Made by a program: the position numbers and the translations under genes | NCBI GenBank assembly: GCA_963807405.1 | Contig: CAWEBU010000009.1 | Span: forward strand, 881,068 to 945,067 | Length of the DNA stretch: 64,000 bases | Direction of reading: 5' to 3' | Source: an uncultured Acidobacteriota bacterium | GTDB taxonomy: Bacteria; Acidobacteriota; Vicinamibacteria; Vicinamibacterales; UBA2999 | Notes under the pieces: generated by a model | Told to the model about the DNA's origin: nothing | Database searches by the model: none | What the model saw: the letters and a program-made list of their open reading frames with translations, nothing else | Part shown: in pieces, positions 1 to 64,000 of the stretch | How positions within the stretch are numbered: position 1 is the stretch's first letter | Layout of the letters: each line of letters starts with the position of its first letter

Positions 1-1182
1 CTGTCGATGTTCTTCCTGACCTCGTACGCGGTGCTGAATCTCTCGGCCGGAATCGAGGGGCTGATTGGCGGTCCGGCCTGGCGTCCGAGCTTCGGCGTGC
101 CGTGGTGGGTGTCGATCCTGGGCTTCGTGGCGTGCGTGGCCGCGATGCTGATGATCGACCCCGGCTCGACGTTCGTGGCCCTGCTCGTCACCGGCGTCAT
201 CTATCACGCGGTGCGGCGGCGCAGCCTGAACGCGCAGTGGGGCGACGTCCGCTACGGCGCGCTCATCCTCATGGCGCGCTTCGCCCTCGACGGGCTGTCG
301 CGGCGCCGTCCCAACGCCCGGTCGTGGAATCCGAACGTGCTGGCGCTGACCGGCGTACCCACCTCCCGCTGGCACCTCGTCGTCATCGCCCGCGCCCTGG
401 CCGGCGAGGCCGGGCTGCTGACGGTGGCGACGGTGCTTCCCGAGTCGCAGAACGGCGGCCAGGAACGCATCGATGGCACCCGGCGCGCCATCGCAGGGCA
501 CCTGGTCTCGAACAAGATCTCGGCCCTGGTCAAGGTGGTGACCGATGCCGACGTGCTCGAAGGGCTGATGTCGCTGGTCAAGTCGTACGGCTTCGGGCCG
601 CTGACGCCGAACACGGTGGTGCTCGGCAAGTCGGAGGCGTCGGTCGATCCGGAGCGGCATGCCGAACTGCTGCTGGCCATCCAACGCCGCAAGCTCAATC
701 TGATCGTCGTCCACGAAGGCGAGGATTTGCCGGTGCTCGCACGGGCCCGGCGCATCGACATCTGGTGGCGCGGCCTGCGCGACAACCTCGGGCTGATGCT
801 CGCCCTGGCCTTCCTGCTCAAGAAGCAGCCGGCGTGGGCCGGGGCCGATGTCGTCGTCTGGCAGATCGTGGACAGCGAGGACGAGGTGGCGCCGGCCGCC
901 GACCAGTTGCGCAAGACCACCGCCAACGCCCGTTTCGACGCCAAGGTGATGGTCGTGTGCGAGACCGAGCCCGCCCATGCCTTCCGGGCGATCCGCCGTC
1001 ACTCGCGTCAGGCCGACCTGCTGTTCCTCGGCCTGCGCACACCGGAACCCGAGGAGAGCGGCCACGACTACGCGGCGTATTACGCGAACCTCGTGACCCA
1101 GACCGAGGGGTTGCCGCCCACCGTGCTGGTCGCGGCCAGCGAGCCCGTCGATCTGCACCGTCTCTTCGTCGCCGGCGTGTGA
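1..1182 (+). CDS. SLC12/cation-chloride cotransporter-like amino acid permease family protein, C-terminal part (5' end outside window)
   Basis: Frame open from base 1. TM segment 'MFFLTSYAVLN...WRPSF', then cytoplasmic tail motifs 'WNPNVL', 'GFGPLTPNTVVLG', 'IDIWW' and 'GLMLALAFLL' typical of CCC C-terminal domains. Confidence 0.75.
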   Translation: MSMFFLTSYAVLNLSAGIEGLIGGPAWRPSFGVPWWVSILGFVACVAAMLMIDPGSTFVALLVTGVIYHAVRRRSLNAQWGDVRYGALILMARFALDGLSRRRPNARSWNPNVLALTGVPTSRWHLVVIARALAGEAGLLTVATVLPESQNGGQERIDGTRRAIAGHLVSNKISALVKVVTDADVLEGLMSLVKSYGFGPLTPNTVVLGKSEASVDPERHAELLLAIQRRKLNLIVVHEGEDLPVLARARRIDIWWRGLRDNLGLMLALAFLLKKQPAWAGADVVVWQIVDSEDEVAPAADQLRKTTANARFDAKVMVVCETEPAHAFRAIRRHSRQADLLFLGLRTPEPEESGHDYAAYYANLVTQTEGLPPTVLVAASEPVDLHRLFVAGV

Positions 1183-1305
1183 CCCTCCTGGCGCGGTCGC
1201 GACCGGTCGCCGCCAGTGGCGATATCTCGTCAATCGGCTGGACTTCCCGCCCGGACCGTGGCGAAATCGACATGAATACCGGGGGCAACGCCCTCTGAGC
1301 CCGCC

Positions 1306-1321
1306 CGGCACCGCCATTGCA
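1306..1321 (+). promoter_or_regulatory. Putative sigma-54 (-24/-12) promoter upstream of glgB
   Basis: CGGCAC-CGCCA-TTGCA matches YGGCAC-N5-TTGCW with exact spacing; a near-identical copy lies at 8667-8682. Confidence 0.65.
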
Positions 1322-1448
1322 CTACCGGAGTCGTGCTGAACATGCTCACGCCGCTCTTTGTGTCGCTGCCCGACGGTCCCCTCCGGCGGCGCCACGCCTC
1401 CGCGTTCGTCCGCTTTGCGTCCCCGTCGGTTCGCCGCAGGAGTGCCTC

Positions 1449-3377
1449 ATGAGCAAACGCCAGGAGCCGCCGGCCGCCATCAGTCCCTTCGATCTCCATC
1501 TGCTCGCCGAGGGCACCCACTACCGCAGCTTCGAGAAGCTCGGGGCCCACGTGGCCGAGCGGGACGGCACCGCCGGTGTGCACTTCGCCGTCTGGGCGCC
1601 CAACGCCGGGCGGGTCGATGTCATCGGCGACTTCAACGGCTGGAAGGCCGGCGCCACGCCGCTGTCGCTGCGCCCCGAAGCCAGCGTGTGGGAGGGCTTC
1701 GTGCCCGGCCTCGCCGCCGGCGAGACCTACAAGTACCGCATCGAGTCGCGCTTCAACGGCTACGTGGCCGAGCGGGCCGATCCCTACGGCTTCGGGGCCG
1801 AGGTCCGGCCGAAGACGGCGTCGAAGGTGGTCGACCTCGAGGGCTTCACCTGGACCGACGACGCGTGGATGACGGCGCGGGCGAAGGGCGACGTGCTGGC
1901 GGCGCCGGTCTCGATCTACGAGGTCCACCTCGGCTCGTGGCGCCGCGCGCCGGACGACGACAACCGCTGGCTCACCTATCGCGAGATGGCGCCCCTGCTG
2001 GCCAGCTACGCCCGCGACATGGGCTACACCCACGTCGAGCTGTTGCCCATCACCGAGCACCCGTTCGACGGCTCGTGGGGCTACCAGACGGTCGGCTACT
2101 ACGCGCCGACCAGCCGCTTCGGCTCGCCGCACGACTTCATGTTCCTCGTCGACACGCTGCACGCGGCCGGCCTCGGCGTGCTGCTCGACTGGGTGCCGGC
2201 CCACTTCCCGCACGACGCGCACGGGCTCGGCTTCTTCGACGGCACGCACCTCTACGAGCACGCCGATCCGCGCCAGGGCCACCATCCCGACTGGGATACC
2301 CTCGTCTTCAACTACGGCCGGACCGAGGTCAAGAACTTCCTGATCAGCAACGCGCTTTTCTGGCTGGAGAAGTACCATCTCGACGGCCTGCGCGTGGATG
2401 CCGTGGCCTCGATGCTGTACCTGGATTACGGGCGTCGCGAGGGCGCCTGGATTCCCAACCAGTTCGGCGGCCGGGAGAACCTGGAGGCGGTGGCGTTCCT
2501 GCGCGAACTGAACACGGTGGTGTACCGTGAGCATCCCGGTGTCATCATGGCGGCCGAAGAGTCCACGTCGTGGCCGATGGTGTCCCGGCCGACGTATCTC
2601 GGCGGGCTCGGCTTCGGTCTCAAGTGGAACATGGGTTGGATGCACGACATGCTCGACTACACCTCACTCGATCCGGTCTACCGCAGTCACCATCACCACC
2701 GGTTGACGTTCAGCCTGGTCTACGCCTTCAGCGAGAACTTCATGCTGCCGTTCTCGCACGACGAGGTGGTGCACGGGAAGCGGTCGATGCTCGAGAAGAT
2801 GCCGGGCGACGACTGGCAGAAGTTCGCCAACCTGCGCCTCCTCTACGGCTATCAGTTCGGGCATCCCGGCAAGAAGCTGCAGTTCATGGGCGACGAGTTC
2901 GGGCAGCGCCGGGAGTGGAATCACGATGCCAGTCTCGACTGGCACCTCACCGACGAGCCGCTGCACGCCGGCCTCCAGCGCTGGGTGCGTGACCTCAATC
3001 ACCTCTACCGCGAGGCGGCGCCGCTCAGCACGCGTGACTTCGACCAGGCCGGCTTCGAGTGGATCGACTGCAACGACAGCCAGCGCAGCCTGATCAGCTT
3101 CATCCGCCGCGGCCACGACCCGGATGACGTCCTGCTGTTCGTCTGCAACTTCACGCCGGTGCCGCGCCACGGCGAGCCGATCGGGGTGCCGACCGGCGGC
3201 TACTGGCGCGAGGTGCTCAACAGCGACGGCGCCGAGTACGGCGGCGGCGGCGTCGGCAACGCCGGCGGCGTCACCGCCGTCGAGGCGTCGCAGCACGGCC
3301 GGCCGTTCCGTCTCGACCTGGTCGTGCCCCCGCTGGGCATCGTCGTCCTGCGATCCGGCGGAGCGCATCCTTCATGA
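1449..3377 (+). CDS. glgB: 1,4-alpha-glucan branching enzyme (GH13)
   Basis: Motifs [43 protein letters not shown] and [12 protein letters not shown] at 1449 follows a GGAG RBS. Confidence 0.95.
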
Positions 3378-5020
3378 ACACGGCGCCGATGAACCAGCCG
3401 TTCTGGTACCGCGACGCGGTCTTCTACCAGCTGCACGTCAAGACGTTCTGCGACAGCGACGGCGACGGCGTCGGCGACTTCCGCGGGCTGACCAGCAAGC
3501 TCGACTACCTGGCCGCCCTCGGCGTCGACTGCCTGTGGCTGCTGCCGACCTTCCCGTCGCCGTTCCGCGACGACGGCTACGACATCGCCGACTACTACTC
3601 GATCCACCCGGGCTACGGCACGCTCGAGGACTTCCGCGTGTTCCTCGAAGCCGCGCACGCGCGCGGTCTCAAGGTCATCACCGAGCTCGTCACCAACCAC
3701 ACCTCGGATCGCCATCCGTGGTTCCAGGAAGCGCGCAGCTCCCCCGACAATCCGCGCCGCGACTGGTACGTGTGGAGTGACAGCGACGAGAAGTACCAGG
3801 GCGTCCGCATCATCTTCCTCGACACGGAGGCCTCCAACTGGGCCTGGGATCCGGTCTCGAAGGCCTACTACTGGCACCGCTTCTTCAGCCACCAGCCGGA
3901 CCTGAACTACGACAACCCGGCGGTCCGCGAAGAGATGTGGAACGTGATGAAGTACTGGCTGGACATGGGGGTCGACGGCTTCCGCGTCGATGCCGTGCCC
4001 TACCTGATCGAGCGCGAAGGCACCTCGTGCGAGAACCTGCCCGAGACGCACGAAGTGCTGAAGTTCCTGCGCCAGCGGCTCGACGAGAACTACACCGGCA
4101 AGGTTCTGCTGGCGGAAGCCAACCAGTGGCCCGAGGACGTGCGCCCGTACTTCGGCGACGGCGACGAGTTCCACATGGCGTTCCATTTCCCGCTCATGCC
4201 GCGCATGTTCATGGCGCTGCGGCTCGAGGATCGCAAGCCGATCGTCGAGATCCTGGAGCGGACGCCGGTGATTCCCGAGGCCTGCCAGTGGGGCATCTTC
4301 CTGCGCAACCACGACGAGCTGACGCTCGAGATGGTGACGGCGGAAGAGCGCGACTACATGTACGACGAGTACGCCCGCGACAAGGTGGCGCGCATCAACC
4401 TCGGCATCCGCCGGCGCCTGGCGCCGCTGCTCGACGGCGACCGCCGCCGCATCGAGCTGATGAACGGACTGCTGATGTCGCTGCCCGGCAGCCCGATCGT
4501 CTACTACGGTGACGAAATCGGGATGGGCGACAACATCTACCTCGGCGACCGCAACGGCGTGCGCACGCCGATGCAGTGGAACGGCGGCTGGAATGCCGGC
4601 TTCTCGCCGGCCGACCCCGAGCGGCTGGCCTTCGCGATGATCTCCAACGCGGTCTACGGCTACCAGGCGGTCAACGTCGCCGCGCAGGAGCGCAACGACC
4701 ACTCGCTCCTGAACTGGATGCGGCGCCTGATCCGCGTCCGCCGGTCGACCAACGTCTTCAGCCGCGGATCGCTGACGTTCCTGCGGCCGAAGAACCACCG
4801 GGTGCTGGCCTACATCCGTGAGCTCGACGGCCAGCGCGTGCTCGTCGTCAACAACCTTGCCGGCAGCGTGCAGGCGGTGGAGCTCGATTTGACGTCGCTC
4901 GCCGGGCTGGTGCCCATCGAGATGTTCGGCCACAGCGTGTTCCCGCGGATCGGCGAGCTGCCGTACCTGCTGACGCTGGGACCGTATGACTTCTACTGGT
5001 TCAGGCTTCGCCGTGTTTAG
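3374..5020 (+). CDS. treS: Trehalose synthase (maltose alpha-D-glucosyltransferase)
   Basis: [41 protein letters not shown] and [14 protein letters not shown]; ATGA overlap with the glgB stop. Confidence 0.95.
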
Positions 5021-5043
5021 CCGTCGCGCTTCGTCTCGGCGGC

Positions 5044-6330
5044 GTGCAGGGAGTGGTGAGTGTGGCAGACGATAGTCTGATCCCGGACGACCTGCTCAGG
5101 CAGATCATCGGCGTCGGGCAGGTGGACCTGCTCGTGGGCTTGCCGACCAGCGATCTCGGCGACGGTGTCGCCGAGGCGGTGCAGGCGGTCCGCGGCTGTT
5201 TTCGCACCTATTTTCCCCGCCTGCGCACGGCGTTGCTGAACGTCGACCGCGGCTCGAGCGACGGCACGCTGGAGGCGGTGCAGCACCACTGGTCCGCCGG
5301 CTTGACCGCGGCGGTCGGGGCGAGCGGCCTGCGGACGACGCACTGCATGACGACCTCGGGCGCCGGCTGGACCGAGGGCGACACGGCCACCCGCTGCGTG
5401 CTGGCCGCCGGCGACCTCCTGCAGGCCGGCACCGTCGTGGTGCTCGACACCGACGTCGAGGGCCTGACGCCGACGTGGGTGGCGGCGCTGGCGGCGGGCG
5501 TGCGCGACAGCCAGGTCGATCTCGTGGCGCCGGTCTACCGCCGCCACGCCACCGAAGGCTCGCTCGTGACGCAGCTCGTGCGGCCGCTGACCCGCGCCGT
5601 GTTCGGCCGGCAGCTGCGCGAGCCGCTGCTCGGCGAGTTCGGCTGCTCGGGGCGCTTCGCCGCCCGCTGCACCCAGGCCGGCTGGGACGCGACACCGGCG
5701 CAGCGCGGCACCAGCTACTGGATCACGGGCGAGGCCTTCGGCGGTGACTTCGCGGTGCGGCAGGCCGATCTCGGCTGGCGGCGGCTGCGGGCGAACCGGC
5801 GCAAGACCGCGCTCGCCGACGTGTTCCGGCAGGTGGTCGGCTCGGCGTTCGCCACCATCGAGGCGCAGGCCGCCTCCTGGACCACCGTGACCGGTGACAC
5901 CGAGGTGCCGCTGGTGGGAGCGCCGCCGCCCGACACCGACCACGGAGCGGCCCCCGAATTCGACGGGACCCACCTGCTCGAGACCTTCGCGCACGACGTC
6001 GAGGCGCTCGACGAGATCCTGCGGCGCATTCTCTCGCCGGCGACGCTGGCCGCGGTGCGCGAAGGCAGCCGGGCCACGACGCCGCAGTTTCCGACGGAGA
6101 TCTGGGCGGCCACGGTGACCGAGTTCCTCGTGGCCTACCACCACGGCGTGATGCACCGCGATCACATCGCGCAGGCGTTGCTGCCGCTCTACACCGCCAG
6201 AACAGGGGTCTTCCTCCTGGAGCATGGCCACGACACGCCTGATGCCCTCGAGGCCGCCGGCGAAGACGTGTGCCGCGCGTTCGAGGGGCTCAGGACGACA
6301 ATCATGGAGCGCTGGCAGCAGCCAGCATGA
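5044..6330 (+). CDS. GT-A fold glycosyltransferase-like protein (resembles glucosylglycerate synthase family)
   Basis: 'DLLVGLP', 'DRGSSDGT', DxD-like 'LDTD' and 'APVYRRH..EG..VTQLVRPLTRAVFGRQLREPLLGEFG'. Start uncertain (GTG at 5044 or slightly downstream). Confidence 0.6.
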   Translation: MQGVVSVADDSLIPDDLLRQIIGVGQVDLLVGLPTSDLGDGVAEAVQAVRGCFRTYFPRLRTALLNVDRGSSDGTLEAVQHHWSAGLTAAVGASGLRTTHCMTTSGAGWTEGDTATRCVLAAGDLLQAGTVVVLDTDVEGLTPTWVAALAAGVRDSQVDLVAPVYRRHATEGSLVTQLVRPLTRAVFGRQLREPLLGEFGCSGRFAARCTQAGWDATPAQRGTSYWITGEAFGGDFAVRQADLGWRRLRANRRKTALADVFRQVVGSAFATIEAQAASWTTVTGDTEVPLVGAPPPDTDHGAAPEFDGTHLLETFAHDVEALDEILRRILSPATLAAVREGSRATTPQFPTEIWAATVTEFLVAYHHGVMHRDHIAQALLPLYTARTGVFLLEHGHDTPDALEAAGEDVCRAFEGLRTTIMERWQQPA

Positions 6331-7040
6331 GGGTGCACATGGGCGAGATGGTGCTTGAGGCAATTCAACAGGCGAGCACGAACTTCCTGCGCACGGCCGC
6401 CGAGCTGGTGCCGCGGGCGGTCGTGACGATCAGCCTCGTCCTGGTCGGCTGGATCATCGCGGCGCTGCTGAAGCGCCTGACCCGGTTGATCCTGACGCGC
6501 ACCGGCTTCGCGCGTCTCAGCGAGCGCCAGGGGCTGGCCGAGGCGTTGCGGAACGCCGATCTCCCGCCGGCCGAGGTCATCGTGTCGTCGCTGGTCTTCT
6601 GGGTGGTGTGGCTGGGCTTCGTGCTCTCGGGCGTCGACGTGCTCGGGTTCTCGGCTCTCCAGGGCCTGGTGCGGGAGTTCGCGCTGTTCGTGCCACGCCT
6701 GCTGGTCGGCCTGGTGATCGTCGTCGTCGGCCTGGTCGTGTCGAACGTGGCCTGGCGGGCCACCCTGCTCGGCGCGGTCAATGCCAAGCTGCCATCGCCG
6801 CGGGCGCTGGCCGGGACCGTGCGCGCGCTCGGCCTCATCCTGACGGTGGCCATGGCGCTCGACCATCTCGCTGTCGCCCGGACGATCGTGCTCACCGCGT
6901 TCGCGATCGCCTTCGGCGCGGTCATGCTCGGCATGGCGATTGCCTTCGGGGTCGGCGGCGGGGGCGTGGCCCGCCGCATCCTCGATCACTGGTTCCCCGA
7001 GCGCACGTCTCCGCCGAACGACGACATGGGGCACGTCTGA
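6327..7040 (+). CDS. CmpX-like / MscS-type conserved TM-helix membrane protein
   Basis: Repeated 'vPRl...l.l.vG.i.' TM-helix units and C-terminal 'AIAFGVGGG'; overlaps both flanking genes. Confidence 0.65.
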   Translation: MRVHMGEMVLEAIQQASTNFLRTAAELVPRAVVTISLVLVGWIIAALLKRLTRLILTRTGFARLSERQGLAEALRNADLPPAEVIVSSLVFWVVWLGFVLSGVDVLGFSALQGLVREFALFVPRLLVGLVIVVVGLVVSNVAWRATLLGAVNAKLPSPRALAGTVRALGLILTVAMALDHLAVARTIVLTAFAIAFGAVMLGMAIAFGVGGGGVARRILDHWFPERTSPPNDDMGHV

Positions 7041-8554
7041 TGGGCGATACCCTCACGGCCGATCGCGAGCAGCTCGCCACCTGGTTCTTCGAGGAGCTGC
7101 CGCGGCATCTGCCCGCGTGGCTGCCGTCGCAGCGCTGGTTCGGTGGCAAGGCCCGCGTGATCGACACGGCGGCCGTTCGCGACGTCGTCTGGCTGCCGGC
7201 GGCGGCGCGGCCGATCGCCGTGGTCGCGGTGGACGTGCACTACGGCGAGGCGGCCCGGGGCAGCCACGATTGCTGCACGCTCGTGCTCGGCCTCTCCGAG
7301 CACGCCGCCGACGCGATTGCCGACGCCCCGGTGCCGGGCCTGCACGTGACCGACCAGGCGGCCGAGGGCGAAGCGGTCCTGGCGCTCCTGGCCGGCCTCG
7401 TCGGCGGCGGGCCCGCGGCCACCGGCCTGCGGGGCGGCACCCTCGTCTACGCCGATACCGCCCCCGCGGTCCGGCAGATGCTCTCGACGGCGGCCCCGCC
7501 GGTGGTCCGTCCCGTGGGTGTCGAGCAGAGCAACACCTCCGTGCGGGTCGGCACGACCCACGTCTTCAAGCTGTTCCGCCGGCTCGAAGCGGGGGAGCAT
7601 CCACAGCTCGAAGTGGGACGCTTCCTGGCGCAGGCCGGCTTTCTCGCCGTGCCGCGGCTCGACGGGTCCCTCGTCTATCGCGCCGCCGATGGACAGGAGT
7701 CGGCGCTGGGCGCGCTCGAGGCCTGGGTGGCCAACGAGGGCGACGGCTGGCGCTACGCGCTGGCCCGCCTCGACGCCTGCCGTCAGGACACCCACCTGCG
7801 AGCCGACCTCTACGCCGATCTCGTGGCGCTCGGCGAGACCACGGCCGACTTCCACGCCGCACTCGCGAGTGAGACCACCCTCGCGGCCTTCTCTCCCGAG
7901 CCGGTCGCCGCCGCGGACGCCGCCGCCTGGCAGCAGGCCGTGGCGGAACAAGCGGAGCGGACGTTCGCCCTGCTCGGCCAGCGGCTCAGCTCGCTGCCGG
8001 CCGAGGCCGTCCCGGTCGCCGAAGCGGTGCTGGCGGCGCGGCATCGCGCGGTGTTGACGCTGCCGTCATCGGACGAGGCCCCGACCTTCAATCGCATCCG
8101 CGTACACGGCGACTACCACCTGGGACAGACGCTGAGAACGCCGGGTGGCTTCGTCATCATCGACTTCGAGGGAGAGCCCTCGAAGCCGCTCCTCTCGCGC
8201 CGGCAGAAGCTGTGCGCGCTCAAGGACGTGGCCGGCATGCTGCGGTCGCTCGACTACGCCGCCGCCACCGCGACCATGGCCGCCGGGGCCGAGGCCGCGG
8301 AAGCCGCGCCGCTCTCGGCCATGCGTCAGGCCTTCCTCGAGGGCTACCACGCGCAGGCGAACCGCCGGGGCGGGAGTTTCCTGCCCGCGACCACCGAGGC
8401 CCGCGACGGCCTGACCGTGCTGTTCGAGCTGGAGAAGGCGCTCTACGAGGTAGAGTACGAGCTGAACAACCGGCCCACGTGGGTGCGCATTCCGCTCGCC
8501 GCGCTCGCGCGGCTGCTCGACCCTGCTGCCGAGACGGCACCCCCAGCCGTCTGA
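7040..8554 (+). CDS. mak: Maltokinase (Mak/Pep2-like, APH fold)
   Basis: QRWFGGKAR, EQSNTS, RVHGDYHLGQ, IDFEGEP, DVAGMLRSLDY and EKALYEVEYELNNRPTW. Confidence 0.88.
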   Translation: MGDTLTADREQLATWFFEELPRHLPAWLPSQRWFGGKARVIDTAAVRDVVWLPAAARPIAVVAVDVHYGEAARGSHDCCTLVLGLSEHAADAIADAPVPGLHVTDQAAEGEAVLALLAGLVGGGPAATGLRGGTLVYADTAPAVRQMLSTAAPPVVRPVGVEQSNTSVRVGTTHVFKLFRRLEAGEHPQLEVGRFLAQAGFLAVPRLDGSLVYRAADGQESALGALEAWVANEGDGWRYALARLDACRQDTHLRADLYADLVALGETTADFHAALASETTLAAFSPEPVAAADAAAWQQAVAEQAERTFALLGQRLSSLPAEAVPVAEAVLAARHRAVLTLPSSDEAPTFNRIRVHGDYHLGQTLRTPGGFVIIDFEGEPSKPLLSRRQKLCALKDVAGMLRSLDYAAATATMAAGAEAAEAAPLSAMRQAFLEGYHAQANRRGGSFLPATTEARDGLTVLFELEKALYEVEYELNNRPTWVRIPLAALARLLDPAAETAPPAV

Positions 8555-8637
8555 AAATCGCTCCCCACGCGCGGCCGGCAATCGCCACCGATCGCCACCG
8601 TCGCGACATATCGCCATCTCCCGCGTTCTTTCCTGGC

Positions 8638-8650
8638 TAAGTCATTGATT
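8638..8650 (-). promoter_or_regulatory. Putative IHF binding site
   Basis: Minus strand reads AATCAATGACTTA, a match to WATCAR-N4-TTR; it sits in an AT-rich patch just upstream of the sigma-54 motif. Confidence 0.55.
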
Positions 8651-8666
8651 TCACTGGAAATGTCGT

Positions 8667-8682
8667 CGGCACTGCCATTGCA
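8667..8682 (+). promoter_or_regulatory. Putative sigma-54 (-24/-12) promoter upstream of small gene-treZ-treY
   Basis: CGGCAC-TGCCA-TTGCA with exact GG-N10-GC spacing. Confidence 0.7.
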
Positions 8683-8710
8683 ACCTTGGATCGCACCAAG
8701 GAGACTGCCA

Positions 8711-8965
8711 ATGCCCAGCCTGAACAGTCGTCGCCACACCGTCGATCCCCACATGCCGCTGCCGGCGGATGCCATCGCCCGGCCCGCCATCGAGCGGGTC
8801 CGCGCCGAGTTCCTCGAGATGCCCGGTCTGTCGTTGACGGGCGACCAGGCTCGCCGCCTGTTCGGATTGCCGACCCGCGTCTGCGAACACGTCCTCGACC
8901 AGCTGGTGGCCGATGGCTTCCTGCGCCTGCGTCGCGGCGCCTTCACCCGTCTCGGCCAGGCATGA
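8711..8965 (+). CDS. Small hypothetical protein, possible winged-HTH
   Basis: 'RVRAEFLEMPGLSLTGDQARRLFGL....CEHVLDQLVADGFL' pattern; GGAG RBS; stop overlaps the treZ start. Confidence 0.6.
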   Translation: MPSLNSRRHTVDPHMPLPADAIARPAIERVRAEFLEMPGLSLTGDQARRLFGLPTRVCEHVLDQLVADGFLRLRRGAFTRLGQA

Positions 8966-10896
8966 TGGATCCAGTCAGTGACGTGAGCCGCGCCAGCGCG
9001 TGGCGGGGCTCGCTTGGGGCGATCGTCAGGGGCGGCGGGATGGTGGACTTCCGGGTCTGGGCGCCAGCGGCTCGGGCGGTGGACGTCGTCATCATGCGCG
9101 ACGGTCATGAGGATGAGACCTGTCCGCTCACCGGCGGGCCCGATGGCCTGTTCTCGCTCACCGGGCACGACCTCGACGCCGGCGCGCGCTATCACTACCT
9201 GCTCGACGGCGACGGTCCGCTGCCGGACCCGGCATCGCGCTGGCAGCCGCTCGGTGTCCACGGCGCCTCGGCCATCGTGGACCCGTCCGCCTTTGCCTGG
9301 TCGGACCAGGCCTGGCCGGGCGTCGCGCTCGACGCGCTCGCCATCTACGAGCTGCACGTCGGTACGTTCTCGGAGGCCGGCACCTTTGCCGGCGCCGCTG
9401 CCCGTCTGCCCGAGTTGAAGGAGCTGGGCGTCACGGCCATCGAGCTGATGCCGGTCGCCGACTTCCCCGGCCAGCGCAACTGGGGCTACGACGGCGTGTC
9501 GCTGTTCGCGCCGGCGCGTTGCTACGGCACGCCCGACGATCTCAGGCGCCTGGTCGACACCGCGCACGGCCTCGGCCTGGCGGTGATCCTGGATGCGGTC
9601 TACAACCACCTCGGCCCGGACGGCGCCTATCTCTCGCGCTTCAGTCCCTACTACTTCACGGATCGCCATCCCAGTCCGTGGGGCGCCGGCATCGACCTCG
9701 ACGGGCCGCACAGCGGCCGCGTGCGCGAGTTCTTCATCCAGAACGCCCTGCACTGGGTGCACGAGTACCACATCGACGGCCTGCGCCTCGACGCCACGCA
9801 CGCCATCCGCGACGGCAGCCCGCGGCACTTCCTCGCCGAGCTGGCGGCGGTCGTGCGCGGCTCGGCGCCAGGGCGGCGCCTGCACATCATCGCCGAGGAC
9901 GATCGCAACCTGGCGCGTCTCGTGACGCCGGCCGCCAGTGGCGGCTGGGGCCTCGATGCGGTGTGGGCCGACGACTTCCATCACCAGATGCGGCGGCAGC
10001 TGGCCGGCGATGCCGACGGCTACTTCCGCGACTACACCGGCAGCACCAGCGACATCGCCGAGACGCTGCGTCAGGGCTGGTTCTACACCGGTCAGCACTC
10101 ACTGCACGCCGGCCGGGAACGCGGCACCGATCCCGACGGCCTGCCGCTGCCGCGCTTCGTCGTCTGTCTGCAGAACCACGATCAGATCGGCAACCGCGCG
10201 CTCGGGGATCGGCTGCACCACGCGGTCGACCTGGCGGCCGTCCGCGCCGCCACCGCCCTGATGTTGACGGCGCCCGAGACGCCCCTCCTCTTCATGGGCC
10301 AGGAATGGGCGGCCTCGACGCCGTTCCAGTACTTCACCGATCACGGCGAGCCGCTGGGCCGGCTGGTGACCGAAGGCCGGCGTCGTGAGTTCGCGACCTT
10401 CGCGGCATTTTCCGAGGGCAGTCCGGAGGCGATTCCGGATCCCCAGGCGCCGGGGACCTTCGAGGGCTCCCGCCTGGCGTGGGACGAGCGGACCCGCGAG
10501 CCTCACGCCGCGATGCTGCGGTTCCACACGGCACTGCTGGCCTTCCGTCGCGATCACCTGGCCGGCGCCGCGGCCACCGGCTTCGAGGTGCTGGCTCTCG
10601 ACGACGGCACGCTCGCGATGCGGCGGGTTCTGGCCGATGGCCGGACCATGCTCGTCGTGGCGCGGTTGGCGGGCGCCGGCCTCGTCACGCCCGGTGCGGA
10701 TCTGCTGCGTGGCGGCGACCAGACCTGGACCTGCCATCTGACGAGTGAGGACGCCGGGTTCGCTGAGGCGCCGGTGCCCCCGGTGCTCGCCGGCACGCCC
10801 ACGGCGCCGGCGATTCGCTTCGCCGGCCCCGCCGCCGCTATCCTGATAACGGCCTCGCCCGACCCTGCCGCCCTTCACGACGGCGCGGCCACCTGA
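8962..10896 (+). CDS. treZ: Malto-oligosyltrehalose trehalohydrolase
   Basis: FRVWAP, PDPASRWQPLGVHG, YELHVGTF, RNWGYDG, DGLRLDATHA, QNHDQIGNR and LFMGQEW. Confidence 0.93.
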   Translation: MMDPVSDVSRASAWRGSLGAIVRGGGMVDFRVWAPAARAVDVVIMRDGHEDETCPLTGGPDGLFSLTGHDLDAGARYHYLLDGDGPLPDPASRWQPLGVHGASAIVDPSAFAWSDQAWPGVALDALAIYELHVGTFSEAGTFAGAAARLPELKELGVTAIELMPVADFPGQRNWGYDGVSLFAPARCYGTPDDLRRLVDTAHGLGLAVILDAVYNHLGPDGAYLSRFSPYYFTDRHPSPWGAGIDLDGPHSGRVREFFIQNALHWVHEYHIDGLRLDATHAIRDGSPRHFLAELAAVVRGSAPGRRLHIIAEDDRNLARLVTPAASGGWGLDAVWADDFHHQMRRQLAGDADGYFRDYTGSTSDIAETLRQGWFYTGQHSLHAGRERGTDPDGLPLPRFVVCLQNHDQIGNRALGDRLHHAVDLAAVRAATALMLTAPETPLLFMGQEWAASTPFQYFTDHGEPLGRLVTEGRRREFATFAAFSEGSPEAIPDPQAPGTFEGSRLAWDERTREPHAAMLRFHTALLAFRRDHLAGAAATGFEVLALDDGTLAMRRVLADGRTMLVVARLAGAGLVTPGADLLRGGDQTWTCHLTSEDAGFAEAPVPPVLAGTPTAPAIRFAGPAAAILITASPDPAALHDGAAT

Positions 10897-10898
10897 CC

Positions 10899-13847
10899 AT
10901 GTACTCAGATCCGGTATCGAACCCGCCGTCGCGCCCGGCGCCCGCCGCGCCTGGCGCCACCTATCGCCTGCAGCTGCACCTTGGCTTCACCTTCGAGGAC
11001 GCGGCGGCCCTGGCGCCGTATCTGGCGGCGCTCGGCGTCACGCACTGCTACTGCTCGCCGATCTTCACGGCCACGCCGGGCAGCACGCACGGCTACGACG
11101 TCTGCAAACACACCGAGATCAGTCCGGAGCTCGGCGGCGAGGCCGGCCTGGCGGCCTTCCGCCAGGCGCTCGACGCGGCCGGGTTGGGGCTCGTGCTCGA
11201 CTTCGTGCCCAATCACATGAGCGTCGATCCGCACACCAACGTGTGGTGGCGCGACGTGCTCGAGAACGGCCCCAGCTCGCCGTTTGCCACCTTCTTCGAC
11301 ATCGACTGGGATCCCATCAAGCCGGAGCTCAAGGATCGGCTGCTGCTGCCGGTGCTCGGCGAGCCCTACGGCGAGGCGCTCGAGAGCGGCGCCATCACGC
11401 TCGTCTACGACGACGGGGCGCTCCACTTCTCCTACGGCACGCTGCGCGTGCCGGTCAACCCGCGCCGTTCGACGCTCGTCTACGACACCGGCCTCGAGGC
11501 GCTCGAGACGGCGATGGCGGGGAGCGATGACCTGCGCGAGTTCCAGAGCATCCTGGCGTCGCTGCGCAACCTGCCGCCCTACATCGAGCGTGACGCCCGT
11601 TTGATCGTCGAGCGGCAGCGCGAGAAGGAAGTGGCGCGGCAGCGGCTGGCGCGGCTCGTCGAGGCCAGCTCGCAGGTGCGGACCCACATCGAGCAGGCGA
11701 TCGCGATGTTCAACGGCCGCCCGGGTGAAGCCGCCAGCTTCGACCGCCTGCACCACCTGCTCGAGCAGCAGGCCTACCGGCTGGCGTCGTGGCGCACCGC
11801 CGCCGACGAGATCAACTACCGGCGCTTCTTCGACATCAACGAGCTGGCGGCGCTGCGGGTCGAGGATCCCGCCGTCTTCGGCGAGATCCACACCCGCCTG
11901 CTCGCGCTGCTGGCCGACGGCACGGCCTCCGGCGTGCGTCTCGATCACATCGACGGTCTGTTCGATCCGCGGGCCTACCTCGAGGCGCTGGCGCAGGCGG
12001 CCGGCCGCTCCGCCGAGCCGTCGGCGGCCGCGGCCCCGCCCTACATCGTGGTCGAGAAGATCCTCGCCGAGGGCGAGGCGCTCCGCGATGACTGGCCGGT
12101 GGCCGGGACGACCGGCTACGAGTTCATGAACGACGTCAACGGCGTGCTGGTCGACGCGCGCCAGGCCAAGAAGATGCGGCGCCTGTACGAGCGCGTCATC
12201 GGCCGCCAGGTGGCGTTTGCCGATGTCGCCTACGAAAGCCAGCGCCTGGCCGTGACGAACGCGCTCAGCAGCGAGTTCCAGGTTCTCGCCCAGGCCGTCA
12301 ACCGCCTGTCGGAGCGCGACCGCCGCTCACGCGACTTCACGCTGGGCAGCATCCGGCGCGCGCTGCGCGAGCTGGTGGCGTGCTTTCCCATCTATCGCAC
12401 CTACGTGGACGCCCGCCGCGTCACGCCGGCCGATGTGGCGGCGGTCGACGCCGCCATCGCCGAGGCGGTGCGGCGCAATCCGGCCATGGAGCGCTCGATC
12501 TTCGCGTTCCTCCGCACGGTGCTGCTGCCGGTCGCCGGGGCCGACGAAGCGCGCCTCCGCGTGGCGCAGCGCTTCCAGCAGTACACCGCACCGGTGCAGG
12601 CCAAGGGCGTGGAAGACACCGCGTTCTACCGCTATCACGCCCTGACCTCGCTCAACGAGGTGGGCGGCGAACCGGGCCGCTTCGGGCGATCGGTCGAGCA
12701 CTTCCATGCCGCCAACCTCGCCCGCCAGCAGCGCTGGCCCGGCGGCATGCTGTCGACCACCACGCACGACACCAAGCGCAGCGAGGATGCCCGCGCGCGC
12801 ATCACGGCGCTCAGCGAACTGGCCGAGACCTGGCAGCAGGAGGTCCTGCGCTGGCGGCGGCTGAACGCCTCCAACCGCAAGCGGCTGGCCGGCGGACAGG
12901 CGCCCGACGCCAACGACGAGTACCTGTTCTACCAGGCGCTCGTCGGGACCTGGCCGGTGGAGGTGACCGCCGATGGCACGACCGCCGCCCTGTCCACGGC
13001 CCCGGCGGAGATCGTCGAGCGCCTGACCGCCTACATGCACAAGGCCCTCAAGGAAGCCAAGCTCAACACGAGCTGGATCACGCCCAACGAGGCCTACGAG
13101 GCGGCGACGGCGCGCTTCATCGAGCGCACGCTCACCGGTGCGACGGCACCGGCCTTCCTGGCGCAGTTCGCGCCGTTTGCCGCGCAGGTGGCGCGGGCCG
13201 GGATGCTGAACTCGCTGGCGCAGCAGGTGCTGAAGCTGACCTCGCCGGGCGTGCCCGATCTCTACCAGGGCACGGAGCTGTGGGACCTGAGTCTCGTCGA
13301 CCCCGACAACCGCCGGCCGGTGGACTTCGAACGGCGGCGCCAGTTCCTGGCCGAGGTCGCGCCGTGGATCGCGGTCGACGGCGATGGATCGCGGACGGAC
13401 GAACGGATCCGGCAGCTCGACGAGTGGCTCGCCTCGTGGCCGGACGGCCGCATCAAGCTCTACATGACCGCACTCACGCTCGGCGCCCGGCGCGCGTGGC
13501 CCGATCTCTTCGCGGCCGGCGGCTACCAGCCGCTGGCGGTGGAGGGCGATCAGCAGCAGCACGTGGTGGCGTTCGTGCGGCATCACGAGGGCCGGGTGCT
13601 GCTGGTCGTCGTGCCGCGCCTGGCCACGGCACTTGCCGGCGAGGCGCTGCCGGTGGGCGCCGACGTCTGGGGCGCCACGTCGATGGCGCTGCCGGCGGAG
13701 TTCGCGCGCCTCGACTACCGCAACCTGGTGACGGGCGCGGCGGTGGCCGCCGTCGACGGACGCCTGCGTCTGGCCGACGTGCTGTCGGCCTGCCCGGTGG
13801 CGCTGCTGGCGGCCGGACCGGGCGCGGCGAACAGCACCGAGCGCTGA
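10899..13847 (+). CDS. treY: Malto-oligosyltrehalose synthase
   Basis: ATYRLQ, GSTHGYDV, DFVPNHM, INYRRFFDIN, RLDHIDGL, VEKIL, THDTKRSED and LVDPDNRRPVD. Confidence 0.95.
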   Translation: MYSDPVSNPPSRPAPAAPGATYRLQLHLGFTFEDAAALAPYLAALGVTHCYCSPIFTATPGSTHGYDVCKHTEISPELGGEAGLAAFRQALDAAGLGLVLDFVPNHMSVDPHTNVWWRDVLENGPSSPFATFFDIDWDPIKPELKDRLLLPVLGEPYGEALESGAITLVYDDGALHFSYGTLRVPVNPRRSTLVYDTGLEALETAMAGSDDLREFQSILASLRNLPPYIERDARLIVERQREKEVARQRLARLVEASSQVRTHIEQAIAMFNGRPGEAASFDRLHHLLEQQAYRLASWRTAADEINYRRFFDINELAALRVEDPAVFGEIHTRLLALLADGTASGVRLDHIDGLFDPRAYLEALAQAAGRSAEPSAAAAPPYIVVEKILAEGEALRDDWPVAGTTGYEFMNDVNGVLVDARQAKKMRRLYERVIGRQVAFADVAYESQRLAVTNALSSEFQVLAQAVNRLSERDRRSRDFTLGSIRRALRELVACFPIYRTYVDARRVTPADVAAVDAAIAEAVRRNPAMERSIFAFLRTVLLPVAGADEARLRVAQRFQQYTAPVQAKGVEDTAFYRYHALTSLNEVGGEPGRFGRSVEHFHAANLARQQRWPGGMLSTTTHDTKRSEDARARITALSELAETWQQEVLRWRRLNASNRKRLAGGQAPDANDEYLFYQALVGTWPVEVTADGTTAALSTAPAEIVERLTAYMHKALKEAKLNTSWITPNEAYEAATARFIERTLTGATAPAFLAQFAPFAAQVARAGMLNSLAQQVLKLTSPGVPDLYQGTELWDLSLVDPDNRRPVDFERRRQFLAEVAPWIAVDGDGSRTDERIRQLDEWLASWPDGRIKLYMTALTLGARRAWPDLFAAGGYQPLAVEGDQQQHVVAFVRHHEGRVLLVVVPRLATALAGEALPVGADVWGATSMALPAEFARLDYRNLVTGAAVAAVDGRLRLADVLSACPVALLAAGPGAANSTER

Positions 13848-13870
13848 CGAGCGCCGGCGGCGAGTGCGAC

Positions 13871-14794
13871 CTACGTCCCGATTGCCGGCGCTGCCGGCGG
13901 AGTCCGCGGGAACAGACGCTCGACATTGCCGCCCACGATGTCGGCGACCTGTGCGTCCGTGGCGCCCGCCTCGGCCAGGGCCCGCCGCTGCGCTTCGAGA
14001 ATCGCCGGCTGCCAGCCGCGCGGGAAGTACGACGAGTCGCTGCCGAAGAGCAGGCGCTCGGACCCCATGACATCGAGCGAGGCCCGGAACGCGTCGCGCA
14101 GCGTCAGGTGTGGCGTGTAGCGCAGCCACCGGTTCGATGACGACGTGTCGAAGTGCACGTTGGGGCAGACATCGGCGAGCATCAGCGCCTCGCGCAGGAG
14201 GCCGGCGCCGAAGTGGGGCAGGATGAACGGCAAGTGCGGGTGGGCCAGTGCCGGGCCCTGCAGGTCGAGCGGATTGCCGAAGCGCATCTCGAAGCGGCTC
14301 GGCAGCCCCAGCCTGGCGCGCGCGCCCACCGACAGGACCCCGCAATGGACGAACACGGCCGTGCCGGCCGCGGCGGCCGCCATCTCGCAGACGCGCGCGA
14401 CCTCGGGACCGTGCAGGGCATAGCGATGCATGGCGGGGAAGAGGCAGACGCCGCGCAGTCCGTGGGCGGCCGCCCACGCCATGCGGCCCAGGGCGTCGTC
14501 CTCGGTCGGGTCCAGCATGTAGAAGCCGATGAAGCGCTCGGGGTGGAGGCCGACCGCCTCCACGACCGCCGCTTCGTCGGCCGGCACCGAGGCGAAGAGG
14601 ATCGCCCGCGAGACCCCGTGACGGTCGAGCTCGCCGACCCAGCGACCGGCGAGCGCCGCGACCGACTGCGGCCCGTCCCAGCCGAGCGTGGTGGTCACCG
14701 CATCGACGCGTCCCTCGGCAGCCAGGCCTCGCTGCGCGCCCAGGGTGTCGAAGAACCCGGGCGAGAAGAAGTGCACGTGCGCGTCGCAGATCAT
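13871..14794 (-). CDS. Amidohydrolase_2 family metal-dependent hydrolase
   Basis: N-terminal 'ICDAHVH' (HxH), 'FVHCG', 'LPHFG' and 'LLFGSDS'; start overlaps the MATE stop. Confidence 0.8.
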   Translation of the reverse strand: MICDAHVHFFSPGFFDTLGAQRGLAAEGRVDAVTTTLGWDGPQSVAALAGRWVGELDRHGVSRAILFASVPADEAAVVEAVGLHPERFIGFYMLDPTEDDALGRMAWAAAHGLRGVCLFPAMHRYALHGPEVARVCEMAAAAAGTAVFVHCGVLSVGARARLGLPSRFEMRFGNPLDLQGPALAHPHLPFILPHFGAGLLREALMLADVCPNVHFDTSSSNRWLRYTPHLTLRDAFRASLDVMGSERLLFGSDSSYFPRGWQPAILEAQRRALAEAGATDAQVADIVGGNVERLFPRTPPAAPAIGT

Positions 14795-16140
14795 CGGAGC
14801 CTCCCCGTGGTCGTGTAGTGAGTGATGCGGCGATGCCAGTACCAGGTGAGCACCACGCCGCAGACGATCAGGCCGATGGACAGGCCCATCCACAGTCCGA
14901 GCACGCCGAACCCGAGCGGAAAACACAGCACGTAGGCGATCGGCAGGCCGATGAACCAGTGGCCGGCCAGGTTCACCATCATCGCCATCCGCGTGCTGCC
15001 CAGTCCGCGCAGGGCGCCGGTGGCCACGGCCTGGAGGCCGTCGAACAACTGGAAGACGGCGGCGACGAGCAACAGCGACGCGCCGAGGGCCACGACCTCC
15101 GGCCCAGGCGAGAAGAGCCCGATGAGCGTGCCTGGCGCCACCAGGAAGGCGAGCGCCGTCGTGCACATGAAACCCGAGCCGAGCAGGATGGCCATCCAGC
15201 CGGCGCGTGCGGCGCCGTGCGGATCGCGGGCGCCGACGCGGCTGCCGACCCGGACAGCGCCGGCCGAGGCCACGCCGAGCGGCACCATGAACGCCGCGCC
15301 GGCGATGTTGAGCGCGATCTGATGGGACGCGCTCGAGACCGGGTCGAGACGTCCGGCCAGGGCCGTCGCCAGACCGAACACGCCCACTTCGAGCGTGACC
15401 TGCGTGGCGGCGGGGAAGCCGAGCCGCCACAGACGCGCGAAGCGCTCGCGCGACAGCCGGCGCGAGACTTCCGCCAGACCCGCGGCCCGCGCACTGTCGA
15501 TCCAGCGGGCGGCGACCCACAGCACGCCGAGCATGTAGACGCGCGACAGGCAGGTCGCCCAGGCAGCGCCCGCCACCCCGAGCTCCGGCAGGCCGAGCCG
15601 GCCGTAGATGAGCGTCCAGTTGGCGGCGGCATTCAGGAGGTTGGCGGTGACGAGCGCGAAGGCAATCGGCGCCACCACGTGCATGCCTTGCAGGTAGCGG
15701 CGCACTGCGGCGTACAGCAGCAGCGGCAGCGTGCTCCAGATCACGATGCCGAAGTACTCGTGCAGCAGCGGCCCGACGTCGGGGTGGAAGCCGAGATGCG
15801 GAATCGCCGCCAGCACGCCGAAGCACACGGCGAGGATCGGCACGCTGAGCCCGGCGCCCATGGCGATGCCGTGGACCAGCCAGCGATGGCAGTCGCGGTG
15901 GTCGCCGGCGCCGTGCGCCTGTGACACCAGGGTATCGAGCCCGAGCAGCAGGCCCATCCCGAACACCGCGAAGGCCATGTGCAGGGACGCCCCGATGCCG
16001 GTCGCGCCGATGGCCGCCGGCCCGAGCGGGGCCACCATGATGGTGTCCACGATGCCCATGGACATCCAGCCGAGCTCGGCGAGCACGACCGGGAGCGCGA
16101 GTCGGAGCATCGGCGCCAGCTCGGCGCGCAGGGACCACAT
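14791..16140 (-). CDS. MATE family efflux transporter (NorM-like)
   Basis: 'LALPVVLAEL..M.MGIVDTIMV', 'SQAHGA', 'HQIALN' and 'FQLFDGLQ..ATGALRG'; about 12 TM segments. Confidence 0.9.
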   Translation of the reverse strand: MWSLRAELAPMLRLALPVVLAELGWMSMGIVDTIMVAPLGPAAIGATGIGASLHMAFAVFGMGLLLGLDTLVSQAHGAGDHRDCHRWLVHGIAMGAGLSVPILAVCFGVLAAIPHLGFHPDVGPLLHEYFGIVIWSTLPLLLYAAVRRYLQGMHVVAPIAFALVTANLLNAAANWTLIYGRLGLPELGVAGAAWATCLSRVYMLGVLWVAARWIDSARAAGLAEVSRRLSRERFARLWRLGFPAATQVTLEVGVFGLATALAGRLDPVSSASHQIALNIAGAAFMVPLGVASAGAVRVGSRVGARDPHGAARAGWMAILLGSGFMCTTALAFLVAPGTLIGLFSPGPEVVALGASLLLVAAVFQLFDGLQAVATGALRGLGSTRMAMMVNLAGHWFIGLPIAYVLCFPLGFGVLGLWMGLSIGLIVCGVVLTWYWHRRITHYTTTGRLR

Positions 16141-16236
16141 CGGAGCGTCGATGGTAACTGGAAACTGCCAAGGGCCTGGCCCCCGTGGCACGAGAGTTGT
16201 GCCAGGGGTTGAAGTTCCTGCTACGCTCCCGCGCGT

Positions 16237-17491
16237 ATGGTCACGCTGACGCGTCGCCGGATGCTGCGGACGCTCGCCGCTGTTCCCGCCTTCGCCGGTG
16301 CTTCCGGCACCCGCGTCGCCCGGGCCCAGCCGGACACCGGTGTTCCCTACGGCGCCGGCACGCTGCCGCCCGGCATTCGCTCGCGCGTCGTCAGCGGCGT
16401 GAACGGCATCGCCATGCACGTGCTCGAGGCCGGCCACGAGTCACCCGGACGTCCCGGCCTGCTCCTCGTGCACGGCTTTCCCGAGCTCGGCTACAGCTGG
16501 CGCAAGGTGATGCGGCCCCTGGCCGCCGCCGGCTACCACGTCATGGCGCCCGACCTGCGCGGCTACGGGCGCAGCGGCGGCACCGATGTCGGCTTCGATG
16601 ACGACCTCGCGCCGTTCTCCACGCTGAACCGCGTGCGGGACATGATGGCGCTGACCTCGGCGCTCGGCCATCGCGAGCTGGCCTGCGTCGTCGGCCACGA
16701 CTTCGGCTCGCCGGTGGCCGCGTGGTGCGCGCTGACGCGCCCCGACGTCTTCCGCACGGTCGTGATGATGAGCGCGCCGTTCGGCGGCACCGCGCGTCTG
16801 CCGTTCGACACCGCCAACGTCGCTCCCGCGCCGGCCGCACCCGCGCCCGATATGGACGCCGGACTCGCCGCCCTGACCCCGCCGCGCAAGCATTACCAGA
16901 CCTACTACACGACGCGCGAGGCCAATGCCGACATGTGGAAGCCGCCCCAGGGACTGCACGCGTTCCTGCGCGCCTACTACCACGCCAAGAGTGCCGACTG
17001 GCCGGGCAACCGTCCGCATCCGCTCGCCGCCAACACGCCGGCCGAGTTCGCACGACTGCCGCGCTACTACGTGATGGATGCCGGCAAAGGCATGGCGGAG
17101 CAGGTGGCGGCCGACATGCCGACCGCCGCCGCAATCGCCGCCTGCCAGTGGTTGCCCGACCGCGAACTCGCCGTCTACGCGAGCGAGTACGGACGCACCG
17201 GCTTCCAGGGCGGCCTGCAGTCGTATCGCGTCGGCCGCACGCCGCGGCTGTCAGCCGAGCTGACGCTCTTTGCCGGGCGCACCATCGACGTGCCGGCCAC
17301 CTTCATCGCCGGGACGTCCGACTGGGGCGTGTTCCAGCGGGCCGGCAGCTTCGAGGCGATGCAGAAGACGGCCTGCACGCAGTTCACAGGGCGCGCACCT
17401 CGTCGACGGCGCCGGGCACTGGGTGCAGCAGGAGCAGCCGGCGCGGGTCGCCGAGCTCGTGCTCGCGTTCATGAGGGGCGCACGCGGCTGA
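16237..17491 (+). CDS. Epoxide hydrolase-like alpha/beta hydrolase with twin-arginine-like leader (frameshift near 17390)
   Basis: HGFP and GHDFG nucleophile motifs; the catalytic His motif 'GAGHWVQQEQP' lies in the next frame (ORF ending 17491); leader 'TRRRMLR'. Confidence 0.8.
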
Positions 17492-17567
17492 TTGCGCATA
17501 CCTTGCCAGGGGCCGCAGACCCACCGCGCGGTTCGCGTGTGGCCGTTCCCGGCCGCAAGGAGTCCAC

Positions 17568-17888
17568 ATGGCCAAGTACATGGTGAAGGCAAGCTACACG
17601 ACGGAGGGAATCCGGGGGCTTCTGAAGCAGGGCGGCACGGCCCGGGTCACCTCGGTGACCCAGGCGGTGGAGAAGCTGGGTGGCAAGGTGGAGGCGTTCC
17701 ATTTCGCCTACGGTCCCGCTGATGCCATCGTCATCGTGGACGTGCCGAACGAGACCGCCGCGCTGGCGCTCAGCCTGGCCGTCAACGCCTCGGGCGCCGT
17801 CACGCTCGAGATGGTGCCACTCATCTCCGCCAAGCAGGTCGACGAGGCCGCCAAGCTGACCGTCGGTTACGCCGCCCCGGGCGCCTGA
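17568..17888 (+). CDS. GYD domain protein
   Basis: 'YTTEGIRGL...R...VEKLGGKVEAFHFAYGPAD' pattern; AGGAG RBS. Confidence 0.75.
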   Translation: MAKYMVKASYTTEGIRGLLKQGGTARVTSVTQAVEKLGGKVEAFHFAYGPADAIVIVDVPNETAALALSLAVNASGAVTLEMVPLISAKQVDEAAKLTVGYAAPGA

Positions 17889-17934
17889 GCGTCCCCGGGC
17901 GGCGGGGTCCGGTCCGTCGCCGTCACTCCGCCCC

Positions 17935-17957
17935 GTGACGGTGACAGACCCCGTTAC
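17935..17957. repeat. REP-like short palindromic repeat, copy 1
   Basis: GTGACGGTGACAGACCCCGTTAC; the 15-bp core GACAGACCCCGTTAC is identical to the copies at 20132 and 20160. Confidence 0.6.
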
Positions 17958-17961
17958 GACG

Positions 17962-19606
17962 TCAGCGGGTGCCGGGGAGCGCCGGCATCTGGTCCTTCTG
18001 GAAACGCGGCAGCTTCTCGTCGCGCATCGCCAGGTGATACACCGCCGTCGCAATGGCCATCGCCGACTGCTGCGCGTCGCTCTCGATGATGCGTTCGTAG
18101 GTGTCGAGATTGGTGTGCCAGGTGTGGGTGCCGTACTCGATCGGGTCCTGGCCCACGCTGATGCCGGGCAGGCCGATCTGGTTGAACGACGTGTGGTCCG
18201 AGCCGCCGCGCACGCGCGAGCGCGTGGCATTGGCGCCCATCACGCCGTTGGCCTCGAACGGCGCGATGATCGGGCGCAGCACGTCGGCCGCCGCCGGCGG
18301 TCCGAACACCGTCATGCCGCGCGCCTTGCCGGTGCCCGAGTCGATGTTGAAGTAGCCGGCGAAGTGCTCGTACTCCGGCTTCGGGCTCTCGAACGTGCCG
18401 AAGTGCTGCGCCACATAGGCCACCGAGCCGCGCAGGCCCTGCTCCTCGCCGCTCCACAGCGCCAGGCGGATGGTGCGCCGCGGCTTGCACGCCGATCGCC
18501 TGCAGGATGCGGATCGCCTCGAACATCGTCGACACGCCAATCGCGTTGTCGGTGGCGCCGGTGGCGGCATGCCACGAATCCAGATGGCCGCCGAGCATCA
18601 CCACTTCCTGCGCCTTGTCGGTGCCGGGAATCTCGGCGATCACGTTGTGCTGCGTCGTGCCGTCCGGATAGGTCTGGTTGACGATGGTGGCTTCGAGTGA
18701 GACGGGATGGCCGCTGGCCATGAGCCGTGCGATGCGGCCGTAGTCCTCGTTGCGCATCACGATTGTCGGCACCGCCTTCGTCACATCGAAGTTGCGGTTG
18801 TTGAAGGCGCGGATCTGGCCGTGCTCGCGACCGGCGTCGTTCACGCGCAGGGCCGCGCCCTGCTCCTTGAGGAACAGGTTGAGCTGATCCTGGAACTGAT
18901 CCGTCGTGAGCGGTGCCAGCTTCGGATCGGCTGGCGCCGCCGCCGGCGCCGCGGCCGGACCGCCGAAGGGCGACGGCGGGGGAGTGGGCGAGAACTGCGC
19001 GCGCGCGTCGTTGTCGTCGCGACGCTTGGCCGGCGGATCGATCGAGACCGCCACCGTGCCCGGTTGCCCGACGAGCACGGCGCGGCCCTTCAGATTGCCA
19101 CGCAGGCGCGCGAAGAATCTGTCGGCGTCGGCCTGCGTCGGCCGCACGGGCGGGTCGACGATCACGGTCGACGCGGTGATCGTGCCGCTCGTCCCCGGTG
19201 TCCATGCCAGTGCTTCCACCACCAGGCTGTCCTTCACGGGCGAGACGATGTGCACCGCCGTCTTCTCGTTCAGCCAGCCGGGATGGCCGAAGTCCCACTC
19301 CTCGAGGTGCGCGTTCTTCAGACCCGCTGCCGTGGCGCGCGCGACCAGCCAGTCCTGCGCCTTCCGCAGGTTGGGCGAACCGGTGAGCCGCGGGCCGTAG
19401 AGGTCGGTGAGGACGTGCAGCGTCCGCAGAATCTCGGAGCGGTCGGTGGCCTCGCGGCGGATCTTCCAGACGATGTCCTCGTCGACGCGCTCTGCGGGCC
19501 TGGCGGCGCGATTCTGACCGCCTTGCTGGGCGGCGGGCGCGGACTGGAGCCCCGGCACGGTGGCCAGGGCGCCAAGAAGGGTGACGGAGAGCAATGCTGT
19601 GCGCAT
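17962..19606 (-). CDS. M28 family secreted peptidase (carboxypeptidase Q-like; frameshift near 18490)
   Basis: Signal peptide, 'GPRLTGS' and '[19 protein letters not shown]'; the next frame gives 'SGEEQGL', 'YFNID', 'GSDH' and 'WHTNLD'. Confidence 0.85.
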
Positions 19607-19726
19607 GCGCGGGATGTTACACCTGGCGGGCCGCGCATCAGGCCAGGCCGCCAGGCGTGTGACGGTTGTTCGCTGACGGGCGCACCGGGGCCGGCCACGG
19701 GGCGGACGGCGGCATACACTGGCGCC

Positions 19727-20119
19727 ATGCCCACCGTTGAAACCTCCACTCCGCCCGGGACGCCGACGCCCATCGGCCCCTACAGCCACATCGCGCGCGT
19801 CGGGACGTCGGTCACCATCGGCGGCACGGCCGGCTTCGACCCGGCCACCGGCGAGCTGGCCGGAACGGACGTGTCATCGCAGACGCGGCAGATCCTCGAG
19901 TCGTTCCGCGTCATGCTGGCCTCGGTCGGCTCGGACCTCGCCCACGTCGTGCACGTCAGCGTGTTCCTGCGTCACATGACCGACTTCGACGCGATGAACC
20001 GCGCCTACGCGGAGGCGATGGGTGATCATCTCCCCGCGCGCACGGTGATCGGCGTGACCGAACTGCCGACGCCCCGTGTCCTGCTGACGATGAGCCTGAC
20101 CGCCGTCACCCGCGGCTGA
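19727..20119 (+). CDS. RidA/YjgF/UK114 family protein
   Basis: 'PTPIGPYS', 'GSDLAHVV..VFL..M.DFDAMN..Y' and 'PART'. Confidence 0.85.
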   Translation: MPTVETSTPPGTPTPIGPYSHIARVGTSVTIGGTAGFDPATGELAGTDVSSQTRQILESFRVMLASVGSDLAHVVHVSVFLRHMTDFDAMNRAYAEAMGDHLPARTVIGVTELPTPRVLLTMSLTAVTRG

Positions 20120-20124
20120 CCATC

Positions 20125-20174
20125 GTGACGGGACAGACCCCGTTACAACTGGTGACCGTGACAGACCCCGTTAC
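20125..20174. repeat. REP-like short palindromic repeats, copies 2 and 3 in tandem
   Basis: GTGACGGGACAGACCCCGTTAC (20125-20146) and GTGACCGTGACAGACCCCGTTAC (20152-20174). Confidence 0.6.
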
Positions 20175-20195
20175 ACGCCGTTACAATTGCGCAGC

Positions 20196-21992
20196 ATGTG
20201 GCGTCTTCCGCTGATGGCCGTCCTGGCCCTGGCGACCTGGCCGGCGCGCCAGGTGCCGGCGTCCGCACCGGCTGACCTCGTGATCGAGAAGAACGTCGCG
20301 GCGCCGATGCGCGACGGCGTGGTGTTGCGCGCGGATGTCTATCGGTCCGCCGCGCCGGGCCGACGCCCCGCCCTCCTGCAGCGCACGCCCTACTCCAAGA
20401 ATCCAGAGACGCCAGACAGTCAGTACCACCGTCTCGCGCGCGCCGGCTTCGTGGTGGTGGTGCAGGACACGCGCGGGCGCTACACATCGGACGGCGTGGC
20501 CGTGCCGCACGATGAGGGCGAAGACGGCTTCGACACCGTGGAGTGGGTGGCGCAGCTGCCGTACGTGGACGGCCGCGTCGGCATGTTCGGCGGCAGCTAC
20601 AGCGCCACGGTGCAGCTGCTGGCCGCGCCGCTTCGCCCGCCGCATCTGGTCGCGCTCTTCCCGTCGGCCTCCTACGCCAGCCGCTACGACATGGTGTTCC
20701 AGGGCGGCGCCTTCTATCTCGGCGACGGCCTGAGCTGGAACCTCGGCCAGGCCAAGGACGTGCGTCGCCGCACCCTCGAGCCCGGCGCCGACCGCGACGG
20801 CGCGCTCGGCCTGACGGCCGAGGAGCGGCGGCAGTTGCGCGACGAGTGGTACTGGCACCTGCCCCTGACGTCGATCGAGGCACTGCAGCTGCGCCGCTAT
20901 TCGCCCGGCTACTGGGACCTGCTCGCGCATCCCTCGTACGACCCCTTCTGGACGACCTTCGACGTGGCCGCGAAGCATCCGCAGTTCGAGGTGCCCGCCT
21001 ATCACCTCACCGGCTGGTACGACAGCCTGCTGAACGGCACGCTCGCCAACTTCAGCGGTCTGCGCGCCAACGCCGGCACCGAACGGGCGCGCGCGAACCA
21101 GCGACTTATCGTGGGCCCGTGGACGCACGCGCGGCCCACCACCGCCACCACGAAGATCGCGGACGTGGACTTCGGGCCCGAGGCCGGATTCGACTCCGAA
21201 GGCCTGATCGTGCGCTGGTTCCGGCATTGGATGCCGGTGCCGGCCGGCGCCGCATCCGCGCCCGACTGGCCGGGCGCGCCCGTGCGCCTGTTCCTGATGG
21301 GCGAGAACCGCTGGCGCGACGAGCAGGAGTGGCCGCTCGCGCGCGCGGTGCCGACGCCGTTCTACTTGCAGAGCGGCGGCCACGCCCGCAGCCTGGCGGG
21401 CGACGGACGGCTCGAGCGGGCGGCGCCGGCAGGGACGGCCGCCGTCCCGGACACGTTCACCTACGATCCGGCGACGCCCGTGCCCACGGGGCTGTCTGGC
21501 GCCTACTCCCGCATGCCGGTCGACCGCCGTGAGATCCAGCAGCGCGACGACGTGCTCGTCTACACCTCGGGTCCGCTGACCGCGCCGCTCGAGGTGACCG
21601 GGCCCGTGCGGCTCGTGATGTGGATCGCGTCGACGGCCCGCGACACCGACTTCACGGCCGCGCTCAGCGACGTCCAGCCCGACGGGAGTGCCCGCGCTCT
21701 CACCGACGGCATCCTCCGCGCGCGCTACCGGGCGAGCCGGACCGCGCCCGAGTTGCTCGAGCCCGGCCGGCCCTACGAGCTCACGATCGAGGTCGGCGCC
21801 ACCGGCAACGTGTTCCTGCCTGGCCACCGCATCCGCCTCGAAGTGTCGAGCAGCAACTTTCCGCGCTACGATCGCAATCCGAACACGGGCGCGCCGTTTG
21901 CCACCGACGCCGCGACCGTGCCCGCGCGTCAGTCCGTGTTCCACGATCTGTCCCGCCCGTCACGTCTCATCCTGCCGGTGATCCCGCGATGA
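20196..21992 (+). CDS. CocE/NonD family hydrolase (secreted)
   Basis: 'PMRDGVVLRADVY', 'RTPY', 'QDTRGRY.SDG', nucleophile 'GGSYSA', 'GPWTH' and 'SSSNFPRYDRNPNTG'. Confidence 0.9.
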   Translation: MWRLPLMAVLALATWPARQVPASAPADLVIEKNVAAPMRDGVVLRADVYRSAAPGRRPALLQRTPYSKNPETPDSQYHRLARAGFVVVVQDTRGRYTSDGVAVPHDEGEDGFDTVEWVAQLPYVDGRVGMFGGSYSATVQLLAAPLRPPHLVALFPSASYASRYDMVFQGGAFYLGDGLSWNLGQAKDVRRRTLEPGADRDGALGLTAEERRQLRDEWYWHLPLTSIEALQLRRYSPGYWDLLAHPSYDPFWTTFDVAAKHPQFEVPAYHLTGWYDSLLNGTLANFSGLRANAGTERARANQRLIVGPWTHARPTTATTKIADVDFGPEAGFDSEGLIVRWFRHWMPVPAGAASAPDWPGAPVRLFLMGENRWRDEQEWPLARAVPTPFYLQSGGHARSLAGDGRLERAAPAGTAAVPDTFTYDPATPVPTGLSGAYSRMPVDRREIQQRDDVLVYTSGPLTAPLEVTGPVRLVMWIASTARDTDFTAALSDVQPDGSARALTDGILRARYRASRTAPELLEPGRPYELTIEVGATGNVFLPGHRIRLEVSSSNFPRYDRNPNTGAPFATDAATVPARQSVFHDLSRPSRLILPVIPR

Positions 21993-24157
21993 TCCGACGC
22001 CCTGCGGTTCGTGCCGGTGTCCTGCTGCTGTCGGTGTCGCTTGGCGCCTGCGGCGGTGGTCCGCCACCTGCCGCCTCGGGACCCGCCGAGCGGCTGAAAC
22101 TTGGTTACACGCCAGCCACGTCGGCGAAGCAGCAGGACCTCGAAACGCGCTTCCGCACGCTGGTCTCCGCCGAGTCGATGTCGGCCCTCCACCAGCCGCT
22201 GACGCGGCGGCCGCATCCGGCCGGTTCCCCCGGCACCCTGGAAGTCGTGAAGTATCTGCAGGACACGCTCGCCGGCTTCGGCCTCGAGGTGGCGACGCAC
22301 GAGTACCAGGTGCTGCTGTCCGCCCCCCGCAAGGTCGAGGTGACCATGACGGGTCCCGCGCGGCGGGTCCTCAGCGTGCACGAGCCGGTCATGCCCGAGG
22401 ACCCGACCTCGAGCCATCCCGAACTGGGCGGCGGCTACGTCGCCTACTCGCCGTCCGGGACGGCGGCGGGTCAGGTCGTCTACGTGAACTACGGGCTGCC
22501 GGCCGACTACGCGGAGCTCGCCGCGCTCGGCGTGTCGGTCGAGGGGCGGATCGCGCTCGCCCGCTACGGCCGCAGCCACCGCGCCGTGAAGACGCACACG
22601 GCCGAGCAGGCCGGGGCCCGGGCGCTCATTCTCTACAGCGACCCCGGTGACGATGGCGACGCCCGCGGGCCGGCGTGGCCGAACGGCTACTGGCGCGGCG
22701 AGCAGATGGTGCAGCGGGGCAATGCCAAGTACAGCTGGTTCTGGCACGGCGATCCGCTCACGCCCGGCGTCGGCGCCACGGCCGAGGCACCGCGCCTGAC
22801 CGAAGCGGCGGCGCCGACGCTGCCGAAGATTCCGGTGCTCGCGCTCGCGTGGGGCGAAGCGCAACACCTGATGGCCGCGCTCGGCGGCGCCGACGCGCCG
22901 GTGCGCTTTCGCGGCGGCTTGAAGACGGCCTACAAGGTGGGCCCGGGCCCGGCCACCGTGCGTGTCACCGTCGACATGGACCAGGCCGTGCGCCCGATCT
23001 ACGACGTGGTGGCGACGATCAGGGGCCAGTCGACGCCGGAGCGCGTGGTGTTGTTCGGCACCCACCACGACGCCTGGACGTTTGGTGGCGTCGACCCGGG
23101 CACCGGGGCCACGGCCTTGCTCGAAACCGCGAAAGGCCTCGGCCAGCTCGTCAAGAGCGGCTGGACGCCGGCGCGCACCATCTCGTTCGCGTTCTGGGAC
23201 GCCGAGGAGTTCGGCCTGGTCGGCTCGACCGAGTACGCGGAGGAGTTCAAGACTCGCCTCCAGGACCAGCTCATCATGTACGTGAACATCGACATGTACA
23301 TGAAGGGCCGCTTCGATCCGGGCGGCGTGCCGTCGCTGTCGGCGTTCGTGGCCGATGTCGCGCGGGACGTGCCGGAGGGCGGCTCGACCGTGTTCGACGT
23401 GTGGAAGGCCGGCGAGGCCGCCCGGCAGAAGGCCGCCGATCCGGCCGCCTTCACGCCCGCCCTCAAGCCGCTCGGCAGCGGCGCCGACTTCGTGCCGTTC
23501 CAGGACCATCTCGCCGTGCCCACGATGGCCATCGAGTTCATCGGTGAGAACGGCTACGGCTTCGGCACCTACCACACGAACTACGACTCGCGGGCCTACG
23601 TCGAGCAGATTGCCGACCCCGGGTTCACCCAGGGCGTGCTGATGTCGCAGGTCCTCGGTACGATGGCGCTGCGCATGGCCGAGGCGGACGTGCTGCCGTT
23701 TCGCTTCTCCCACTACGTCGCGGCGCTCGGCACGGCCATCGACGATGTGGACACCTGGGCCGCGGCCGCGGGCCTGCCGGCCGAGTCGCAGGGCCTGCGT
23801 GTCCGTGCGCAGGGCGCGGCCACGGCGGCCCGCGACCTCGAAGCGGCGATCGACGCGGGACTGGCGGCCGGCACCCTGACCCGCGGCTCGGCCGTCGCAC
23901 TGAACGACCGCCTCGCCCGGATGGAACAGACACTCGCGGACGACGACGGTGCGCCCGAGACCAAGTGGTACCGTCACGTATTCTACGGGTGGAACATCTA
24001 CTCGCTCTACGACGGGCAGCCCTTCCCCGGACTGGCCGAAGCCTATCGGGTGAAGGACACGGGCCGCGTGGCCCACGAGCGCGCCCGCATCGAACGGGCG
24101 CTCGACCGGATGACGACGCAGCTCGTGGCGGCGACGCGTTCGGTGGACGGGCGCTGA
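21989..24157 (+). CDS. M28B peptidase (glutamate carboxypeptidase II/PSMA-like with PA domain), probable lipoprotein
   Basis: Lipobox 'LGAC'; 'YVNYG...DY', 'GDPLTPG', 'HHDAW.FGGVDP', 'AEEFG', 'GSGADF' and 'YHT.YD'. Confidence 0.88.
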   Translation: MIRRPAVRAGVLLLSVSLGACGGGPPPAASGPAERLKLGYTPATSAKQQDLETRFRTLVSAESMSALHQPLTRRPHPAGSPGTLEVVKYLQDTLAGFGLEVATHEYQVLLSAPRKVEVTMTGPARRVLSVHEPVMPEDPTSSHPELGGGYVAYSPSGTAAGQVVYVNYGLPADYAELAALGVSVEGRIALARYGRSHRAVKTHTAEQAGARALILYSDPGDDGDARGPAWPNGYWRGEQMVQRGNAKYSWFWHGDPLTPGVGATAEAPRLTEAAAPTLPKIPVLALAWGEAQHLMAALGGADAPVRFRGGLKTAYKVGPGPATVRVTVDMDQAVRPIYDVVATIRGQSTPERVVLFGTHHDAWTFGGVDPGTGATALLETAKGLGQLVKSGWTPARTISFAFWDAEEFGLVGSTEYAEEFKTRLQDQLIMYVNIDMYMKGRFDPGGVPSLSAFVADVARDVPEGGSTVFDVWKAGEAARQKAADPAAFTPALKPLGSGADFVPFQDHLAVPTMAIEFIGENGYGFGTYHTNYDSRAYVEQIADPGFTQGVLMSQVLGTMALRMAEADVLPFRFSHYVAALGTAIDDVDTWAAAAGLPAESQGLRVRAQGAATAARDLEAAIDAGLAAGTLTRGSAVALNDRLARMEQTLADDDGAPETKWYRHVFYGWNIYSLYDGQPFPGLAEAYRVKDTGRVAHERARIERALDRMTTQLVAATRSVDGR

Positions 24158-24173
24158 GAGGGATGGACGGGCG

Positions 24174-25331
24174 ATGAACGAGCTGCAGCAACTGCTCCTC
24201 TGGCAATGGAGCACCGGTGTGCAGGTCACGTCGCTCGTGATGATCGCGACGTTCTTCATGCTGCTGGCGCGATCCGACCGGAGGACCGAACTCCGCTGGT
24301 GGGCGTTTGCCTGGGCGGCCAACCTGCTGGCGCTGACCGTGACGCTCATCTACTGGAACGGCAGTCCGGGGGCGTGGCTGCCGGTGTTCTATGGCCTGTA
24401 CATCGGCGCCAAGACTGCCTTCGTGCTCCTCTTCGTGCAGGGCGTCTGGTCGCTGACCCGCCCCGCCGCCCGTCTGATGAGCGGCGCCACCCTTCTCGCC
24501 GCGGGCGTCGGCTACGGCCTCTTCGCCGCCGTGCTCCTCGAGTCGATCCCCGCCGTAGGCGTGGCGCAGCACCTGCCGATGGGCGTCGTCTTCGTCGTGC
24601 TGGCGATCAGCACGGCGCGCGCGCCGGGCCTCGTCTGGCTGGCGGCCGCCATCGCCGTTCGCGGCCTGGTCGCCCTCGCCGAGGGCAGCGCCTACGCCCT
24701 GCTGCTCACCGGGGCCTGGGAGGACGAGTGGCGGGCGGGTGCCGCGACATTCCTGTCGGCCAGCTCGGCCTTCGACATGAGTGCCGAGTGGCTGCTGGTG
24801 CTCGGCAGCGTGCTGGCCGTCTCCACGCGGCGGCAGCGCGATCTCGAGATGACCAATCGTGAGCTGCTGGCGGCGCAGCAATACCTGCGCACGGTGGCCG
24901 ACCGCGATCCCCTGACGACGCTGGCCAACCGGCGGGCCTTGCCGGGAATCCTGCGCGCGGTCCAGCCGGTCGGCGCCATCTTCCTGTTCTTCGATCTCGA
25001 CAACTTCAAGCAGCTCAACGACCGGCACGGACATCTGGCCGGCGACCGCTGTCTGCGCGACTTCGCCGGCGCACTGCGCGACTCCTTCCGCCCCGGCGAC
25101 CACCTGATCCGCTACGGCGGCGACGAGTTCCTGGTGGTGGCGCAGGGTCTCGATCGCGTGTCGGCCCTGGCCCGCGTCGAGGAGGTGTCGGCCCGTATCG
25201 GCCGCCACAATCAGGACGCGGTGCCCTACGGCTTCTCGGTCGGCATGGCCGAGCTCCTGGCGGAGGGACAGCCCGAGGCCGCGCTGCGCGCCGCCGACGC
25301 CGACATGTACCGCGCCAAGGCCGTGAAGTGA
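24174..25331 (+). CDS. Membrane-bound diguanylate cyclase
   Basis: Several TM helices followed by 'DPLTTLANRR', 'DLDNFKQLND..GH..GD', 'RYGGDEF' and 'AD..MY.AK'. Confidence 0.9.
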   Translation: MNELQQLLLWQWSTGVQVTSLVMIATFFMLLARSDRRTELRWWAFAWAANLLALTVTLIYWNGSPGAWLPVFYGLYIGAKTAFVLLFVQGVWSLTRPAARLMSGATLLAAGVGYGLFAAVLLESIPAVGVAQHLPMGVVFVVLAISTARAPGLVWLAAAIAVRGLVALAEGSAYALLLTGAWEDEWRAGAATFLSASSAFDMSAEWLLVLGSVLAVSTRRQRDLEMTNRELLAAQQYLRTVADRDPLTTLANRRALPGILRAVQPVGAIFLFFDLDNFKQLNDRHGHLAGDRCLRDFAGALRDSFRPGDHLIRYGGDEFLVVAQGLDRVSALARVEEVSARIGRHNQDAVPYGFSVGMAELLAEGQPEAALRAADADMYRAKAVK

Positions 25332-25349
25332 ACCGTCGGGCGGCGTCTG

Positions 25350-25666
25350 TTACTGCGGCGCTGTGAGGCGGATGGTCGTGCCGTCGATGAGATGGTCGAC
25401 GCTGACGGGCGCCCCGCCCGCCGGCCGTGGCTACTCGCTCGGTCCTGCCCGCTCCACGGGCGTACGAGAACCGCGCCGAAGAGGCGGCCGCCAGCTGACG
25501 GTGATGCCAGTTGCGCCAGCCACTGACGCGCCAGGGCATTCAGCGGCGTCGGCGCGCATGACGTCGCTTCCGCTGCGGCCGGCGCCAGGGCGGGCAGCGT
25601 CACCGCCAGCCACACGAACAGCGCGCCGACGAGACAAGGTTGCTGGCCCGGCCTGAGGAATCGCAT
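25350..25666 (-). CDS. Possible small exported hypothetical protein (frame broken)
   Basis: Signal-like N-terminus from the ATG at 25666; a plausible C-terminus 'APVSVDHLIDGTTIRLTAPQ*' lies in another frame. Confidence 0.25.
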
Positions 25667-25711
25667 GGCGTTCCAGGCGCAGTGCAGCGGTGACGTGCGC
25701 CGCCGCGCGGA

Positions 25712-26413
25712 TCATCGCGGGCAGATCGTGCCGAACGCGAACCCCTTCGCGCGCAGCGCCGGAATGATGCGATCCAGCGTCTGCACCGCGTAGCGTCGAT
25801 CGGCGCGTGGATTCTTGTGGTGCCCGTCGTGGATGACGAGGATGTCTCCATCGGACGACTCGCGGACGAGCCGCGGCACGAGGTCGTCGGCCGTGCGTTC
25901 CCGGAACCAGTTGAAGTCCCATAGCATCCAGCCCCACCCCACGACGGTGTAGCCCGCCTGGGCGGCGCCCATCAGCATCGGCACGCTCCGGTGTCCGGCG
26001 TGGGGACGGAAGGCGCGGCAGGCCTGCACGCCCGTGAGCAGTTCCAGCCTGGCGGCCGATTCCTGCAGCATCGAGGCCACCCACGTCGGGCGCCGGAACA
26101 TCGGCTCGCGCGAGTGCCAGTGCAGCGCCACGGCGTGGCCCTCGTCGGCGGCCCTTCGCACGATCGCCGCGGTGTCCCGCGTCAGGTGCCGGTCGATGGT
26201 GAAGAAGGTGGCGTGCGCACCATGTCTCGCCAGCACGTCGAGCACGGCGGGCGTGGCGGTCGGGTTCGGCCCGTCGTCGAAGGTCAGATAGACGGTCGGC
26301 ACGCCGGTGCGCGGCATCCGCCACACGGTGTGGCTCGTCACGTCGAGCAGGAATGGAAACGGCGCGAAGTGCGACAGCACCGCGAGGCCGATCGCCGCAA
26401 GGAGCACGACCAT
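25712..26413 (-). CDS. Polysaccharide deacetylase (CE4/NodB) family protein
   Basis: 'YLTFDDGP', 'ATFF', 'FRP..G' and 'VIHDG'; hydrophobic N-terminus. Confidence 0.85.
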   Translation of the reverse strand: MVVLLAAIGLAVLSHFAPFPFLLDVTSHTVWRMPRTGVPTVYLTFDDGPNPTATPAVLDVLARHGAHATFFTIDRHLTRDTAAIVRRAADEGHAVALHWHSREPMFRRPTWVASMLQESAARLELLTGVQACRAFRPHAGHRSVPMLMGAAQAGYTVVGWGWMLWDFNWFRERTADDLVPRLVRESSDGDILVIHDGHHKNPRADRRYAVQTLDRIIPALRAKGFAFGTICPR

Positions 26414-26504
26414 TCAGGATGTCTGTGGCCGGGCGGCAGGCCCGGCGCATTCCCAGCCGAGCATACGTCAGGCGGTCGCCTGGGGACCCTGGAGCGGCTC
26501 CGTC

Positions 26505-26548
26505 TTGACTTGCAACATTCGATTCATTACAGTGCAACAAGTGTTGCA
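26505..26548 (+). promoter_or_regulatory. Sigma-70 promoter with overlapping palindromic operator upstream of the chrB-like gene
   Basis: TTGACT (26505-10)-N17-TACAGT (26528-33); palindrome TGCAACA-AG-TGTTGCA (26533-48); extra half-site TGCAACA at 26511-17. Confidence 0.7.
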
Positions 26549-27577
26549 ATGACTGAATCAGTCCCTGCCCGCTGGCTGGTGCTGCTGTTCCAGGCCGCGG
26601 GGCGTTCGTCCAGCGCGCGGGTCCGGATCTGGCGCCGGCTGCAGGAGATGGGCGCGGTGCAGATCCGCCAGGCAGCCTACGTCCTGCCCAATCGCGAGCA
26701 GGCGCGCGAAGACCTCGAGTGGCTGAAGGCCGAGATCCTGGCCACAGGGGGCCAGGCCACGGTGCTGCTGGCAAGCGCCACCGACGGCTTCGCCGACGAC
26801 GAGATCGTCGCGGTGTTCCGGGCCGCGCGCGCCGCCGACGTCGCTCGATTGACCAGCCAGGGACGGGCACTGGTGCGCCGCCTGGCGCGCAGGGGCGAGC
26901 GCCCGGCGCGCGACGGGGTCGACCGGGCGACCGCGGCGTTCGTCGCGCGGTGCCGGCAGCTGGCAACCATCACCTTCTTCGACACGCCGGGCACGGCGGA
27001 ACTGGAGGAGCTCGTGGCGCAACTGACCAACTCGACCACCCGTGGCGCCGGCGGGGCCGGCACGTCTCGGACACTCGACCCGGCGGCCTACCGGCGGCGC
27101 CGGTGGATCACGCGGCCGCGGCCGGGCGTGGACCGCATGGCGTCGGCGTGGCTCATCCGCACCTTCATCGATCCAGAGGCCCGCTTCGCCTTCGCCGGCC
27201 AGCCGGAGAAGGACGCCGTGCCCTTCGACATGTTCGGCGTCGAGTTCGGCCACCAGGGCGACGCCTGCACGTTCGAGGTGTTGCGGACCCGGTTCGGCGT
27301 CGAGGACACGGCCGTGGACTGGATCGCGCGCATCGTGCACGACGTCGACCTTCGCGATCGGAAGTACGACGAGGCCGAGGCAGCGGGCGTGGAGCTGATG
27401 GTCGACGGCCTGCGCCGAGCCCATCCCGACGACGGCGACCTGCTCGAGCGCGGCATCGCGCTCTTCCACTCGCTCGCCAAGGGCTATCAGGCTCGCGTCC
27501 CGGAGCCGCGGACCAGGACGGCGACCACGCGGCGGGCCACCAAGCGCCCCCGATCGCGAGCGCGCGGCAGGAGCTAG
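26549..27577 (+). CDS. chrB: Chromate resistance protein ChrB-like regulator (ChrB N- and C-terminal domains)
   Basis: 'RVRIWRRLQ.MGAV....AYVLP', 'WITRPRPGVDRMASAWLIRTFID..A.F', 'PFDM.GVEFGH.GDACTFE' and 'IVHDVDL'. Confidence 0.82.
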   Translation: MTESVPARWLVLLFQAAGRSSSARVRIWRRLQEMGAVQIRQAAYVLPNREQAREDLEWLKAEILATGGQATVLLASATDGFADDEIVAVFRAARAADVARLTSQGRALVRRLARRGERPARDGVDRATAAFVARCRQLATITFFDTPGTAELEELVAQLTNSTTRGAGGAGTSRTLDPAAYRRRRWITRPRPGVDRMASAWLIRTFIDPEARFAFAGQPEKDAVPFDMFGVEFGHQGDACTFEVLRTRFGVEDTAVDWIARIVHDVDLRDRKYDEAEAAGVELMVDGLRRAHPDDGDLLERGIALFHSLAKGYQARVPEPRTRTATTRRATKRPRSRARGRS

Positions 27578-27604
27578 CACACCGTTCGGAACAGGAGGCA
27601 CAGC

Positions 27605-28947
27605 ATGCAGTGCGATCGACGCTCGTTCCTCGGTGGTCTGGGGGCGGTCGTTGCCACCGGGCCGGCCAATCACTCCGCGGCGGACGCCCAGACGGCGGCG
27701 GCGCCCGACCGGTCCAGCGCCTGGCGTCGGGAGTTTCCGGCTCTCGACCAGCGGGTCCACGGACACCGGCTCGCCTACCTGGACAGCGCCGCGACGACGC
27801 TGCGGCCGCGGGCCGTCATCGACGCCGTGTCGCGCTTCTACGAGACGGACAACGCCAATCCCGGGGCCGCCCTCCATACCCTGGCGCGGCGCTCGGCGAG
27901 CCGCTACGCGGCCGCGCGGGCGCGGGTCGCCACCTTCCTGAACGCCGACCCGAGCGAGGTGGTGTTCACCAAGGGCACGACCGAGGGCCTCAACCTGGTG
28001 GCGACCGTCTTCGCCGCCGAGCTGAAGCCGGGCGACGAGATCGTGCTGACGGTGGCCGAGCACTACTCGAACCTGCTGCCGTGGCGGGCACTGGCCACGC
28101 GCACCGGGGCCATCGTCCGCGTGGTCGACATCGACGACCACGGCCGCCTGATGGCGGCGCGGTTCGCTGCCGCGATCACGTCGCGGACGAGGCTCATCGC
28201 GTTCGGCCACGTCTCGAACGTGCTTGGCCTGGTGGCGCCGGCGGCCGAGATTCTGTGCCGCGGCCCGGGCCCGCGGGGTGCCGGTCGTCATCGACGCGGC
28301 GCAGTCGGCGCCCCATCTCAGGCTCGACGTCCGGGCCCTCGACTGCGACTTCCTCGCCTTCTCATCGCACAAGATGCTCGGCCCGATGGGGGTCGGCGTG
28401 CTGTGGGCGCGGGGAAGCTGGCTCGATCGCCTGCCGCCGTATCAGGTGGGCAGCAACATGGCCCACGAGGTGGAGGGCGACAGCGCCCAGTTCGAGCACG
28501 GCGCGCTGAAGTACCAGGCCGGCACGCCCAATGTGTCCGGGCCGGTTGGGCTGGCCGCGGCGCTCGACATGCTGGACGGCATCGGCATCGACCAGGTGCG
28601 AGGGCACGACGACGCGCTGGTGGCCCATGCGCGCGAAGGCTTCGCGCGCGTCCCGGGCCTGCGGGTACTCGGCACGCTCGACGACGCCCACCGGCTGCCG
28701 GTGTTCACGTTCTCGCTGCCGGGCGTGACCGCCGGCGCCCTCGTGCAGGCGCTCGACGCCGAAGGCGTGGCGGTCCGCGGCGGCGACATGGCGGCGCTGC
28801 CGCTCCTCAGTCGGCTTGGGCCTTCGCGAGGCGGTGCGCGCGTCGTGCTACCTCTACACCAGCCTCGACGACATCGACCGGCTCGTCGACGGGCTGCAGC
28901 GCCAGGCCGGTCGCGCCGTCACGCCGAAATTCATCGTTCGCGGCTGA
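27605..28947 (+). CDS. SufS/class V aminotransferase-like PLP enzyme with Tat-type leader, lacking the catalytic Cys (frameshifts near 28253 and 28820)
   Basis: YLDSAATT, FTKGTTEGLN, EHYSN, DAAQSAPH, SSHKMLGP (PLP Lys), AGTPN, 'RGGDMAALP' and 'RASCYLY...DIDRL', spread over three frames. Confidence 0.8.
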
Positions 28948-28978
28948 TCTCGGCCCTCCAGCGCGTGCAGAACACCGA

Positions 28979-29001
28979 GGCCGGACCGGCCGGGTCCGGC
29001 C
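28979..29001. terminator. GC-rich hairpin after the SufS-like gene
   Basis: GGCCGGACC-N5-GGTCCGGCC perfect 9-bp stem; no U-tract. Confidence 0.35.
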
Positions 29002-29319
29002 ACCCCGGTTGTCCGCTCGCCTTCTACCGGGCCGCAGGTCGGACTGCTCGGGCCCTCCCGCCAACGGTGCTGAGGGGAACGGCGGCCGATCGGCGCTATC
29101 CTCCGCAGGCCGCCTGCCAGTCGCGCTCAGGGCGGCGACCCCCTTCCTCTCGGCGTCGTCCGGCGTTGACGCGTGGTGCGCACAACGGTGCGCGTCCACC
29201 CGGCTCGTGACGGCCTGGTCCCAGGCCGCCCTCGCACTACCAGCAGTCGCTGCAGGGAAGGCCACGCCTCGTCGTGGCTCGTGCCGTCACGCTCGATGGC
29301 ACATCTCCAGGAGGTCGCC

Positions 29320-30657
29320 ATGGTTGATTCGACTCGTCGCTTCGTCGAACGTTCGCCGGGAATCGCCCCTGCCTCAGCGGCCAGTCGCCGTCTGCGGCTC
29401 GCCGGGTCGGTCCTGACGGTGATGGCGCTGACGGCCGCCCCGCGCGTGGCGGCCGCTCAGAGCGTGGACACCGTCGTGCAGTGGAACCAGCAGATGCTGA
29501 CGGCCGTGTTCACCCCGGGGGCGAACCCGTCGACGATCTTCGTCTCGCGGCCGTTGGCCATCGCCAGCGTGGCGATGTTCGACGCCGCCAACAGCTTCGA
29601 CCGCGTCTACCAGCCGTATGCGACATGGGCCCAACCGGCTGCCGGGGCGTCGCCTGACGCCGCCGTCGCCCAGGCCGCGCACGACACGCTCGTGGCGCTG
29701 CTGCCATCACAGACCGCGACCCTCGACGCGGCACTCGCGGCCACCCTGGCCGGCATCCCGCCTCAGGCGGCGGCCGACGGCGCGGTGGTGGGCGCCGCTG
29801 CCGCCAGGGCCATCCTGGAACTGCGTACCGGCGATGGCTGGGAACGGCCCTTCGCCCCCTTGCTACTGCCCAGCCTGCCGGGCTTCTGGAAGCCGACGCC
29901 GCCGGCCAACTCGGCCGCCGCCTTCACCAACTACCCGGACGTGGTCGGGTTCATCATCGCGAACGGCCGCCGCTTCATGGTCGAAGGGCCGCCGGCGCTG
30001 ACGAGTGAGCGCTACGCGACCGATTTCAACCAGGTGAAGGCGTGGGGGGCGGTCAACAGCACCGTCCGTTCCGCCGAGCAGACGCTCATCTCGAACCAGT
30101 GGGCCGGCGTCGGCACCACCACCAATTTCAGTCGGGTGTGGAGCGGCGTGGTGAACAGTCTGGCGCGCAGCCGCGGCTGGAGCGGTGCGGAACTCACGCG
30201 CGCGCAAGCGCTCGTCAGCATGACCTTTCACGACGCGCTGCTGACGACATTCACCGGCAAGTTCGTCTACGGATTGTGGCGGCCGGTGACGGCCATCCGC
30301 GAGGCCGACACCGACGGCAACCCGGCCACCGACGCCGATCCGGCCTGGCTGCCGCTGCTGGCCACCCCGCCCTACCCGAGCGCGCCGGGCAACATGGCCT
30401 GCATCGGCTCGTCGCTGGCGCGCACGCTGGCGCGGCTGTTCGGTCAGGACGACATTCCGTTCTCCGTGACGTGGGCCGGGACTGGCACCAACCCGGCAAC
30501 GACGCGGCAGTACAACGGGTTTCGCCAGCTCGGCGACGAGCAGGCCTACAGCCGCATCTGGGGCGGCATCCACTTCGAGTTCGAGACGCTGTCGAGCATC
30601 GGCCAGTGCGCGCGGCTCGGCGACTACGCGGTCGATAACGTCCTGCGCAGACGCTGA
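29320..30657 (+). CDS. Secreted vanadium-dependent haloperoxidase/PAP2-like protein with divergent motif II
   Basis: AGGAGG RBS; signal peptide; 'PPAL.S..YA.DFN.VK..G', 'KFVYGLWRPVTAIR', 'W.PLL.TPPYPS' and 'SRIWGGIHF'. Confidence 0.78.
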   Translation: MVDSTRRFVERSPGIAPASAASRRLRLAGSVLTVMALTAAPRVAAAQSVDTVVQWNQQMLTAVFTPGANPSTIFVSRPLAIASVAMFDAANSFDRVYQPYATWAQPAAGASPDAAVAQAAHDTLVALLPSQTATLDAALAATLAGIPPQAAADGAVVGAAAARAILELRTGDGWERPFAPLLLPSLPGFWKPTPPANSAAAFTNYPDVVGFIIANGRRFMVEGPPALTSERYATDFNQVKAWGAVNSTVRSAEQTLISNQWAGVGTTTNFSRVWSGVVNSLARSRGWSGAELTRAQALVSMTFHDALLTTFTGKFVYGLWRPVTAIREADTDGNPATDADPAWLPLLATPPYPSAPGNMACIGSSLARTLARLFGQDDIPFSVTWAGTGTNPATTRQYNGFRQLGDEQAYSRIWGGIHFEFETLSSIGQCARLGDYAVDNVLRRR

Positions 30658-30695
30658 CGCTGACGGCGCCGCGCCCATGCTAGCGTGGCGACGTG

Positions 30696-31295
30696 ATGAG
30701 CCTCGCCGAGTTGTACGCCCGCCACGCTCGGCGCTTCGACCGCGCCCGGGTGCGCTCACTGATGGAACGGCCGTACCTCGAGATGGCGGCGACGTTGGCG
30801 CCCGCCCCGGGTCGTGTCCTGGACCTTGGCTGCGGCAGCGGGGAACCGCTGGCGCGCTACTTCGTCGAGCACGGGTATCACGTCACCGGCATCGACACCG
30901 TCCGCGAGATGCTCGAGATGTGCCGGGCGAGATTCCCCGGGATGACGTGGCAGCAGGCCGACATGCGTCACCTGGACCTGCCACAGCCGTTCGAGATCGT
31001 GATCGCGTGGGACAGCTTCTTCCATCTGGGACGTGACGATCAGCGGCAGATGTTCGCCACGTTCCGGCGGCACACCGCGCCGGGTGGCGTCCTCGTGTTC
31101 ACCAGTGGGCCGGCTGAGGGGGAAGTGATGGGCGATCTCTTCGGAGATGCGCTCTACCACGCGAGCCTGGACACGCCGGAGTATGCGCGGCTGCTCGACC
31201 GGCACGGATACGACGTGGTCATCCACCGGGTCGAAGACCCGGACTGCGGAGGCCACACGGTGTGGATCGCGCAGCGGCGGAACGTCGACGCGTGA
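30696..31295 (+). CDS. Class I SAM-dependent methyltransferase
   Basis: 'VLDLGCGSG', 'QADMR' and 'AWDSFFHL'. Confidence 0.88.
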   Translation: MSLAELYARHARRFDRARVRSLMERPYLEMAATLAPAPGRVLDLGCGSGEPLARYFVEHGYHVTGIDTVREMLEMCRARFPGMTWQQADMRHLDLPQPFEIVIAWDSFFHLGRDDQRQMFATFRRHTAPGGVLVFTSGPAEGEVMGDLFGDALYHASLDTPEYARLLDRHGYDVVIHRVEDPDCGGHTVWIAQRRNVDA

Positions 31296-31339
31296 GCTCG
31301 TGTGAGCGTGGCCGACGGTGGAAGGCGGCTGCGCTACTT

Positions 31340-31685
31340 CCCAAAGGTGTCGACGCCGAGAACGCGCCCTTCACCATCTTCTCCGGCCGGTGGGTCGTCC
31401 CGAACCTGCATCACGGCTCGACCCAGGCCGGCCCGATCTTCTTCCGCACCTTCTTCGGCCTCGGCTTCCTCGACGTGCACGTGGAGATGCCGGGGCGTGG
31501 CCCAGAACCCCCTCAACCCGCTCGCCGACTTCGGCACGGTCTACTTCGACGAGCTCTCGGCCTTCACCACCAGCGGCACGCGCCTGCTGGTCAACGGCAC
31601 AGCCACCTCGATGGTCGACAACGGGGTGACGCTGGCGCGCCCGATCCGGCTCAACGACTTCGCGTTCAGGATCGATCACGCCTGA
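31340..31685 (+). pseudogene. Gene fragment, possibly the C-terminus of a G1 (peptidase A4-like) glutamic peptidase
   Basis: Coding-like sequence with no clear start and a frame break near 31495; the tail 'PLADFGTVYF...SMVDNG' is reminiscent of G1 peptidases. Confidence 0.3.
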
Positions 31686-31810
31686 GCTCGCGCCTCGGGT
31701 CCGCGGCGGCTCGACCAGCCGAGGCGAGGTCGAGGCCGTCCGGGAACCGCCCCGGAATTGTGTTGCGCGTCGTGCGGCGGGGCACTAGCATCGGCGCGGA
31801 GTCGCGCACC

Positions 31811-34800
31811 ATGGATACGGGCCGACGGCAGTTCCTCAAAGGCTCGACGCTTGCCGGCGCGGCCGTCTCGGTGCTGGGTTTCGACCTCGGCCCGGCCGCC
31901 GCCGACGTGCGCGCGCTGAAGATCGCCCGCACGACCGAGACGCGGTCGACCTGCCCCTACTGCTCGGTGAGCTGCGGCGTCATCATCCACACGCTGGGGG
32001 ACAAGTCGCGCAACGTCACGCCGACCGTCGTGCACGTCGAGGGCGACCCCGACCACCCGATCAACCAGGGGACGCTCTGCCCCAAGGGCATCACCCTCAA
32101 GCAGAACATCGTCAACGACCGGCGGCTCACCACGGTGAAGTACCGCGCGCCGGGGGCCACGGCCTGGGAAGAGAAGTCCTGGGACTGGGCGATCGACCGC
32201 ATGGCGCGCCTCGTGAAGGACACGCGCGATCGTCATTTCGTCGAGGCCGACGCCCGCGGCCGTGCACGGTGCGAGGCGCTGACCGCGCTCGGGGTCATCG
32301 GCGGCTGCACCGACACCAACGAGATCAACTACCTGCTCGTGAAGGCGTTTCGCGCCGGCCTCGGCGTCGTGCCGATCGAGCAGCAAGCCCGGATATGACA
32401 CGGACCCACGGTGGCCAGTCTGGCCGCCACGTTCGGACGCGGGGCGATGACCAACGGCTGGACCGACATCCGGAACGCCGATGTCGTCCTCGCCATGGGC
32501 GGCAACCCGGCCGAGAATCACCCAGTCGGCTTCCGCTTCGTCATGGACGCCAAGCGCAACCGCCGCGCGAAGCTGGTCTCGGTCGACCCCCGCTACAACC
32601 GCACCTCGGCGGTCGCTGACGCGCTTCGTCCAGATCCGCGCCGGCACCGACATCGCGTTCCTCGGCGGGCTGATTCACTACGCGCTGTCGAAGAACCGCA
32701 TTCACCGCGAGTACGTGCGGCTCTTCACCAACGCCTCGTTCCTCGTCAACGACGACTACGCGTTCGACGAGAAGCAGGGCGTGTTCTCGGGCTGGAACGA
32801 CCAGGCCAAGGCCTACGCCGACACCTCGAGCTGGGCCTATCAGCTCGACGCCAGGGGCCACGCCCGCGTGGATCCCACGCTCGAGCATCCGCGGTCGGTG
32901 TTCCAGGTGATGCGCACCTTCTATGCGCGCTACACGCCGGAGACGGTGGCCGGCATCTGCGGCTGCTCGGCAGCGGACTTCGAGAAGGCGGCCGAGCTCA
33001 TCACGAGCACCTTCGAGGCGGACAAGGTCGGCACCATCTGCTACGCCCTCGGCTGGACGCACCACAGCCACTCGGTACAGCTCATCCACGCCGCCGCCAT
33101 GCTGCAGTTGCTGCTCGGCAACATCGGCCGTCCGGGCGGCGGCCTGAACGCGCTGCGCGGCCACTCGAACATCCAGGGCGGCACCGATTGCGGCATGGCG
33201 TACCACAACCTGCCCGGCTACATTCCCATCCCGAAGGCGGACCACGCCACGCTGCCGGCGTTCGTGTCCGCGGTGACGCCGCCGGCCCTGCGGCCGACGG
33301 CCACGAACTTCTGGTCGAACACCGACCGCTTCGTCGTCAGCCAGCTCAAGGCCTACTACGGCGCCGCCGCCACGCCCGCCAATGGCTTCGGCTACGACTT
33401 CCACCCGCGGCTGCCGCAATCACCCGCCGGCGCCGACGAGAACTGGAGCTGGGCCTACATGTTCGACCGCATGTTCCGCGGCGACATGGAGGGCATGTTC
33501 GCCTTCGGCATGAACCCGGTCAGCAACGGACCGCACTCGAAGAAGGTCGTGGCGGCGCTGTCGAAGCTCAAGTGGCTGGTGGTGGCCGAGAACTTCGAGC
33601 AGGAAACCGCCGCCTTCTGGCGCGACGACATCCAGGCGCTCGTGAACCAGACGCCGGCCGACGTCGGCACCGAGGTCTTCATGCTGCCGGCGGCGAACTT
33701 CGCCGAGAAGGACGGCGCGTTCGTCGAACTCGGCGCGCTGGATTCAGTGGAAGTGGAAGGCCATCGATCCGCCGGGCGAGGCCCAGCCCGACCAGGACAT
33801 CATCGCCCGCATCTTCCTGGCCGTGCGCGATCTCTACGCGCGCGAGGGCGGCGCCTACCCGGCGCCGATTGCCGCGCTCGACTGGTGGTACTCGAACCCC
33901 GCCAGTCCCTCGCTCGACGAAGTGGCCAAAGAGATCAACGGCTGGGCTCTCGAGGACGTGAGGGACGCGGCCGGCACCGTCGTGCTGCGCAAGGGGCAGC
34001 AGCTCGCACGGTTCACCGACGCGCAGGCCGACGGCACGACCGCGTCCGGCAACTGGCTCTACATCGGCATGTACACCGATGCCGGCAACCTGACCCAGCG
34101 CCGATCGTTCGCCGATCCGAGCGGGCTCGGCCGCTATCCGGAGTGGGGCTTCAGCTGGCCAGCCAACCGGCGCATCCTCTACAACCGCTGCTCGGCCGAT
34201 GGCGCCGGCCAGCCGTGGGACGCCTCGCGCGTCGGCATCGAGTGGAACGGCACCCGCTGGACCGGCGACGTGCCCGACTTCGGCGCCGACAGCCCGCCCG
34301 AGGCCGAAGCCGGGGCCTTCCTGATGCTGCCGGAAGGGGCAGGCCCGCCTGTTCGTGCCGGGCCAGTTCGTCGAAGGACCGTGGTCGGAGCACTACGAGC
34401 CGGCCGAGTCGCCGGTGGCCAATCCCGCTCCACCCGGCGCAGAGCAGCAATCCCGCCATCCACCGCTTCGACGACCGAGCACGACGTGCTCGGCACGGCC
34501 GACCGCTATCCGATCGTCTGCACCACCTACCGGCTGACCGAGCACTTCCACTACTGGACCAAGAACAACCCCTACAGCATGCAGCTGCAGCCGGAGTTCT
34601 TCGTCGAGATCTCCGAGGAGCTGGCGAGCAGAGAAGGCGATCGCCAGCGGCGATCGTGTGCGCGTGACCTCGGCCCGCGGTGAGATCGAAGGCAAGGCGA
34701 TGGTGACCAGGCGCATCAAGCCGCTGCTGGTGGCCGGCAAGGTGACGCACCAGATCGGCTTCCCGATCCACTGGGGCTTCCTCGGCCGCGGCCAGCAGCG

Positions 34801-34903
34801 CGGCTCGCTGGCCAATCTCGTGACGCCGACCGTCGTCGATCCCAACTCACACGCGCCGGAGTACAAAGGCTTCCTCGTGGCGCTCGACAAGGTGGAGGCC
34901 TAG
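31811..34903 (+). CDS. fdnG: Formate dehydrogenase-N/O type alpha subunit, selenocysteine-containing (several frameshifts)
   Basis: Tat leader GRRQFLKG; CPYCSVSCG...CPKG; 'QARI-TGA-HGPTVASLA.TFGRGAMTN'; GGNPAENHP; ALRGHSNIQG; WPANRRILYNR; TTYRLTEHFHYWT; PEYK.FLV. Confidence 0.92.
32410..32428 (+). promoter_or_regulatory. Bacterial SECIS element
   Basis: Hairpin GGTGGCC-AGTCT-GGCCGCC starting 11 nt after the in-frame TGA (32396-32398), with GU in the loop. Confidence 0.85.
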
Positions 34904-34908
34904 CGCCG

Positions 34909-35781
34909 ATGGCCGCCACCCTCGACATCGTCCGCGTCTCCGGCACCACGGCGCCGGCGCCGGGCCTGCGCACGACCCCGCAGCTCGTCAAGCTCATCGA
35001 CACCTCGACCTGCATCGGCTGCAAGGCGTGCGAGGTGGCGTGCCAGGAGTGGAACGACCTGCCGCCCGAACCAACGACGCAGGACGGCACCTACCAGACG
35101 CTGCCCGAGACGACCGCGCGCTTCTGGAACCTCATCAAGTTCAGCGAGCACGAGAGCCCGAAGGGCTTCCACTGGCTGATGCGCAAGGACCAGTGCATGC
35201 ACTGCGTCGAGCCGGGCTGCCTGATCGCCTGTCCGGCGCCGGGCGCCATCGTGCAGTACGCCAACGGCATCGTCGACTTCGAGCAGGACGCCTGTATCGG
35301 CTGCGGCTACTGCATCACCGGCTGCCCGTTCAACGTGCCGAAGTTCGCGGCCGAGACCAACCGCGTCTACAAGTGCACGCTGTGCGTGGACCGCGTGGCC
35401 GAGGGCCTGCAGCCGGCCTGCGTCAAGGCGTGTCCCACCAGCTGCCTGCAGTTCGGCACCAAGGACGCCATGCTGGAGGTGGCCGGACACCGTGTCGAAC
35501 AGCTCAAGGAGGACGGCTTCGCCCAGGCCGCCGTCTACGATCCGCCCGGCGTCGGTGGCACCGGCGTCGTGAGCGTGCTGGCGTTCGGCGACCGCCCCGA
35601 GCTCTACGGCCTGCCGAAGGATCCGACGGTGCCGGCGGCGGTGCGGGTGTGGAAGGGCGCACTCAAGTGGACGGGCAATGCCGCCCTGCTCGGCGGCCTG
35701 TTCGTGGCGGCGCTGCACTACATCCGCTACGGCAGAAAGCACGGGCCCGATGCGGTGCCGTCCAGGGAGGACGGCGTATGA
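34909..35781 (+). CDS. fdnH: Formate dehydrogenase iron-sulfur (beta) subunit
   Basis: CIGCKACEVAC, CMHC..PGC..AC, CIGCGYCITGC and CTLC.DR...G..PAC...C; C-terminal TM helix. Confidence 0.93.
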   Translation: MAATLDIVRVSGTTAPAPGLRTTPQLVKLIDTSTCIGCKACEVACQEWNDLPPEPTTQDGTYQTLPETTARFWNLIKFSEHESPKGFHWLMRKDQCMHCVEPGCLIACPAPGAIVQYANGIVDFEQDACIGCGYCITGCPFNVPKFAAETNRVYKCTLCVDRVAEGLQPACVKACPTSCLQFGTKDAMLEVAGHRVEQLKEDGFAQAAVYDPPGVGGTGVVSVLAFGDRPELYGLPKDPTVPAAVRVWKGALKWTGNAALLGGLFVAALHYIRYGRKHGPDAVPSREDGV

Positions 35782-36434
35782 ACGGCTCCCGTCGTCTCGT
35801 CCGCTATCCGTTCGGCGAGCGCCTCGTGCATGCGTCGGCGGCCGTCTCGTACGTCTACCTGCTGCTGACCGGGCTCGCGTTCTGGTCGCCGGCCTTCTAC
35901 TGGCTGGCCATCGTGCTCGGGGGCGGCTACCTGTCGCGCGTGCTGCATCCGTGGGCCGGCGTGGTCTTCGCGCTGGTGGTCGCCCGCATGTTCGTGATGT
36001 GGCGCAGCCAGATGCGGACCACCGCGGCCGACCGCGAGTGGCGCGGCGCCATGACCCACTACGTGCGCAACGAGGACGACCAGGTGCCGGCGACGGGGAA
36101 GTTCAACTTCGGACAGAAGCAGCTGTTCTGGGTGATGACGTGGGCGGCCCTCGTGCTGCTGGTATCGGGGATCGTGCTGTGGGTGCCGCACTGGTTCCCG
36201 GCCGCACTCGCCTGGGTGCGCGAGGTGGCGATCCTGACGCACGCCATCGCCGCGCTCGTCACGATGGGAGCGTTCATCGTGCACCTCTACATGGGACTGT
36301 TCGTCGTGCCCGGCGGCCTGCACGCCATCGTGCACGGCGACGTGACCGAGGCCTGGGCGCGGCATCACCATGCGCTGTGGGCCGACGACGTGCGCGGCCG
36401 CGTCGTGCCGGCTCCCCGTGACGCCGATCGCTGA
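35778..36434 (+). CDS. fdnI: Formate dehydrogenase cytochrome b (gamma) subunit
   Basis: 'ERLVH', 'LHPWAG', 'GKFNFGQK', 'H......IVHLYM' and 'WARHHH..W'. Confidence 0.9.
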   Translation: MNGSRRLVRYPFGERLVHASAAVSYVYLLLTGLAFWSPAFYWLAIVLGGGYLSRVLHPWAGVVFALVVARMFVMWRSQMRTTAADREWRGAMTHYVRNEDDQVPATGKFNFGQKQLFWVMTWAALVLLVSGIVLWVPHWFPAALAWVREVAILTHAIAALVTMGAFIVHLYMGLFVVPGGLHAIVHGDVTEAWARHHHALWADDVRGRVVPAPRDADR

Positions 36435-37254
36435 CGTGGTGGCAGCGGCCCTCGAGCGCCGCGCGGCCCGCGCGACGGCGCTCGCCGCGACGACGCCGTC
36501 GGCCGCCGGCCTGCTGACCTACTACGCCCATCTGAGCGAGGTGCAGCGCGGCCTGACGCCGCACGTGACGCCACCGCCCGAAGCGCCGGCCGAGGCGGCG
36601 GGGCCGTCGGGATCGTTGGCCCGCCGGATCGACACCGGTGCCGTGGCCGCCCTCGTGCCGGCGCTGCTGCCGAAGCTCCAGGCCGGCGCGCCGCCCACGC
36701 TCCGCCGGGCGATGCTGGCGCTCGCCGCGGAGGCGCCGCTGACGTGGCAGGCGCGCCTCGATGCGTCCCTCGCCACCGACGACGGCGTCGCCGGCGACGC
36801 TCCTGCCGCCTTCGTGTGCGAAGTCGTCCTGCAGCCCTTCGCCGAGGCGGCGGCCCGCGCCATGCCGCTCGCGCTCGCCGCCCGCCCGGGCCCGGGCGCC
36901 AGGTGCCCGTGCTGCGGCGGCCGTCCGGTGATGGGCGTGCTGCGCGAACGCGGCCACGGCGCCGGACGCGGCCTGGTCTGCGGCCGCTGCCTCCACGAAT
37001 GGGCCGCCCCGCGCCTGGTCTGCCCGTCGTGCGGCGGCATGGAGGTGGCGGCGCTGCCGGTGTTCCGTGCCGATCGCTGGCCGGCGGCGCGGCTCGATGC
37101 CTGTGAGCAGTGCCGTGCGTATCTCAAGTCCGTCGACTTGACGGTGGACGGGGCCGCCATCGCCGTCGTCGACGACCTGGCGACGCTGCCGCTGGATCTA
37201 TGGGCGGCCGAGGAGGGCTTCCACAAGCTGCGGCCGAACCTCCTGCGGCTCTAG
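36418..37254 (+). CDS. fdhE: Formate dehydrogenase accessory protein
   Basis: CPCCGGRP, C..C..EW..PR..CP.CG, CEQCRAYLK and DDLATLPLD. Confidence 0.88.
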   Translation: MTPIADVVAAALERRAARATALAATTPSAAGLLTYYAHLSEVQRGLTPHVTPPPEAPAEAAGPSGSLARRIDTGAVAALVPALLPKLQAGAPPTLRRAMLALAAEAPLTWQARLDASLATDDGVAGDAPAAFVCEVVLQPFAEAAARAMPLALAARPGPGARCPCCGGRPVMGVLRERGHGAGRGLVCGRCLHEWAAPRLVCPSCGGMEVAALPVFRADRWPAARLDACEQCRAYLKSVDLTVDGAAIAVVDDLATLPLDLWAAEEGFHKLRPNLLRL

Positions 37255-37380
37255 GCGCGCGTTCTGCGGGCAACCACCGCGGCGGCCTGAGATAGACTCG
37301 GGCTCGGCGCCTCTGCCGGTGGCCGGACCACAGATGGCCGTCGTCGCCGTCGTCCTGACCCGCCCCCTCGCGGAGTCACC

Positions 37381-37800
37381 ATGCCCTCAGCCTATCGAGT
37401 CGATCCCGAGCTTCGCATCGTCTGGAGCCGGGCCTGGGGCGTGCTGGCCGAGGACGAGAGCGCCGAACACTACCGCCTCCTCGCTGCCGAGCCGGCGTTC
37501 CAGTCCTCCTTCAGCCAGATGTGCGATCTGCGGTCCGTCGATCGCATCGACATGTCGACGGCGGCCATTCGCGCGCTGGCGAAGACGGCGGTCTTCGATC
37601 CCGGCGCCCGGCGCGCCTTTCTCGCGCCGGTCGACGCGCACTACGGCCTCGCGCGGATGCTGCAGGCGTTCTCGGAACTCGAGGGCTCGGAGATTGGGGT
37701 GTTCCGCACCGTCGCCGAGGCCGCCGCGTGGCTGAACGTGCCGGAGGAGGCCGTCGGTGCGCCCGAACCCGGCGCCCAGGACGCACCGCATTCCGGTTAG
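37381..37800 (+). CDS. Hypothetical protein (possible STAS/SpoIIAA-like fold)
   Basis: GGAG RBS; 'DLRSV', 'YGLARM' and 'VFRTVAEAAAWL' pattern. Confidence 0.55.
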   Translation: MPSAYRVDPELRIVWSRAWGVLAEDESAEHYRLLAAEPAFQSSFSQMCDLRSVDRIDMSTAAIRALAKTAVFDPGARRAFLAPVDAHYGLARMLQAFSELEGSEIGVFRTVAEAAAWLNVPEEAVGAPEPGAQDAPHSG

Positions 37801-37837
37801 CATGCTGACCAGTCCCCGCCCCGGCCAGGCGTGAGCG

Positions 37838-38135
37838 ATGGAACACCGGCCAGGACGAGCTGTTCTGCGTGCTCGAGGGCGAGTACGTCATCGAGGTGGG
37901 CTCGGAGCGCTGTTCGCTGAAACCCGGTGACACGATCCTGGCGCCGCGGCAGGTGCCACACGTCTGGGCCTACGTGGGCGCGTCGACCGGGCGCCTGCTC
38001 ATCACCTTCACGCCCGCCGGCCAGATGGAAGCGTTCTTCCGCGAGGTCGCGAAGAACAACGCCATGCCGCCGCAGGACCCCGCCCTGTGGCGGGCGCACG
38101 GCATGGAGCTCCTTGGTCCGCCGCTGGCGCTGTGA
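37838..38135 (+). pseudogene. Cupin-domain gene fragment (N-terminus missing or frameshifted)
   Basis: 'QDELFCVLEGEY...LKPGDTILAPRQVPHVW...PAGQMEAFF' with no in-frame start. Confidence 0.55.
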
Positions 38136-38322
38136 GGGCATCGGCCCGGCCGGCCGCGGGTACCTCGGCGTCGGCCGCGGCCGGGCGCTATAGAATCGCC
38201 AGGTGACGCAGCACTGCGCGCCGGTTCGCTCCCATCGCACGCCGTCAGAGGCCATCGCCTCGACGTCCGACCACTCGTGCGAGTTCCGGTCCAGCCCGCC
38301 GTCCGGGGTGTAGACGACAACA

Positions 38323-39656
38323 ATGCGCATCGTCATCATCGGCGGCGGACAGGTGGGCTCGTCGCTGTCGCGGGCCCTGTCCTCCGATCACGAGGTCGTC
38401 GTCGTCGACCATGACCCGGCCGTGGCCGACGTGTTCCACGCCATGGACGTGCAGTTCCTGCTCGGCAGCGGCACGAGCGCCGACGTGCTGCAGCAGGCCG
38501 ACATCGCGCGCGCCGACTTCTTCGTGGCCGCCACCGCGCTCGACGAAGTCAACATCGTGGCCTGCGCGCTCGCCAACCGGCTCGGCCACCCGAAGACCAT
38601 CTGCCTCGTCTCGCGCGCCGAGTTCCTCGAGGGCGGCGGGCTGAGCGCGTTCGGCATCACCCGCCTCGTCTGGCCCGAGGCGCAGCTGGCGGCCGACATC
38701 GAGCAGATCGTCACCTCACCGGGCGCCATCGATGCCGAGGTCTTCGCCGGCGGCGTGGTGCGGCTGCTCGAGTACCGCCTCGGCGGCCGAGTCGCCGCTG
38801 GCCGGCGCTTCGCTCGGCGCGCTGCACCTGCCGCGCGGGTCGCTGGTCGTGGCCGTCAAACGGGCCGGCCGGATGTTCGTGCCGCGCGGCGCCACCACCC
38901 TCCAGGCCGGTGACAAAGTCATCATCATGGGCACGCCCGATGCCATGCGTGCCGTGGAGTCGCTGGTCCAGGCGGGGCGTACCGGCAGCCACCTGCGGGT
39001 GACCATCATCGGCGGCGGCGACGTCGGCCTGCAGCTGGCCGAGCGCCTCGAGAAGACCCCGTCGATCGACCTGCGGATTCTCGAGAGCGGCACCGCGCGC
39101 GGCGAGATGCTGGCGGCGCGGCTCAAGCGCACCCTGGTGCTCAACGGCGACGGCACCGATCTCGAATTCCTCGAATCCGAGAACGTCGGGCAGAGCGACG
39201 TGCTCGTCTCGGTCATCGACAACGACGAGCGCAACCTGCTGGCCTCGCTGCTCGGACGTCAGCTCGGCGTGCCGAAGGTCATCACGCGGGTGAGCCGGCG
39301 GGCCAACCTGCGGTTGTTCGAGCGGGTCGGCATCGACGTGGCGATCTCGGCACGCGGCGCCGCCGTCGACTCGATCCTGCACCAGATCACCGGCGGCACG
39401 ACCAGCCTGCTGGCGGTCATCGAGCACGGCGAGGCGCGGGTGCTCGAGCTCACCGTGGCGCCGACCTTCGTGACCCGCGAGCTCAAGGCCATGGGCGGCT
39501 CCCAGGACGCCATCGTCGGCCGCCATCCTGCGCGACGGCTCGGCGGTCGTGCCGCGCGGCGACGACCGCATCGGCGCCGGCGATCGCATCGTCGTCTTCT
39601 GCACGCAGGAAGCCGTCGACCGCGTGCGCGATTACTTCACCAAAGAGACGCGCTGA
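38323..39656 (+). CDS. trkA: Trk potassium uptake regulatory subunit (frameshifts near 38785 and 39520)
   Basis: Two RCK-N domains (IIGGGQVG; IIGGGDVG) each followed by an RCK-C domain. Confidence 0.88.
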
Positions 39657-39676
39657 GCGGCAGCCGCCCTCCGACC

Positions 39677-41170
39677 ATGCGCTACTCCCTCGTCGTCCAC
39701 GTCTGCGGCGTGCATCGTCCGGATGTTCGGCGCGATGTTCCTGGCGCCGTTGGTGGTGGCCCTGTGGTACGGCGAGCACCACGACGCCATCGGCTTCGGC
39801 CTGGCCGCCGTCGTGACCGGGGCGGCTCGGCCAGCTGATGCGCAAGGCCGGCGGCACGTCGGCCGAAGAGGCCGTCGAGCGCATGCGCCGCGTCGAGGGC
39901 CTGGCGGTGGTCTCGCTGTCGTGGCTGTTCATCGCCCAGTTCGCCGCCATCCCGTATCGTCTGGGTCGGGGCTGGGCCCGATCGACGCGCTGTTCGAGTC
40001 GATGTCGGGCCTGACGACCACCGGCGCCACCGTGTTCCGCGACTTCTCGCTGTTCGGCCGCGGCATCTTCTTCTGGCGGTCGCTCACGCAGTGGCTGGGC
40101 GGCATGGGCGTGATCGCGCTCTTCGTGGCCGTGCTGCCGCGGCTGGCGATCGGCGGGCGCGAGCTGTTCTTCGCCGAGGCCCCCGGGCCGAGCGACGACA
40201 AGGTCGAGCCCGCAGATCCGCCGCACGGCGAGCGTCGCTGTGGCAGCTCTACGCCGGCCTGACGGCGCTCGAGGTGCTGGCGCTCATGGCCGCCGGCATG
40301 TCGCCCTTCGACGCGGTGTGCCACGCCATGACGACGCTGGCGGCCGGCGGCTTCTCGCCGCATCCCGCTCTCGATCGCCGGCTACCACAACCCGGCCGTC
40401 GAGTGGATCCTCATCGGCTTCATGTTCGTGGCCGGTGCCAACTTCGCGCTGCAGTACCGCGCGCTGTCGCGGCGCAACGCCCGACTCGCTGGTGGTGGAC
40501 GAGGAACTGCGCACCTACGTCGGGGTGTCGTCGTCGCGACCGCTGCTGCTGTGCCGCGCTCGGGTTCGGCGCGGCGGCGTCGGCACCACCGTGCGCCAGG
40601 CGCTGTTCCAGGTGCTGTCGATCCTCACGACGACCGGCTACGCGAGCATCGACTTCCAGCTGTGGAACGACCAGGCGAAGATGGTGCTGCTCGTGCTGAT
40701 GTTCATCGGCGGGTGCGCCGGCTCGGCCTCGGGCGGGCCGAAGGTGGTCCGCCACCTGCTGCTGGCGCGCTTCACGCTGCAGAGCCTGCGGCGCGTGCTG
40801 CATCCGCGCGCCATCCTGCCGATGAAGCTGGGCGGCCGCGTCGTGCCCGATCCGATCATGCAGACCGTGGTCGTGTTCTTCCTGTTCTACCTGCTCGTCT
40901 TCTCGATCTGCACCGGCATCGTCGTGGCGCCTCGGCGCCGACATCGTCACCGGCATGACGGCCACCATCGCCTGCCTCGGCAACATCGGCCCGGGCTTCA
41001 ACGAGGTCGGGCCGATGGCCCACTTCGGCGACCTGCATCCGGTCAGCCGGGTCGTGCTGACGCTGGCGATGTGGATCGGGCGGCTCGAGGTGCTGACCGT
41101 GCTGGTGGTGCTGCGTCCCGAGGCGTGGCGGTCCGGGCAATGGTCCGCCGGCAGTCGCCGGATTGCCTGA
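39677..41170 (+). CDS. trkH: Trk potassium uptake membrane subunit (multiple frameshifts)
   Basis: FESMSGLTTTGAT, QWLGGMG, TLAAGGFS, TTTGY, FIGGCAGSASGGPK, LGNIGPG and MWIGRLE. Confidence 0.88.
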
Positions 41171-41244
41171 TCCGGCCGGCGGCTGGCCGCGGTAGAGTAG
41201 CGCGGCGGCGGCGCCCCGCGGGGCGGCCCGTGGAGACCCCAACG

Positions 41245-42405
41245 ATGGCACCGATGCGATTCGTACGGACCGCCGCCCTGCTGGCGCTCGTCACGCTGGC
41301 GCCGCGGCTCGGCGCCGAGACGCCGACGGCGCAGACGCCGGCGCCGGCAGCGCCCGCCGTCATCATGGGGCCGACCGGCCCCAGCCCGTACGAGGTCGTG
41401 CGCGGCTGGCACAAGCCGTTCGCCGCGCCCGGCTTCGCCTTCGGCGGCAACTCCGGCGTGTTCGCCGAATCGCCCGACCGCATCTTCGTCGCGCAGCGCG
41501 GGGAGTTCCGCCTGCCGTCGCCGCTGCCGCCGGAGTACGCCGGCTTTGCCGGCTCGCTCAAGATGAACGTGCTGACGCTGGTCGATCGGCGCGTGTGGCA
41601 GAACTGCCTCTACACGCTGGACGCGAGCGGCCGCGTCAAGGAACGCTGGACGCAGTGGGACCATCTCTGCGAGGGCTCCGCCGGTCCCGGGCCGCATCGG
41701 CTGCGCATCAGCCCCTACGATCCGGCGCGTCGCGTCTGGGTCATCAACGAGACCTTCCACACCATCTACGTGTTCTCGAACGACGGCAAGCAGCTCCTCA
41801 AGACGCTGGGCGAGAAGAACGTGCCCGGCGCCGATGCCACGCACTTCGCCAGGCCGCAGGATGTCGCCTTCCTGCCCGATGGCCGCATCCTCATCGCCGA
41901 CGGGCTCGACAACCACCGCGTGATGATCTTCGACCAGGACCTCAACTACCTGTCGGAGTTCGGCGGCAAGGGGTCGGCGCCCGGCCAGTTCAACGGCGTG
42001 CATGCGGTGGCGGTCGGGCCCGGCGGGCGCATCTTCGCGCTCGATCGCACGGGTGGCCGCGTCAACGTCTACCGCACCACCTCCGATCCGACGAAGGTGG
42101 AGGTCGAGGCGTCGTGGCCGGGCTTCTCGCTGCCGCTCGACCTCATCGTGAACGACGACGCGGTGTGGATGACGGACCTCAAGCCGCTCCGGTTCATCAA
42201 GCTGGATTTCACCGGCAAGCGCCTCTACACCTGGCTCGTGCCCGCCGACCTGCCGGACGGCTACCTGGAGGTCCACACCTTCTCGGTCGACTCGGCCGGC
42301 AACCTCTACGGCGGCGACAACCAGTACGGCCGCACGCAGAAGTTCGTGCCGAAGCCAGGCGCCGATCCGGCGCTGCTCATCAAGACGCCGTGGGTGCGCC
42401 GCTGA
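41245..42405 (+). CDS. Secreted NHL-repeat beta-propeller protein (PAL-like)
   Basis: Signal peptide; 'HFARPQDVAFLPDGRILIADG..NHRV' and 'G..PGQFNGVHAVAV'. Confidence 0.75.
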   Translation: MAPMRFVRTAALLALVTLAPRLGAETPTAQTPAPAAPAVIMGPTGPSPYEVVRGWHKPFAAPGFAFGGNSGVFAESPDRIFVAQRGEFRLPSPLPPEYAGFAGSLKMNVLTLVDRRVWQNCLYTLDASGRVKERWTQWDHLCEGSAGPGPHRLRISPYDPARRVWVINETFHTIYVFSNDGKQLLKTLGEKNVPGADATHFARPQDVAFLPDGRILIADGLDNHRVMIFDQDLNYLSEFGGKGSAPGQFNGVHAVAVGPGGRIFALDRTGGRVNVYRTTSDPTKVEVEASWPGFSLPLDLIVNDDAVWMTDLKPLRFIKLDFTGKRLYTWLVPADLPDGYLEVHTFSVDSAGNLYGGDNQYGRTQKFVPKPGADPALLIKTPWVRR

Positions 42406-42416
42406 CGCCCGGCGCG

Positions 42417-42998
42417 TCAGTCGTCGGCGGTGACCTCGCGCTGCAGACGCTGGGCGAGCCACGCGCGCGCCACACGGAAGTCACGCTTGGCGGTGGCCAG
42501 CGAGATGTCGAGCAGTTCGGCGGCTTCATTGCGGCCGCAGCCGAGGAAGGCGCACAGCTGCACGAGTTCGGCCTTCCGCGGGTCGAAGACCGCGAGCTCG
42601 TCGAGCGCCGCGTGCAGATCGAGCAGATCGCAGTCGCTGGGATCGGTGAGCTGCAGGTCTTCGGTGAGGGGCACGCGCTGGCGGCGGGCGCCCCGCTTCT
42701 CCGCCTGCCCGGTGCGCACGTGGTCGATCAGGATGTGGCGCATGGCGCCCGAGGCGAAGCCGAAGAAGGCGCGCCGATTCGGGAAGTGGGCCCGCTCCTG
42801 TTTCAGCATGCGCAGATACAGGTCGTGCACCAGCATCGTCGCCTGAATGGTGCCTGACCGACCGCCGCGCATGTAGCGCGACGCCATCTGCCGCAGCTCC
42901 GGGTAGACCTCGGCGACCAGGCGGTCGAGGGCCCCCTGGTCGCCCTGGGTCCAATCCTGCAGGAGCCGCGTGAGATGTCCGGCGGGGAGGTCGGTCAT
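42417..42998 (-). CDS. ECF sigma factor, kinase-associated type
   Basis: 'LTRLL..W..GD..AL..L...VY.ELR..A', 'QATMLVHDLYLR', 'AMRHILIDH.R...A.KRG' and 'T.KRD...ARAWL'. Confidence 0.88.
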   Translation of the reverse strand: MTDLPAGHLTRLLQDWTQGDQGALDRLVAEVYPELRQMASRYMRGGRSGTIQATMLVHDLYLRMLKQERAHFPNRRAFFGFASGAMRHILIDHVRTGQAEKRGARRQRVPLTEDLQLTDPSDCDLLDLHAALDELAVFDPRKAELVQLCAFLGCGRNEAAELLDISLATAKRDFRVARAWLAQRLQREVTADD

Positions 42999-43119
42999 GC
43001 CTGTGCTCCGGAAGTATCGCTGAATCCGCGTCGCCGGCACCACTCGCGGGTGGTCCGTGAGCCCTCGAGGCGTCCGTTCCCGTTCATATGGACGAGACCA
43101 CGGAAAGGACGCTTCCCAG

Positions 43120-45192
43120 ATGACGACACCGAAACCAGCCCTGCTGCCGGCTCTGTTGTTCGCGACGCTCGCGTGCGTTGCCGGTATCCCCGACGCGCTC
43201 GCTCAACCCGCCCTGCCAGGGGCTCCCACGAACCTGCAGGCCGCCGTCAACGGCAACACCATCAGCCTGACGTGGAACGCGCCGTCGAGCGGCGGCGCGC
43301 CGACCGGCTACACCCTGCTCGCCCGCACGACGGTCGGCGGCCCGCTGCTGGCCACGGTGCCGGTCGGCAACGTGACCTCGTTTGCCACGGCCGGCCCGAA
43401 CGGCGTGTTCGTGCTGAGTCTGGTGGCCACGAACGCCACGGGCGCCGGCCCGGAATCGTCGACCATCGGCGTCACGCTGCCGACGATGCCAGCGCCCCCG
43501 GGCGCGCCATCGAGTCTCGTCGCCGCCGCGTTCGGCGATACCGCCACCTTCACCTGGGACCCGCCGTTCTCCGGCGGCGCCGTGGCGAACTACGTGCTCT
43601 TCGCCGGATTCACTCCGGGGTTCGCCGCGCCGATCGCGACGCTGCCCGTGCCGGCGTCGCAGGCCAGTGTGGTCGTGCCTGGCGTGCCGGCCGGCACCTA
43701 CTACGTACGCGTCGTGGCGCAGAACGCCGGCGGCACGAGTGCGCCCACCAACGAGGCGACCATGACGATTGCCGGCCCCCTGGCGCCGGGCGCTCCCACA
43801 TTGAGCCAGCCGACCGGCGCCGGCAATACCTTGAACCTGGCCTGGGCGGCGGGCGGCGGCGGCCTGCCCACGTCGTACCTGCTCACCGCCCTCACGACCG
43901 GCGGCGCCGTGGTGGCCACGGTGCCGCTCTCGGGCACGGCGATCTCGTTTGCCAACGTGCCCAATGGCACCTACGTCCTGCGACTGGTGGCCGTCAACGC
44001 GGTCGGCGCGAGCGCGCCCTCGAACCAGGTCACGGTGACGCTGCCGATCACGGGACCGCCGCCCCCGCCGCCCCCAATCGCGCCGCTCGGCAACGACATC
44101 CTCAGCTCGGACGCCAACTTCGCCAGCAAGCTGGCGCTCTCCGCCAACGGTCAGCGCGTCGCCGTCACCGCATTCGGCACCGCCAACGGCACGACGCGTG
44201 TCTACGAACGCGTCGGCAGCACCTGGACGCAGATCGGCGGCGACATCATCGGCGAAGCGGCGGGTGATCGGGCCGGCACCAGCGTCGATATCAACGCCGC
44301 CGGCAGCCGCGTCGCCATCGGCGCGTATCTGAACGATGGCGGCGGCAACGCGTCGGGACACGTGCGCGTCTACGACCTGGTGGGCAACACGTGGACGCAG
44401 GTGGGCGCGGACCTCGACGGAGACGCCGCCGGCTGGGGGCTGGGCTGGAGCGTGGCCCTGTCGGCCAGCGGTGACCGTCTCGTCACGGGCGGGCCGACCA
44501 ACGGCGGCACCAACGGCCGTTTCAAGGCCTTCGAACTGGTCGGCGGCACGTGGACACAACTGGGGGCGACGGTGCCTGGCATCCATGAGTTCGGAGATGC
44601 GGTGGACATCTCGGCCGATGGCACCACGATTGCCGTCAGTTCACCCTCGGCCGCCGGCTCGTCGCGCGCCGGCACCGTGCAGGTCTTCCGCCTGACCGGA
44701 GGGAACTGGAGCCAGGTCGGCAACACGTTGCAGGGCGAGGCGATCGCGGATCTCTTCGGAGAGGGGCTCTCGCTCTCCGCGAACGGATCGCGCATCGCCG
44801 TGGCGGCACCCAACGACCGGGAGGGCGGCGTGAGCGGCGGTGGCGATCCGGCTGGCAAGGTGCGGGTGTTCGATCTGGTCGGCGGCACCTGGACGCAGGT
44901 GGGCGGGGATGTCCTCGGCAGCACCGGCCTGAATGGCGAGGGGTTGGGCGAGACGCTCGAGATCTCGGCCGACGGCACGCGCTTCGCGGCCACCGGGTCG
45001 AGCCAGAACCTCGCGAAGGTCTACACCCTCGCGGGTGGCGCCTGGGTGCAGATCGGGACCGACATCGTAGGCGTGAACGGGCAAGCAGCTCGCCCCGAAG
45101 GCCTTGCGCTGTCAGGCGACGGCCGCACCGTCGCGGTCGGGTTCGTCAACGGCACGCCGAGGCGTGTGCGTCTCTTCAGCGTCACCCCGTAG
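43120..45192 (+). CDS. Secreted protein with three fibronectin-III domains, a Pro-rich linker and an FG-GAP-like beta-propeller
   Basis: Three 'PGAP..L.......LTW' / 'Y.vRvvA.NA.G.S.P.N' units; PPPPPP linker; repeats of 'WTQvG.Di.G....G.svalSadG.RvA'. Confidence 0.8.
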   Translation: MTTPKPALLPALLFATLACVAGIPDALAQPALPGAPTNLQAAVNGNTISLTWNAPSSGGAPTGYTLLARTTVGGPLLATVPVGNVTSFATAGPNGVFVLSLVATNATGAGPESSTIGVTLPTMPAPPGAPSSLVAAAFGDTATFTWDPPFSGGAVANYVLFAGFTPGFAAPIATLPVPASQASVVVPGVPAGTYYVRVVAQNAGGTSAPTNEATMTIAGPLAPGAPTLSQPTGAGNTLNLAWAAGGGGLPTSYLLTALTTGGAVVATVPLSGTAISFANVPNGTYVLRLVAVNAVGASAPSNQVTVTLPITGPPPPPPPIAPLGNDILSSDANFASKLALSANGQRVAVTAFGTANGTTRVYERVGSTWTQIGGDIIGEAAGDRAGTSVDINAAGSRVAIGAYLNDGGGNASGHVRVYDLVGNTWTQVGADLDGDAAGWGLGWSVALSASGDRLVTGGPTNGGTNGRFKAFELVGGTWTQLGATVPGIHEFGDAVDISADGTTIAVSSPSAAGSSRAGTVQVFRLTGGNWSQVGNTLQGEAIADLFGEGLSLSANGSRIAVAAPNDREGGVSGGGDPAGKVRVFDLVGGTWTQVGGDVLGSTGLNGEGLGETLEISADGTRFAATGSSQNLAKVYTLAGGAWVQIGTDIVGVNGQAARPEGLALSGDGRTVAVGFVNGTPRRVRLFSVTP

Positions 45193-45308
45193 GCGGACGC
45201 TCTCACCGGTGCGACATCATGTCCGACGCCTGCCGCCGGGCGTGATGTCGCGCATCTCGTGCGCCGCGGCCGGTGCCGTGCCAGCGCGGTAGTATCCCAG
45301 TCATCGCC

Positions 45309-47769
45309 ATGGACACCACCCGCTGGCAGCAGATCGAAGCCGTGTTCCACGAAGTGGCTGACCTCCCGGCGGAAACGCGCGAGGCCGCCATCGTGCGTCA
45401 TTGCGGGAACGACGCGGGGCTGGCCAGCGAGGTACGCACCCTGCTCGCCCAGGACGCCGGGCTGGCCGCCGAGGCCGCGACCGGCGATCCGCACCTGGGC
45501 TTGAGGCTCGGCCACTACGAGATCACCGCGCTCATCGCCCGCGGCGGCATGGCAGCCGTCTACGAGGCACGGCGCGCCGACGACCAGTTCCAGCAGCGCG
45601 TCGCCGTGAAGATCATGGATCTGCGGCTGTCGGATCCGGAGCTGGTGGCCCGGTTCCGCGCCGAACGGCAGATTCTGGCGGCGCTCGAGCACCCGGCGAT
45701 CACGCGGCTGCTCGATGGCGGCGTGACCGGCCTCGGCGAGCCGTACCTGGTGATGGAGTTCGTCGAGGGCCTCGCCCTCGATGTCTACTGCGACGAGCGC
45801 CGCCTGGACGTGCCGGCGCGGCTGCGCCTGTTCGCCGAGGTGTGCGAGGGCGTGGCCTTCGCGCACCGCAATCTCGTGCTGCATCGCGACCTCAAGCCGT
45901 CCAACATCCTGGTGACGGCCGAGGGCCGCGTGAAGGTGGTGGACTTCGGCACGGCCACCCTGATGCAGCCCGAGCGCCTGGCGACCACGTCGCGGGCGCC
46001 GCTGACGCCGGCCTACGCGAGTCCGGAGCAACTGACCGGCAATGCCGTGGGCACGGCCAGCGATCAGGTACAGCCTTGGCCTCGTGCTGTTCGAGTTGCT
46101 GACCGGCGCGCCGGCGTTCGGCAATCGGACGTCGCTCATGGCGGCGGTGGAGCGGGCACTGGCGGCCACGACCACGACGGCGCCGCGCGCGGCGGTGACC
46201 GAAGCGGCGGCGGCGGCCCGGCAGACCTCGCTGGCCAAGCTCCGGCGTTCGCTGTCGGGGGACCTGGCGACCGTGCTCGGCAAGGCCCTCGCGCACGATC
46301 CGGCGGCCCGCTACGCCAGCGTGCAGCACTTCGCCGACGACTTCAGGCGCTGGCTGCAGGGCGAGCCGGTGCTCGCCCGGCCGCCGTCGCTCGCCTACCA
46401 GGCGTCGCGGTTCGTCCACCGCCACTGGGTGGCGACGTCGGTCGCGGCGACGCTGGCCGTGGCGCTCGTCATCGCCACCGGCGTGTCACTGCAGCAGGCC
46501 GCCCTGGCGCGCCGCCAGGCCGACGAGGCGCGGCGGCAGGCAGCGGTCGCGCGCACGGAGTCGGAGCGGACGCGGCAGTTGAACCGCTTCATGACCGGTA
46601 TGTTGTCGTCGGCCAACCCCAGTTGGGGCAACACCAACGCCGCGCGCGCCGGCACCATCACCGTGCGGGAGGTGCTCGACGGCGCCAGCCAGATCGTCGA
46701 GAAGGAGCTGGCCGGGTCGCCGCTCGTCGAAGCGCAGATGCGCCAGACCATCGGCACCACCTACGTGGGCCTGGGCGCCTACGACCAGGGCCGCCCGCAT
46801 CTCGAGCGGGCGCTGGCCCTGTATCGCGAACAGGGCGATGGGCTCGGCGAGGCGCAGACCCAGGCGGCGATGGCGACGGAACGCAACCGGCGCGGCCTCT
46901 TCCCGGAGGCCGAAGCGCTGCTGCGCCAGGCGCTCGCCTACGTGCGATCGCCGGGAACGCGCGCCGATCCCCTGTTCCAGCTGCAGGTGCAGACCGAGCT
47001 CTCAACGGTCCTGAGCAATCAGCAAACGGCACATCCCGAAGGGATGACGCTGCTGCGCGAGTCGATGGCGCTGGCCGACCGCCACGCCCTCAATCCCGCC
47101 GCCCTTTCCGTCGTGCTGCACAACTTCGGCCTGCAGCTCCTGCTGACCGGGCAGCTCGACGAGGCCGAGCGCCTGATCCGCCAGGCCTACGAGCGGCAGA
47201 ACAGCATGACGCCGCCGGCCGGCGAGCGGTTCATGGCGCTGCGCAGCCTGTCCGAGGTGTACCGGTCGCGCGGCAACGCGGCGGAGGCGCTACGCGTGGC
47301 GCAGGAAGCCGCCGACGGGATCGCGCGGGTCTTCCCGCCCGCGCACCCGTATCAGGCGCCGGTCCAGATCGCCCTCGGGCGCGCGCTGGTCTCGGCCGGG
47401 CAGGTCGAGAAGGGACGGGAGACGCTCCTCGCCGTCTATACGGCGCTCCGAGCCGCGCGACCGGCCGGCAGCGTCGATCTGCTCGGTCCGCAGGTGGGCC
47501 TCGGGGCGGCACACCGGCTGGCCGGCGATCTGAAGGCGTCGGAGGCCGTGCTGCGCGAAGCGCGGGCCATCATCCTGGCGAACCCCGGCATGCAGAACTC
47601 CATGCCCGGCATCGCCGGCGAACTGGGCCTCACGCTGCAGGCGATGGGACGTCGGGCCGAGGCTGATGCGCTCCTGCGCGACGCTCACAGCCACCTGCAG
47701 CGGATCTACGGCGACGAGCATCCCTCGACCAAACGCGCCCTGGCCCGGGTGCAGGGCGCGAGTCAGTAG
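45309..47769 (+). CDS. Membrane Ser/Thr protein kinase with TPR-like C-terminal region (frameshift near 46065)
   Basis: RGGMAAVY, VAVK, HRDLKPSNIL, DFG and YASPEQ; DxYSLG split by the frameshift; TM helix, then TPR-like repeats. Confidence 0.88.
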
Positions 47770-49287
47770 GGCGCCAGTGGTGGGTCGCCGGCCGGATTGC
47801 GCAGCGGGCGCGGCGGGTCGTGGCGGGCGGTGAGCCGCGAGACCACGGGCAGCAGTATCAGGCCGGCGGCGGCCGCCACCGTTCGGAACGGGAAGCCATC
47901 CGGGTAGGCGAGAAGCGCCGGCACGCCGAGCAGCGGCTCGCCGCCGCCGAGCCGGAGCACCGCCGACACGGCGAACGCCGCGACCGAGCCGGTGCGGTTG
48001 GCTTTCGGGTCGAAGAGCGCGCTCGTGAGCTGCGGAAACAGCAGCACGAACACCAGGTCGCTCGTGAAGAACCACAGCGCCTGCACGCTCTGCACCCGCA
48101 GCGCCAGCACCGCCGCCAGGGCGCCGAACAGCAGGATCGAGCCGCGGATGACCCGGCGCATCGCCGCCACCGAGAGCGACGGCCATATCAGGCGCTTCAC
48201 GCAGTTCCAACTCAGCATCGATCCGGCCGAGAGAATCGACGAGCTGAAGCTCGAGGTCACTGCCCCGATGATGGCCGCCAGGCCGAGCAGCCCGACGAGC
48301 GGTGGCACCGCGTGCGCGAAGAGCAGCGGCATCGCGTCCGCCGGCGAGCGTCCGAGCCGCGCCGCCAGATCCGGCGGCCACGGGTAGGCGAACGCCCCGA
48401 TGCCCATGAGCAGCGGCGGCACCGTCAGGGCGATCGTCAGCAGGCCGGCGAGCACGGAGTGGCGCGGCGGCGTCGCGCGGCGTGCGGCACGACAGCACGC
48501 GCTGGAAGTACGCAGTTCCACGGGATGCCGCCGAGCACCAGCATCAGGGAGCGTGTCCCACCAGCCGCAGCACCGCGCCGCCGCTGCCACGCGGCCGTCA
48601 GCGGTGCGAGTGGCGGTAGCACGCCGAGCGACGTCCGGCCGGGCTGCAGCGTAGGCCGCCAGGCGCCGCCGAGGCCGCCCGACGGCGTCGAGGACGTAGG
48701 GCATCGCCACGGCCGAGGCCGAGCACGACGAGGGCCGAGCTGCACGATGTCCGTGTAGGCCACCGACCACATGCCGCCGGCCATCGTGTAGGCCGTCGTC
48801 ACGACGGCCGCCAGCAGCGATGGCGGTCGTCAGCGGCATCTCGAGCAGCACGCCGAAGGTGGCGCCGATGGCCACCAGCAGCTCGGCGCTCCAGAACAGC
48901 TCGCCGGCCAGCGCCGGCAGGAACAGCACGGCCGCCCAGCGGGCGCCGAAGCGGGCGTCGAGGGGATCGATGAGCGTGGTGAAGCCGAAGCGCCGCATGC
49001 GGGAGGCGAAGAACACGCCGCCGAGGATCAGGCTGAGGCCGAAGCACAGCCCGCCCTGGATGCCCGAGCTGCAGCGACGACGCGTAGACCCCTTCCGTCG
49101 TGCCGAGCAGGTAGCCGCCGTCGACCCAGGTGGCGGTCATCGTCAGCGCCGCGATCCACAGCGGCATGGCGCGGCCGGCCACGATCAGATCGGCGGCCGT
49201 GCCGTGCCGGGCCTTGCGGGCGGCCAGCCAGCCGACGGCGAGGAACACCGCGTACATCGCCACCACGGCGCCGACGGCTGCGCTCAT
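47763..49287 (-). CDS. Sodium:solute symporter, high-affinity choline transporter (SLC5A7/CHT1)-like (multiple frameshifts)
   Basis: 'MTATWVDGGYLLGTTE', 'YTMAGGMWSVAYTDIVQL', 'LGGIPW', 'SSSILSAGSM' and 'SDLVFVLLFPQL'. Confidence 0.8.
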
Positions 49288-49407
49288 GTCGCGGCCGATT
49301 GTATGCGCGACGCGCCGCTCACACGACGGCGGCGTTTGCTATCACCTGGGCTTCCCGTTATTGTTAGTCCGCTTTCAGGCTCCATCAGCGACTTCGGAGG
49401 CGGGCTC

Positions 49408-50212
49408 ATGCAGGTTATTCCGGTCGCTGCCGTACATCGTGGCTTCGGGACGACGTCCCGGCGCGACAAGTGGTGGGCAGCACCAGTCGGCGTCTTCTTC
49501 GGTCTTTCAGCGTTCGTCGTCTACGCGACGTGGGCGGCGTTCCAGAACGCCCACTACACCTTCGGCCCGTACCTGTCGCCGTTCTATTCGCCCGAAGATG
49601 TTCGGTGACTTCGCCGCACGCGTGGTTCGGGCCGAAGCCGGGGTGGTGGCCGGCAATCTGCCGTTCTCGCCGGCGCTGCTCATCCTGCCGTTTCCCGGCG
49701 GGTTCCGCTTCACCTGCTATTACTACCGCGGTGCCTACTACAAGGCGTTCTGGGCCGACCCGCCGTCGTGCGCGGTCGGCGAGCCGCGCAAGAGCTATCT
49801 CGGCGAGAACTCGTTTCCGCTGATCCTGCAGAACGTCCACCGCTACTTCATGTGGGTGGCGATCGTGTTCATCGGCCTGCTCACCTGGGACGCCTGGAAG
49901 GCCTTCTGGTTCCCAATCCCACGACCGGCGCAGGTCGAGTTCGGCGTTGGCGTCGGCACGCTCGTGCTGCTGGTCAACGTCGTCCTGCTGGCCGGCTACA
50001 CCTTCGGCTGCCACGTGCTCCGCCACGTCATCGGCGGACGGCTCGATGAGGTGTCGAAGTCGCCGGCCTGCGACATGGCCTACGCCTGCGTCAGCGGCCT
50101 CAACGTGCGCCACCAGCTCTTCGCCTGGTGCAGCCTGTTCTCGGTGATGTTCGCCGACATCTACGTCCGCCTGTGCTCGATGGGCGTCATGACCGACGTG
50201 AGGCTCTTCTGA
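49408..50212 (+). CDS. Sdh1-type (Rv0249c-like) succinate dehydrogenase membrane anchor (frameshift near 49598)
   Basis: 'R.D.WW', 'YLSPFYSP', 'GFRFTCYYYRGAYYKAFW.DPP.CAV.EP', 'QN.HRYF', 'GCH..RH' and 'RHQLFAW'. Confidence 0.78.
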
Positions 50213-52035
50213 TGGCAGCACACGCGTCCTACAGCTACGACGTCCTCGTCATTGGCGCCGGCGGCGCCGGCCTGCGCGCCGCCATCGAGGCCGCCACCGG
50301 CGGCGCGACGGTCGGTCTCATCTGCAAGTCGCTGCTCGGCAAGGCCCACACCGTGATGGCCGAGGGCGGCATGGCCGCGGCCATGGCCAACGTCGACGAC
50401 CGCGACAACTGGAAGGTGCACTTCGCCGACACCATGCGCGGCGGCCAGTACGTGAACAACTGGCGCATGGCCGAACTGCACGCCAGGGAGGCGCCCGACC
50501 GGGTGCGCGAACTCGAGGCGCTGGGGCGCGGTGTTCGACCGCACCGCCCGACGGCCGGATCAACCAGCGCAACTTCGGCGGTCATCGCTACCCGCGACTG
50601 GCGCACGTCGGCGACCGCACCGGCCTCGAGCTGATCCGCACGCTGCAGGACCACACCGTCTACCTCGGGGTGACCGTGCACATGGAGCACACGGTGATCG
50701 AGCTGCTGCTCGACGACGGCCGCGTCGGCGGGCGCGCTGGCCTACGACCGCGAGCGCGGCCGCTTCCACGTGTTCGCGGCCAAGGCGATCGTGCTCGCGA
50801 CCGGCGGCGTCGGGCCGCGCCTTCAAGATCACGAGCAACAGCTGGGAAGGCACCGGCGACGGCCACGCGCTCGCCTATCGCGCCGGTGCCGAGCTGCATC
50901 GACATGGAGTTCATCCAGTTCCATCCGACCGGCATGGTGTGGCCGCCGAGCGTGAACGGCATTCTCGTCACCGAGGGCGTGCGCGGAGAAGGGCGGCGTG
51001 CTGAAGAACAGCGAGGGCCGCCGCTTCATGTTCGACGACATCCCCGACAACTACAAACCGCAGACCGCCTCCGATCCCGAGGAAGGCTGGCGCTACACCC
51101 AGGGCGACAAGAGCGCGCGTCGTCCGCCGGAACTGCTCACCCGCGACCACGTCGCGCGCTGCATCAACCGCGAGGTGAAGGCCGGCCGCGGCTCCCCGCA
51201 CGGCGGCGTCTTCCTCGACATCGCGTGGATCAAGGAGAAGCTCGCCGACGCGGCCGAACACATCAAGCGCAAGCTGCCGAGCATGTACCACCAGTTCAAG
51301 GAACTGGCGGATCTCGACATCACGACGACGCCGATGGAAGTCGGGCCGACGACGCACTACATCATGGGCGGCATCCGGGTCGATGCCGACACGCAGGAGT
51401 CGACGATCCCGGGACTGTTCGCCGCCGGCGAGTGCGCGGCCGGCATCAACGGCGCCAACCGCCTGGGCGGCAATTCGCTGTCGGACCTGATCGTCTTCGG
51501 CAAGCGGGCCGGCGAGTACGCGGCCCAGTTCGCGCGCACGGGCGCCATGCCGACGCTCGATGACGGCGCCGTGGACCGGGCGCTGAAGGAGTCGCTGGCG
51601 CCCTTCGAACGCGGCAGCGCCGGCGAGAACCCCTACAAGGTGCAGCAGGATCTGCAGGACACCATGCAGGAGCTGGTCGGCATCGTCCGGACCGAGAGCG
51701 AGATGCAGGACGCCGTCCGGCAACTGGCCGGCTTCAACGAGCGCGCCGCGCGGGCCGGCGTCGACGGCCATCGCGAGTTCAACTCCGGCTGGCACACCTG
51801 CCTCGACCTGCGCAATCTGCTCGACGTCTCCGAGGCCATCGCGCGCTCGGCCATCGAGCGCAAGGAGAGCCGCGGCGGCCACTTCCGCGAGGACTATCCC
51901 GAGAAGGTCGCCGAGTTCGGCCGCTTCAACATCGCCACCCGACGCCAGGCCGACGGCACGATGGCGGTCTCGCGGCTCCCGCTGACCGAGATGCCGGCCG
52001 AGCTGAAGCAGGTCGTCGAGGAACAGAAAACATAG
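50212..52035 (+). CDS. sdhA: Succinate dehydrogenase/fumarate reductase flavoprotein, Sdh1 type (frameshifts about 50520-50995)
   Basis: IGAGGAG, KAHTVMAEGG, MEFIQFHPTG, TEGVRGEG, THYIMGG, GANRLGGNSL and ESRGGH. Confidence 0.88.
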
Positions 52036-52113
52036 CGGCTAGCGGCTCGCGGGCGGGGGCCGGGGCCAGGGCTCGTCACACAGTCATCGACCGTCAAGGG
52101 GCCAGGACACGTG

Positions 52114-52860
52114 ATGCAGGCAACGTTCCAGATCTGGCGGAGCACTCCTGGCGAATCGGGCCAGGGGGGATTTCAGACCTACACGACCGAGATCTCCGAA
52201 GGCATGGTCGTGCTCGACGCCGTGCACCGCATCCAGGCCGAGCAGGCCCCCGATCTCGCCTGCCGCTGGAACTGCAAGGCCGGCAAGTGCGGCTCGTGCT
52301 CGGCGGAGATCAACGGCAAGCCGCGGCTGATGTGCATGAGCCGGCTCAACTCGCTCGACCTGAACGAGCCGGTCACCGTCGAGCCGATGCGGACGTTTCC
52401 GCTCATCAAGGACCTGGTCACCGATGTGTCGTGGAACTTCCGCATCAAGAAGGGGCTGAAGAAGTTCTCGCCGCGCCCGGCGGACGCGCCTGACGGCACC
52501 TGGCGGATGGCCCAGCGCGACGTCGACCGCGTGCAGGAGTTCCGCAAGTGCATCGAGTGCTTCCTGTGCCAGGACGTGTGCCACGTGCTGCGCGATCACG
52601 ACAAGCACGACGAGTTCATCGGCCCGCGCTTCCTGGTCTACACGGCCGCCCTCGAGATGCATCCGCTCGATACCGGCGACCGCCTCCGCGACCTCAAGGA
52701 CGCCAACGGCATCGGCTACTGCAACATCACCAAGTGCTGCACGAAGGTGTGCCCGGAGCACATCCAGATCACCGACAATGCCATCATCCCGCTCAAGGAG
52801 CGGGTCGTCGATCGGTTCTACGATCCAGTGACGCGGCTGTTGCGGATGATCACGGGCTAG
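52114..52860 (+). CDS. sdhB: Succinate dehydrogenase iron-sulfur subunit, Sdh1 type
   Basis: RWNCKAGKCGSC...C, CIECFLCQDVC and CNITKCCTKVCP. Confidence 0.9.
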   Translation: MQATFQIWRSTPGESGQGGFQTYTTEISEGMVVLDAVHRIQAEQAPDLACRWNCKAGKCGSCSAEINGKPRLMCMSRLNSLDLNEPVTVEPMRTFPLIKDLVTDVSWNFRIKKGLKKFSPRPADAPDGTWRMAQRDVDRVQEFRKCIECFLCQDVCHVLRDHDKHDEFIGPRFLVYTAALEMHPLDTGDRLRDLKDANGIGYCNITKCCTKVCPEHIQITDNAIIPLKERVVDRFYDPVTRLLRMITG

Positions 52861-52900
52861 GGCCCGGGCACCCCACGGCGCTCACGCGACGGAGGAAGCG

Positions 52901-53404
52901 ATGTTCGAACTCAAACGGCTGTCGGCGTCCGCCATTCCCGCAGCCCTCGCCAAGGCCGAACGCTATCGGCTGCTGAACGAACCGGAGCAGGCGCGGAGCA
53001 TCTGCGAGGACATCCTCGTCGCCGAGCCCGGCAACCGGACGGCCACGACCATGCTGCTGCTCTCGCTGACCGATATGTTCCCCGACCAGGAGGCCGGCAC
53101 GCTGTCACGCGCGCAGCAGCTGCTCGGCACCTTCGAGGCGGAGTACGACCGCTGCTACTTCGCCGGTCTGATTGCCGAGCGGCGGGCGCGGGCGCTGCTG
53201 CACCGCAGCGGCCAGTGGCGCACGCTCACGGCCGGCGAGCTGCTGCGCGAGGCCATGGCGGCCTATGAGCGTGCCGAGGCGCTGAAGCCGGCCGACAACG
53301 ACGACGCGCTGCTGCGGTGGAACGCCTGCGCGCGCCTGTTCGAGGCGCAGCCGGAGCTGATGGTCACCGACGACGTGCCGACCGCGCCGGTGATGCTGGA
53401 GTAG
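52901..53404 (+). CDS. Hypothetical helical (TPR-like) protein
   Basis: GGAGG RBS; clean ORF with 'AERYRLLNEP..A.SIC' and 'DA.LRWN.C' segments. Confidence 0.65.
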   Translation: MFELKRLSASAIPAALAKAERYRLLNEPEQARSICEDILVAEPGNRTATTMLLLSLTDMFPDQEAGTLSRAQQLLGTFEAEYDRCYFAGLIAERRARALLHRSGQWRTLTAGELLREAMAAYERAEALKPADNDDALLRWNACARLFEAQPELMVTDDVPTAPVMLE

Positions 53405-53437
53405 CGGACGACGACGGGACCAGGAGAGCCAGACGAC

Positions 53438-54559
53438 ATGCGCGCCGTGCTCGCGACCATCGGCGTGTTCGCCCTCTGGCTGGCCACCGCGCCGGACCTC
53501 GTGCGCGGTCAGTCGCCACCCGGGCGGGCCGGGCACGTGATCCTGGTGACGCTCGACGGCGCCCGCTGGCAGGACGTCTTCGGCGGCGTCGACCTCGACA
53601 TCCTGCGCAGCACGAGCGGCGAGACGCCGGTCGAGCGGACCGAGACCTACCAGCGCTTCTGGGCCGCCACGCCCCAGGAGCGCCGGGCCAAGGTCATGCC
53701 GTTCCTGTGGAATCGCCTGGTCGCGCAGGAGGGGACCATGCTCGGCAACCGCGCCCTCGGCAGCCGGGTCGAGGTGGCCAACGCCCATCGTTTCTCGTAT
53801 CCCGGCTACAGCGAGATGCTGACCGGCGCCCCGCACGACGACGTCATCGTCAGCAACGACAACCGGCGCTACCCGTTCCTGACGGTGCTCGAGTGGCTGC
53901 GCCGCGATCTGTCGCTGCCGGCCACGGGCGTGGCGGCGTTCGGATCCTGGGAGACGTTCAACTCCATCACCGCGCGCGACGCCGGTGCCATCACGGTCAA
54001 CGCCGGCTTCGCGGCGTTCGACCATCCCGATCCGGCGATTCGCACACTGAGCGAGCTGCAGTTCCTCACGCCCAACGGATTCCACGGCGCCCGCCACGAC
54101 ATCTACACGTTCCGGTTCGGGCTGGCGCATCTCATGACCGCCCGGCCGCGCGTGCTCTACTTCGCGTTCGACGAGACCGACGACTGGGCTCACCTGAAGC
54201 GCTACGACCTCGTGCTCGACGCCTTGCACCGCTCCGACGCCCAACTCGAACAGCTGTGGACGTGGTTGCAGGCCGACCCCGAGTACGCCGGCCGGACCAC
54301 GCTGGTCCTCACCGTCGATCACGGGCGCGGCCGCACGGCCGCCGACTGGTCCGACCACGGCGCCCGCGTCACCGGGGCGCACGAGACATGGGTGGGCTGC
54401 TTCGGCCCCACCGTGACGGCACGAGGGGAATCGCGCGCGGCCGGCCCGTTCCAGCAGCAGCAGATCGCCGCCACGCTGGCGGCCGTGCTCGGACGCGACT
54501 TCCAGGCCGCCGTCCCTGGCGCCGCGCCGCCGCTGGCCGCGTGCGCCGGCGTTCGCTGA
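53438..54559 (+). CDS. Secreted alkaline phosphatase superfamily protein
   Basis: 'LVTLDGARW', 'FSYPGY' (Ser nucleophile), 'DETDDWAH', 'TVDHG' and C-terminal 'QIAATLA'. Confidence 0.75.
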   Translation: MRAVLATIGVFALWLATAPDLVRGQSPPGRAGHVILVTLDGARWQDVFGGVDLDILRSTSGETPVERTETYQRFWAATPQERRAKVMPFLWNRLVAQEGTMLGNRALGSRVEVANAHRFSYPGYSEMLTGAPHDDVIVSNDNRRYPFLTVLEWLRRDLSLPATGVAAFGSWETFNSITARDAGAITVNAGFAAFDHPDPAIRTLSELQFLTPNGFHGARHDIYTFRFGLAHLMTARPRVLYFAFDETDDWAHLKRYDLVLDALHRSDAQLEQLWTWLQADPEYAGRTTLVLTVDHGRGRTAADWSDHGARVTGAHETWVGCFGPTVTARGESRAAGPFQQQQIAATLAAVLGRDFQAAVPGAAPPLAACAGVR

Positions 54560-54659
54560 AGCCAGCCGCGGCCCCGCCGTGATCGCCACGGGCGCAGCGC
54601 TCGCGCTTCTCCCGCCGCTGTCCTGGAGCCCGCGGACGCCGTGCTAACGTGTGGCACGT

Positions 54660-56129
54660 ATGCACACCGGCTCCTACGTCAACGGCACCTGGTACCACCC
54701 CGCGTCGAGCGAGCACGCTCGCAACATCAACCCGGCCGACACCGCCGACGTGATCGCCGAGTTCCCGCTGGCCACCGCGGCCGACGTCGGGCGCGCCATC
54801 GACGCCGCGACGGCGGCGTGGAAGGGCTGGCGCAAGACACCCGGTCCCGAGCGTGGCCGCGTGCTGTGGCGGGCGGCCGAGATCGCGCGCCGCCGGGCGG
54901 ACGAGATCGCCCGCACGCTCACGCGCGAAGAGGGCAAGGTTCTGAAGGAGGCCAAGGGCGAGGTCACCAAGGGCATCTCGCTGCTCGAGGACTACGCCGG
55001 CGAGGGCTTCCGCATGCACGGCCGCACACTGCCGTCGGAAGCCCGCGACACGTTTGCCTACACCCTGCGCCAGCCGCTCGGCATCGTCGGCCTGATCGCG
55101 CCCTGGAACTTCCCGTGGGCGATCCCGGTGTGGAAGTCGGCGCCGGCGCTCGTGGCCGGCAACTGCGTGGTGTTCAAGCCGTCGGAGCTGGTGCCGGCGA
55201 CGGCCGCCCTGCTGACCGAGGTCTACGAGGAAGCCGGGCTGCCGCCGGGCGTCTTCAACATGGTGGTCGGCAGCGGGCCCGAAGTGGGCGAGGCGATGGT
55301 GCAGGCGCCGGCCCTGCGCGCCATCTCGTTCACCGGGTCGAACCGCGTCGGCGGCGAGCTGTATGTGAAGGCGGCGCGGCGCGGCGCCAAGGTGACCTGC
55401 GAGATGGGCGGCAAGAACGCCGTCATCGTGATGCCTGACGCCGACCTCGATCGGGCCGCGGCGGCCATCCACGGCGGCGCGTTCGGCTCGACCGGCCAGC
55501 GCTGCACGGCCACGTCACGTGTCATCGCGCACCCCGACATCAAGCAGGCGCTGGTCGACCGCCTGGTCGCGTCGGCCGAGAAGATCAAGGTGGGGCCCGG
55601 CCTCGACGAAGCGATGGAGATGGGGCCGTCGATTGCCGACAAGCAGTGGCAGACCGTGATGGACTACATCGAGGCCGGCCGCCAGGGCGGCGCCCGCCTG
55701 CTGACCGGCGGCACGCGGCCCGACCATCTGGCGCAGGGCTACTTCATCGCGCCCACCATCTTCGACGATGTCGATCCGGGCATGCGGATCTTCAAGGAGG
55801 AGATCTTCGGGCCGGTGCTGGCGGTGACCACCGCCACCTCGCTCGAGGAGGCGCTGCACAAGGCCAACGGCGTCGAGTACGGCCTGACCACCTCGATCTT
55901 CACGCAGGACATCAACACCGTGATGCGCTTCGTGGAGGACGTGGAAGTCGGGATGGTGCACGTCAACGAACCGACGGTTGGGGGGGAAGCGCAGCTGCCT
56001 TTCGGCGGCACCAAGTCCACCGGCGTCGGCGAACGCGAGATGGCGGAAGAGGGGCTGAACTTCTTCACCGACATCAAGACCGTGTTCGTGAACTACGGCG
56101 GCGCGGCCGACCGCTCGCTGACGCGCTGA
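54660..56129 (+). CDS. Aldehyde dehydrogenase family protein
   Basis: PWNFP, KPSE, FTGS, EMGGKN, GQRCTA, EEIFGPV and PFGG.K. Confidence 0.92.
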
Positions 56130-56162
56130 CGCGCTGACGCGCGACGACGCCGTACAAGACCA

Positions 56163-56195
56163 CGGGGGAGCCGGAGTCGTGCTCCCGCTCCCCCG
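56163..56195. terminator. Hairpin between convergent genes, putative terminator
   Basis: CGGGGGAGC-CGGAG/CTCCC-GCTCCCCCG: a 14-bp stem with one mismatch and a 5-nt loop. Confidence 0.55.
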
Positions 56196-56266
56196 CTCGA
56201 CACTTCTCTTGTCTTGCAGGTCGCCCCGAGCCCCGCGTCCGGGACCCGGAACCCGAGCCGCGGCCC

Positions 56267-58948
56267 CTAGAACGACCAGCGCGCGCCGAACGTGATCTGG
56301 CGTGGCGCCACCACGGCAGTGGCGCCGCCGAAGTCGACGACGTTCCCCGTGATCGTCACGCTCGGGAAGCGGGCGTTCCGCGTCAGCGCCGCGCCGGTGT
56401 TGAACATGTTCTCGACGTCGGCGTAGAGCCCGAAGCGATGCACGTCGGCCGAGAAGACCTTCTCCAGGCGCAGATCGACCGTGCGCACGGCCTCGGTGCG
56501 GTAGCGGCCCTGCTCCTCGAGGTGGATGTCCACGGACGAGGTCCAGTTGACGCGGCTCGAGGCCACGCGGTTGAACGGCGTGTAAGTGCGCCCGCTGGTG
56601 GCGCGGAAGAAAGCGTTCACCGACACCTCGATCTTCGGGATCTGGTAGCCGGCGAAGACCTTCAGCTCGTGCGGCCGGTCGAGCGGCACGCGGCCGTCGC
56701 GGTTGATGAGGCTGGTGTTGGGCGTCTCCCACGTGGCGCTCGACACGCCCTCGAACGTGCCGGTGGTCACGGTGCCGACGGTCTTCGAGAAGACGTATGA
56801 GGCCTGCCCCTGCCAGCGGTTCGAGAAGCGCTTGGTCAGCACGAACATCGCGCCGTTGTAGTCGCGGTAGGCGTCGATGCCGCCGGCGCCAGGGTAGGTC
56901 ACCGTGTCGAGGTTGTCGATGACGAACTTCTGCGGGATCGAGGCCCGGTTGGCCCAGCCGTAGATCGATGTCGCCTGGCCGGTCTTCGGGTTCGTGAACG
57001 CCACCGGGTTCCATTGGCCGTCGATGAGCGTCGAGTTGAGGAAGTTGGTCGCCTCGCGCCGGATGTAGGTGGCGGTGAAACGCATCTCCTGCCCCAATTG
57101 CTGCTCGTAGGCGACGTTGTATTCGTTGGTGCGGGGATGCTTGATACCGTCCGCCACCGTGTACTTGCTGTCACCGAGGATGCGGTCGATCTCCGTGCGC
57201 TGGCCGCCGCCCAGCTCTTCGTAGATGACGTAGTCGCCGATCCCCGGCACGGCGCGGCTCCAGGAGGTGAAGACGGCGCCGTCGTAGAGCTGGCCGTAGA
57301 ACCCCTTCAGCACCGAGGTGCCGCGTCCGGTGAGGTCGATGGCCACGCCGAGGCGCGGGCTGACCGAGTTGGTGCTGTAGTACTCGACGCCGTCGCTGCC
57401 GTCGCCACGGATGCCGTCGAAGCGGACGCCGAGGTTGGCCGTGACGCGGCCCTTGGTCCACTGGTCCTGGGCGTAGGCGCTGGTGCGCTTGTTGGTGCCC
57501 TTCACGTCGTAGCTGTAGGCATAGGACAGGTAGGGCTGGCCGCCGATGTCGTAGAAGAACAGGCCATCGGTGTAGCCGTAGCGGTTGCGGACGGTGCTGC
57601 GCTCGATCTCGACGCCGAACTTGAAGGCATGGGTGCCGGCGGCCTCCACGTAGCGGGTCAGCGAGGCGTTGACCTGGTTGCGCAGGCGATCGTACTTGGC
57701 GCTGTAGCCGGCGCCGCCCGAGTACGATCCGTCGTCGTCGAGCCGCGCCGGCACGGCGTTGATCGGGTCGAGATCGAAGTAGCCCCAGTAGCCGGTGAGC
57801 TTGGTTTCGAAGAACGAGGAGTTGCCGAACACCTTGCGGTATTGCCCGTTCCAGATGAACTCGGGCGAGTCCTGCTCGATGGTGCGCTCGTCGGTGGTGT
57901 TGGCGGCGCCGCCCAGGCCGGTGCGTCCGGCCTGGTTGTACTGGTCGTACTGGACGTTGGCGCTGAAGTTGTCGGTCGAGGTCGGCTGGAAGGTGAACTT
58001 GAAGTTGAAGCGCGGGCTCACCTCCGTGCGCACCGTGCGCGGTCCGTCCGGGTCCTGCTTGATCGAGTAGCGCTGGATGCTCCCGAAGAAGAAGGCCTTG
58101 TCACGCTTGATCGGCCCGCCCAGCTGCACGGTGTAGTCGCTCAGCTTGTCGACGCCGGACGCGCGCAGCGTCGGGTTCTCGCCCGTGATCGTGCTGCTGA
58201 TGTTGTCGCCGCGCAGGTCCTTCGACGTATAGCGGTACTCGGACAGGCTCGAGAAGGCGTTGCCGCCCGACTTGGTGATGGTGTTGACGACGGCGCCGCT
58301 GAAGCCGCCGTACTCGGCCGGCTGGCCGAGGCCGCCGACTTCGACCGTGTCGATGATGTTGTAGTTGAAGAACGTCCACGCGGTGCCGCCCTCCGGGTCG
58401 CGCGTGTCGACGCCGTCGAGCAGCAGCGCGTTGGCGGAATCCGCCGCGCCGCCGAAGGCCGAGCCGCTGTTCACGCCGGGCGTGTAGTTGAGCATGTTGA
58501 CGGCGGCGTTGGTGCGCGAGATCGGCATCGCGAACAGCAGGTCCTGCGAGATCGAGGTGTCGGTCGAGGTCGACGTGGTGTCGACCGACGCGGTGGCCGT
58601 GACCTGCACCGTCTCCTCGAGACCGCCGAGCGCCAGTTGCACGCGGACCTGCGCGGTGGCGCCGATGGTCACGGTGACACGCTGTTCGAAGGGCCGGAAG
58701 CTCGACAGCACGGCGCGCACGACGTAGTCGCCGGGCGCGACCCCGATGAATCGGAAGGCGCCGGCGTCATCGGCCGTCTGTTCCGCGGCGCCGGTGCGCC
58801 CGGTGAGGGTCACCGACACGCCGGGCAGCACCTGCCCCTGCTGATCGGTGACGGTGCCGGCGACGGTGCCCGAGAGCGTCTGGGCGTTGGCGGCCGTGAC
58901 GGCGGCGAGGAGGAGAGCAGCAATGAGGACGCGCGTGAGGATCGCCAT
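56267..58948 (-). CDS. TonB-dependent receptor with carboxypeptidase-regulatory-like N-domain (Oar type)
   Basis: 'GTVTDQQG.VLPGV.VTL', plug 'AEYGGFSGAVVN.ITKSGGN', 'GGPIKRDK.FFF' and C-terminal 'GARWSF'. Confidence 0.88.
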   Translation of the reverse strand: MAILTRVLIAALLLAAVTAANAQTLSGTVAGTVTDQQGQVLPGVSVTLTGRTGAAEQTADDAGAFRFIGVAPGDYVVRAVLSSFRPFEQRVTVTIGATAQVRVQLALGGLEETVQVTATASVDTTSTSTDTSISQDLLFAMPISRTNAAVNMLNYTPGVNSGSAFGGAADSANALLLDGVDTRDPEGGTAWTFFNYNIIDTVEVGGLGQPAEYGGFSGAVVNTITKSGGNAFSSLSEYRYTSKDLRGDNISSTITGENPTLRASGVDKLSDYTVQLGGPIKRDKAFFFGSIQRYSIKQDPDGPRTVRTEVSPRFNFKFTFQPTSTDNFSANVQYDQYNQAGRTGLGGAANTTDERTIEQDSPEFIWNGQYRKVFGNSSFFETKLTGYWGYFDLDPINAVPARLDDDGSYSGGAGYSAKYDRLRNQVNASLTRYVEAAGTHAFKFGVEIERSTVRNRYGYTDGLFFYDIGGQPYLSYAYSYDVKGTNKRTSAYAQDQWTKGRVTANLGVRFDGIRGDGSDGVEYYSTNSVSPRLGVAIDLTGRGTSVLKGFYGQLYDGAVFTSWSRAVPGIGDYVIYEELGGGQRTEIDRILGDSKYTVADGIKHPRTNEYNVAYEQQLGQEMRFTATYIRREATNFLNSTLIDGQWNPVAFTNPKTGQATSIYGWANRASIPQKFVIDNLDTVTYPGAGGIDAYRDYNGAMFVLTKRFSNRWQGQASYVFSKTVGTVTTGTFEGVSSATWETPNTSLINRDGRVPLDRPHELKVFAGYQIPKIEVSVNAFFRATSGRTYTPFNRVASSRVNWTSSVDIHLEEQGRYRTEAVRTVDLRLEKVFSADVHRFGLYADVENMFNTGAALTRNARFPSVTITGNVVDFGGATAVVAPRQITFGARWSF

Positions 58949-58957
58949 GTGGGTACC

Positions 58958-59287
58958 TCAGCGGCCCGTGCTTCGGATGCGATCGTTGCGGGAGGAGTAG
59001 AACGCATAGCCCACCCCGGCACCGAAGATCGCGAGGGTGGCGATGCCGGCCGGCGACTTGAAGAACGAGCCGGAGCGCAGGTTGGTGCGGTCGGCAGGCG
59101 GCGTCTGCACGGGGCGCCGCTCTTTCATCACGCCGGCCTCCCGCACGGCGGCCAGACGCGCCGAGTCGACGAGGGACACACGCAAGGTGGGCGAATCCGC
59201 ATACGCGCGCGGCGGCAGGAGCAGGCCACCTGCCAGCAGGACGCACCCCAGTGCAACGAGCCGTGAATCGCGAGCATCTCTTGGCAT
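58958..59287 (-). CDS. Small exported/membrane hypothetical protein
   Basis: Signal-like N-terminus ending 'AYA' and a C-terminal TM helix; ends 9 bp upstream of the TonB receptor start. Confidence 0.55.
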   Translation of the reverse strand: MPRDARDSRLVALGCVLLAGGLLLPPRAYADSPTLRVSLVDSARLAAVREAGVMKERRPVQTPPADRTNLRSGSFFKSPAGIATLAIFGAGVGYAFYSSRNDRIRSTGR

Positions 59288-59417
59288 CGGTCGAACCCTC
59301 CATTCGAAGAAGAGCTGATGGCTGCGCACGAGAGCCAGGAAGCGACCCTTGGGCGCCGGCGGGATTGTCACACAAAGTAACGCGCTCGTCCCGACTCGGG
59401 GCAAACTAAACCCTGCA

Positions 59418-61778
59418 ATGCGCCGCTTGGTCCCAGCCGCCGTCGTTCTGTCCCTCGCCGCCCTTGGCGCCGTCGCCTGGCTGACGTTGGGGGGGCCTGG
59501 TCATCAGGCAGAAGGCGCGGTCAAACTCGGGCGATTGCCCCAAGGCGTCGATCGGGCGTCCCTCAACCTGCTCGTCGTCACCCTCGACACCACCCGCGCC
59601 GACCGGATCGGTGCCTACGGCCGGCCGGCGGCGTCGACGACGCCGGTGTTCGACCGGCTGGCTGGCGAGGGGGTGCTGTTCGAACAGGCCATGACGTCGG
59701 CGCCGCTCACGCTGCCGGCTCACGCCACCATGTTCACCGGGCACTTCCCACCCCAGCACGGCGTGCGCGACAACGGCGGCTTCTTCCTCGACCCGTCCGC
59801 CACCACGCTGGCGGAACGGCTGCGGACGCGGGGCTACCGCACCGGCGCCTTCGTGGGCGCCTTCGTACTCGATTCGAAGTGGGGGCTCGACCAGGGCTTC
59901 GAGCACTACGCCGATGACTTCGACCTGTCCACGGTGAAGGCGCTGTCGCTCGGCACCGTGCAACGCCGTGCCGACGAGGTCGTGGATCTGGCCCTGCCCT
60001 GGCTCGAGTCGGTGGCGGACCAGAAGTTCTTCGCCTGGCTGCACTTCTACGACGCGCACGCCCCCTACGAGGCGCCGGAGCCGTTCGCCTCGCAGCACCG
60101 GGGGCAGCCCTACAACGGCGAGATCGCCTTCGCCGACGCGCAGCTCGGCCGCGTCGTCGAGTTCCTCGAGCGACGCGGTGTGCTCGACCGCACACTGGTC
60201 GTGGTGCTCGGCGACCACGGCGAGAGCCTCGGCGAGCACGACGAGGGCACGCACGGCTTCTTCGTCTATGAAACCGCCACCCACGTGCCGTTCCTGATTC
60301 GCGCGCCGTTCACCGCCACCACGGCCCGCCGGGTGGCCAGCGTCGTGCGCACGGCCGATCTGACGCCGACAGTGCTCGACCTGCTGGGCGCCGGGGTGGC
60401 CGCCGGCGAACCGCCGTCGCCGGGCCGGAGCCTCGTGCCGGTGATGACCGGCGCGAGCACGGATCTGGCCGCCGAGGGCTACGCCGAGGCGATGTACCCG
60501 TTGCACCACTACGGCTGGAGTGCGCTGCGCGCGGTGCGGGTCGGGCGGTACAAGCTGATCGAGGCGCCGCGCCCGGAACTCTTCGATCTGGACGCCGACC
60601 CGGGCGAGACCACCAACCTGTTCGACCAGCGCCGCGATGTCGCCAACCGGCTGCAGCGCGCCCTGCGCGGCCTGGAGGCCCAGTTCTCGCGCGCGGCTGC
60701 GCCGGTCACCGCCGAGGCCATCGATCCGGAGACGCGGGCGCGGCTCACCTCGCTCGGCTATGTCTCCAGTTTCGTGGCGACCGAGGGCGACGACACGGCG
60801 GCCCGTGCCGATCCGAAGGACAAGATCGCGCTCTTCAACCGGATGTCCGAGGCCCGCGATCTCGGCGCCGCGGACGACGCCGACACGGCCAGGGTCATCG
60901 CGCTGCTGCGCCAGGTGGTGACCGACGACCCACAGGTGATCGACGCGTGGTTCAACCTGGGCAACGTCTACTTCCGGCGCGGCGACTACACGACGGCGAT
61001 CACCCAGTTCCGGACCGCGCTCACGCTCAAGCCCGACTACGACCTGGCGCTCATCAACATGGCCAATGCCTACCGCGCCCTCGGACGGGACGACGAGGCG
61101 CTGGCCGGCTACGAGCACTACCTGCGCGTCGATCCGAAGAACGCCTGGGTGCACTACCAGGCGGGGGAGATCCACCTGGACCGTGGCGACGCCGGGCGCG
61201 CCAGCGAGTACTTCGAGGAGGCGCTGGCCCTCGACCCGAGGGTCGCCCCTGCCCGTGTCGCCCTCGGGGCGGTCGCGATCATGCGGGGGGATGCCGCCAC
61301 CGCGGATCGCGAGATCCGCGCCGCGCTCGAGGCCACGCCCGATGTGCGGCTGGCGCACTTCAACCTCGGTGTGCTGGCCGAGTCACGCGGTGATGTCGAG
61401 AGCGCGCTGGCCGCCTATCGACGCGAGTTCGCGCAGCATGCCGATGCCTACAAGGCGATCTTCAATGCCGCCCGGCTGCTGCAGCAGCGCCGCAGTCCCG
61501 AGGCATTGCCGCTCTTCGCGCGGGCCGTCGCCATCAACGCCCGCTTTGCGGAAGGGCATTTCTATCTGGCGCAGGCGCGGCTCGCTGGCGGCGATGTGGC
61601 GGGAGCGGTGACGGCGGCGCGCGCCGGGCTGGCGCTCGATCGGACGTCGGCGACGGCGCCACTCGGGCACTTCGTCCTCGCCGATGCCGCCATGCGGCAG
61701 GGACGTCTCGAGGAGGCCGCCCGCGAGCTCGCCGCCGGGAAGGCCCTCGAACAGCGGCGGGCACGTTCTCCGCACTGA
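59418..61778 (+). CDS. Sulfatase-like hydrolase fused to TPR repeats
   Basis: 'VTLDTTRAD', 'APLTLPAHATMFTG', 'HFYDAHAPY', 'GDHGE.LGEH' and 'LGYV', followed by multiple TPRs. Confidence 0.85.
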   Translation: MRRLVPAAVVLSLAALGAVAWLTLGGPGHQAEGAVKLGRLPQGVDRASLNLLVVTLDTTRADRIGAYGRPAASTTPVFDRLAGEGVLFEQAMTSAPLTLPAHATMFTGHFPPQHGVRDNGGFFLDPSATTLAERLRTRGYRTGAFVGAFVLDSKWGLDQGFEHYADDFDLSTVKALSLGTVQRRADEVVDLALPWLESVADQKFFAWLHFYDAHAPYEAPEPFASQHRGQPYNGEIAFADAQLGRVVEFLERRGVLDRTLVVVLGDHGESLGEHDEGTHGFFVYETATHVPFLIRAPFTATTARRVASVVRTADLTPTVLDLLGAGVAAGEPPSPGRSLVPVMTGASTDLAAEGYAEAMYPLHHYGWSALRAVRVGRYKLIEAPRPELFDLDADPGETTNLFDQRRDVANRLQRALRGLEAQFSRAAAPVTAEAIDPETRARLTSLGYVSSFVATEGDDTAARADPKDKIALFNRMSEARDLGAADDADTARVIALLRQVVTDDPQVIDAWFNLGNVYFRRGDYTTAITQFRTALTLKPDYDLALINMANAYRALGRDDEALAGYEHYLRVDPKNAWVHYQAGEIHLDRGDAGRASEYFEEALALDPRVAPARVALGAVAIMRGDAATADREIRAALEATPDVRLAHFNLGVLAESRGDVESALAAYRREFAQHADAYKAIFNAARLLQQRRSPEALPLFARAVAINARFAEGHFYLAQARLAGGDVAGAVTAARAGLALDRTSATAPLGHFVLADAAMRQGRLEEAARELAAGKALEQRRARSPH

Positions 61779-61857
61779 GGGCGTCATTGAGAGTGACGGG
61801 AGCCACCGGGGGCGAGCCCGAAGTGAATCAGATAGAATTGTCGGCTGAGCATCCTGA

Positions 61858-62534
61858 ATGAGACTTCTCCAGGCAACATCGACATCGATTGGTTCTAAAA
61901 TCCTCATCGCTCTCACGGGCCTGGCGCTGGGGGTCTTCCTCATCAGCCACCTGGCTGGCAACCTCCTCTTCCTCGCCGGCCCGGACGCCTTCAACCAGTA
62001 CGGGCACACCCTGACGAGCAATCCGCTCATCTTCGTGGCCGAGGCGGGTCTGATTGCCGTCTTCCTGCTGCACATCGTCAAGACGGCGAGCGGCTTCCTG
62101 GCCAATCGCGCCGCCCGTCCCGAGCGCTACGCGGCGAACAAGTGGGCGAAGACCAAGAGCTCGGCGAGCCGCAAGTCACTGGCCTCGACGACCATGATCC
62201 TGACCGGGTCGATCACGCTGCTGTTCGTGGTGACGCACCTGGTGACGTTCAAGTTCGGCACCTACTACGAATCGCCGGCCGGCATCCGTGACATCTACCG
62301 GCTGCAGCTCGAGGTCTTCAGCAACCCCGGCTACGTCGTCTTCTACCTGGTGGCGATGGGCGTCATCTTCTTCCACCTGTGGCATGGGCTGTCGAGTGCC
62401 GCGCAGTCGCTCGGCATCAGCCACCCCAACTGGACGCCCCGCATCCTCGTGCTGGGGCGGGTGCTCACGGCCGTCATCGCCGGCGGGTTCTTCATCCTCC
62501 CGATTGCTACCTTCATGATTTCGCGGGGCGCGCG

Positions 62535-62538
<4 letters not shown>
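61858..62538 (+). CDS. sdhC: Succinate dehydrogenase cytochrome b subunit (b558 family)
   Basis: 'SIGSK...ALTG...FL..HL.GNL'; His residues in TM segments; 'HLWHG..SA.QSLG'. Confidence 0.88.

Positions 62539-64000
<1,462 letters not shown>

Follow-up and report, generated by a model that had tools for sequence, protein, structure and literature searches.

A chrB gene paired with a gene for a predicted Tat-exported, cysteine-less SufS-like enzyme in soil bacteria

The window, that is the whole 64-kb stretch of DNA that was analysed, contains two adjacent genes preceded by a promoter and a palindrome (Table 1). The first gene encodes an intact ChrB-family regulator and the second, which starts after a gap of 27 nt, a protein whose domain is a class-V aminotransferase with the SufS subfamily as its best model (Aminotran_5 matches of 3e-50 and 1e-50 for two pieces of the protein). 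The first-pass annotation had described a sigma-70 promoter with a palindromic operator, a chrB-like gene and, 27 bp further on, an AGGAGG ribosome-binding site with a gene for a SufS-fold PLP enzyme, and all of these elements were found in place.

Table 1. Features of the chrB-enzyme locus, in positions of the window.
Feature	Position	Strand	Details
Sigma-70-type promoter	26505..26533	+	-35 TTGACT (26505-26510), 17-nt spacer, -10 TACAGT (26528-26533)
Additional TGCAACA half-site in the promoter spacer	26511..26517	+	from the sequence; inverted-repeat list entry I1
Palindromic operator (putative) TGCAACA-AG-TGTTGCA	26533..26548	+	proposed ChrB binding site; halves TGCAACA 26533-26539 and TGTTGCA 26542-26548, separated by AG
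chrB, ChrB-family regulator	26549..27577	+	342 aa, intact; Pfam ChrB_N + ChrB_C
Ribosome-binding site AGGAGG	27593..27598	+	read from the sequence, 6 nt ahead of the enzyme ATG (27605)
Gene of the SufS-derived class-V PLP enzyme	27605..28947	+	three frames: 27605-~28252, ~28254-~28820, ~28822-28947
Predicted Tat signal peptide	27605..27691	+	MQCDRRSFLGGLGAVVATGPANHSAADAQ; twin-arginine motif
Codon of the PLP-binding lysine (SSHK)	28371..28373	+	invariant K262 in the 50-member family alignment
R-G-G-D-M-A-A-L-P loop	28776..28802	+	in place of the SufS R-x-G-H-H-C-A-Q-P loop

Within 26200-29500 (3.3 kb) the promoter was the single promoter-like site, the average for the shuffled region being 0.0, and the same TTGAC-17-TAnnnT layout appears in the orthologous loci L008, L106, L017, L174 and L164. 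The palindrome begins on the last base of the -10 element and ends 1 nt ahead of the chrB ATG, so close that chrB has at most a very short leader. No second copy of the palindrome exists in the genome, where the degenerate box TGYAACANNTGTTRCA has one perfect occurrence in 5,441,826 bases (5.44 Mb). Along with the half-site in the promoter spacer, a comparable upstream half-site (TGTTACA) is found in L106.

Both domains of the regulator, ChrB_N (PF20229, 1.1e-10) and ChrB_C (PF09828, 3.1e-40), scored above their cut-offs in one protein and are the sole ChrB_N and the sole ChrB_C of the genome. According to the available text of the mutagenesis study of the Ochrobactrum tritici ChrB, R18 and R23 are needed for DNA binding and R180, R187 and H229 for induction by chromate (PMC3817168). 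For the residue check we have used as alignment reference the ChrB of a Klebsiella plasmid, which agrees with the reported residue at each of the 11 positions that were mutated. The equivalents of R18, R23, R180, R187, H229 and H258 were kept in 24 of the 24 ChrBs examined, including that of the window. The identity to the enterobacterial plasmid ChrB, taken as a proxy for the O. tritici protein, is about 30%, so the effector specificity may differ. ChrB has no signal peptide. Its AF2 model has a pLDDT of 88.7, and the structural comparisons gave hints of fold without function: a PDB sequence search had no match at E <= 1, Foldseek returned only weak matches to PaaX and Rv0674 (E 3e-3 to 9e-3), and in the VIA-wide structure search the best match of ChrB_C was 6mtz_B, an uncharacterised Helicobacter pylori protein (Z 11.4), and the N-terminal part resembled Cas2-like proteins or Rv0674 (Z 8-8.7). 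A search of the ESM Atlas gave generic names only.

The twin-arginine motif of the predicted leader (DRRSFLGGL) occupies residues 4-12 of the enzyme and continues to ...ADA-Q. With the TIGR01409 model (TAT_signal_seq, cut-off 16.7) the orthologue in L017 scored 22.4 bits and that in L008 12.5, and the N-terminus of the window copy gave no match; the structure model of an orthologue has low pLDDT (56-65) across the first 40 residues. The loop VRGGDMAALPL aligns to AVRAGHHCAQPLM of Bacillus subtilis SufS (5xt5), which places an alanine (codon 28791-28793) at the position of the catalytic cysteine, as the description of the enzyme as a cysteine-less SufS homologue had it. Full-length members scored 441.5, 449.0 and 472.8 bits with TIGR01979, below its cut-off of 475.1, and the two pieces from the window 201.8 and 190.1.

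These features belong to a large family without a name, made up of hundreds of proteins. Among the best 120 of 7974 matches, which are 54-100% identical, 107 have a twin-arginine leader and 118 the loop motif R[AG]GD[ML][AS][AS][LV]P, with alanine at the cysteine position. An alignment of 50 members shows K262, H159, D236, Q239, R398 and R418 to be invariant. The canonical SufS proteins of the phylum keep G[HQ]HC in 28 of 28 cases, whereas the family has D401 and A403. A model of the enzyme superposes on SufS structures with TM 0.94-0.96 and an rmsd of 1.3 A. The members are annotated as 'cysteine desulfurase/selenocysteine lyase', yet they lack the catalytic cysteine and are probably periplasmic. 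In the genomes sampled the family is rare, being present in 4 of 41 relatives and in 2 of 400 genomes of the phylum sample. A profile search of genome contigs picked patterns common to canonical SufS; 599 of 600 candidate stretches were relatives, but of the 80 loci kept from it only one (L026) had the family motif.

The gene in the window is spread over its three frames by two +1 frame breaks, near 28253 and 28818-28822, placed by alignment to the intact orthologues (L008:2523-3845, 441 aa; L017:137-1477, 447 aa; and L106). Since at least five other genes of the window look frame-broken too, with at least seven further breaks in conserved genes, both are probably assembly errors, to judge from the sequence. 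Frame changes likewise interrupt Pfam domains elsewhere in the 64 kb: those of formate dehydrogenase alpha, of TrkA and TrkH, of an SdhA-like flavoprotein and of a Ser/Thr kinase. The alternative is that the enzyme gene is a real pseudogene here and, together with a broken chrA, the remnant of a decaying chr system of which the regulator alone survives, a reading that we regard as unlikely. It would be in keeping with the occurrence of two +1 shifts within 1.34 kb, with a chrA spread across at least four frames on another contig (C6) and with the intact rpoB (1476-aa frame) and canonical sufS of the same genome, which indicate that errors are not everywhere. Besides the other split genes of the window, it is opposed by the location of the second break in a GGGCC run and by the sequence outside the shifts, which is 63-64% identical to the orthologues and keeps every motif. 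The assembly comprises 9 contigs for 5.4 Mb, and a split chrB is also seen in other few-contig relatives (G005, G008); a few contigs with split genes would be the pattern typical of long-read indel error, and this too speaks against decay. As for an assembly that is globally error-ridden, the idea is only partly supported, rpoB and sufS being intact, yet several genes of the window split. A few metagenome contigs of 151 nt match 27500-27715 with 0-1 differences, and the five metagenome runs from soil or salt marsh, none of which contained more than 8% of the words, gave no contig that spans either break.

A way to assess the association of both genes is to look at the enzyme gene in other genomes and metagenomes. 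The metagenome loci were fetched by a DNA pattern for GDMAALPLL in which leucine was coded as CTN, a choice that biases the sample, and many of the contigs are short. The census covered 53 loci, which correspond to 42 clusters at 95% DNA identity. The first-pass annotation had proposed that the pairing be sought in other genomes, and chrB was indeed adjacent to the enzyme gene in 20 of the 42 clusters (upstream in the same orientation in 8, downstream in 7, divergent in 4 and convergent in 1) and at 5 kb or less in 3 more; the pairing is conserved in three gene orders. It was absent from 5 clusters with both flanks readable (L185, L186, L172, L155/162 and L166/168), and 14 clusters could not be judged. 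One of the adjacent cases comes from a second phylum, a Gemmatimonadaceae MAG (L026), in which the gene after the enzyme encodes a ChrB_C-like domain alone. Apart from chrB, no recurrent neighbour was found at the enzyme loci; MacB/FtsX-type permeases are frequent near the enzyme gene, but they are ubiquitous in these genomes.

The putative operator shows a similar distribution. With up to 3 mismatches, TGTAACANNTGTTACA gave 35 matches in 302 kb of loci, 34 of them where chrB, the enzyme gene or, in L161, MFS and MacB-type genes begin. The co-conservation of the TGCAACA-N2-TGTTGCA site, also proposed as a check beforehand, was seen in the form of a related TGTAACA-N2-TGTTACA-type box, which stands before chrB or the enzyme gene in 20 of the 30 clusters with upstream DNA; under the pattern used, the other 10 have none (L137, L147, L177, L026, L144, L153, L154, L185, L155 and L168). 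At the first gene the box lies 8-27 nt upstream, and it likewise precedes the enzyme gene where no chrB adjoins, its end being 8-27 nt ahead of the enzyme start codon in L152, L171, L176, L186, L165, L164, L182 and L193. Pairing and operator recur across many unrelated contigs and, as far as can be read from the sequences, chrB and the gene of the cysteine-less SufS-like enzyme with its twin-arginine leader form a module that is conserved in soil bacteria, as opposed to having come together by chance.

ChrB and ChrA make up the chromate resistance system of the textbooks, and Cr(VI) biosensors make wide use of ChrB. The window ChrB has the two-domain structure (ChrB_N plus ChrB_C) encoded in the chrBACF genes of the O. 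tritici transposon TnOtChr and in the plasmid chr genes of Cupriavidus metallidurans, and the residues required in the O. tritici protein have their equivalents here, as far as the available part of that study describes them (PMC3817168). As in the known determinants, chrB is the first gene and an inverted repeat overlaps the -10 just before the ATG; in O. tritici, the same source puts a repeat that overlaps the -10 in the interval from -37 to -4 relative to the chrB ATG (PMC3817168). The operator itself is different, TGYAACA-N2-TGTTRCA here versus an AT-rich 12-bp repeat with a 9-bp linker in the known determinants. So is the second gene of the putative operon, which appears to encode the SufS-like enzyme with its twin-arginine leader and not the ChrA pump. 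Furthermore, the enzyme-linked ChrBs fall outside a well-supported clade (99/100, 9 rows) of ChrA/MFS/DUF1259-linked ChrBs from the same taxa, and their effector specificity may therefore have diverged.

At some loci the pump gene does lie near the enzyme gene. No chrA-type transporter had been noticed in the window, and the only Chromate_transp matches of the genome are indeed on contig C6, where neither a ChrB nor the operator box occurs, so that chrB and chrA are not neighbours in this genome. However, in G001, which belongs to the same genus, the enzyme gene adjoins a chrB-chrA-DUF1259 cluster, and in L182 it is likewise beside a chrB-chrA cluster; a ChrA-type variant of the box is carried in L182 and G001/L193. 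The notion that the enzyme stands 'instead of' a ChrA pump is too strong, since the genome has a chrA elsewhere, and the enzyme seems to be an addition to the chr repertoire, not a substitute for the pump. Along these lines, accessory families of the known determinants are shared with loci neighbouring the enzyme gene, i.e. DUF1259 (L185 and L193), a YncE-like propeller (the L144 cluster and L176) and MFS (the L147 cluster, L155 and L161), and the C. metallidurans plasmid chr cluster contains the same families.

Compared with the type II cysteine desulfurases SufS and CsdA, the enzyme has 40-44% identity, the same fold and a type II loop of equal short length, and it keeps the PLP lysine, the stacking histidine, the aspartate and the substrate arginines. 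It differs in the replacement of the catalytic cysteine by alanine and of the preceding histidine by aspartate, in the leader and in its position under the TIGR01979 cut-off, and neither sufBCDE nor sufU was seen adjoining its gene. The closest mechanistic precedent would be C-DES of Synechocystis, a NifS-like PLP enzyme in which the active-site cysteine is likewise missing and which reportedly yields pyruvate and ammonia along with a product persulfide or sulfide (PMC8300815). Unlike the present family, C-DES is cytoplasmic, a reported monomer and without any link to ChrB, and it was not among the PDB sequence matches of the enzyme at E <= 1e-40, which would place it in a different branch. 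It had been stated that SufS/CsdA enzymes are cytoplasmic; this is true of them, but periplasmic PLP enzymes are already known, namely PvdN and PtaA, which in the available description fold with the cofactor, are exported by Tat and act in pyoverdine tailoring (PMC6206403). Their chemistry and siderophore-cluster context are not those of the enzyme family, which scores 61.7-73.1 bits with the PvdN model (NF051467) against a cut-off of 650, in a weak match that takes in the leader. From what the accessible texts say of the cysteine-less C-DES (PMC8300815) and of the Tat-exported PvdN and PtaA (PMC6206403), a cysteine-less C-S or C-Se lyase is plausible. A literature search of sources outside subscription journals turned up no description of a SufS-like enzyme that is periplasmic or linked to ChrB.

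Taken together, we consider it likely that chrB and the SufS-derived gene form an operon which ChrB represses and an oxyanion induces, and whose enzyme is a periplasmic PLP lyase that works independently of cysteine. We infer the repression, the identity of the inducer, the export, the substrate and the physiological role. ChrB would bind TGCAACA-N2-TGTTGCA over the -10 and the transcription start of its own promoter and repress the operon, until a tetrahedral oxyanion, for which chromate is the precedent, binds the conserved Arg/His pocket of ChrB_C and lifts the repression. The enzyme would fold with PLP in the cytoplasm, leave by the Tat pathway and act in the periplasm as a lyase that can do without the cysteine on which a persulfide forms. 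Its substrate might be cystine or cysteine (by a C-DES-like beta-elimination), cysteine sulfinate or selenocysteine, and the small sulfur or selenium species set free could act on the oxyanion ahead of its entry into the cell, by reducing or trapping it.

A further step, which we put forward tentatively and hold to be rather improbable, is that this SufS descendant with a Tat leader and without the persulfide cysteine is an effector of the ChrB regulon, providing a periplasmic sulfur or selenium reductant that neutralises chromate-type oxyanions before uptake. If true, it would be a resistance mechanism distinct from both ChrA efflux and cytoplasmic reduction, and a second conserved output of ChrB, in the form of a secreted SufS-derived PLP enzyme, would broaden the meaning of 'chromate resistance' in abundant and poorly cultured soil phyla. 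It would also supply a defined operator for ChrB-type regulators, TGTAACA-N2-TGTTACA being the first operator consensus for those of soil Acidobacteriota, and leave enzymologists a natural cysteine-less type II desulfurase to explain.

Detoxification may not be the role of the enzyme at all. ChrB could sense sulfate, thiosulfate, selenate or molybdate instead of chromate, and the periplasmic enzyme could salvage sulfur or selenium; we find this quite unlikely, a shade more so than gene decay. The sources would be extracellular amino acids (cystine, cysteine sulfinate and selenocystine), used under oxyanion imbalance. The position of the enzyme-linked ChrBs outside the ChrA/MFS/DUF1259-linked clade and a genome with neither an intact chrA nor a box at chrA would suit salvage. 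So would the activity that type II desulfurases without the cysteine reportedly retain on cysteine sulfinate and selenocysteine (Mihara and colleagues). The residues required for chromate induction are, however, all retained, the enzyme gene adjoins chrA clusters in L182 and G001 with the ChrA-type box variant, and no sulfate or sulfonate transport genes recur beside it.

Enzymes of the SufS type usually have an acceptor protein at their side. This would fit a ChrB or ChrB_C that, instead of regulating, associates with the enzyme at the protein level, whether to accept sulfur or an oxyanion or to be carried along by Tat as a 'hitch-hiker', as would the gene for a ChrB_C-like domain alone after the enzyme in L026 (equally at home in a regulatory role), the annotation of some ChrB_C homologues as 'sulfurtransferase/chromate resistance protein' and the weak rhodanese-like similarity of ChrB remarked in the available text on O. 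tritici (PMC3817168). Nevertheless, such a partnership is very improbable, as ChrB lacks a signal peptide and the enzyme a cysteine from which to pass on a persulfide, rhodanese was absent among the structure-search matches of ChrB (with 6mtz_B the best for ChrB_C), the DNA-binding arginines are conserved, the conserved palindrome precedes the operon and also enzyme genes without a nearby chrB, and the divergent and convergent gene arrangements fit regulation.

The arrangement read by the first-pass annotation, a promoter and palindrome, chrB and a short gap with AGGAGG before the gene of a SufS-derived PLP enzyme (hereafter the enzyme), was recovered in all its parts (see the table). The promoter is the only promoter-like site between 26200 and 29500 (shuffle expectation 0.0). 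No ChrA domain was found within the 64-kb window, in agreement with the same annotation. The genome encodes a single ChrB, and a degenerate version of the box (the ChrB operator-like palindrome, of TGTAACA-N2-TGTTACA type) has its perfect match at chrB only; the four sites with two mismatches all lie elsewhere, none of them (0/4) near chrA. Since this ChrB is the only one, its regulon in this genome is probably the chrB-enzyme operon alone. The sole chrA of the genome (L001, G000:C6:3120876-3122135) is broken into at least four reading frames, with no chrB alongside and no box within 1.5 kb.

Coordinates of the chrB-enzyme locus and of further split genes in the window
Feature	Position	Basis or remark
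Sigma-70-like promoter TTGACT-17-TACAGT	26505-26533	sequence
Palindrome TGCAACA-AG-TGTTGCA	26533-26548	first base is the last base of the -10; 1 base 5' of the chrB ATG
chrB ORF, 342 aa	26549-27577	Pfam ChrB_N 1.1e-10, ChrB_C 3.1e-40
AGGAGG	27593-27598	inside the 27-nt chrB-enzyme gap
Enzyme gene, class-V aminotransferase	ATG at 27605	best NCBIfam models SufS and encapsulin cargo desulfurase
+1 shift 1	near 28253	alignment to intact orthologues
+1 shift 2, GGGCC run	28818-28822	alignment to intact orthologues
TrkA, TrkH, TPR-repeat Ser/Thr kinase, SdhA-like flavoprotein, all split	38323-42402, 45273-47766, 50128-52032	Pfam domains across overlapping frames

Two +1 shifts spread the enzyme gene over three frames. 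Frame changes also divide the Pfam domains of other genes in the window (formate dehydrogenase alpha, TrkA, TrkH, an SdhA-like flavoprotein, a Ser/Thr kinase), and for the last four this suggests indel errors in the assembly (5.4 Mb in 9 contigs). Neither rpoB nor the canonical sufS is broken in this genome. In five public soil or salt-marsh metagenome runs, no contig spanned either break of the enzyme gene. These breaks are quite likely assembly indels and not decay. The protein begins with MQCDRRSFLGGLGAVVATGPANHSAADAQ, and its loop VRGGDMAALPL aligns with AVRAGHHCAQPLM of Bacillus subtilis SufS; therefore, the catalytic Cys position is occupied by Ala. Domain models and alignments bear out the earlier description of a SufS-fold PLP enzyme with two indels and no catalytic Cys. 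An AlphaFold model of an orthologue (pLDDT 89.8) matches SufS structures with TM 0.94-0.96, its first 40 residues being of low confidence.

Intact orthologues are found in three relatives (G008, G019 and G242; 441-447 aa, identity 63-64%). We have searched 5.8 billion proteins with the G008 orthologue and drawn the family statistics from the best 120 matches (54-100% identity to the query). Among these 120, an RR motif lies within the first 45 residues in 107 (most of the remainder begin late), and R[AG]GD[ML][AS][AS][LV]P occupies the SufS Cys-loop position in 118, whereas canonical SufS of the same phylum retain G[HQ]HC in 28 of 28. Eleven near-fixed differences separate the family from canonical SufS; two of them are D401 in place of His and A403 in place of Cys. 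An alignment of 50 family members shows no variation at the PLP lysine, the stacking His, the Asp or the substrate arginines. Full-length members score 441-473 bits, just below the curated SufS cut-off of 475.1. The source names given to the matches are generic ('cysteine desulfurase/selenocysteine lyase' or 'aminotransferase class V-fold'). Judged from these sequences, the enzyme is a member of a real family and not an accident. Among the genomes sampled the family is rare, appearing in four of 41 relatives (the window's own genome, G001 of the same genus, G008 and G019) and, at family-level identity, in two of another 400 genomes from the phylum; three unpublished genomes enter this tally as canonical-SufS rows only.

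The coupling of chrB with a class V aminotransferase that has a predicted Tat leader recurs at other loci, which is what the first-pass annotation had proposed to look for. Searching metagenomes with a DNA pattern of the family loop gave 51 loci, 47 of them encoding the enzyme; with five genome loci and that of G001 they gave 53 loci in 42 clusters (95% DNA identity). chrB is adjacent to the enzyme gene (gap <=250 bp) in 20 of the 42 clusters and within 5 kb in three (L161, L182, G001); it is absent from five with both flanks readable, and in 14 the missing flanks make its presence not assessable. Among the 20, chrB lies upstream on the same strand in eight, downstream on the same strand in seven, divergently in four and convergently in one; one adjacent case, with a ChrB_C-only gene as partner, comes from a Gemmatimonadaceae MAG. 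As far as gene neighborhoods indicate, the pairing is conserved. No other constant neighbor was found across the loci. Genes of the chr repertoire recur nearby, namely ChrA (L182, G001), DUF1259 (L185, G001), a YncE-like propeller (L144 cluster, L176) and MFS (L147 cluster, L155, L161), and the annotated C. metallidurans plasmid chr cluster reads chrB-chrA-SOD-chrE-ChrB domain-...-MFS-DUF1259-YncE. Other ChrB paralogues in the window's relatives are partnered by MFS plus DUF1259, ChrA or cytochromes. In the G001 locus (L193, G001:C30:13500-24500) the order is enzyme (+), DUF5916 (-), ChrA (-), DUF1259 (-) and then a divergent ChrB (+); L160 and L176 likewise have DUF5916 beside the enzyme gene.

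The first-pass annotation had also proposed to test whether the box is co-conserved with the pairing. By our own count it is present in 20 of the 30 clusters with upstream DNA; other AT-rich repeats are found in the divergent group and in the deep ChrB clade of L137/L147. In the chrB-first clade, TTGAC(N)-17-TA(NNN)T is directly followed by TG[TC]AACA-N2-T[GA]TT[AG]CA and then by the start codon, which in L008 and L106 falls within the palindrome; L164, where the enzyme gene comes first, has the same layout 5' of that gene. Allowing up to three mismatches, TGTAACANNTGTTACA gave 35 matches in the 302 kb of all loci scanned, 34 of them at the start of chrB, the enzyme gene or the L161 MFS and MacB-type genes (the exception is in L163). 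In L152 (a perfect match), L171, L176, L186, L165, L164, L182 and G001, several of which have no adjacent chrB, 8-27 nt separate the end of the box from the start codon of the enzyme. Sequence comparison suggests that operator and regulator may co-vary in the L137/L147 clade and the divergent group. In L193 a box-like TGAAACGACTGTTACT ends 27 nt 5' of the enzyme start. At the chrB promoters of L137 and L147/L151/L169 an AT-rich palindrome with core ATAGCTAT replaces the GTAACA-type box, and their ChrBs form the most divergent enzyme-linked clade (branch length 1.53). The 9-kb contig L161 carries four perfect or near-perfect boxes, located 5' of chrB, around an MFS gene, and 5' of the gene for a MacB/FtsX-type permease that precedes the enzyme gene; the ChrB regulon of this organism may therefore be larger.

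ChrB of O. tritici binds its own promoter, where an inverted repeat overlaps the -10 (-37 to -4 of the ATG); the variants R18A and R23A are constitutive, and R180A, R187A and H229A abolish chromate induction (PMC3817168). Using as numbering proxy a Klebsiella plasmid ChrB, which has the reported residue at 11 of 11 mutated positions, R18, R23, R180, R187, H229 and H258 are kept in all 24 ChrBs examined, the window's included. In a maximum likelihood tree of 36 ChrBs, those linked to ChrA, MFS or DUF1259 group in a single clade (99/100). ChrBs linked to the enzyme lie outside that clade, in at least six lineages, and those in divergent arrangement are monophyletic (100/99). The ChrB AlphaFold model (pLDDT 88.7) predicts an N-terminal Cas2-like ferredoxin fold and a helical bundle with weak likeness to the PaaX and Rv0674 regulators; modeled ChrB_C resembles an uncharacterised H. 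pylori protein.

Anatomy, family traits, linkage and the conservation of operator and residues were seen directly here; beyond them, ChrB would repress at the palindrome and an oxyanion would derepress, with chromate as the precedent. In the periplasm the enzyme would catalyse a cysteine-independent lyase reaction, for which one precedent is the Cys-independent activity of type II enzymes on cysteine sulfinate and selenocysteine. A second precedent is the Cys-less C-DES, whose products are persulfide or sulfide together with pyruvate and ammonia (PMC8300815). Export would be by Tat with PLP bound, as for PvdN and PtaA (PMC6206403). Of the readings compatible with these data, the boldest is that a released reductant would act on Cr(VI) outside the cytoplasm. 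No description of a ChrB-linked or periplasmic SufS-like enzyme was found in the literature searched, whose coverage leaves subscription journals outside. ChrB regulons themselves are already known; what would be new is one with a SufS-derived, probably periplasmic effector.

Directly 3' of the enzyme gene (29314-30654) is a 447-aa ORF with a signal-like N-terminus, no Pfam or NCBIfam match and no conservation beside the module in other loci. The formate dehydrogenase alpha gene (31262-34900) has a Tat leader (RRQFLKG) and, after ...IEQQARI, an in-frame TGA (32396-32398) that we take to be the expected selenocysteine position, by E. coli FdnG; the remainder runs over several frames with at least two apparent shifts. 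Downstream, as far as 37251, come fdhB, a gene for a cytochrome b, and fdhE. Four GH13 alpha-amylase-family genes in a row with a maltokinase cap domain (1317-13844) look like a trehalose/glycogen (TreS-GlgE-type) cluster.

Follow-up and report, generated by a model that had tools for sequence, protein, structure and literature searches.

The window analysed here is a stretch of 64,000 nucleotides from contig CAWEBU010000009.1 of an uncultured Acidobacteriota bacterium (assembly GCA_963807405.1). Positions 27605-28947 of its forward strand encode a single SufS-like protein, whose translation is spread over three reading frames because of two one-base insertions (Table 1). When an intact homologue was used as query, its residues 1-218, 215-407 and 404-437 aligned to three consecutive pieces of the window. 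The middle piece contains the DAAQS, SSHK and GSNMAH motifs together with the active-site loop. A GGAGG ribosome-binding site precedes the ATG of this gene by 6 nt, and chrB ends 27 nt before the same ATG. In the deposited annotation the gene is called as a read-through ORF of 603 aa; one source labels the enzyme 'cysteine desulfurase/selenocysteine lyase', a label that is contradicted by its active site. About 2.9 kb downstream starts the alpha gene of a selenoprotein FDH, with an in-frame TGA; a preliminary description of this DNA had placed a selenoprotein FDH about 3 kb away.

Table 1. Features of the chrB/SufS-like locus and its surroundings, in window positions
Feature	Position	Strand	Details
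Segment of ~6.5 kb absent from same-genus genome G003	25332..31784		blastn of the window against G003
16-bp palindrome TGCAAC-AAGT-GTTGCA, candidate ChrB operator	26533..26548		at chrB start
chrB (ChrB_N + ChrB_C)	26543..27577	+	PF09828 136.6 bits, PF20229 40.9 bits; start placed by alignment
SufS-like gene, piece 1, frame 1	27605..28252	+	residues 1-216; PF00266 170 bits over profile positions 2-161; TIGR01979 200.5 bits
Twin-arginine type leader MQCDRRSFLGGLGAVVATGPANHSAADA	27605..27688	+	RR codons 27617-27622; motif in the window D-R-R-S-F-L
First extra base (..gag att c tgt gcc..)	28251..28253	+	frame 1 to frame 2; intact homologues read A-E-I-C-A
SufS-like gene, piece 2, frame 2	28254..28820	+	PF00266 167.7 bits, profile positions 164-346; TIGR01979 186.5 bits
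PLP lysine motif SSHK	28362..28373	+	Lys codon 28371-28373
Loop R-G-G-D-M-A-A-L-P	28776..28802	+	cgc ggc ggc gac atg gcg gcg ctg ccg; GAC ATG GCG GCG at 28785-28796
Second extra base, in or adjoining the run gggc	28818..28821	+	frame 2 to frame 3; homologues read P-L-L-x-R-[FL]-G-[LV]
SufS-like gene, piece 3, frame 3, LREAVRASCYLYTSLDDIDRLV...	28822..28947	+	TIGR01979 18.5 bits, profile positions 370-397; stop TGA 28945-28947
In-frame TGA of FDH alpha	32396..32398		context ARI-[TGA]-HGPTVA

Reading frames of the SufS-like gene

The two frameshifts in this copy of the SufS-like gene are most likely local assembly errors. Compared with the same-genus genome G003, the window carries at least 18 isolated one-base extra letters between positions 32623 and 40929, six of which fall in FDH alpha, whereas isolated missing letters are nearly absent. 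The FDH alpha gene of G003 is one frame of 1043 aa with a single TGA, whereas the copy in the window is split. Since this assembly has undamaged rpoB, rpoC and secA genes (about 11.7 kb), the indel errors appear to be local, and a genome-wide long-read indel error was ruled out. Contigs from four sequencing runs (shares of at most 0.10) span neither of the two frameshift sites.

It is unlikely that the frameshifts are real and that this copy is a pseudogene whose function has been lost in the organism. Decay would fit two frame changes inside 570 bp of an accessory gene (present in 3 of 40 relatives), the read-through call, and an assembly in which rpoB, rpoC and secA escaped damage, so that errors are not everywhere; however, both changes are single extra bases, the same kind of change that disrupts FDH alpha at six places, the trkA region at 12 or more, and also ChrA at another site of the assembly. 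Moreover, no in-frame stops occur inside the pieces, the middle piece shares 80% identity with an intact homologue, and both the ribosome-binding site and the operon layout are intact.

Active site and leader of the SufS-like clade

SufS-type enzymes are cytoplasmic sulfur donors, and their chemistry depends on one cysteine. The SufS-type consensus R-x-G-H-H-C-A, as given in the accessible text of PMC8300815, includes this persulfide-forming Cys. Codon reading of the window copy confirmed the loop R-G-G-D-M-A-A-L-P that the preliminary description had reported, and the pattern R-[GA]-G-D-[ML]-A-[AS]-x-P was found in 113 of the 119 closest homologues, the other six being truncated or broken gene calls. 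H-H-C occurs in none of the 119. D-M-A lies opposite H-H-C without gaps in the alignment to B. subtilis SufS, which is the closest solved structure (365 bits, full-length alignment). With H-H-C replaced by D-[ML]-A, the persulfide-forming Cys has thus been lost, and this loss is a family trait rather than a matter of chance.

With SufS/CsdB (B. subtilis SufS 5J8Q/5XT5; E. coli SufS 1JF9/1I29) the clade shares the class V PLP fold and the complete set of residues that bind PLP and the amino acid. It retains the lysine of S-x-H-K, DAAQS, GTP and the two Arg that bind the substrate, whereas EHHAN has changed to EHYSN and GGEM to GSNMAH. AEHYSN is present in 104 of 119 homologues and GSNMAH in nearly all. 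Invariant columns in the homologue alignments comprise the PLP Lys, whose SSHK motif is intact in the window as had been stated, the D/Q of DAAQS, the H of EH, the T of GTP and both Arg. The possibility that another Cys, such as that of RASC, takes over in the active site had also been raised. No conserved substitute Cys was found among the 119 homologues: at the RASC position 89 have C, 13 have A, 5 have L and 3 have G (the motif was not found in 9), and the sole invariant Cys (GCDF) also occurs in canonical SufS.

The alignment and phylogeny with SufS proposed at the outset yielded one branch for the clade among 31 H-H-C SufS sequences (SH-aLRT 100, stem length 0.83). By this sequence-based tree, the clade is a monophyletic offshoot inside SufS, i.e. 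group II cysteine desulfurase. The same genome also encodes a canonical SufS with 41% identity to the SufS-like protein. The intact homologue P0003 scored 444.1 bits against TIGR01979, below the cut-off of 475.1; the best E-value among 40 clade members was 9.1e-145, so a few members may reach this cut-off. An ESM Atlas search returned generic class V clusters only. None of SufB, SufC, SufD, SufE, SufU and NifU turned up among the 147 ORFs that neighbour the gene at 27 clade loci, in contrast to the canonical SufS locus L002, which carries SufBD and NifU. This locus (49% identity) was considered as a clade member and rejected as a canonical H-H-C SufS inside a suf operon. When genome contigs were scanned with patterns common to canonical SufS, only L001 of 80 loci turned out to be a clade member. 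Metagenome contigs were scanned with a clade-specific DNA pattern, which gave 80 loci, with 19 chance matches discarded.

A further difference from SufS is an N-terminal leader of ~35 residues with the motif [DT]-R-R-x-[FW]-[LI], which is followed by the mature domain, residue ~40 aligning to residue ~10 of SufS. The twin-arginine type leader noticed in the window copy proved to be conserved: RR-x-[FW]-[LI] is present in 112 of 119 homologues, as is the looser pattern RR-x-[FLIVMW]-x, and RR is invariant in the clade alignment. This agrees with the Z-R-R-x-Phi-Phi motif of Tat substrates, behind which a hydrophobic stretch follows. Of the 109 leaders scored, 85 have F and 18 have W at position +3, 79 have L and 19 have I at position +4, and 64 contain A-x-A. 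Leader hydrophobicity is moderate, with a median best 10-residue Kyte-Doolittle mean of 1.86. The Pfam TAT_signal model (PF10518) matched 0 of 37 clade members at E <= 0.5 and did not match the N-terminal piece in the window, so the leader call rests on motif, hydrophobicity and A-x-A; the same model does match the FDH alpha leader in the window (E = 6.6e-4). TatC is intact in the genome (223 bits). By its leader, the SufS-like enzyme is a putative Tat substrate.

The preliminary description had proposed a periplasmic selenocysteine or cystine lyase. Because the Cys is lost, the leader is conserved and no substitute Cys was found, a Cys-independent periplasmic lyase appears to be a reasonable reading of the sequences, whereas the part of the proposal that linked the enzyme to selenium through FDH is not supported.

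Periplasmic PLP enzymes exported by Tat are known from pyoverdine tailoring. The accessible text of a 2026 Tat review (PMC13673990) cites no PLP-containing Tat substrates other than PvdN and PtaA, a point in favour of the SufS-like protein being a similar tailoring enzyme without sulfur chemistry, whose substrate would be an amino-acid moiety in a secreted metabolite or in an envelope component and whose reaction would be decarboxylation or transamination. We regard this as quite unlikely. The NCBIfam PvdN model (NF051467) matches all 40 members scanned from residue 3-4, leader included, but it gives the window piece 61.4 bits and P0003 69.5 bits, where the cut-off is 650 and the sufS model reaches 444 bits. 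The clade is much closer to SufS than to PvdN/PtaA and branches inside SufS, and pyoverdine, NRPS or siderophore genes were found neither nearby in the window nor among the neighbour ORFs of related loci.

The FDH neighbourhood

The SufS-like gene lies within the ~6.5-kb segment that G003 lacks. Window positions 19711-25279 and 31785-37257 align to contiguous G003 DNA with ~76 bp between them, and the FDH operon of G003 is located directly 3' of the GGDEF gene. The segment contains a polysaccharide deacetylase (on the reverse strand), chrB, the SufS-like gene, a vanadium-haloperoxidase-like ORF and a SAM methyltransferase. The first and the last two of these had no counterpart in 85 related loci by tblastn, and are therefore placed outside the chrB/SufS-like module. 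As G003 has the FDH operon without the 6.5-kb segment, the nearness of the SufS-like gene to FDH is considered accidental. In line with this, FDH genes were found neither among the 147 neighbour ORFs of the 27 related loci nor in G019, G001 and G008.

These observations bear directly on the idea of a periplasmic selenocysteine lyase dedicated to selenium metabolism and functionally tied to the neighbouring selenoprotein FDH. The catalytic Cys is gone while the PLP site is intact, the Cys-to-Ala enzyme of E. coli CsdB/SufS reportedly retains selenocysteine lyase as well as cysteine sulfinate desulfinase activity, and the TGA of the nearby FDH alpha stands in a canonical context. Nevertheless, the idea is very unlikely given that G003 retains the FDH operon without the SufS-like gene, that FDH does not accompany the related genes, and that the NCBIfam SclA model (NF040779) scores 165.2 bits against a cut-off of 525. 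Furthermore, selenoprotein synthesis is cytoplasmic, so a periplasmic selenocysteine lyase would not feed it. Eukaryotic SCL also has a conserved active-site Cys (PMC3266270).

Linkage to chrB and proposed function

chrB, which had gone unnoticed in the preliminary description, is the conserved genomic partner of the SufS-like clade. It is present at all six genome loci and at 35 of 61 metagenome loci of the clade. When only metagenome loci flanked by at least 1200 bp on either side are counted, ChrB occurs at 20 out of 20 (14 of 14 clusters at 95% identity), and in 18 of these 20 chrB lies within 304 bp of the SufS-like gene. Three different arrangements of the two genes were observed among the metagenome loci, with divergent orientation in 16 of 35. 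On the other side, chrB was found at none of 96 canonical SufS loci (967 kb). Among the 147 neighbour ORFs scanned, ChrB is the only Pfam family common to most of the 27 loci, and its ChrB_C domain has a single match in the whole genome, namely this ChrB.

ChrB occurs without the SufS-like gene in 8 of 12 ChrB-positive relatives. Its partners in relatives include ChrA, MFS transporters, DUF1259, porin O/P, an oxyanion-type SBP and DUF5916. ChrA is encoded elsewhere in this genome; it lies nearby at one of the six genome loci and is absent from the 147 neighbour ORFs, so the gene context gives no support to a chromate-specific role.

A palindrome of the form TGTAAC-N4-GTTACA occurs exactly 17 times in 382 kb of clade loci (shuffle mean 0.01). 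When at most one mismatch is allowed, 12 of 33 loci have it with its centre 29-81 nt 5' of the RR codon. With at most two mismatches, 14 genome-derived stretches (209.7 kb) contain 14 matches, one each, against a shuffle mean of 1.4 and a maximum of 5. The palindrome is located at the chrB start in 13 of these stretches, including nine chrB loci without a SufS-like gene, and at the start of the SufS-like gene in the remaining one (G001). By motif search, the palindrome is thus common to chrB starts and SufS-like promoters, and the SufS-like gene is probably under ChrB control via this candidate operator. In other sub-clades, inspection by eye revealed different AT-rich motifs upstream.

This layout resembles chrBACF of the O. 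tritici transposon TnOtChr. According to the accessible text of PMC3817168, chrB there either opens the operon or is transcribed divergently from its target, with an AT-rich inverted repeat just upstream of chrB; both features recur here. In contrast to chrBACF, the effector position is occupied by a putative Tat-exported PLP enzyme, and ChrA is located elsewhere or was not found nearby.

Taken as a whole, we favour, with moderate confidence, the reading that the clade is an undescribed SufS branch of Tat-exported, cysteine-independent PLP lyases that are controlled by ChrB and act in oxyanion stress rather than in selenium metabolism. The protein would fold with its PLP in the cytoplasm, be exported by Tat, and act in the periplasm on an alpha-amino acid by a PLP reaction that needs no cysteine. 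This reaction would most likely be C-S or C-Se cleavage without an enzyme nucleophile, such as beta-lysis of cystine in the manner of C-DES, or an elimination with cysteine sulfinate, S-sulfocysteine or selenocyst(e)ine as substrate. Expression would be governed by the adjacent ChrB-type oxyanion (chromate) sensor through the AT-rich palindromic operator; if ChrB control operates in this way, the SufS-like enzyme would be an effector of the ChrB regulon, alongside ChrA, MFS transporters, the LpqO-like DUF1259 and anion porins.

C-DES of Synechocystis is described, in the accessible text of PMC8300815, as a NifS-like PLP enzyme without the conserved active-site Cys that releases a product persulfide or sulfide, no enzyme persulfide being formed. 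Its chemistry is considered the most likely one for the SufS-like clade. C-DES is cytoplasmic and has been described as a monomer, and we know of no chrB link for it.

As to the physiological role, the enzyme may be an extracytoplasmic source of reducing sulfur (persulfide, sulfide or sulfite), which would reduce Cr(VI) or bypass chromate-blocked sulfate uptake. A tentative extension is that the chrB/SufS-like pair constitutes an unrecognised extracytoplasmic oxyanion (chromate) defence, in which the lyase, induced by ChrB and exported by Tat, would act on periplasmic cystine or a related sulfur or selenium amino acid without a Cys of its own and release these compounds, so that Cr(VI) is reduced before entry or the blocked sulfate uptake is replaced. 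The role in chromate reduction is speculative.

Literature searches that combined ChrB or Tat export with desulfurase-type PLP enzymes yielded no description of such an enzyme. If this extracytoplasmic defence exists as proposed, its lyase would be the first PLP enzyme that is exported by Tat but has no part in pyoverdine tailoring; it would also be the first descendant of SufS to mobilise sulfur outside the cytoplasm. The clade would be a clear case of neofunctionalisation, in which a widespread SufS branch of soil bacteria dropped its Cys, became periplasmic and came under a chromate-sensor-type regulator. To our knowledge, the chromate/oxyanion resistance determinants described so far comprise efflux, SOD-like and reductase functions, and the enzyme would add a new effector class to them, together with a defined ChrB operator and regulon in Acidobacteriota and Gemmatimonadota.

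The ChrB protein itself deserves comment, since Branco and Morais called its C-terminal domain rhodanese-like, as stated in the accessible text of PMC3817168. Such a domain, with the invariant Cys, two invariant His and invariant Asp seen in ChrB_C alignments, together with the missing TAT_signal match, could suggest that RR is not an export signal and that the SufS-like protein is a cytoplasmic sulfur relay or sensor accessory working with ChrB; this is extremely improbable, given that an enzyme without the catalytic Cys cannot form the persulfide for a rhodanese, that RR-x-[FW]-[LI] is conserved together with a hydrophobic stretch on an extension absent from canonical SufS, that the frequent divergent arrangement and the shared palindrome fit regulation, and that the N-domain of ChrB looks like that of a regulator. 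The ChrB model has a pLDDT of 87, and its N-domain resembles the PaaX regulator and Cas2 folds in Foldseek and VIA searches. Rhodanese is absent among the structural matches listed for the C-domain, which may nevertheless have such a fold; its best match is an uncharacterised H. pylori protein, 6MTZ (Z 11.6), followed by PAP phosphatase (Z 8.0).

A Cys-less branch of SufS-like proteins

The window encodes a single SufS-like protein at 27605-28947(+), which in translation is readable only across three frames and is preceded by aggagg 6 nt 5' of its ATG. An intact homologue matched the genome in three successive pieces (residues 1-218, 215-407 and 404-437 of 438), and the residues of the homologues were used to place the two extra bases. 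The pieces cover positions 2-161 and 164-346 of the Pfam Aminotran_5 profile and score 200.5, 186.5 and 18.5 bits with the NCBIfam sufS model. Another measure comes from P0003, an intact homologue that reaches 444 bits on TIGR01979; this is below the cut-off of 475 and fits the generic names given by the sources to the proteins of this clade (the homologues with a D-[ML]-A loop). The preliminary description had reported a leader, an intact SSHK motif and a changed loop, and all three are read in the window: MQCDRRSFLGG...ADA, SSHK with its Lys codon at 28371-28373, and R-G-G-D-M-A-A-L-P at 28776-28802 (GAC ATG GCG GCG at 28785-28796).

Coordinates of features in the window
Feature	Position	Strand	Details
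Palindrome TGCAAC-AAGT-GTTGCA	26533-26548		at chrB start
Segment absent from same-genus genome G003	25332-31784, about 6.5 kb		GGDEF gene joins FDH operon directly there
SufS-like piece 1	ATG 27605 to about 28252	+	frame 1
SufS-like piece 2	about 28254 to about 28820	+	frame 2
SufS-like piece 3	about 28822 to TGA 28945-28947	+	frame 3
Extra base 1 of SufS-like gene	28251-28253	+	..gag att c tgt..
Extra base 2 of SufS-like gene	28818-28821	+	run gggc
Vanadium-dependent haloperoxidase homologue	29170-30657	+	secreted-looking ORF; PDB 4CIT, E = 7.7e-15
SAM-dependent methyltransferase	30684-31295	+	weak TehB (tellurite resistance) match, E = 1.3e-5
FDH-N type operon	31814-37254	+	alpha (with Tat leader), 4Fe-4S subunit, cytochrome b, FdhE
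FDH alpha Sec TGA	32396-32398	+	context ARI-[TGA]-HGPTVA

With residues 1-216 as the query, hundreds of intact homologues of 430-450 aa were retrieved, and motifs were counted over the best 119. The loop R-[GA]-G-D-[ML]-A-[AS]-x-P occurs in 113 of them, the other six being truncated or broken gene calls, while H-H-C occurs in none. RR-x-[FLIVMW] lies within the first 60 residues in 112, and the remaining seven have shorter called N-termini. AEHYSN takes the place of SufS EHHAN in 104 of the 119, and GSNMAH that of GGEM in nearly all. The Cys of R-A-S-C, which the preliminary description named as a possible substitute, is present in 89 and replaced by A (13), L (5) or G (3) in others, with the motif not found in 9. 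Invariant across the clade alignments are the PLP Lys, D and Q of DAAQS, H of EH, T of GTP and both substrate-binding Arg. The Cys-less D-[ML]-A loop is a trait of the family and no accident.

Among solved structures B. subtilis SufS comes closest (365 bits), and its H-H-C stands opposite D-M-A without gaps. Since the mature domain of the clade begins at query residue ~40 against residue ~10 of B. subtilis SufS, the RR stretch is an added N-terminal extension. A quick maximum-likelihood tree was built from 63 sequences, with the loop columns kept in the alignment. It joins all 26 D-[ML]-A sequences in a single branch (SH-aLRT 100, stem 0.83) among 31 H-H-C SufS; the sister of this branch is a SufS encoded in a Longimicrobiaceae suf operon (support 91). 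The window's genome also encodes a canonical SufS, 41% identical, and its TatC is intact. Clade members turned up in 3 relatives out of 40 and in 2 of another 400 genomes sampled from the phylum, all in one family; source names and loci add members from MAGs of Vicinamibacterales, Gemmatimonadaceae and Dehalococcoidia.

Linkage to chrB and a candidate operator

The gene for ChrB, a chromate-sensor-type regulator, is the conserved partner of the SufS-like gene. The window's chrB, the only one in its genome, scores 136.6 bits with PF09828 and 40.9 bits with PF20229; only 27 nt separate its end from the SufS-like ATG downstream. ChrB was present at all six genome loci: adjacent in the window, G019, G008 and G242, 5 kb away with ChrA between in the relative G001, and on a Gemmatimonadaceae contig. 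A clade-specific DNA pattern retrieved at least 80 loci from metagenome contigs, of which 61 encode the clade. Among the matches listed, ChrB occurs at 35 of these 61 and at all 20 that extend 1200 bp or more to either side (14/14 clusters at 95% identity), lying no more than 304 bp from the SufS-like gene in 18 and 2.0-2.5 kb off, with an MFS transporter between, in two. At the 35 listed loci, ChrB is divergent upstream (16), downstream on the same strand (11), upstream on the same strand (5) or downstream on the opposite strand (3), and such varied arrangements argue for selection on proximity over inherited synteny. By contrast, ChrB was absent from all of the 96 loci of canonical SufS (967 kb). 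Among 147 neighbour ORFs from 27 listed metagenome loci, ChrB is the only Pfam family common to most loci; MFS_1 (at 3 loci), DUF5916 and MacB/FtsX, which is abundant in general, were seen too, and neither ChrA nor suf genes were found.

AT-rich words recur in the intergenic regions between divergent genes and together make up the palindrome TGTAAC-N4-GTTACA. In 382 kb of clade loci among the matches listed, it occurs 17 times exactly (shuffle mean 0.01) and 22 times with at most one mismatch (0.31); of 33 listed loci with 60 nt or more of upstream sequence, 12 have it centred 29-81 nt before the RR codon. Each of 14 genome-derived stretches (209.7 kb) contains exactly one palindrome with up to two mismatches (shuffle mean 1.4, maximum 5). 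Thirteen are at the chrB start, among them the window's own and those of nine relatives' chrB loci without the SufS-like gene, and the fourteenth, from the G001 locus with distant chrB, lies where the SufS-like gene begins. By eye, other sub-clades have different AT-rich motifs with GTAAC half-sites. A different palindrome, GTGTTATATATATTACAC, is seen upstream of the SufS-like gene in the sub-clade where chrB lies downstream (L124 ~2170-2200 and L156 ~600-625, counted with the SufS-like gene on the + strand and not as locus coordinates); it may be a variant operator.

Where relatives have ChrB without the SufS-like gene, it adjoins ChrA, MFS_1 transporters, DUF1259 (the LpqO/LppY family), phosphate-selective porin O/P, an oxyanion-type binding protein (SBP_bac_11 type) or DUF5916. 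Such changing envelope partners, with one palindrome at the chrB start of each locus (L244-L252, from the relatives G015, G012, G017, G037, G029, G018, G001, G008 and G005), suggest a definable ChrB regulon. Within it the SufS-like gene appears to be one envelope effector among several that can replace each other.

A model of ChrB (L108:7768-8829; pLDDT 87) has a predicted PaaX/Cas2-like N-domain. Its C-terminal domain contains an invariant Cys (C-T-F-E), two His and one Asp that are likewise invariant, and many conserved Arg (alignment A3). The predicted fold of this domain best matches the uncharacterised H. pylori 6MTZ (Z 11.6), followed by a DHH-type PAP phosphatase (Z 8.0), and the comparison gave no match to a rhodanese fold; PMC3817168 proposes a rhodanese-like C-terminal domain for ChrB.

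Possible chemistry and role

The sequences show the signature, the monophyly, the linkage to chrB and the palindrome. Beyond this, the SufS-like protein probably folds with PLP, is exported by Tat and is controlled by ChrB, and its type of reaction can be narrowed only by exclusion. Persulfide transfer is impossible because the nucleophile is gone, though the pocket for amino acid and PLP is intact. The enzyme would be left with reactions that need no enzyme thiol, such as C-DES-like beta-lysis of cystine, elimination from cysteine sulfinate or selenocysteine, or PvdN-like decarboxylation. The second of these is reportedly carried out by E. coli CsdB when its Cys is changed to Ala. In an oxidising periplasm, cysteine is expected as cystine; speculatively, the distal half of such a two-headed substrate could be held by the Asp, Tyr and His that are new and invariant in the clade. 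Beta-lysis of cystine without an enzyme thiol is described for C-DES in PMC8300815.

The absence of a Pfam TAT_signal match in any of 37 clade members counts against Tat export. PvdN and PtaA are the only PLP-bearing Tat substrates cited in a 2026 Tat review (PMC13673990). Full-text searches returned nothing relevant that ties desulfurase-type PLP enzymes to ChrB or to Tat export. Persulfide, sulfide or sulfite would reduce Cr(VI) chemically, and a speculative role in Cr(VI) reduction is proposed on this ground; against it counts that ChrA is usually not near the SufS-like gene.

Frameshifts and genomic setting of the window copy

By indirect evidence, the frameshifts of the SufS-like gene are most likely a local assembly artefact. 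Compared with G003 (85% DNA identity), isolated one-base insertions in the window number at least 18 within 32623-40929 (6 of them split FDH alpha, and 12 or more fall in the trkA region), whereas isolated missing bases are almost lacking; within 19.7-25.3 kb, the indels are compensating pairs. Recent inactivation of the window copy is an unlikely alternative; it would agree with the intact rpoB, rpoC and secA, which indicate that indel errors are regional and not assembly-wide. FDH alpha, which in G003 spans 1043 aa in one frame and has one TGA, is frameshifted several times in the window, and the genome's only ChrA homologue is broken over several frames on another contig, far from chrB (G000:C6:3120876-3122135). 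No public sequencing runs bridge either extra base. The cluster of insertions suggests that polishing failed in this region, while the assembly is good elsewhere.

The selenoprotein FDH noted in the preliminary description is real, with its Sec TGA and an operon of Fe4S4, 4Fe-4S dicluster, cytochrome b and FdhE genes, but its relevance to the SufS-like gene did not hold. In G003 the FDH operon starts within about 76 bp after the GGDEF gene, so that the window's ~25.33-31.78 kb is an inserted or lost segment; no clade member was found in G003, and no FDH was seen next to the SufS-like gene in G019, G001, G008 or the 27 metagenome loci. The methyltransferase of this segment is not conserved beside the chrB/SufS-like module at other loci, nor is the haloperoxidase-like ORF linked to it there. 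This ORF has no Pfam match and matches V-chloroperoxidases more weakly than 4CIT; as it shares the island with chrB, a second oxyanion-binding protein adjoins the oxyanion sensor.
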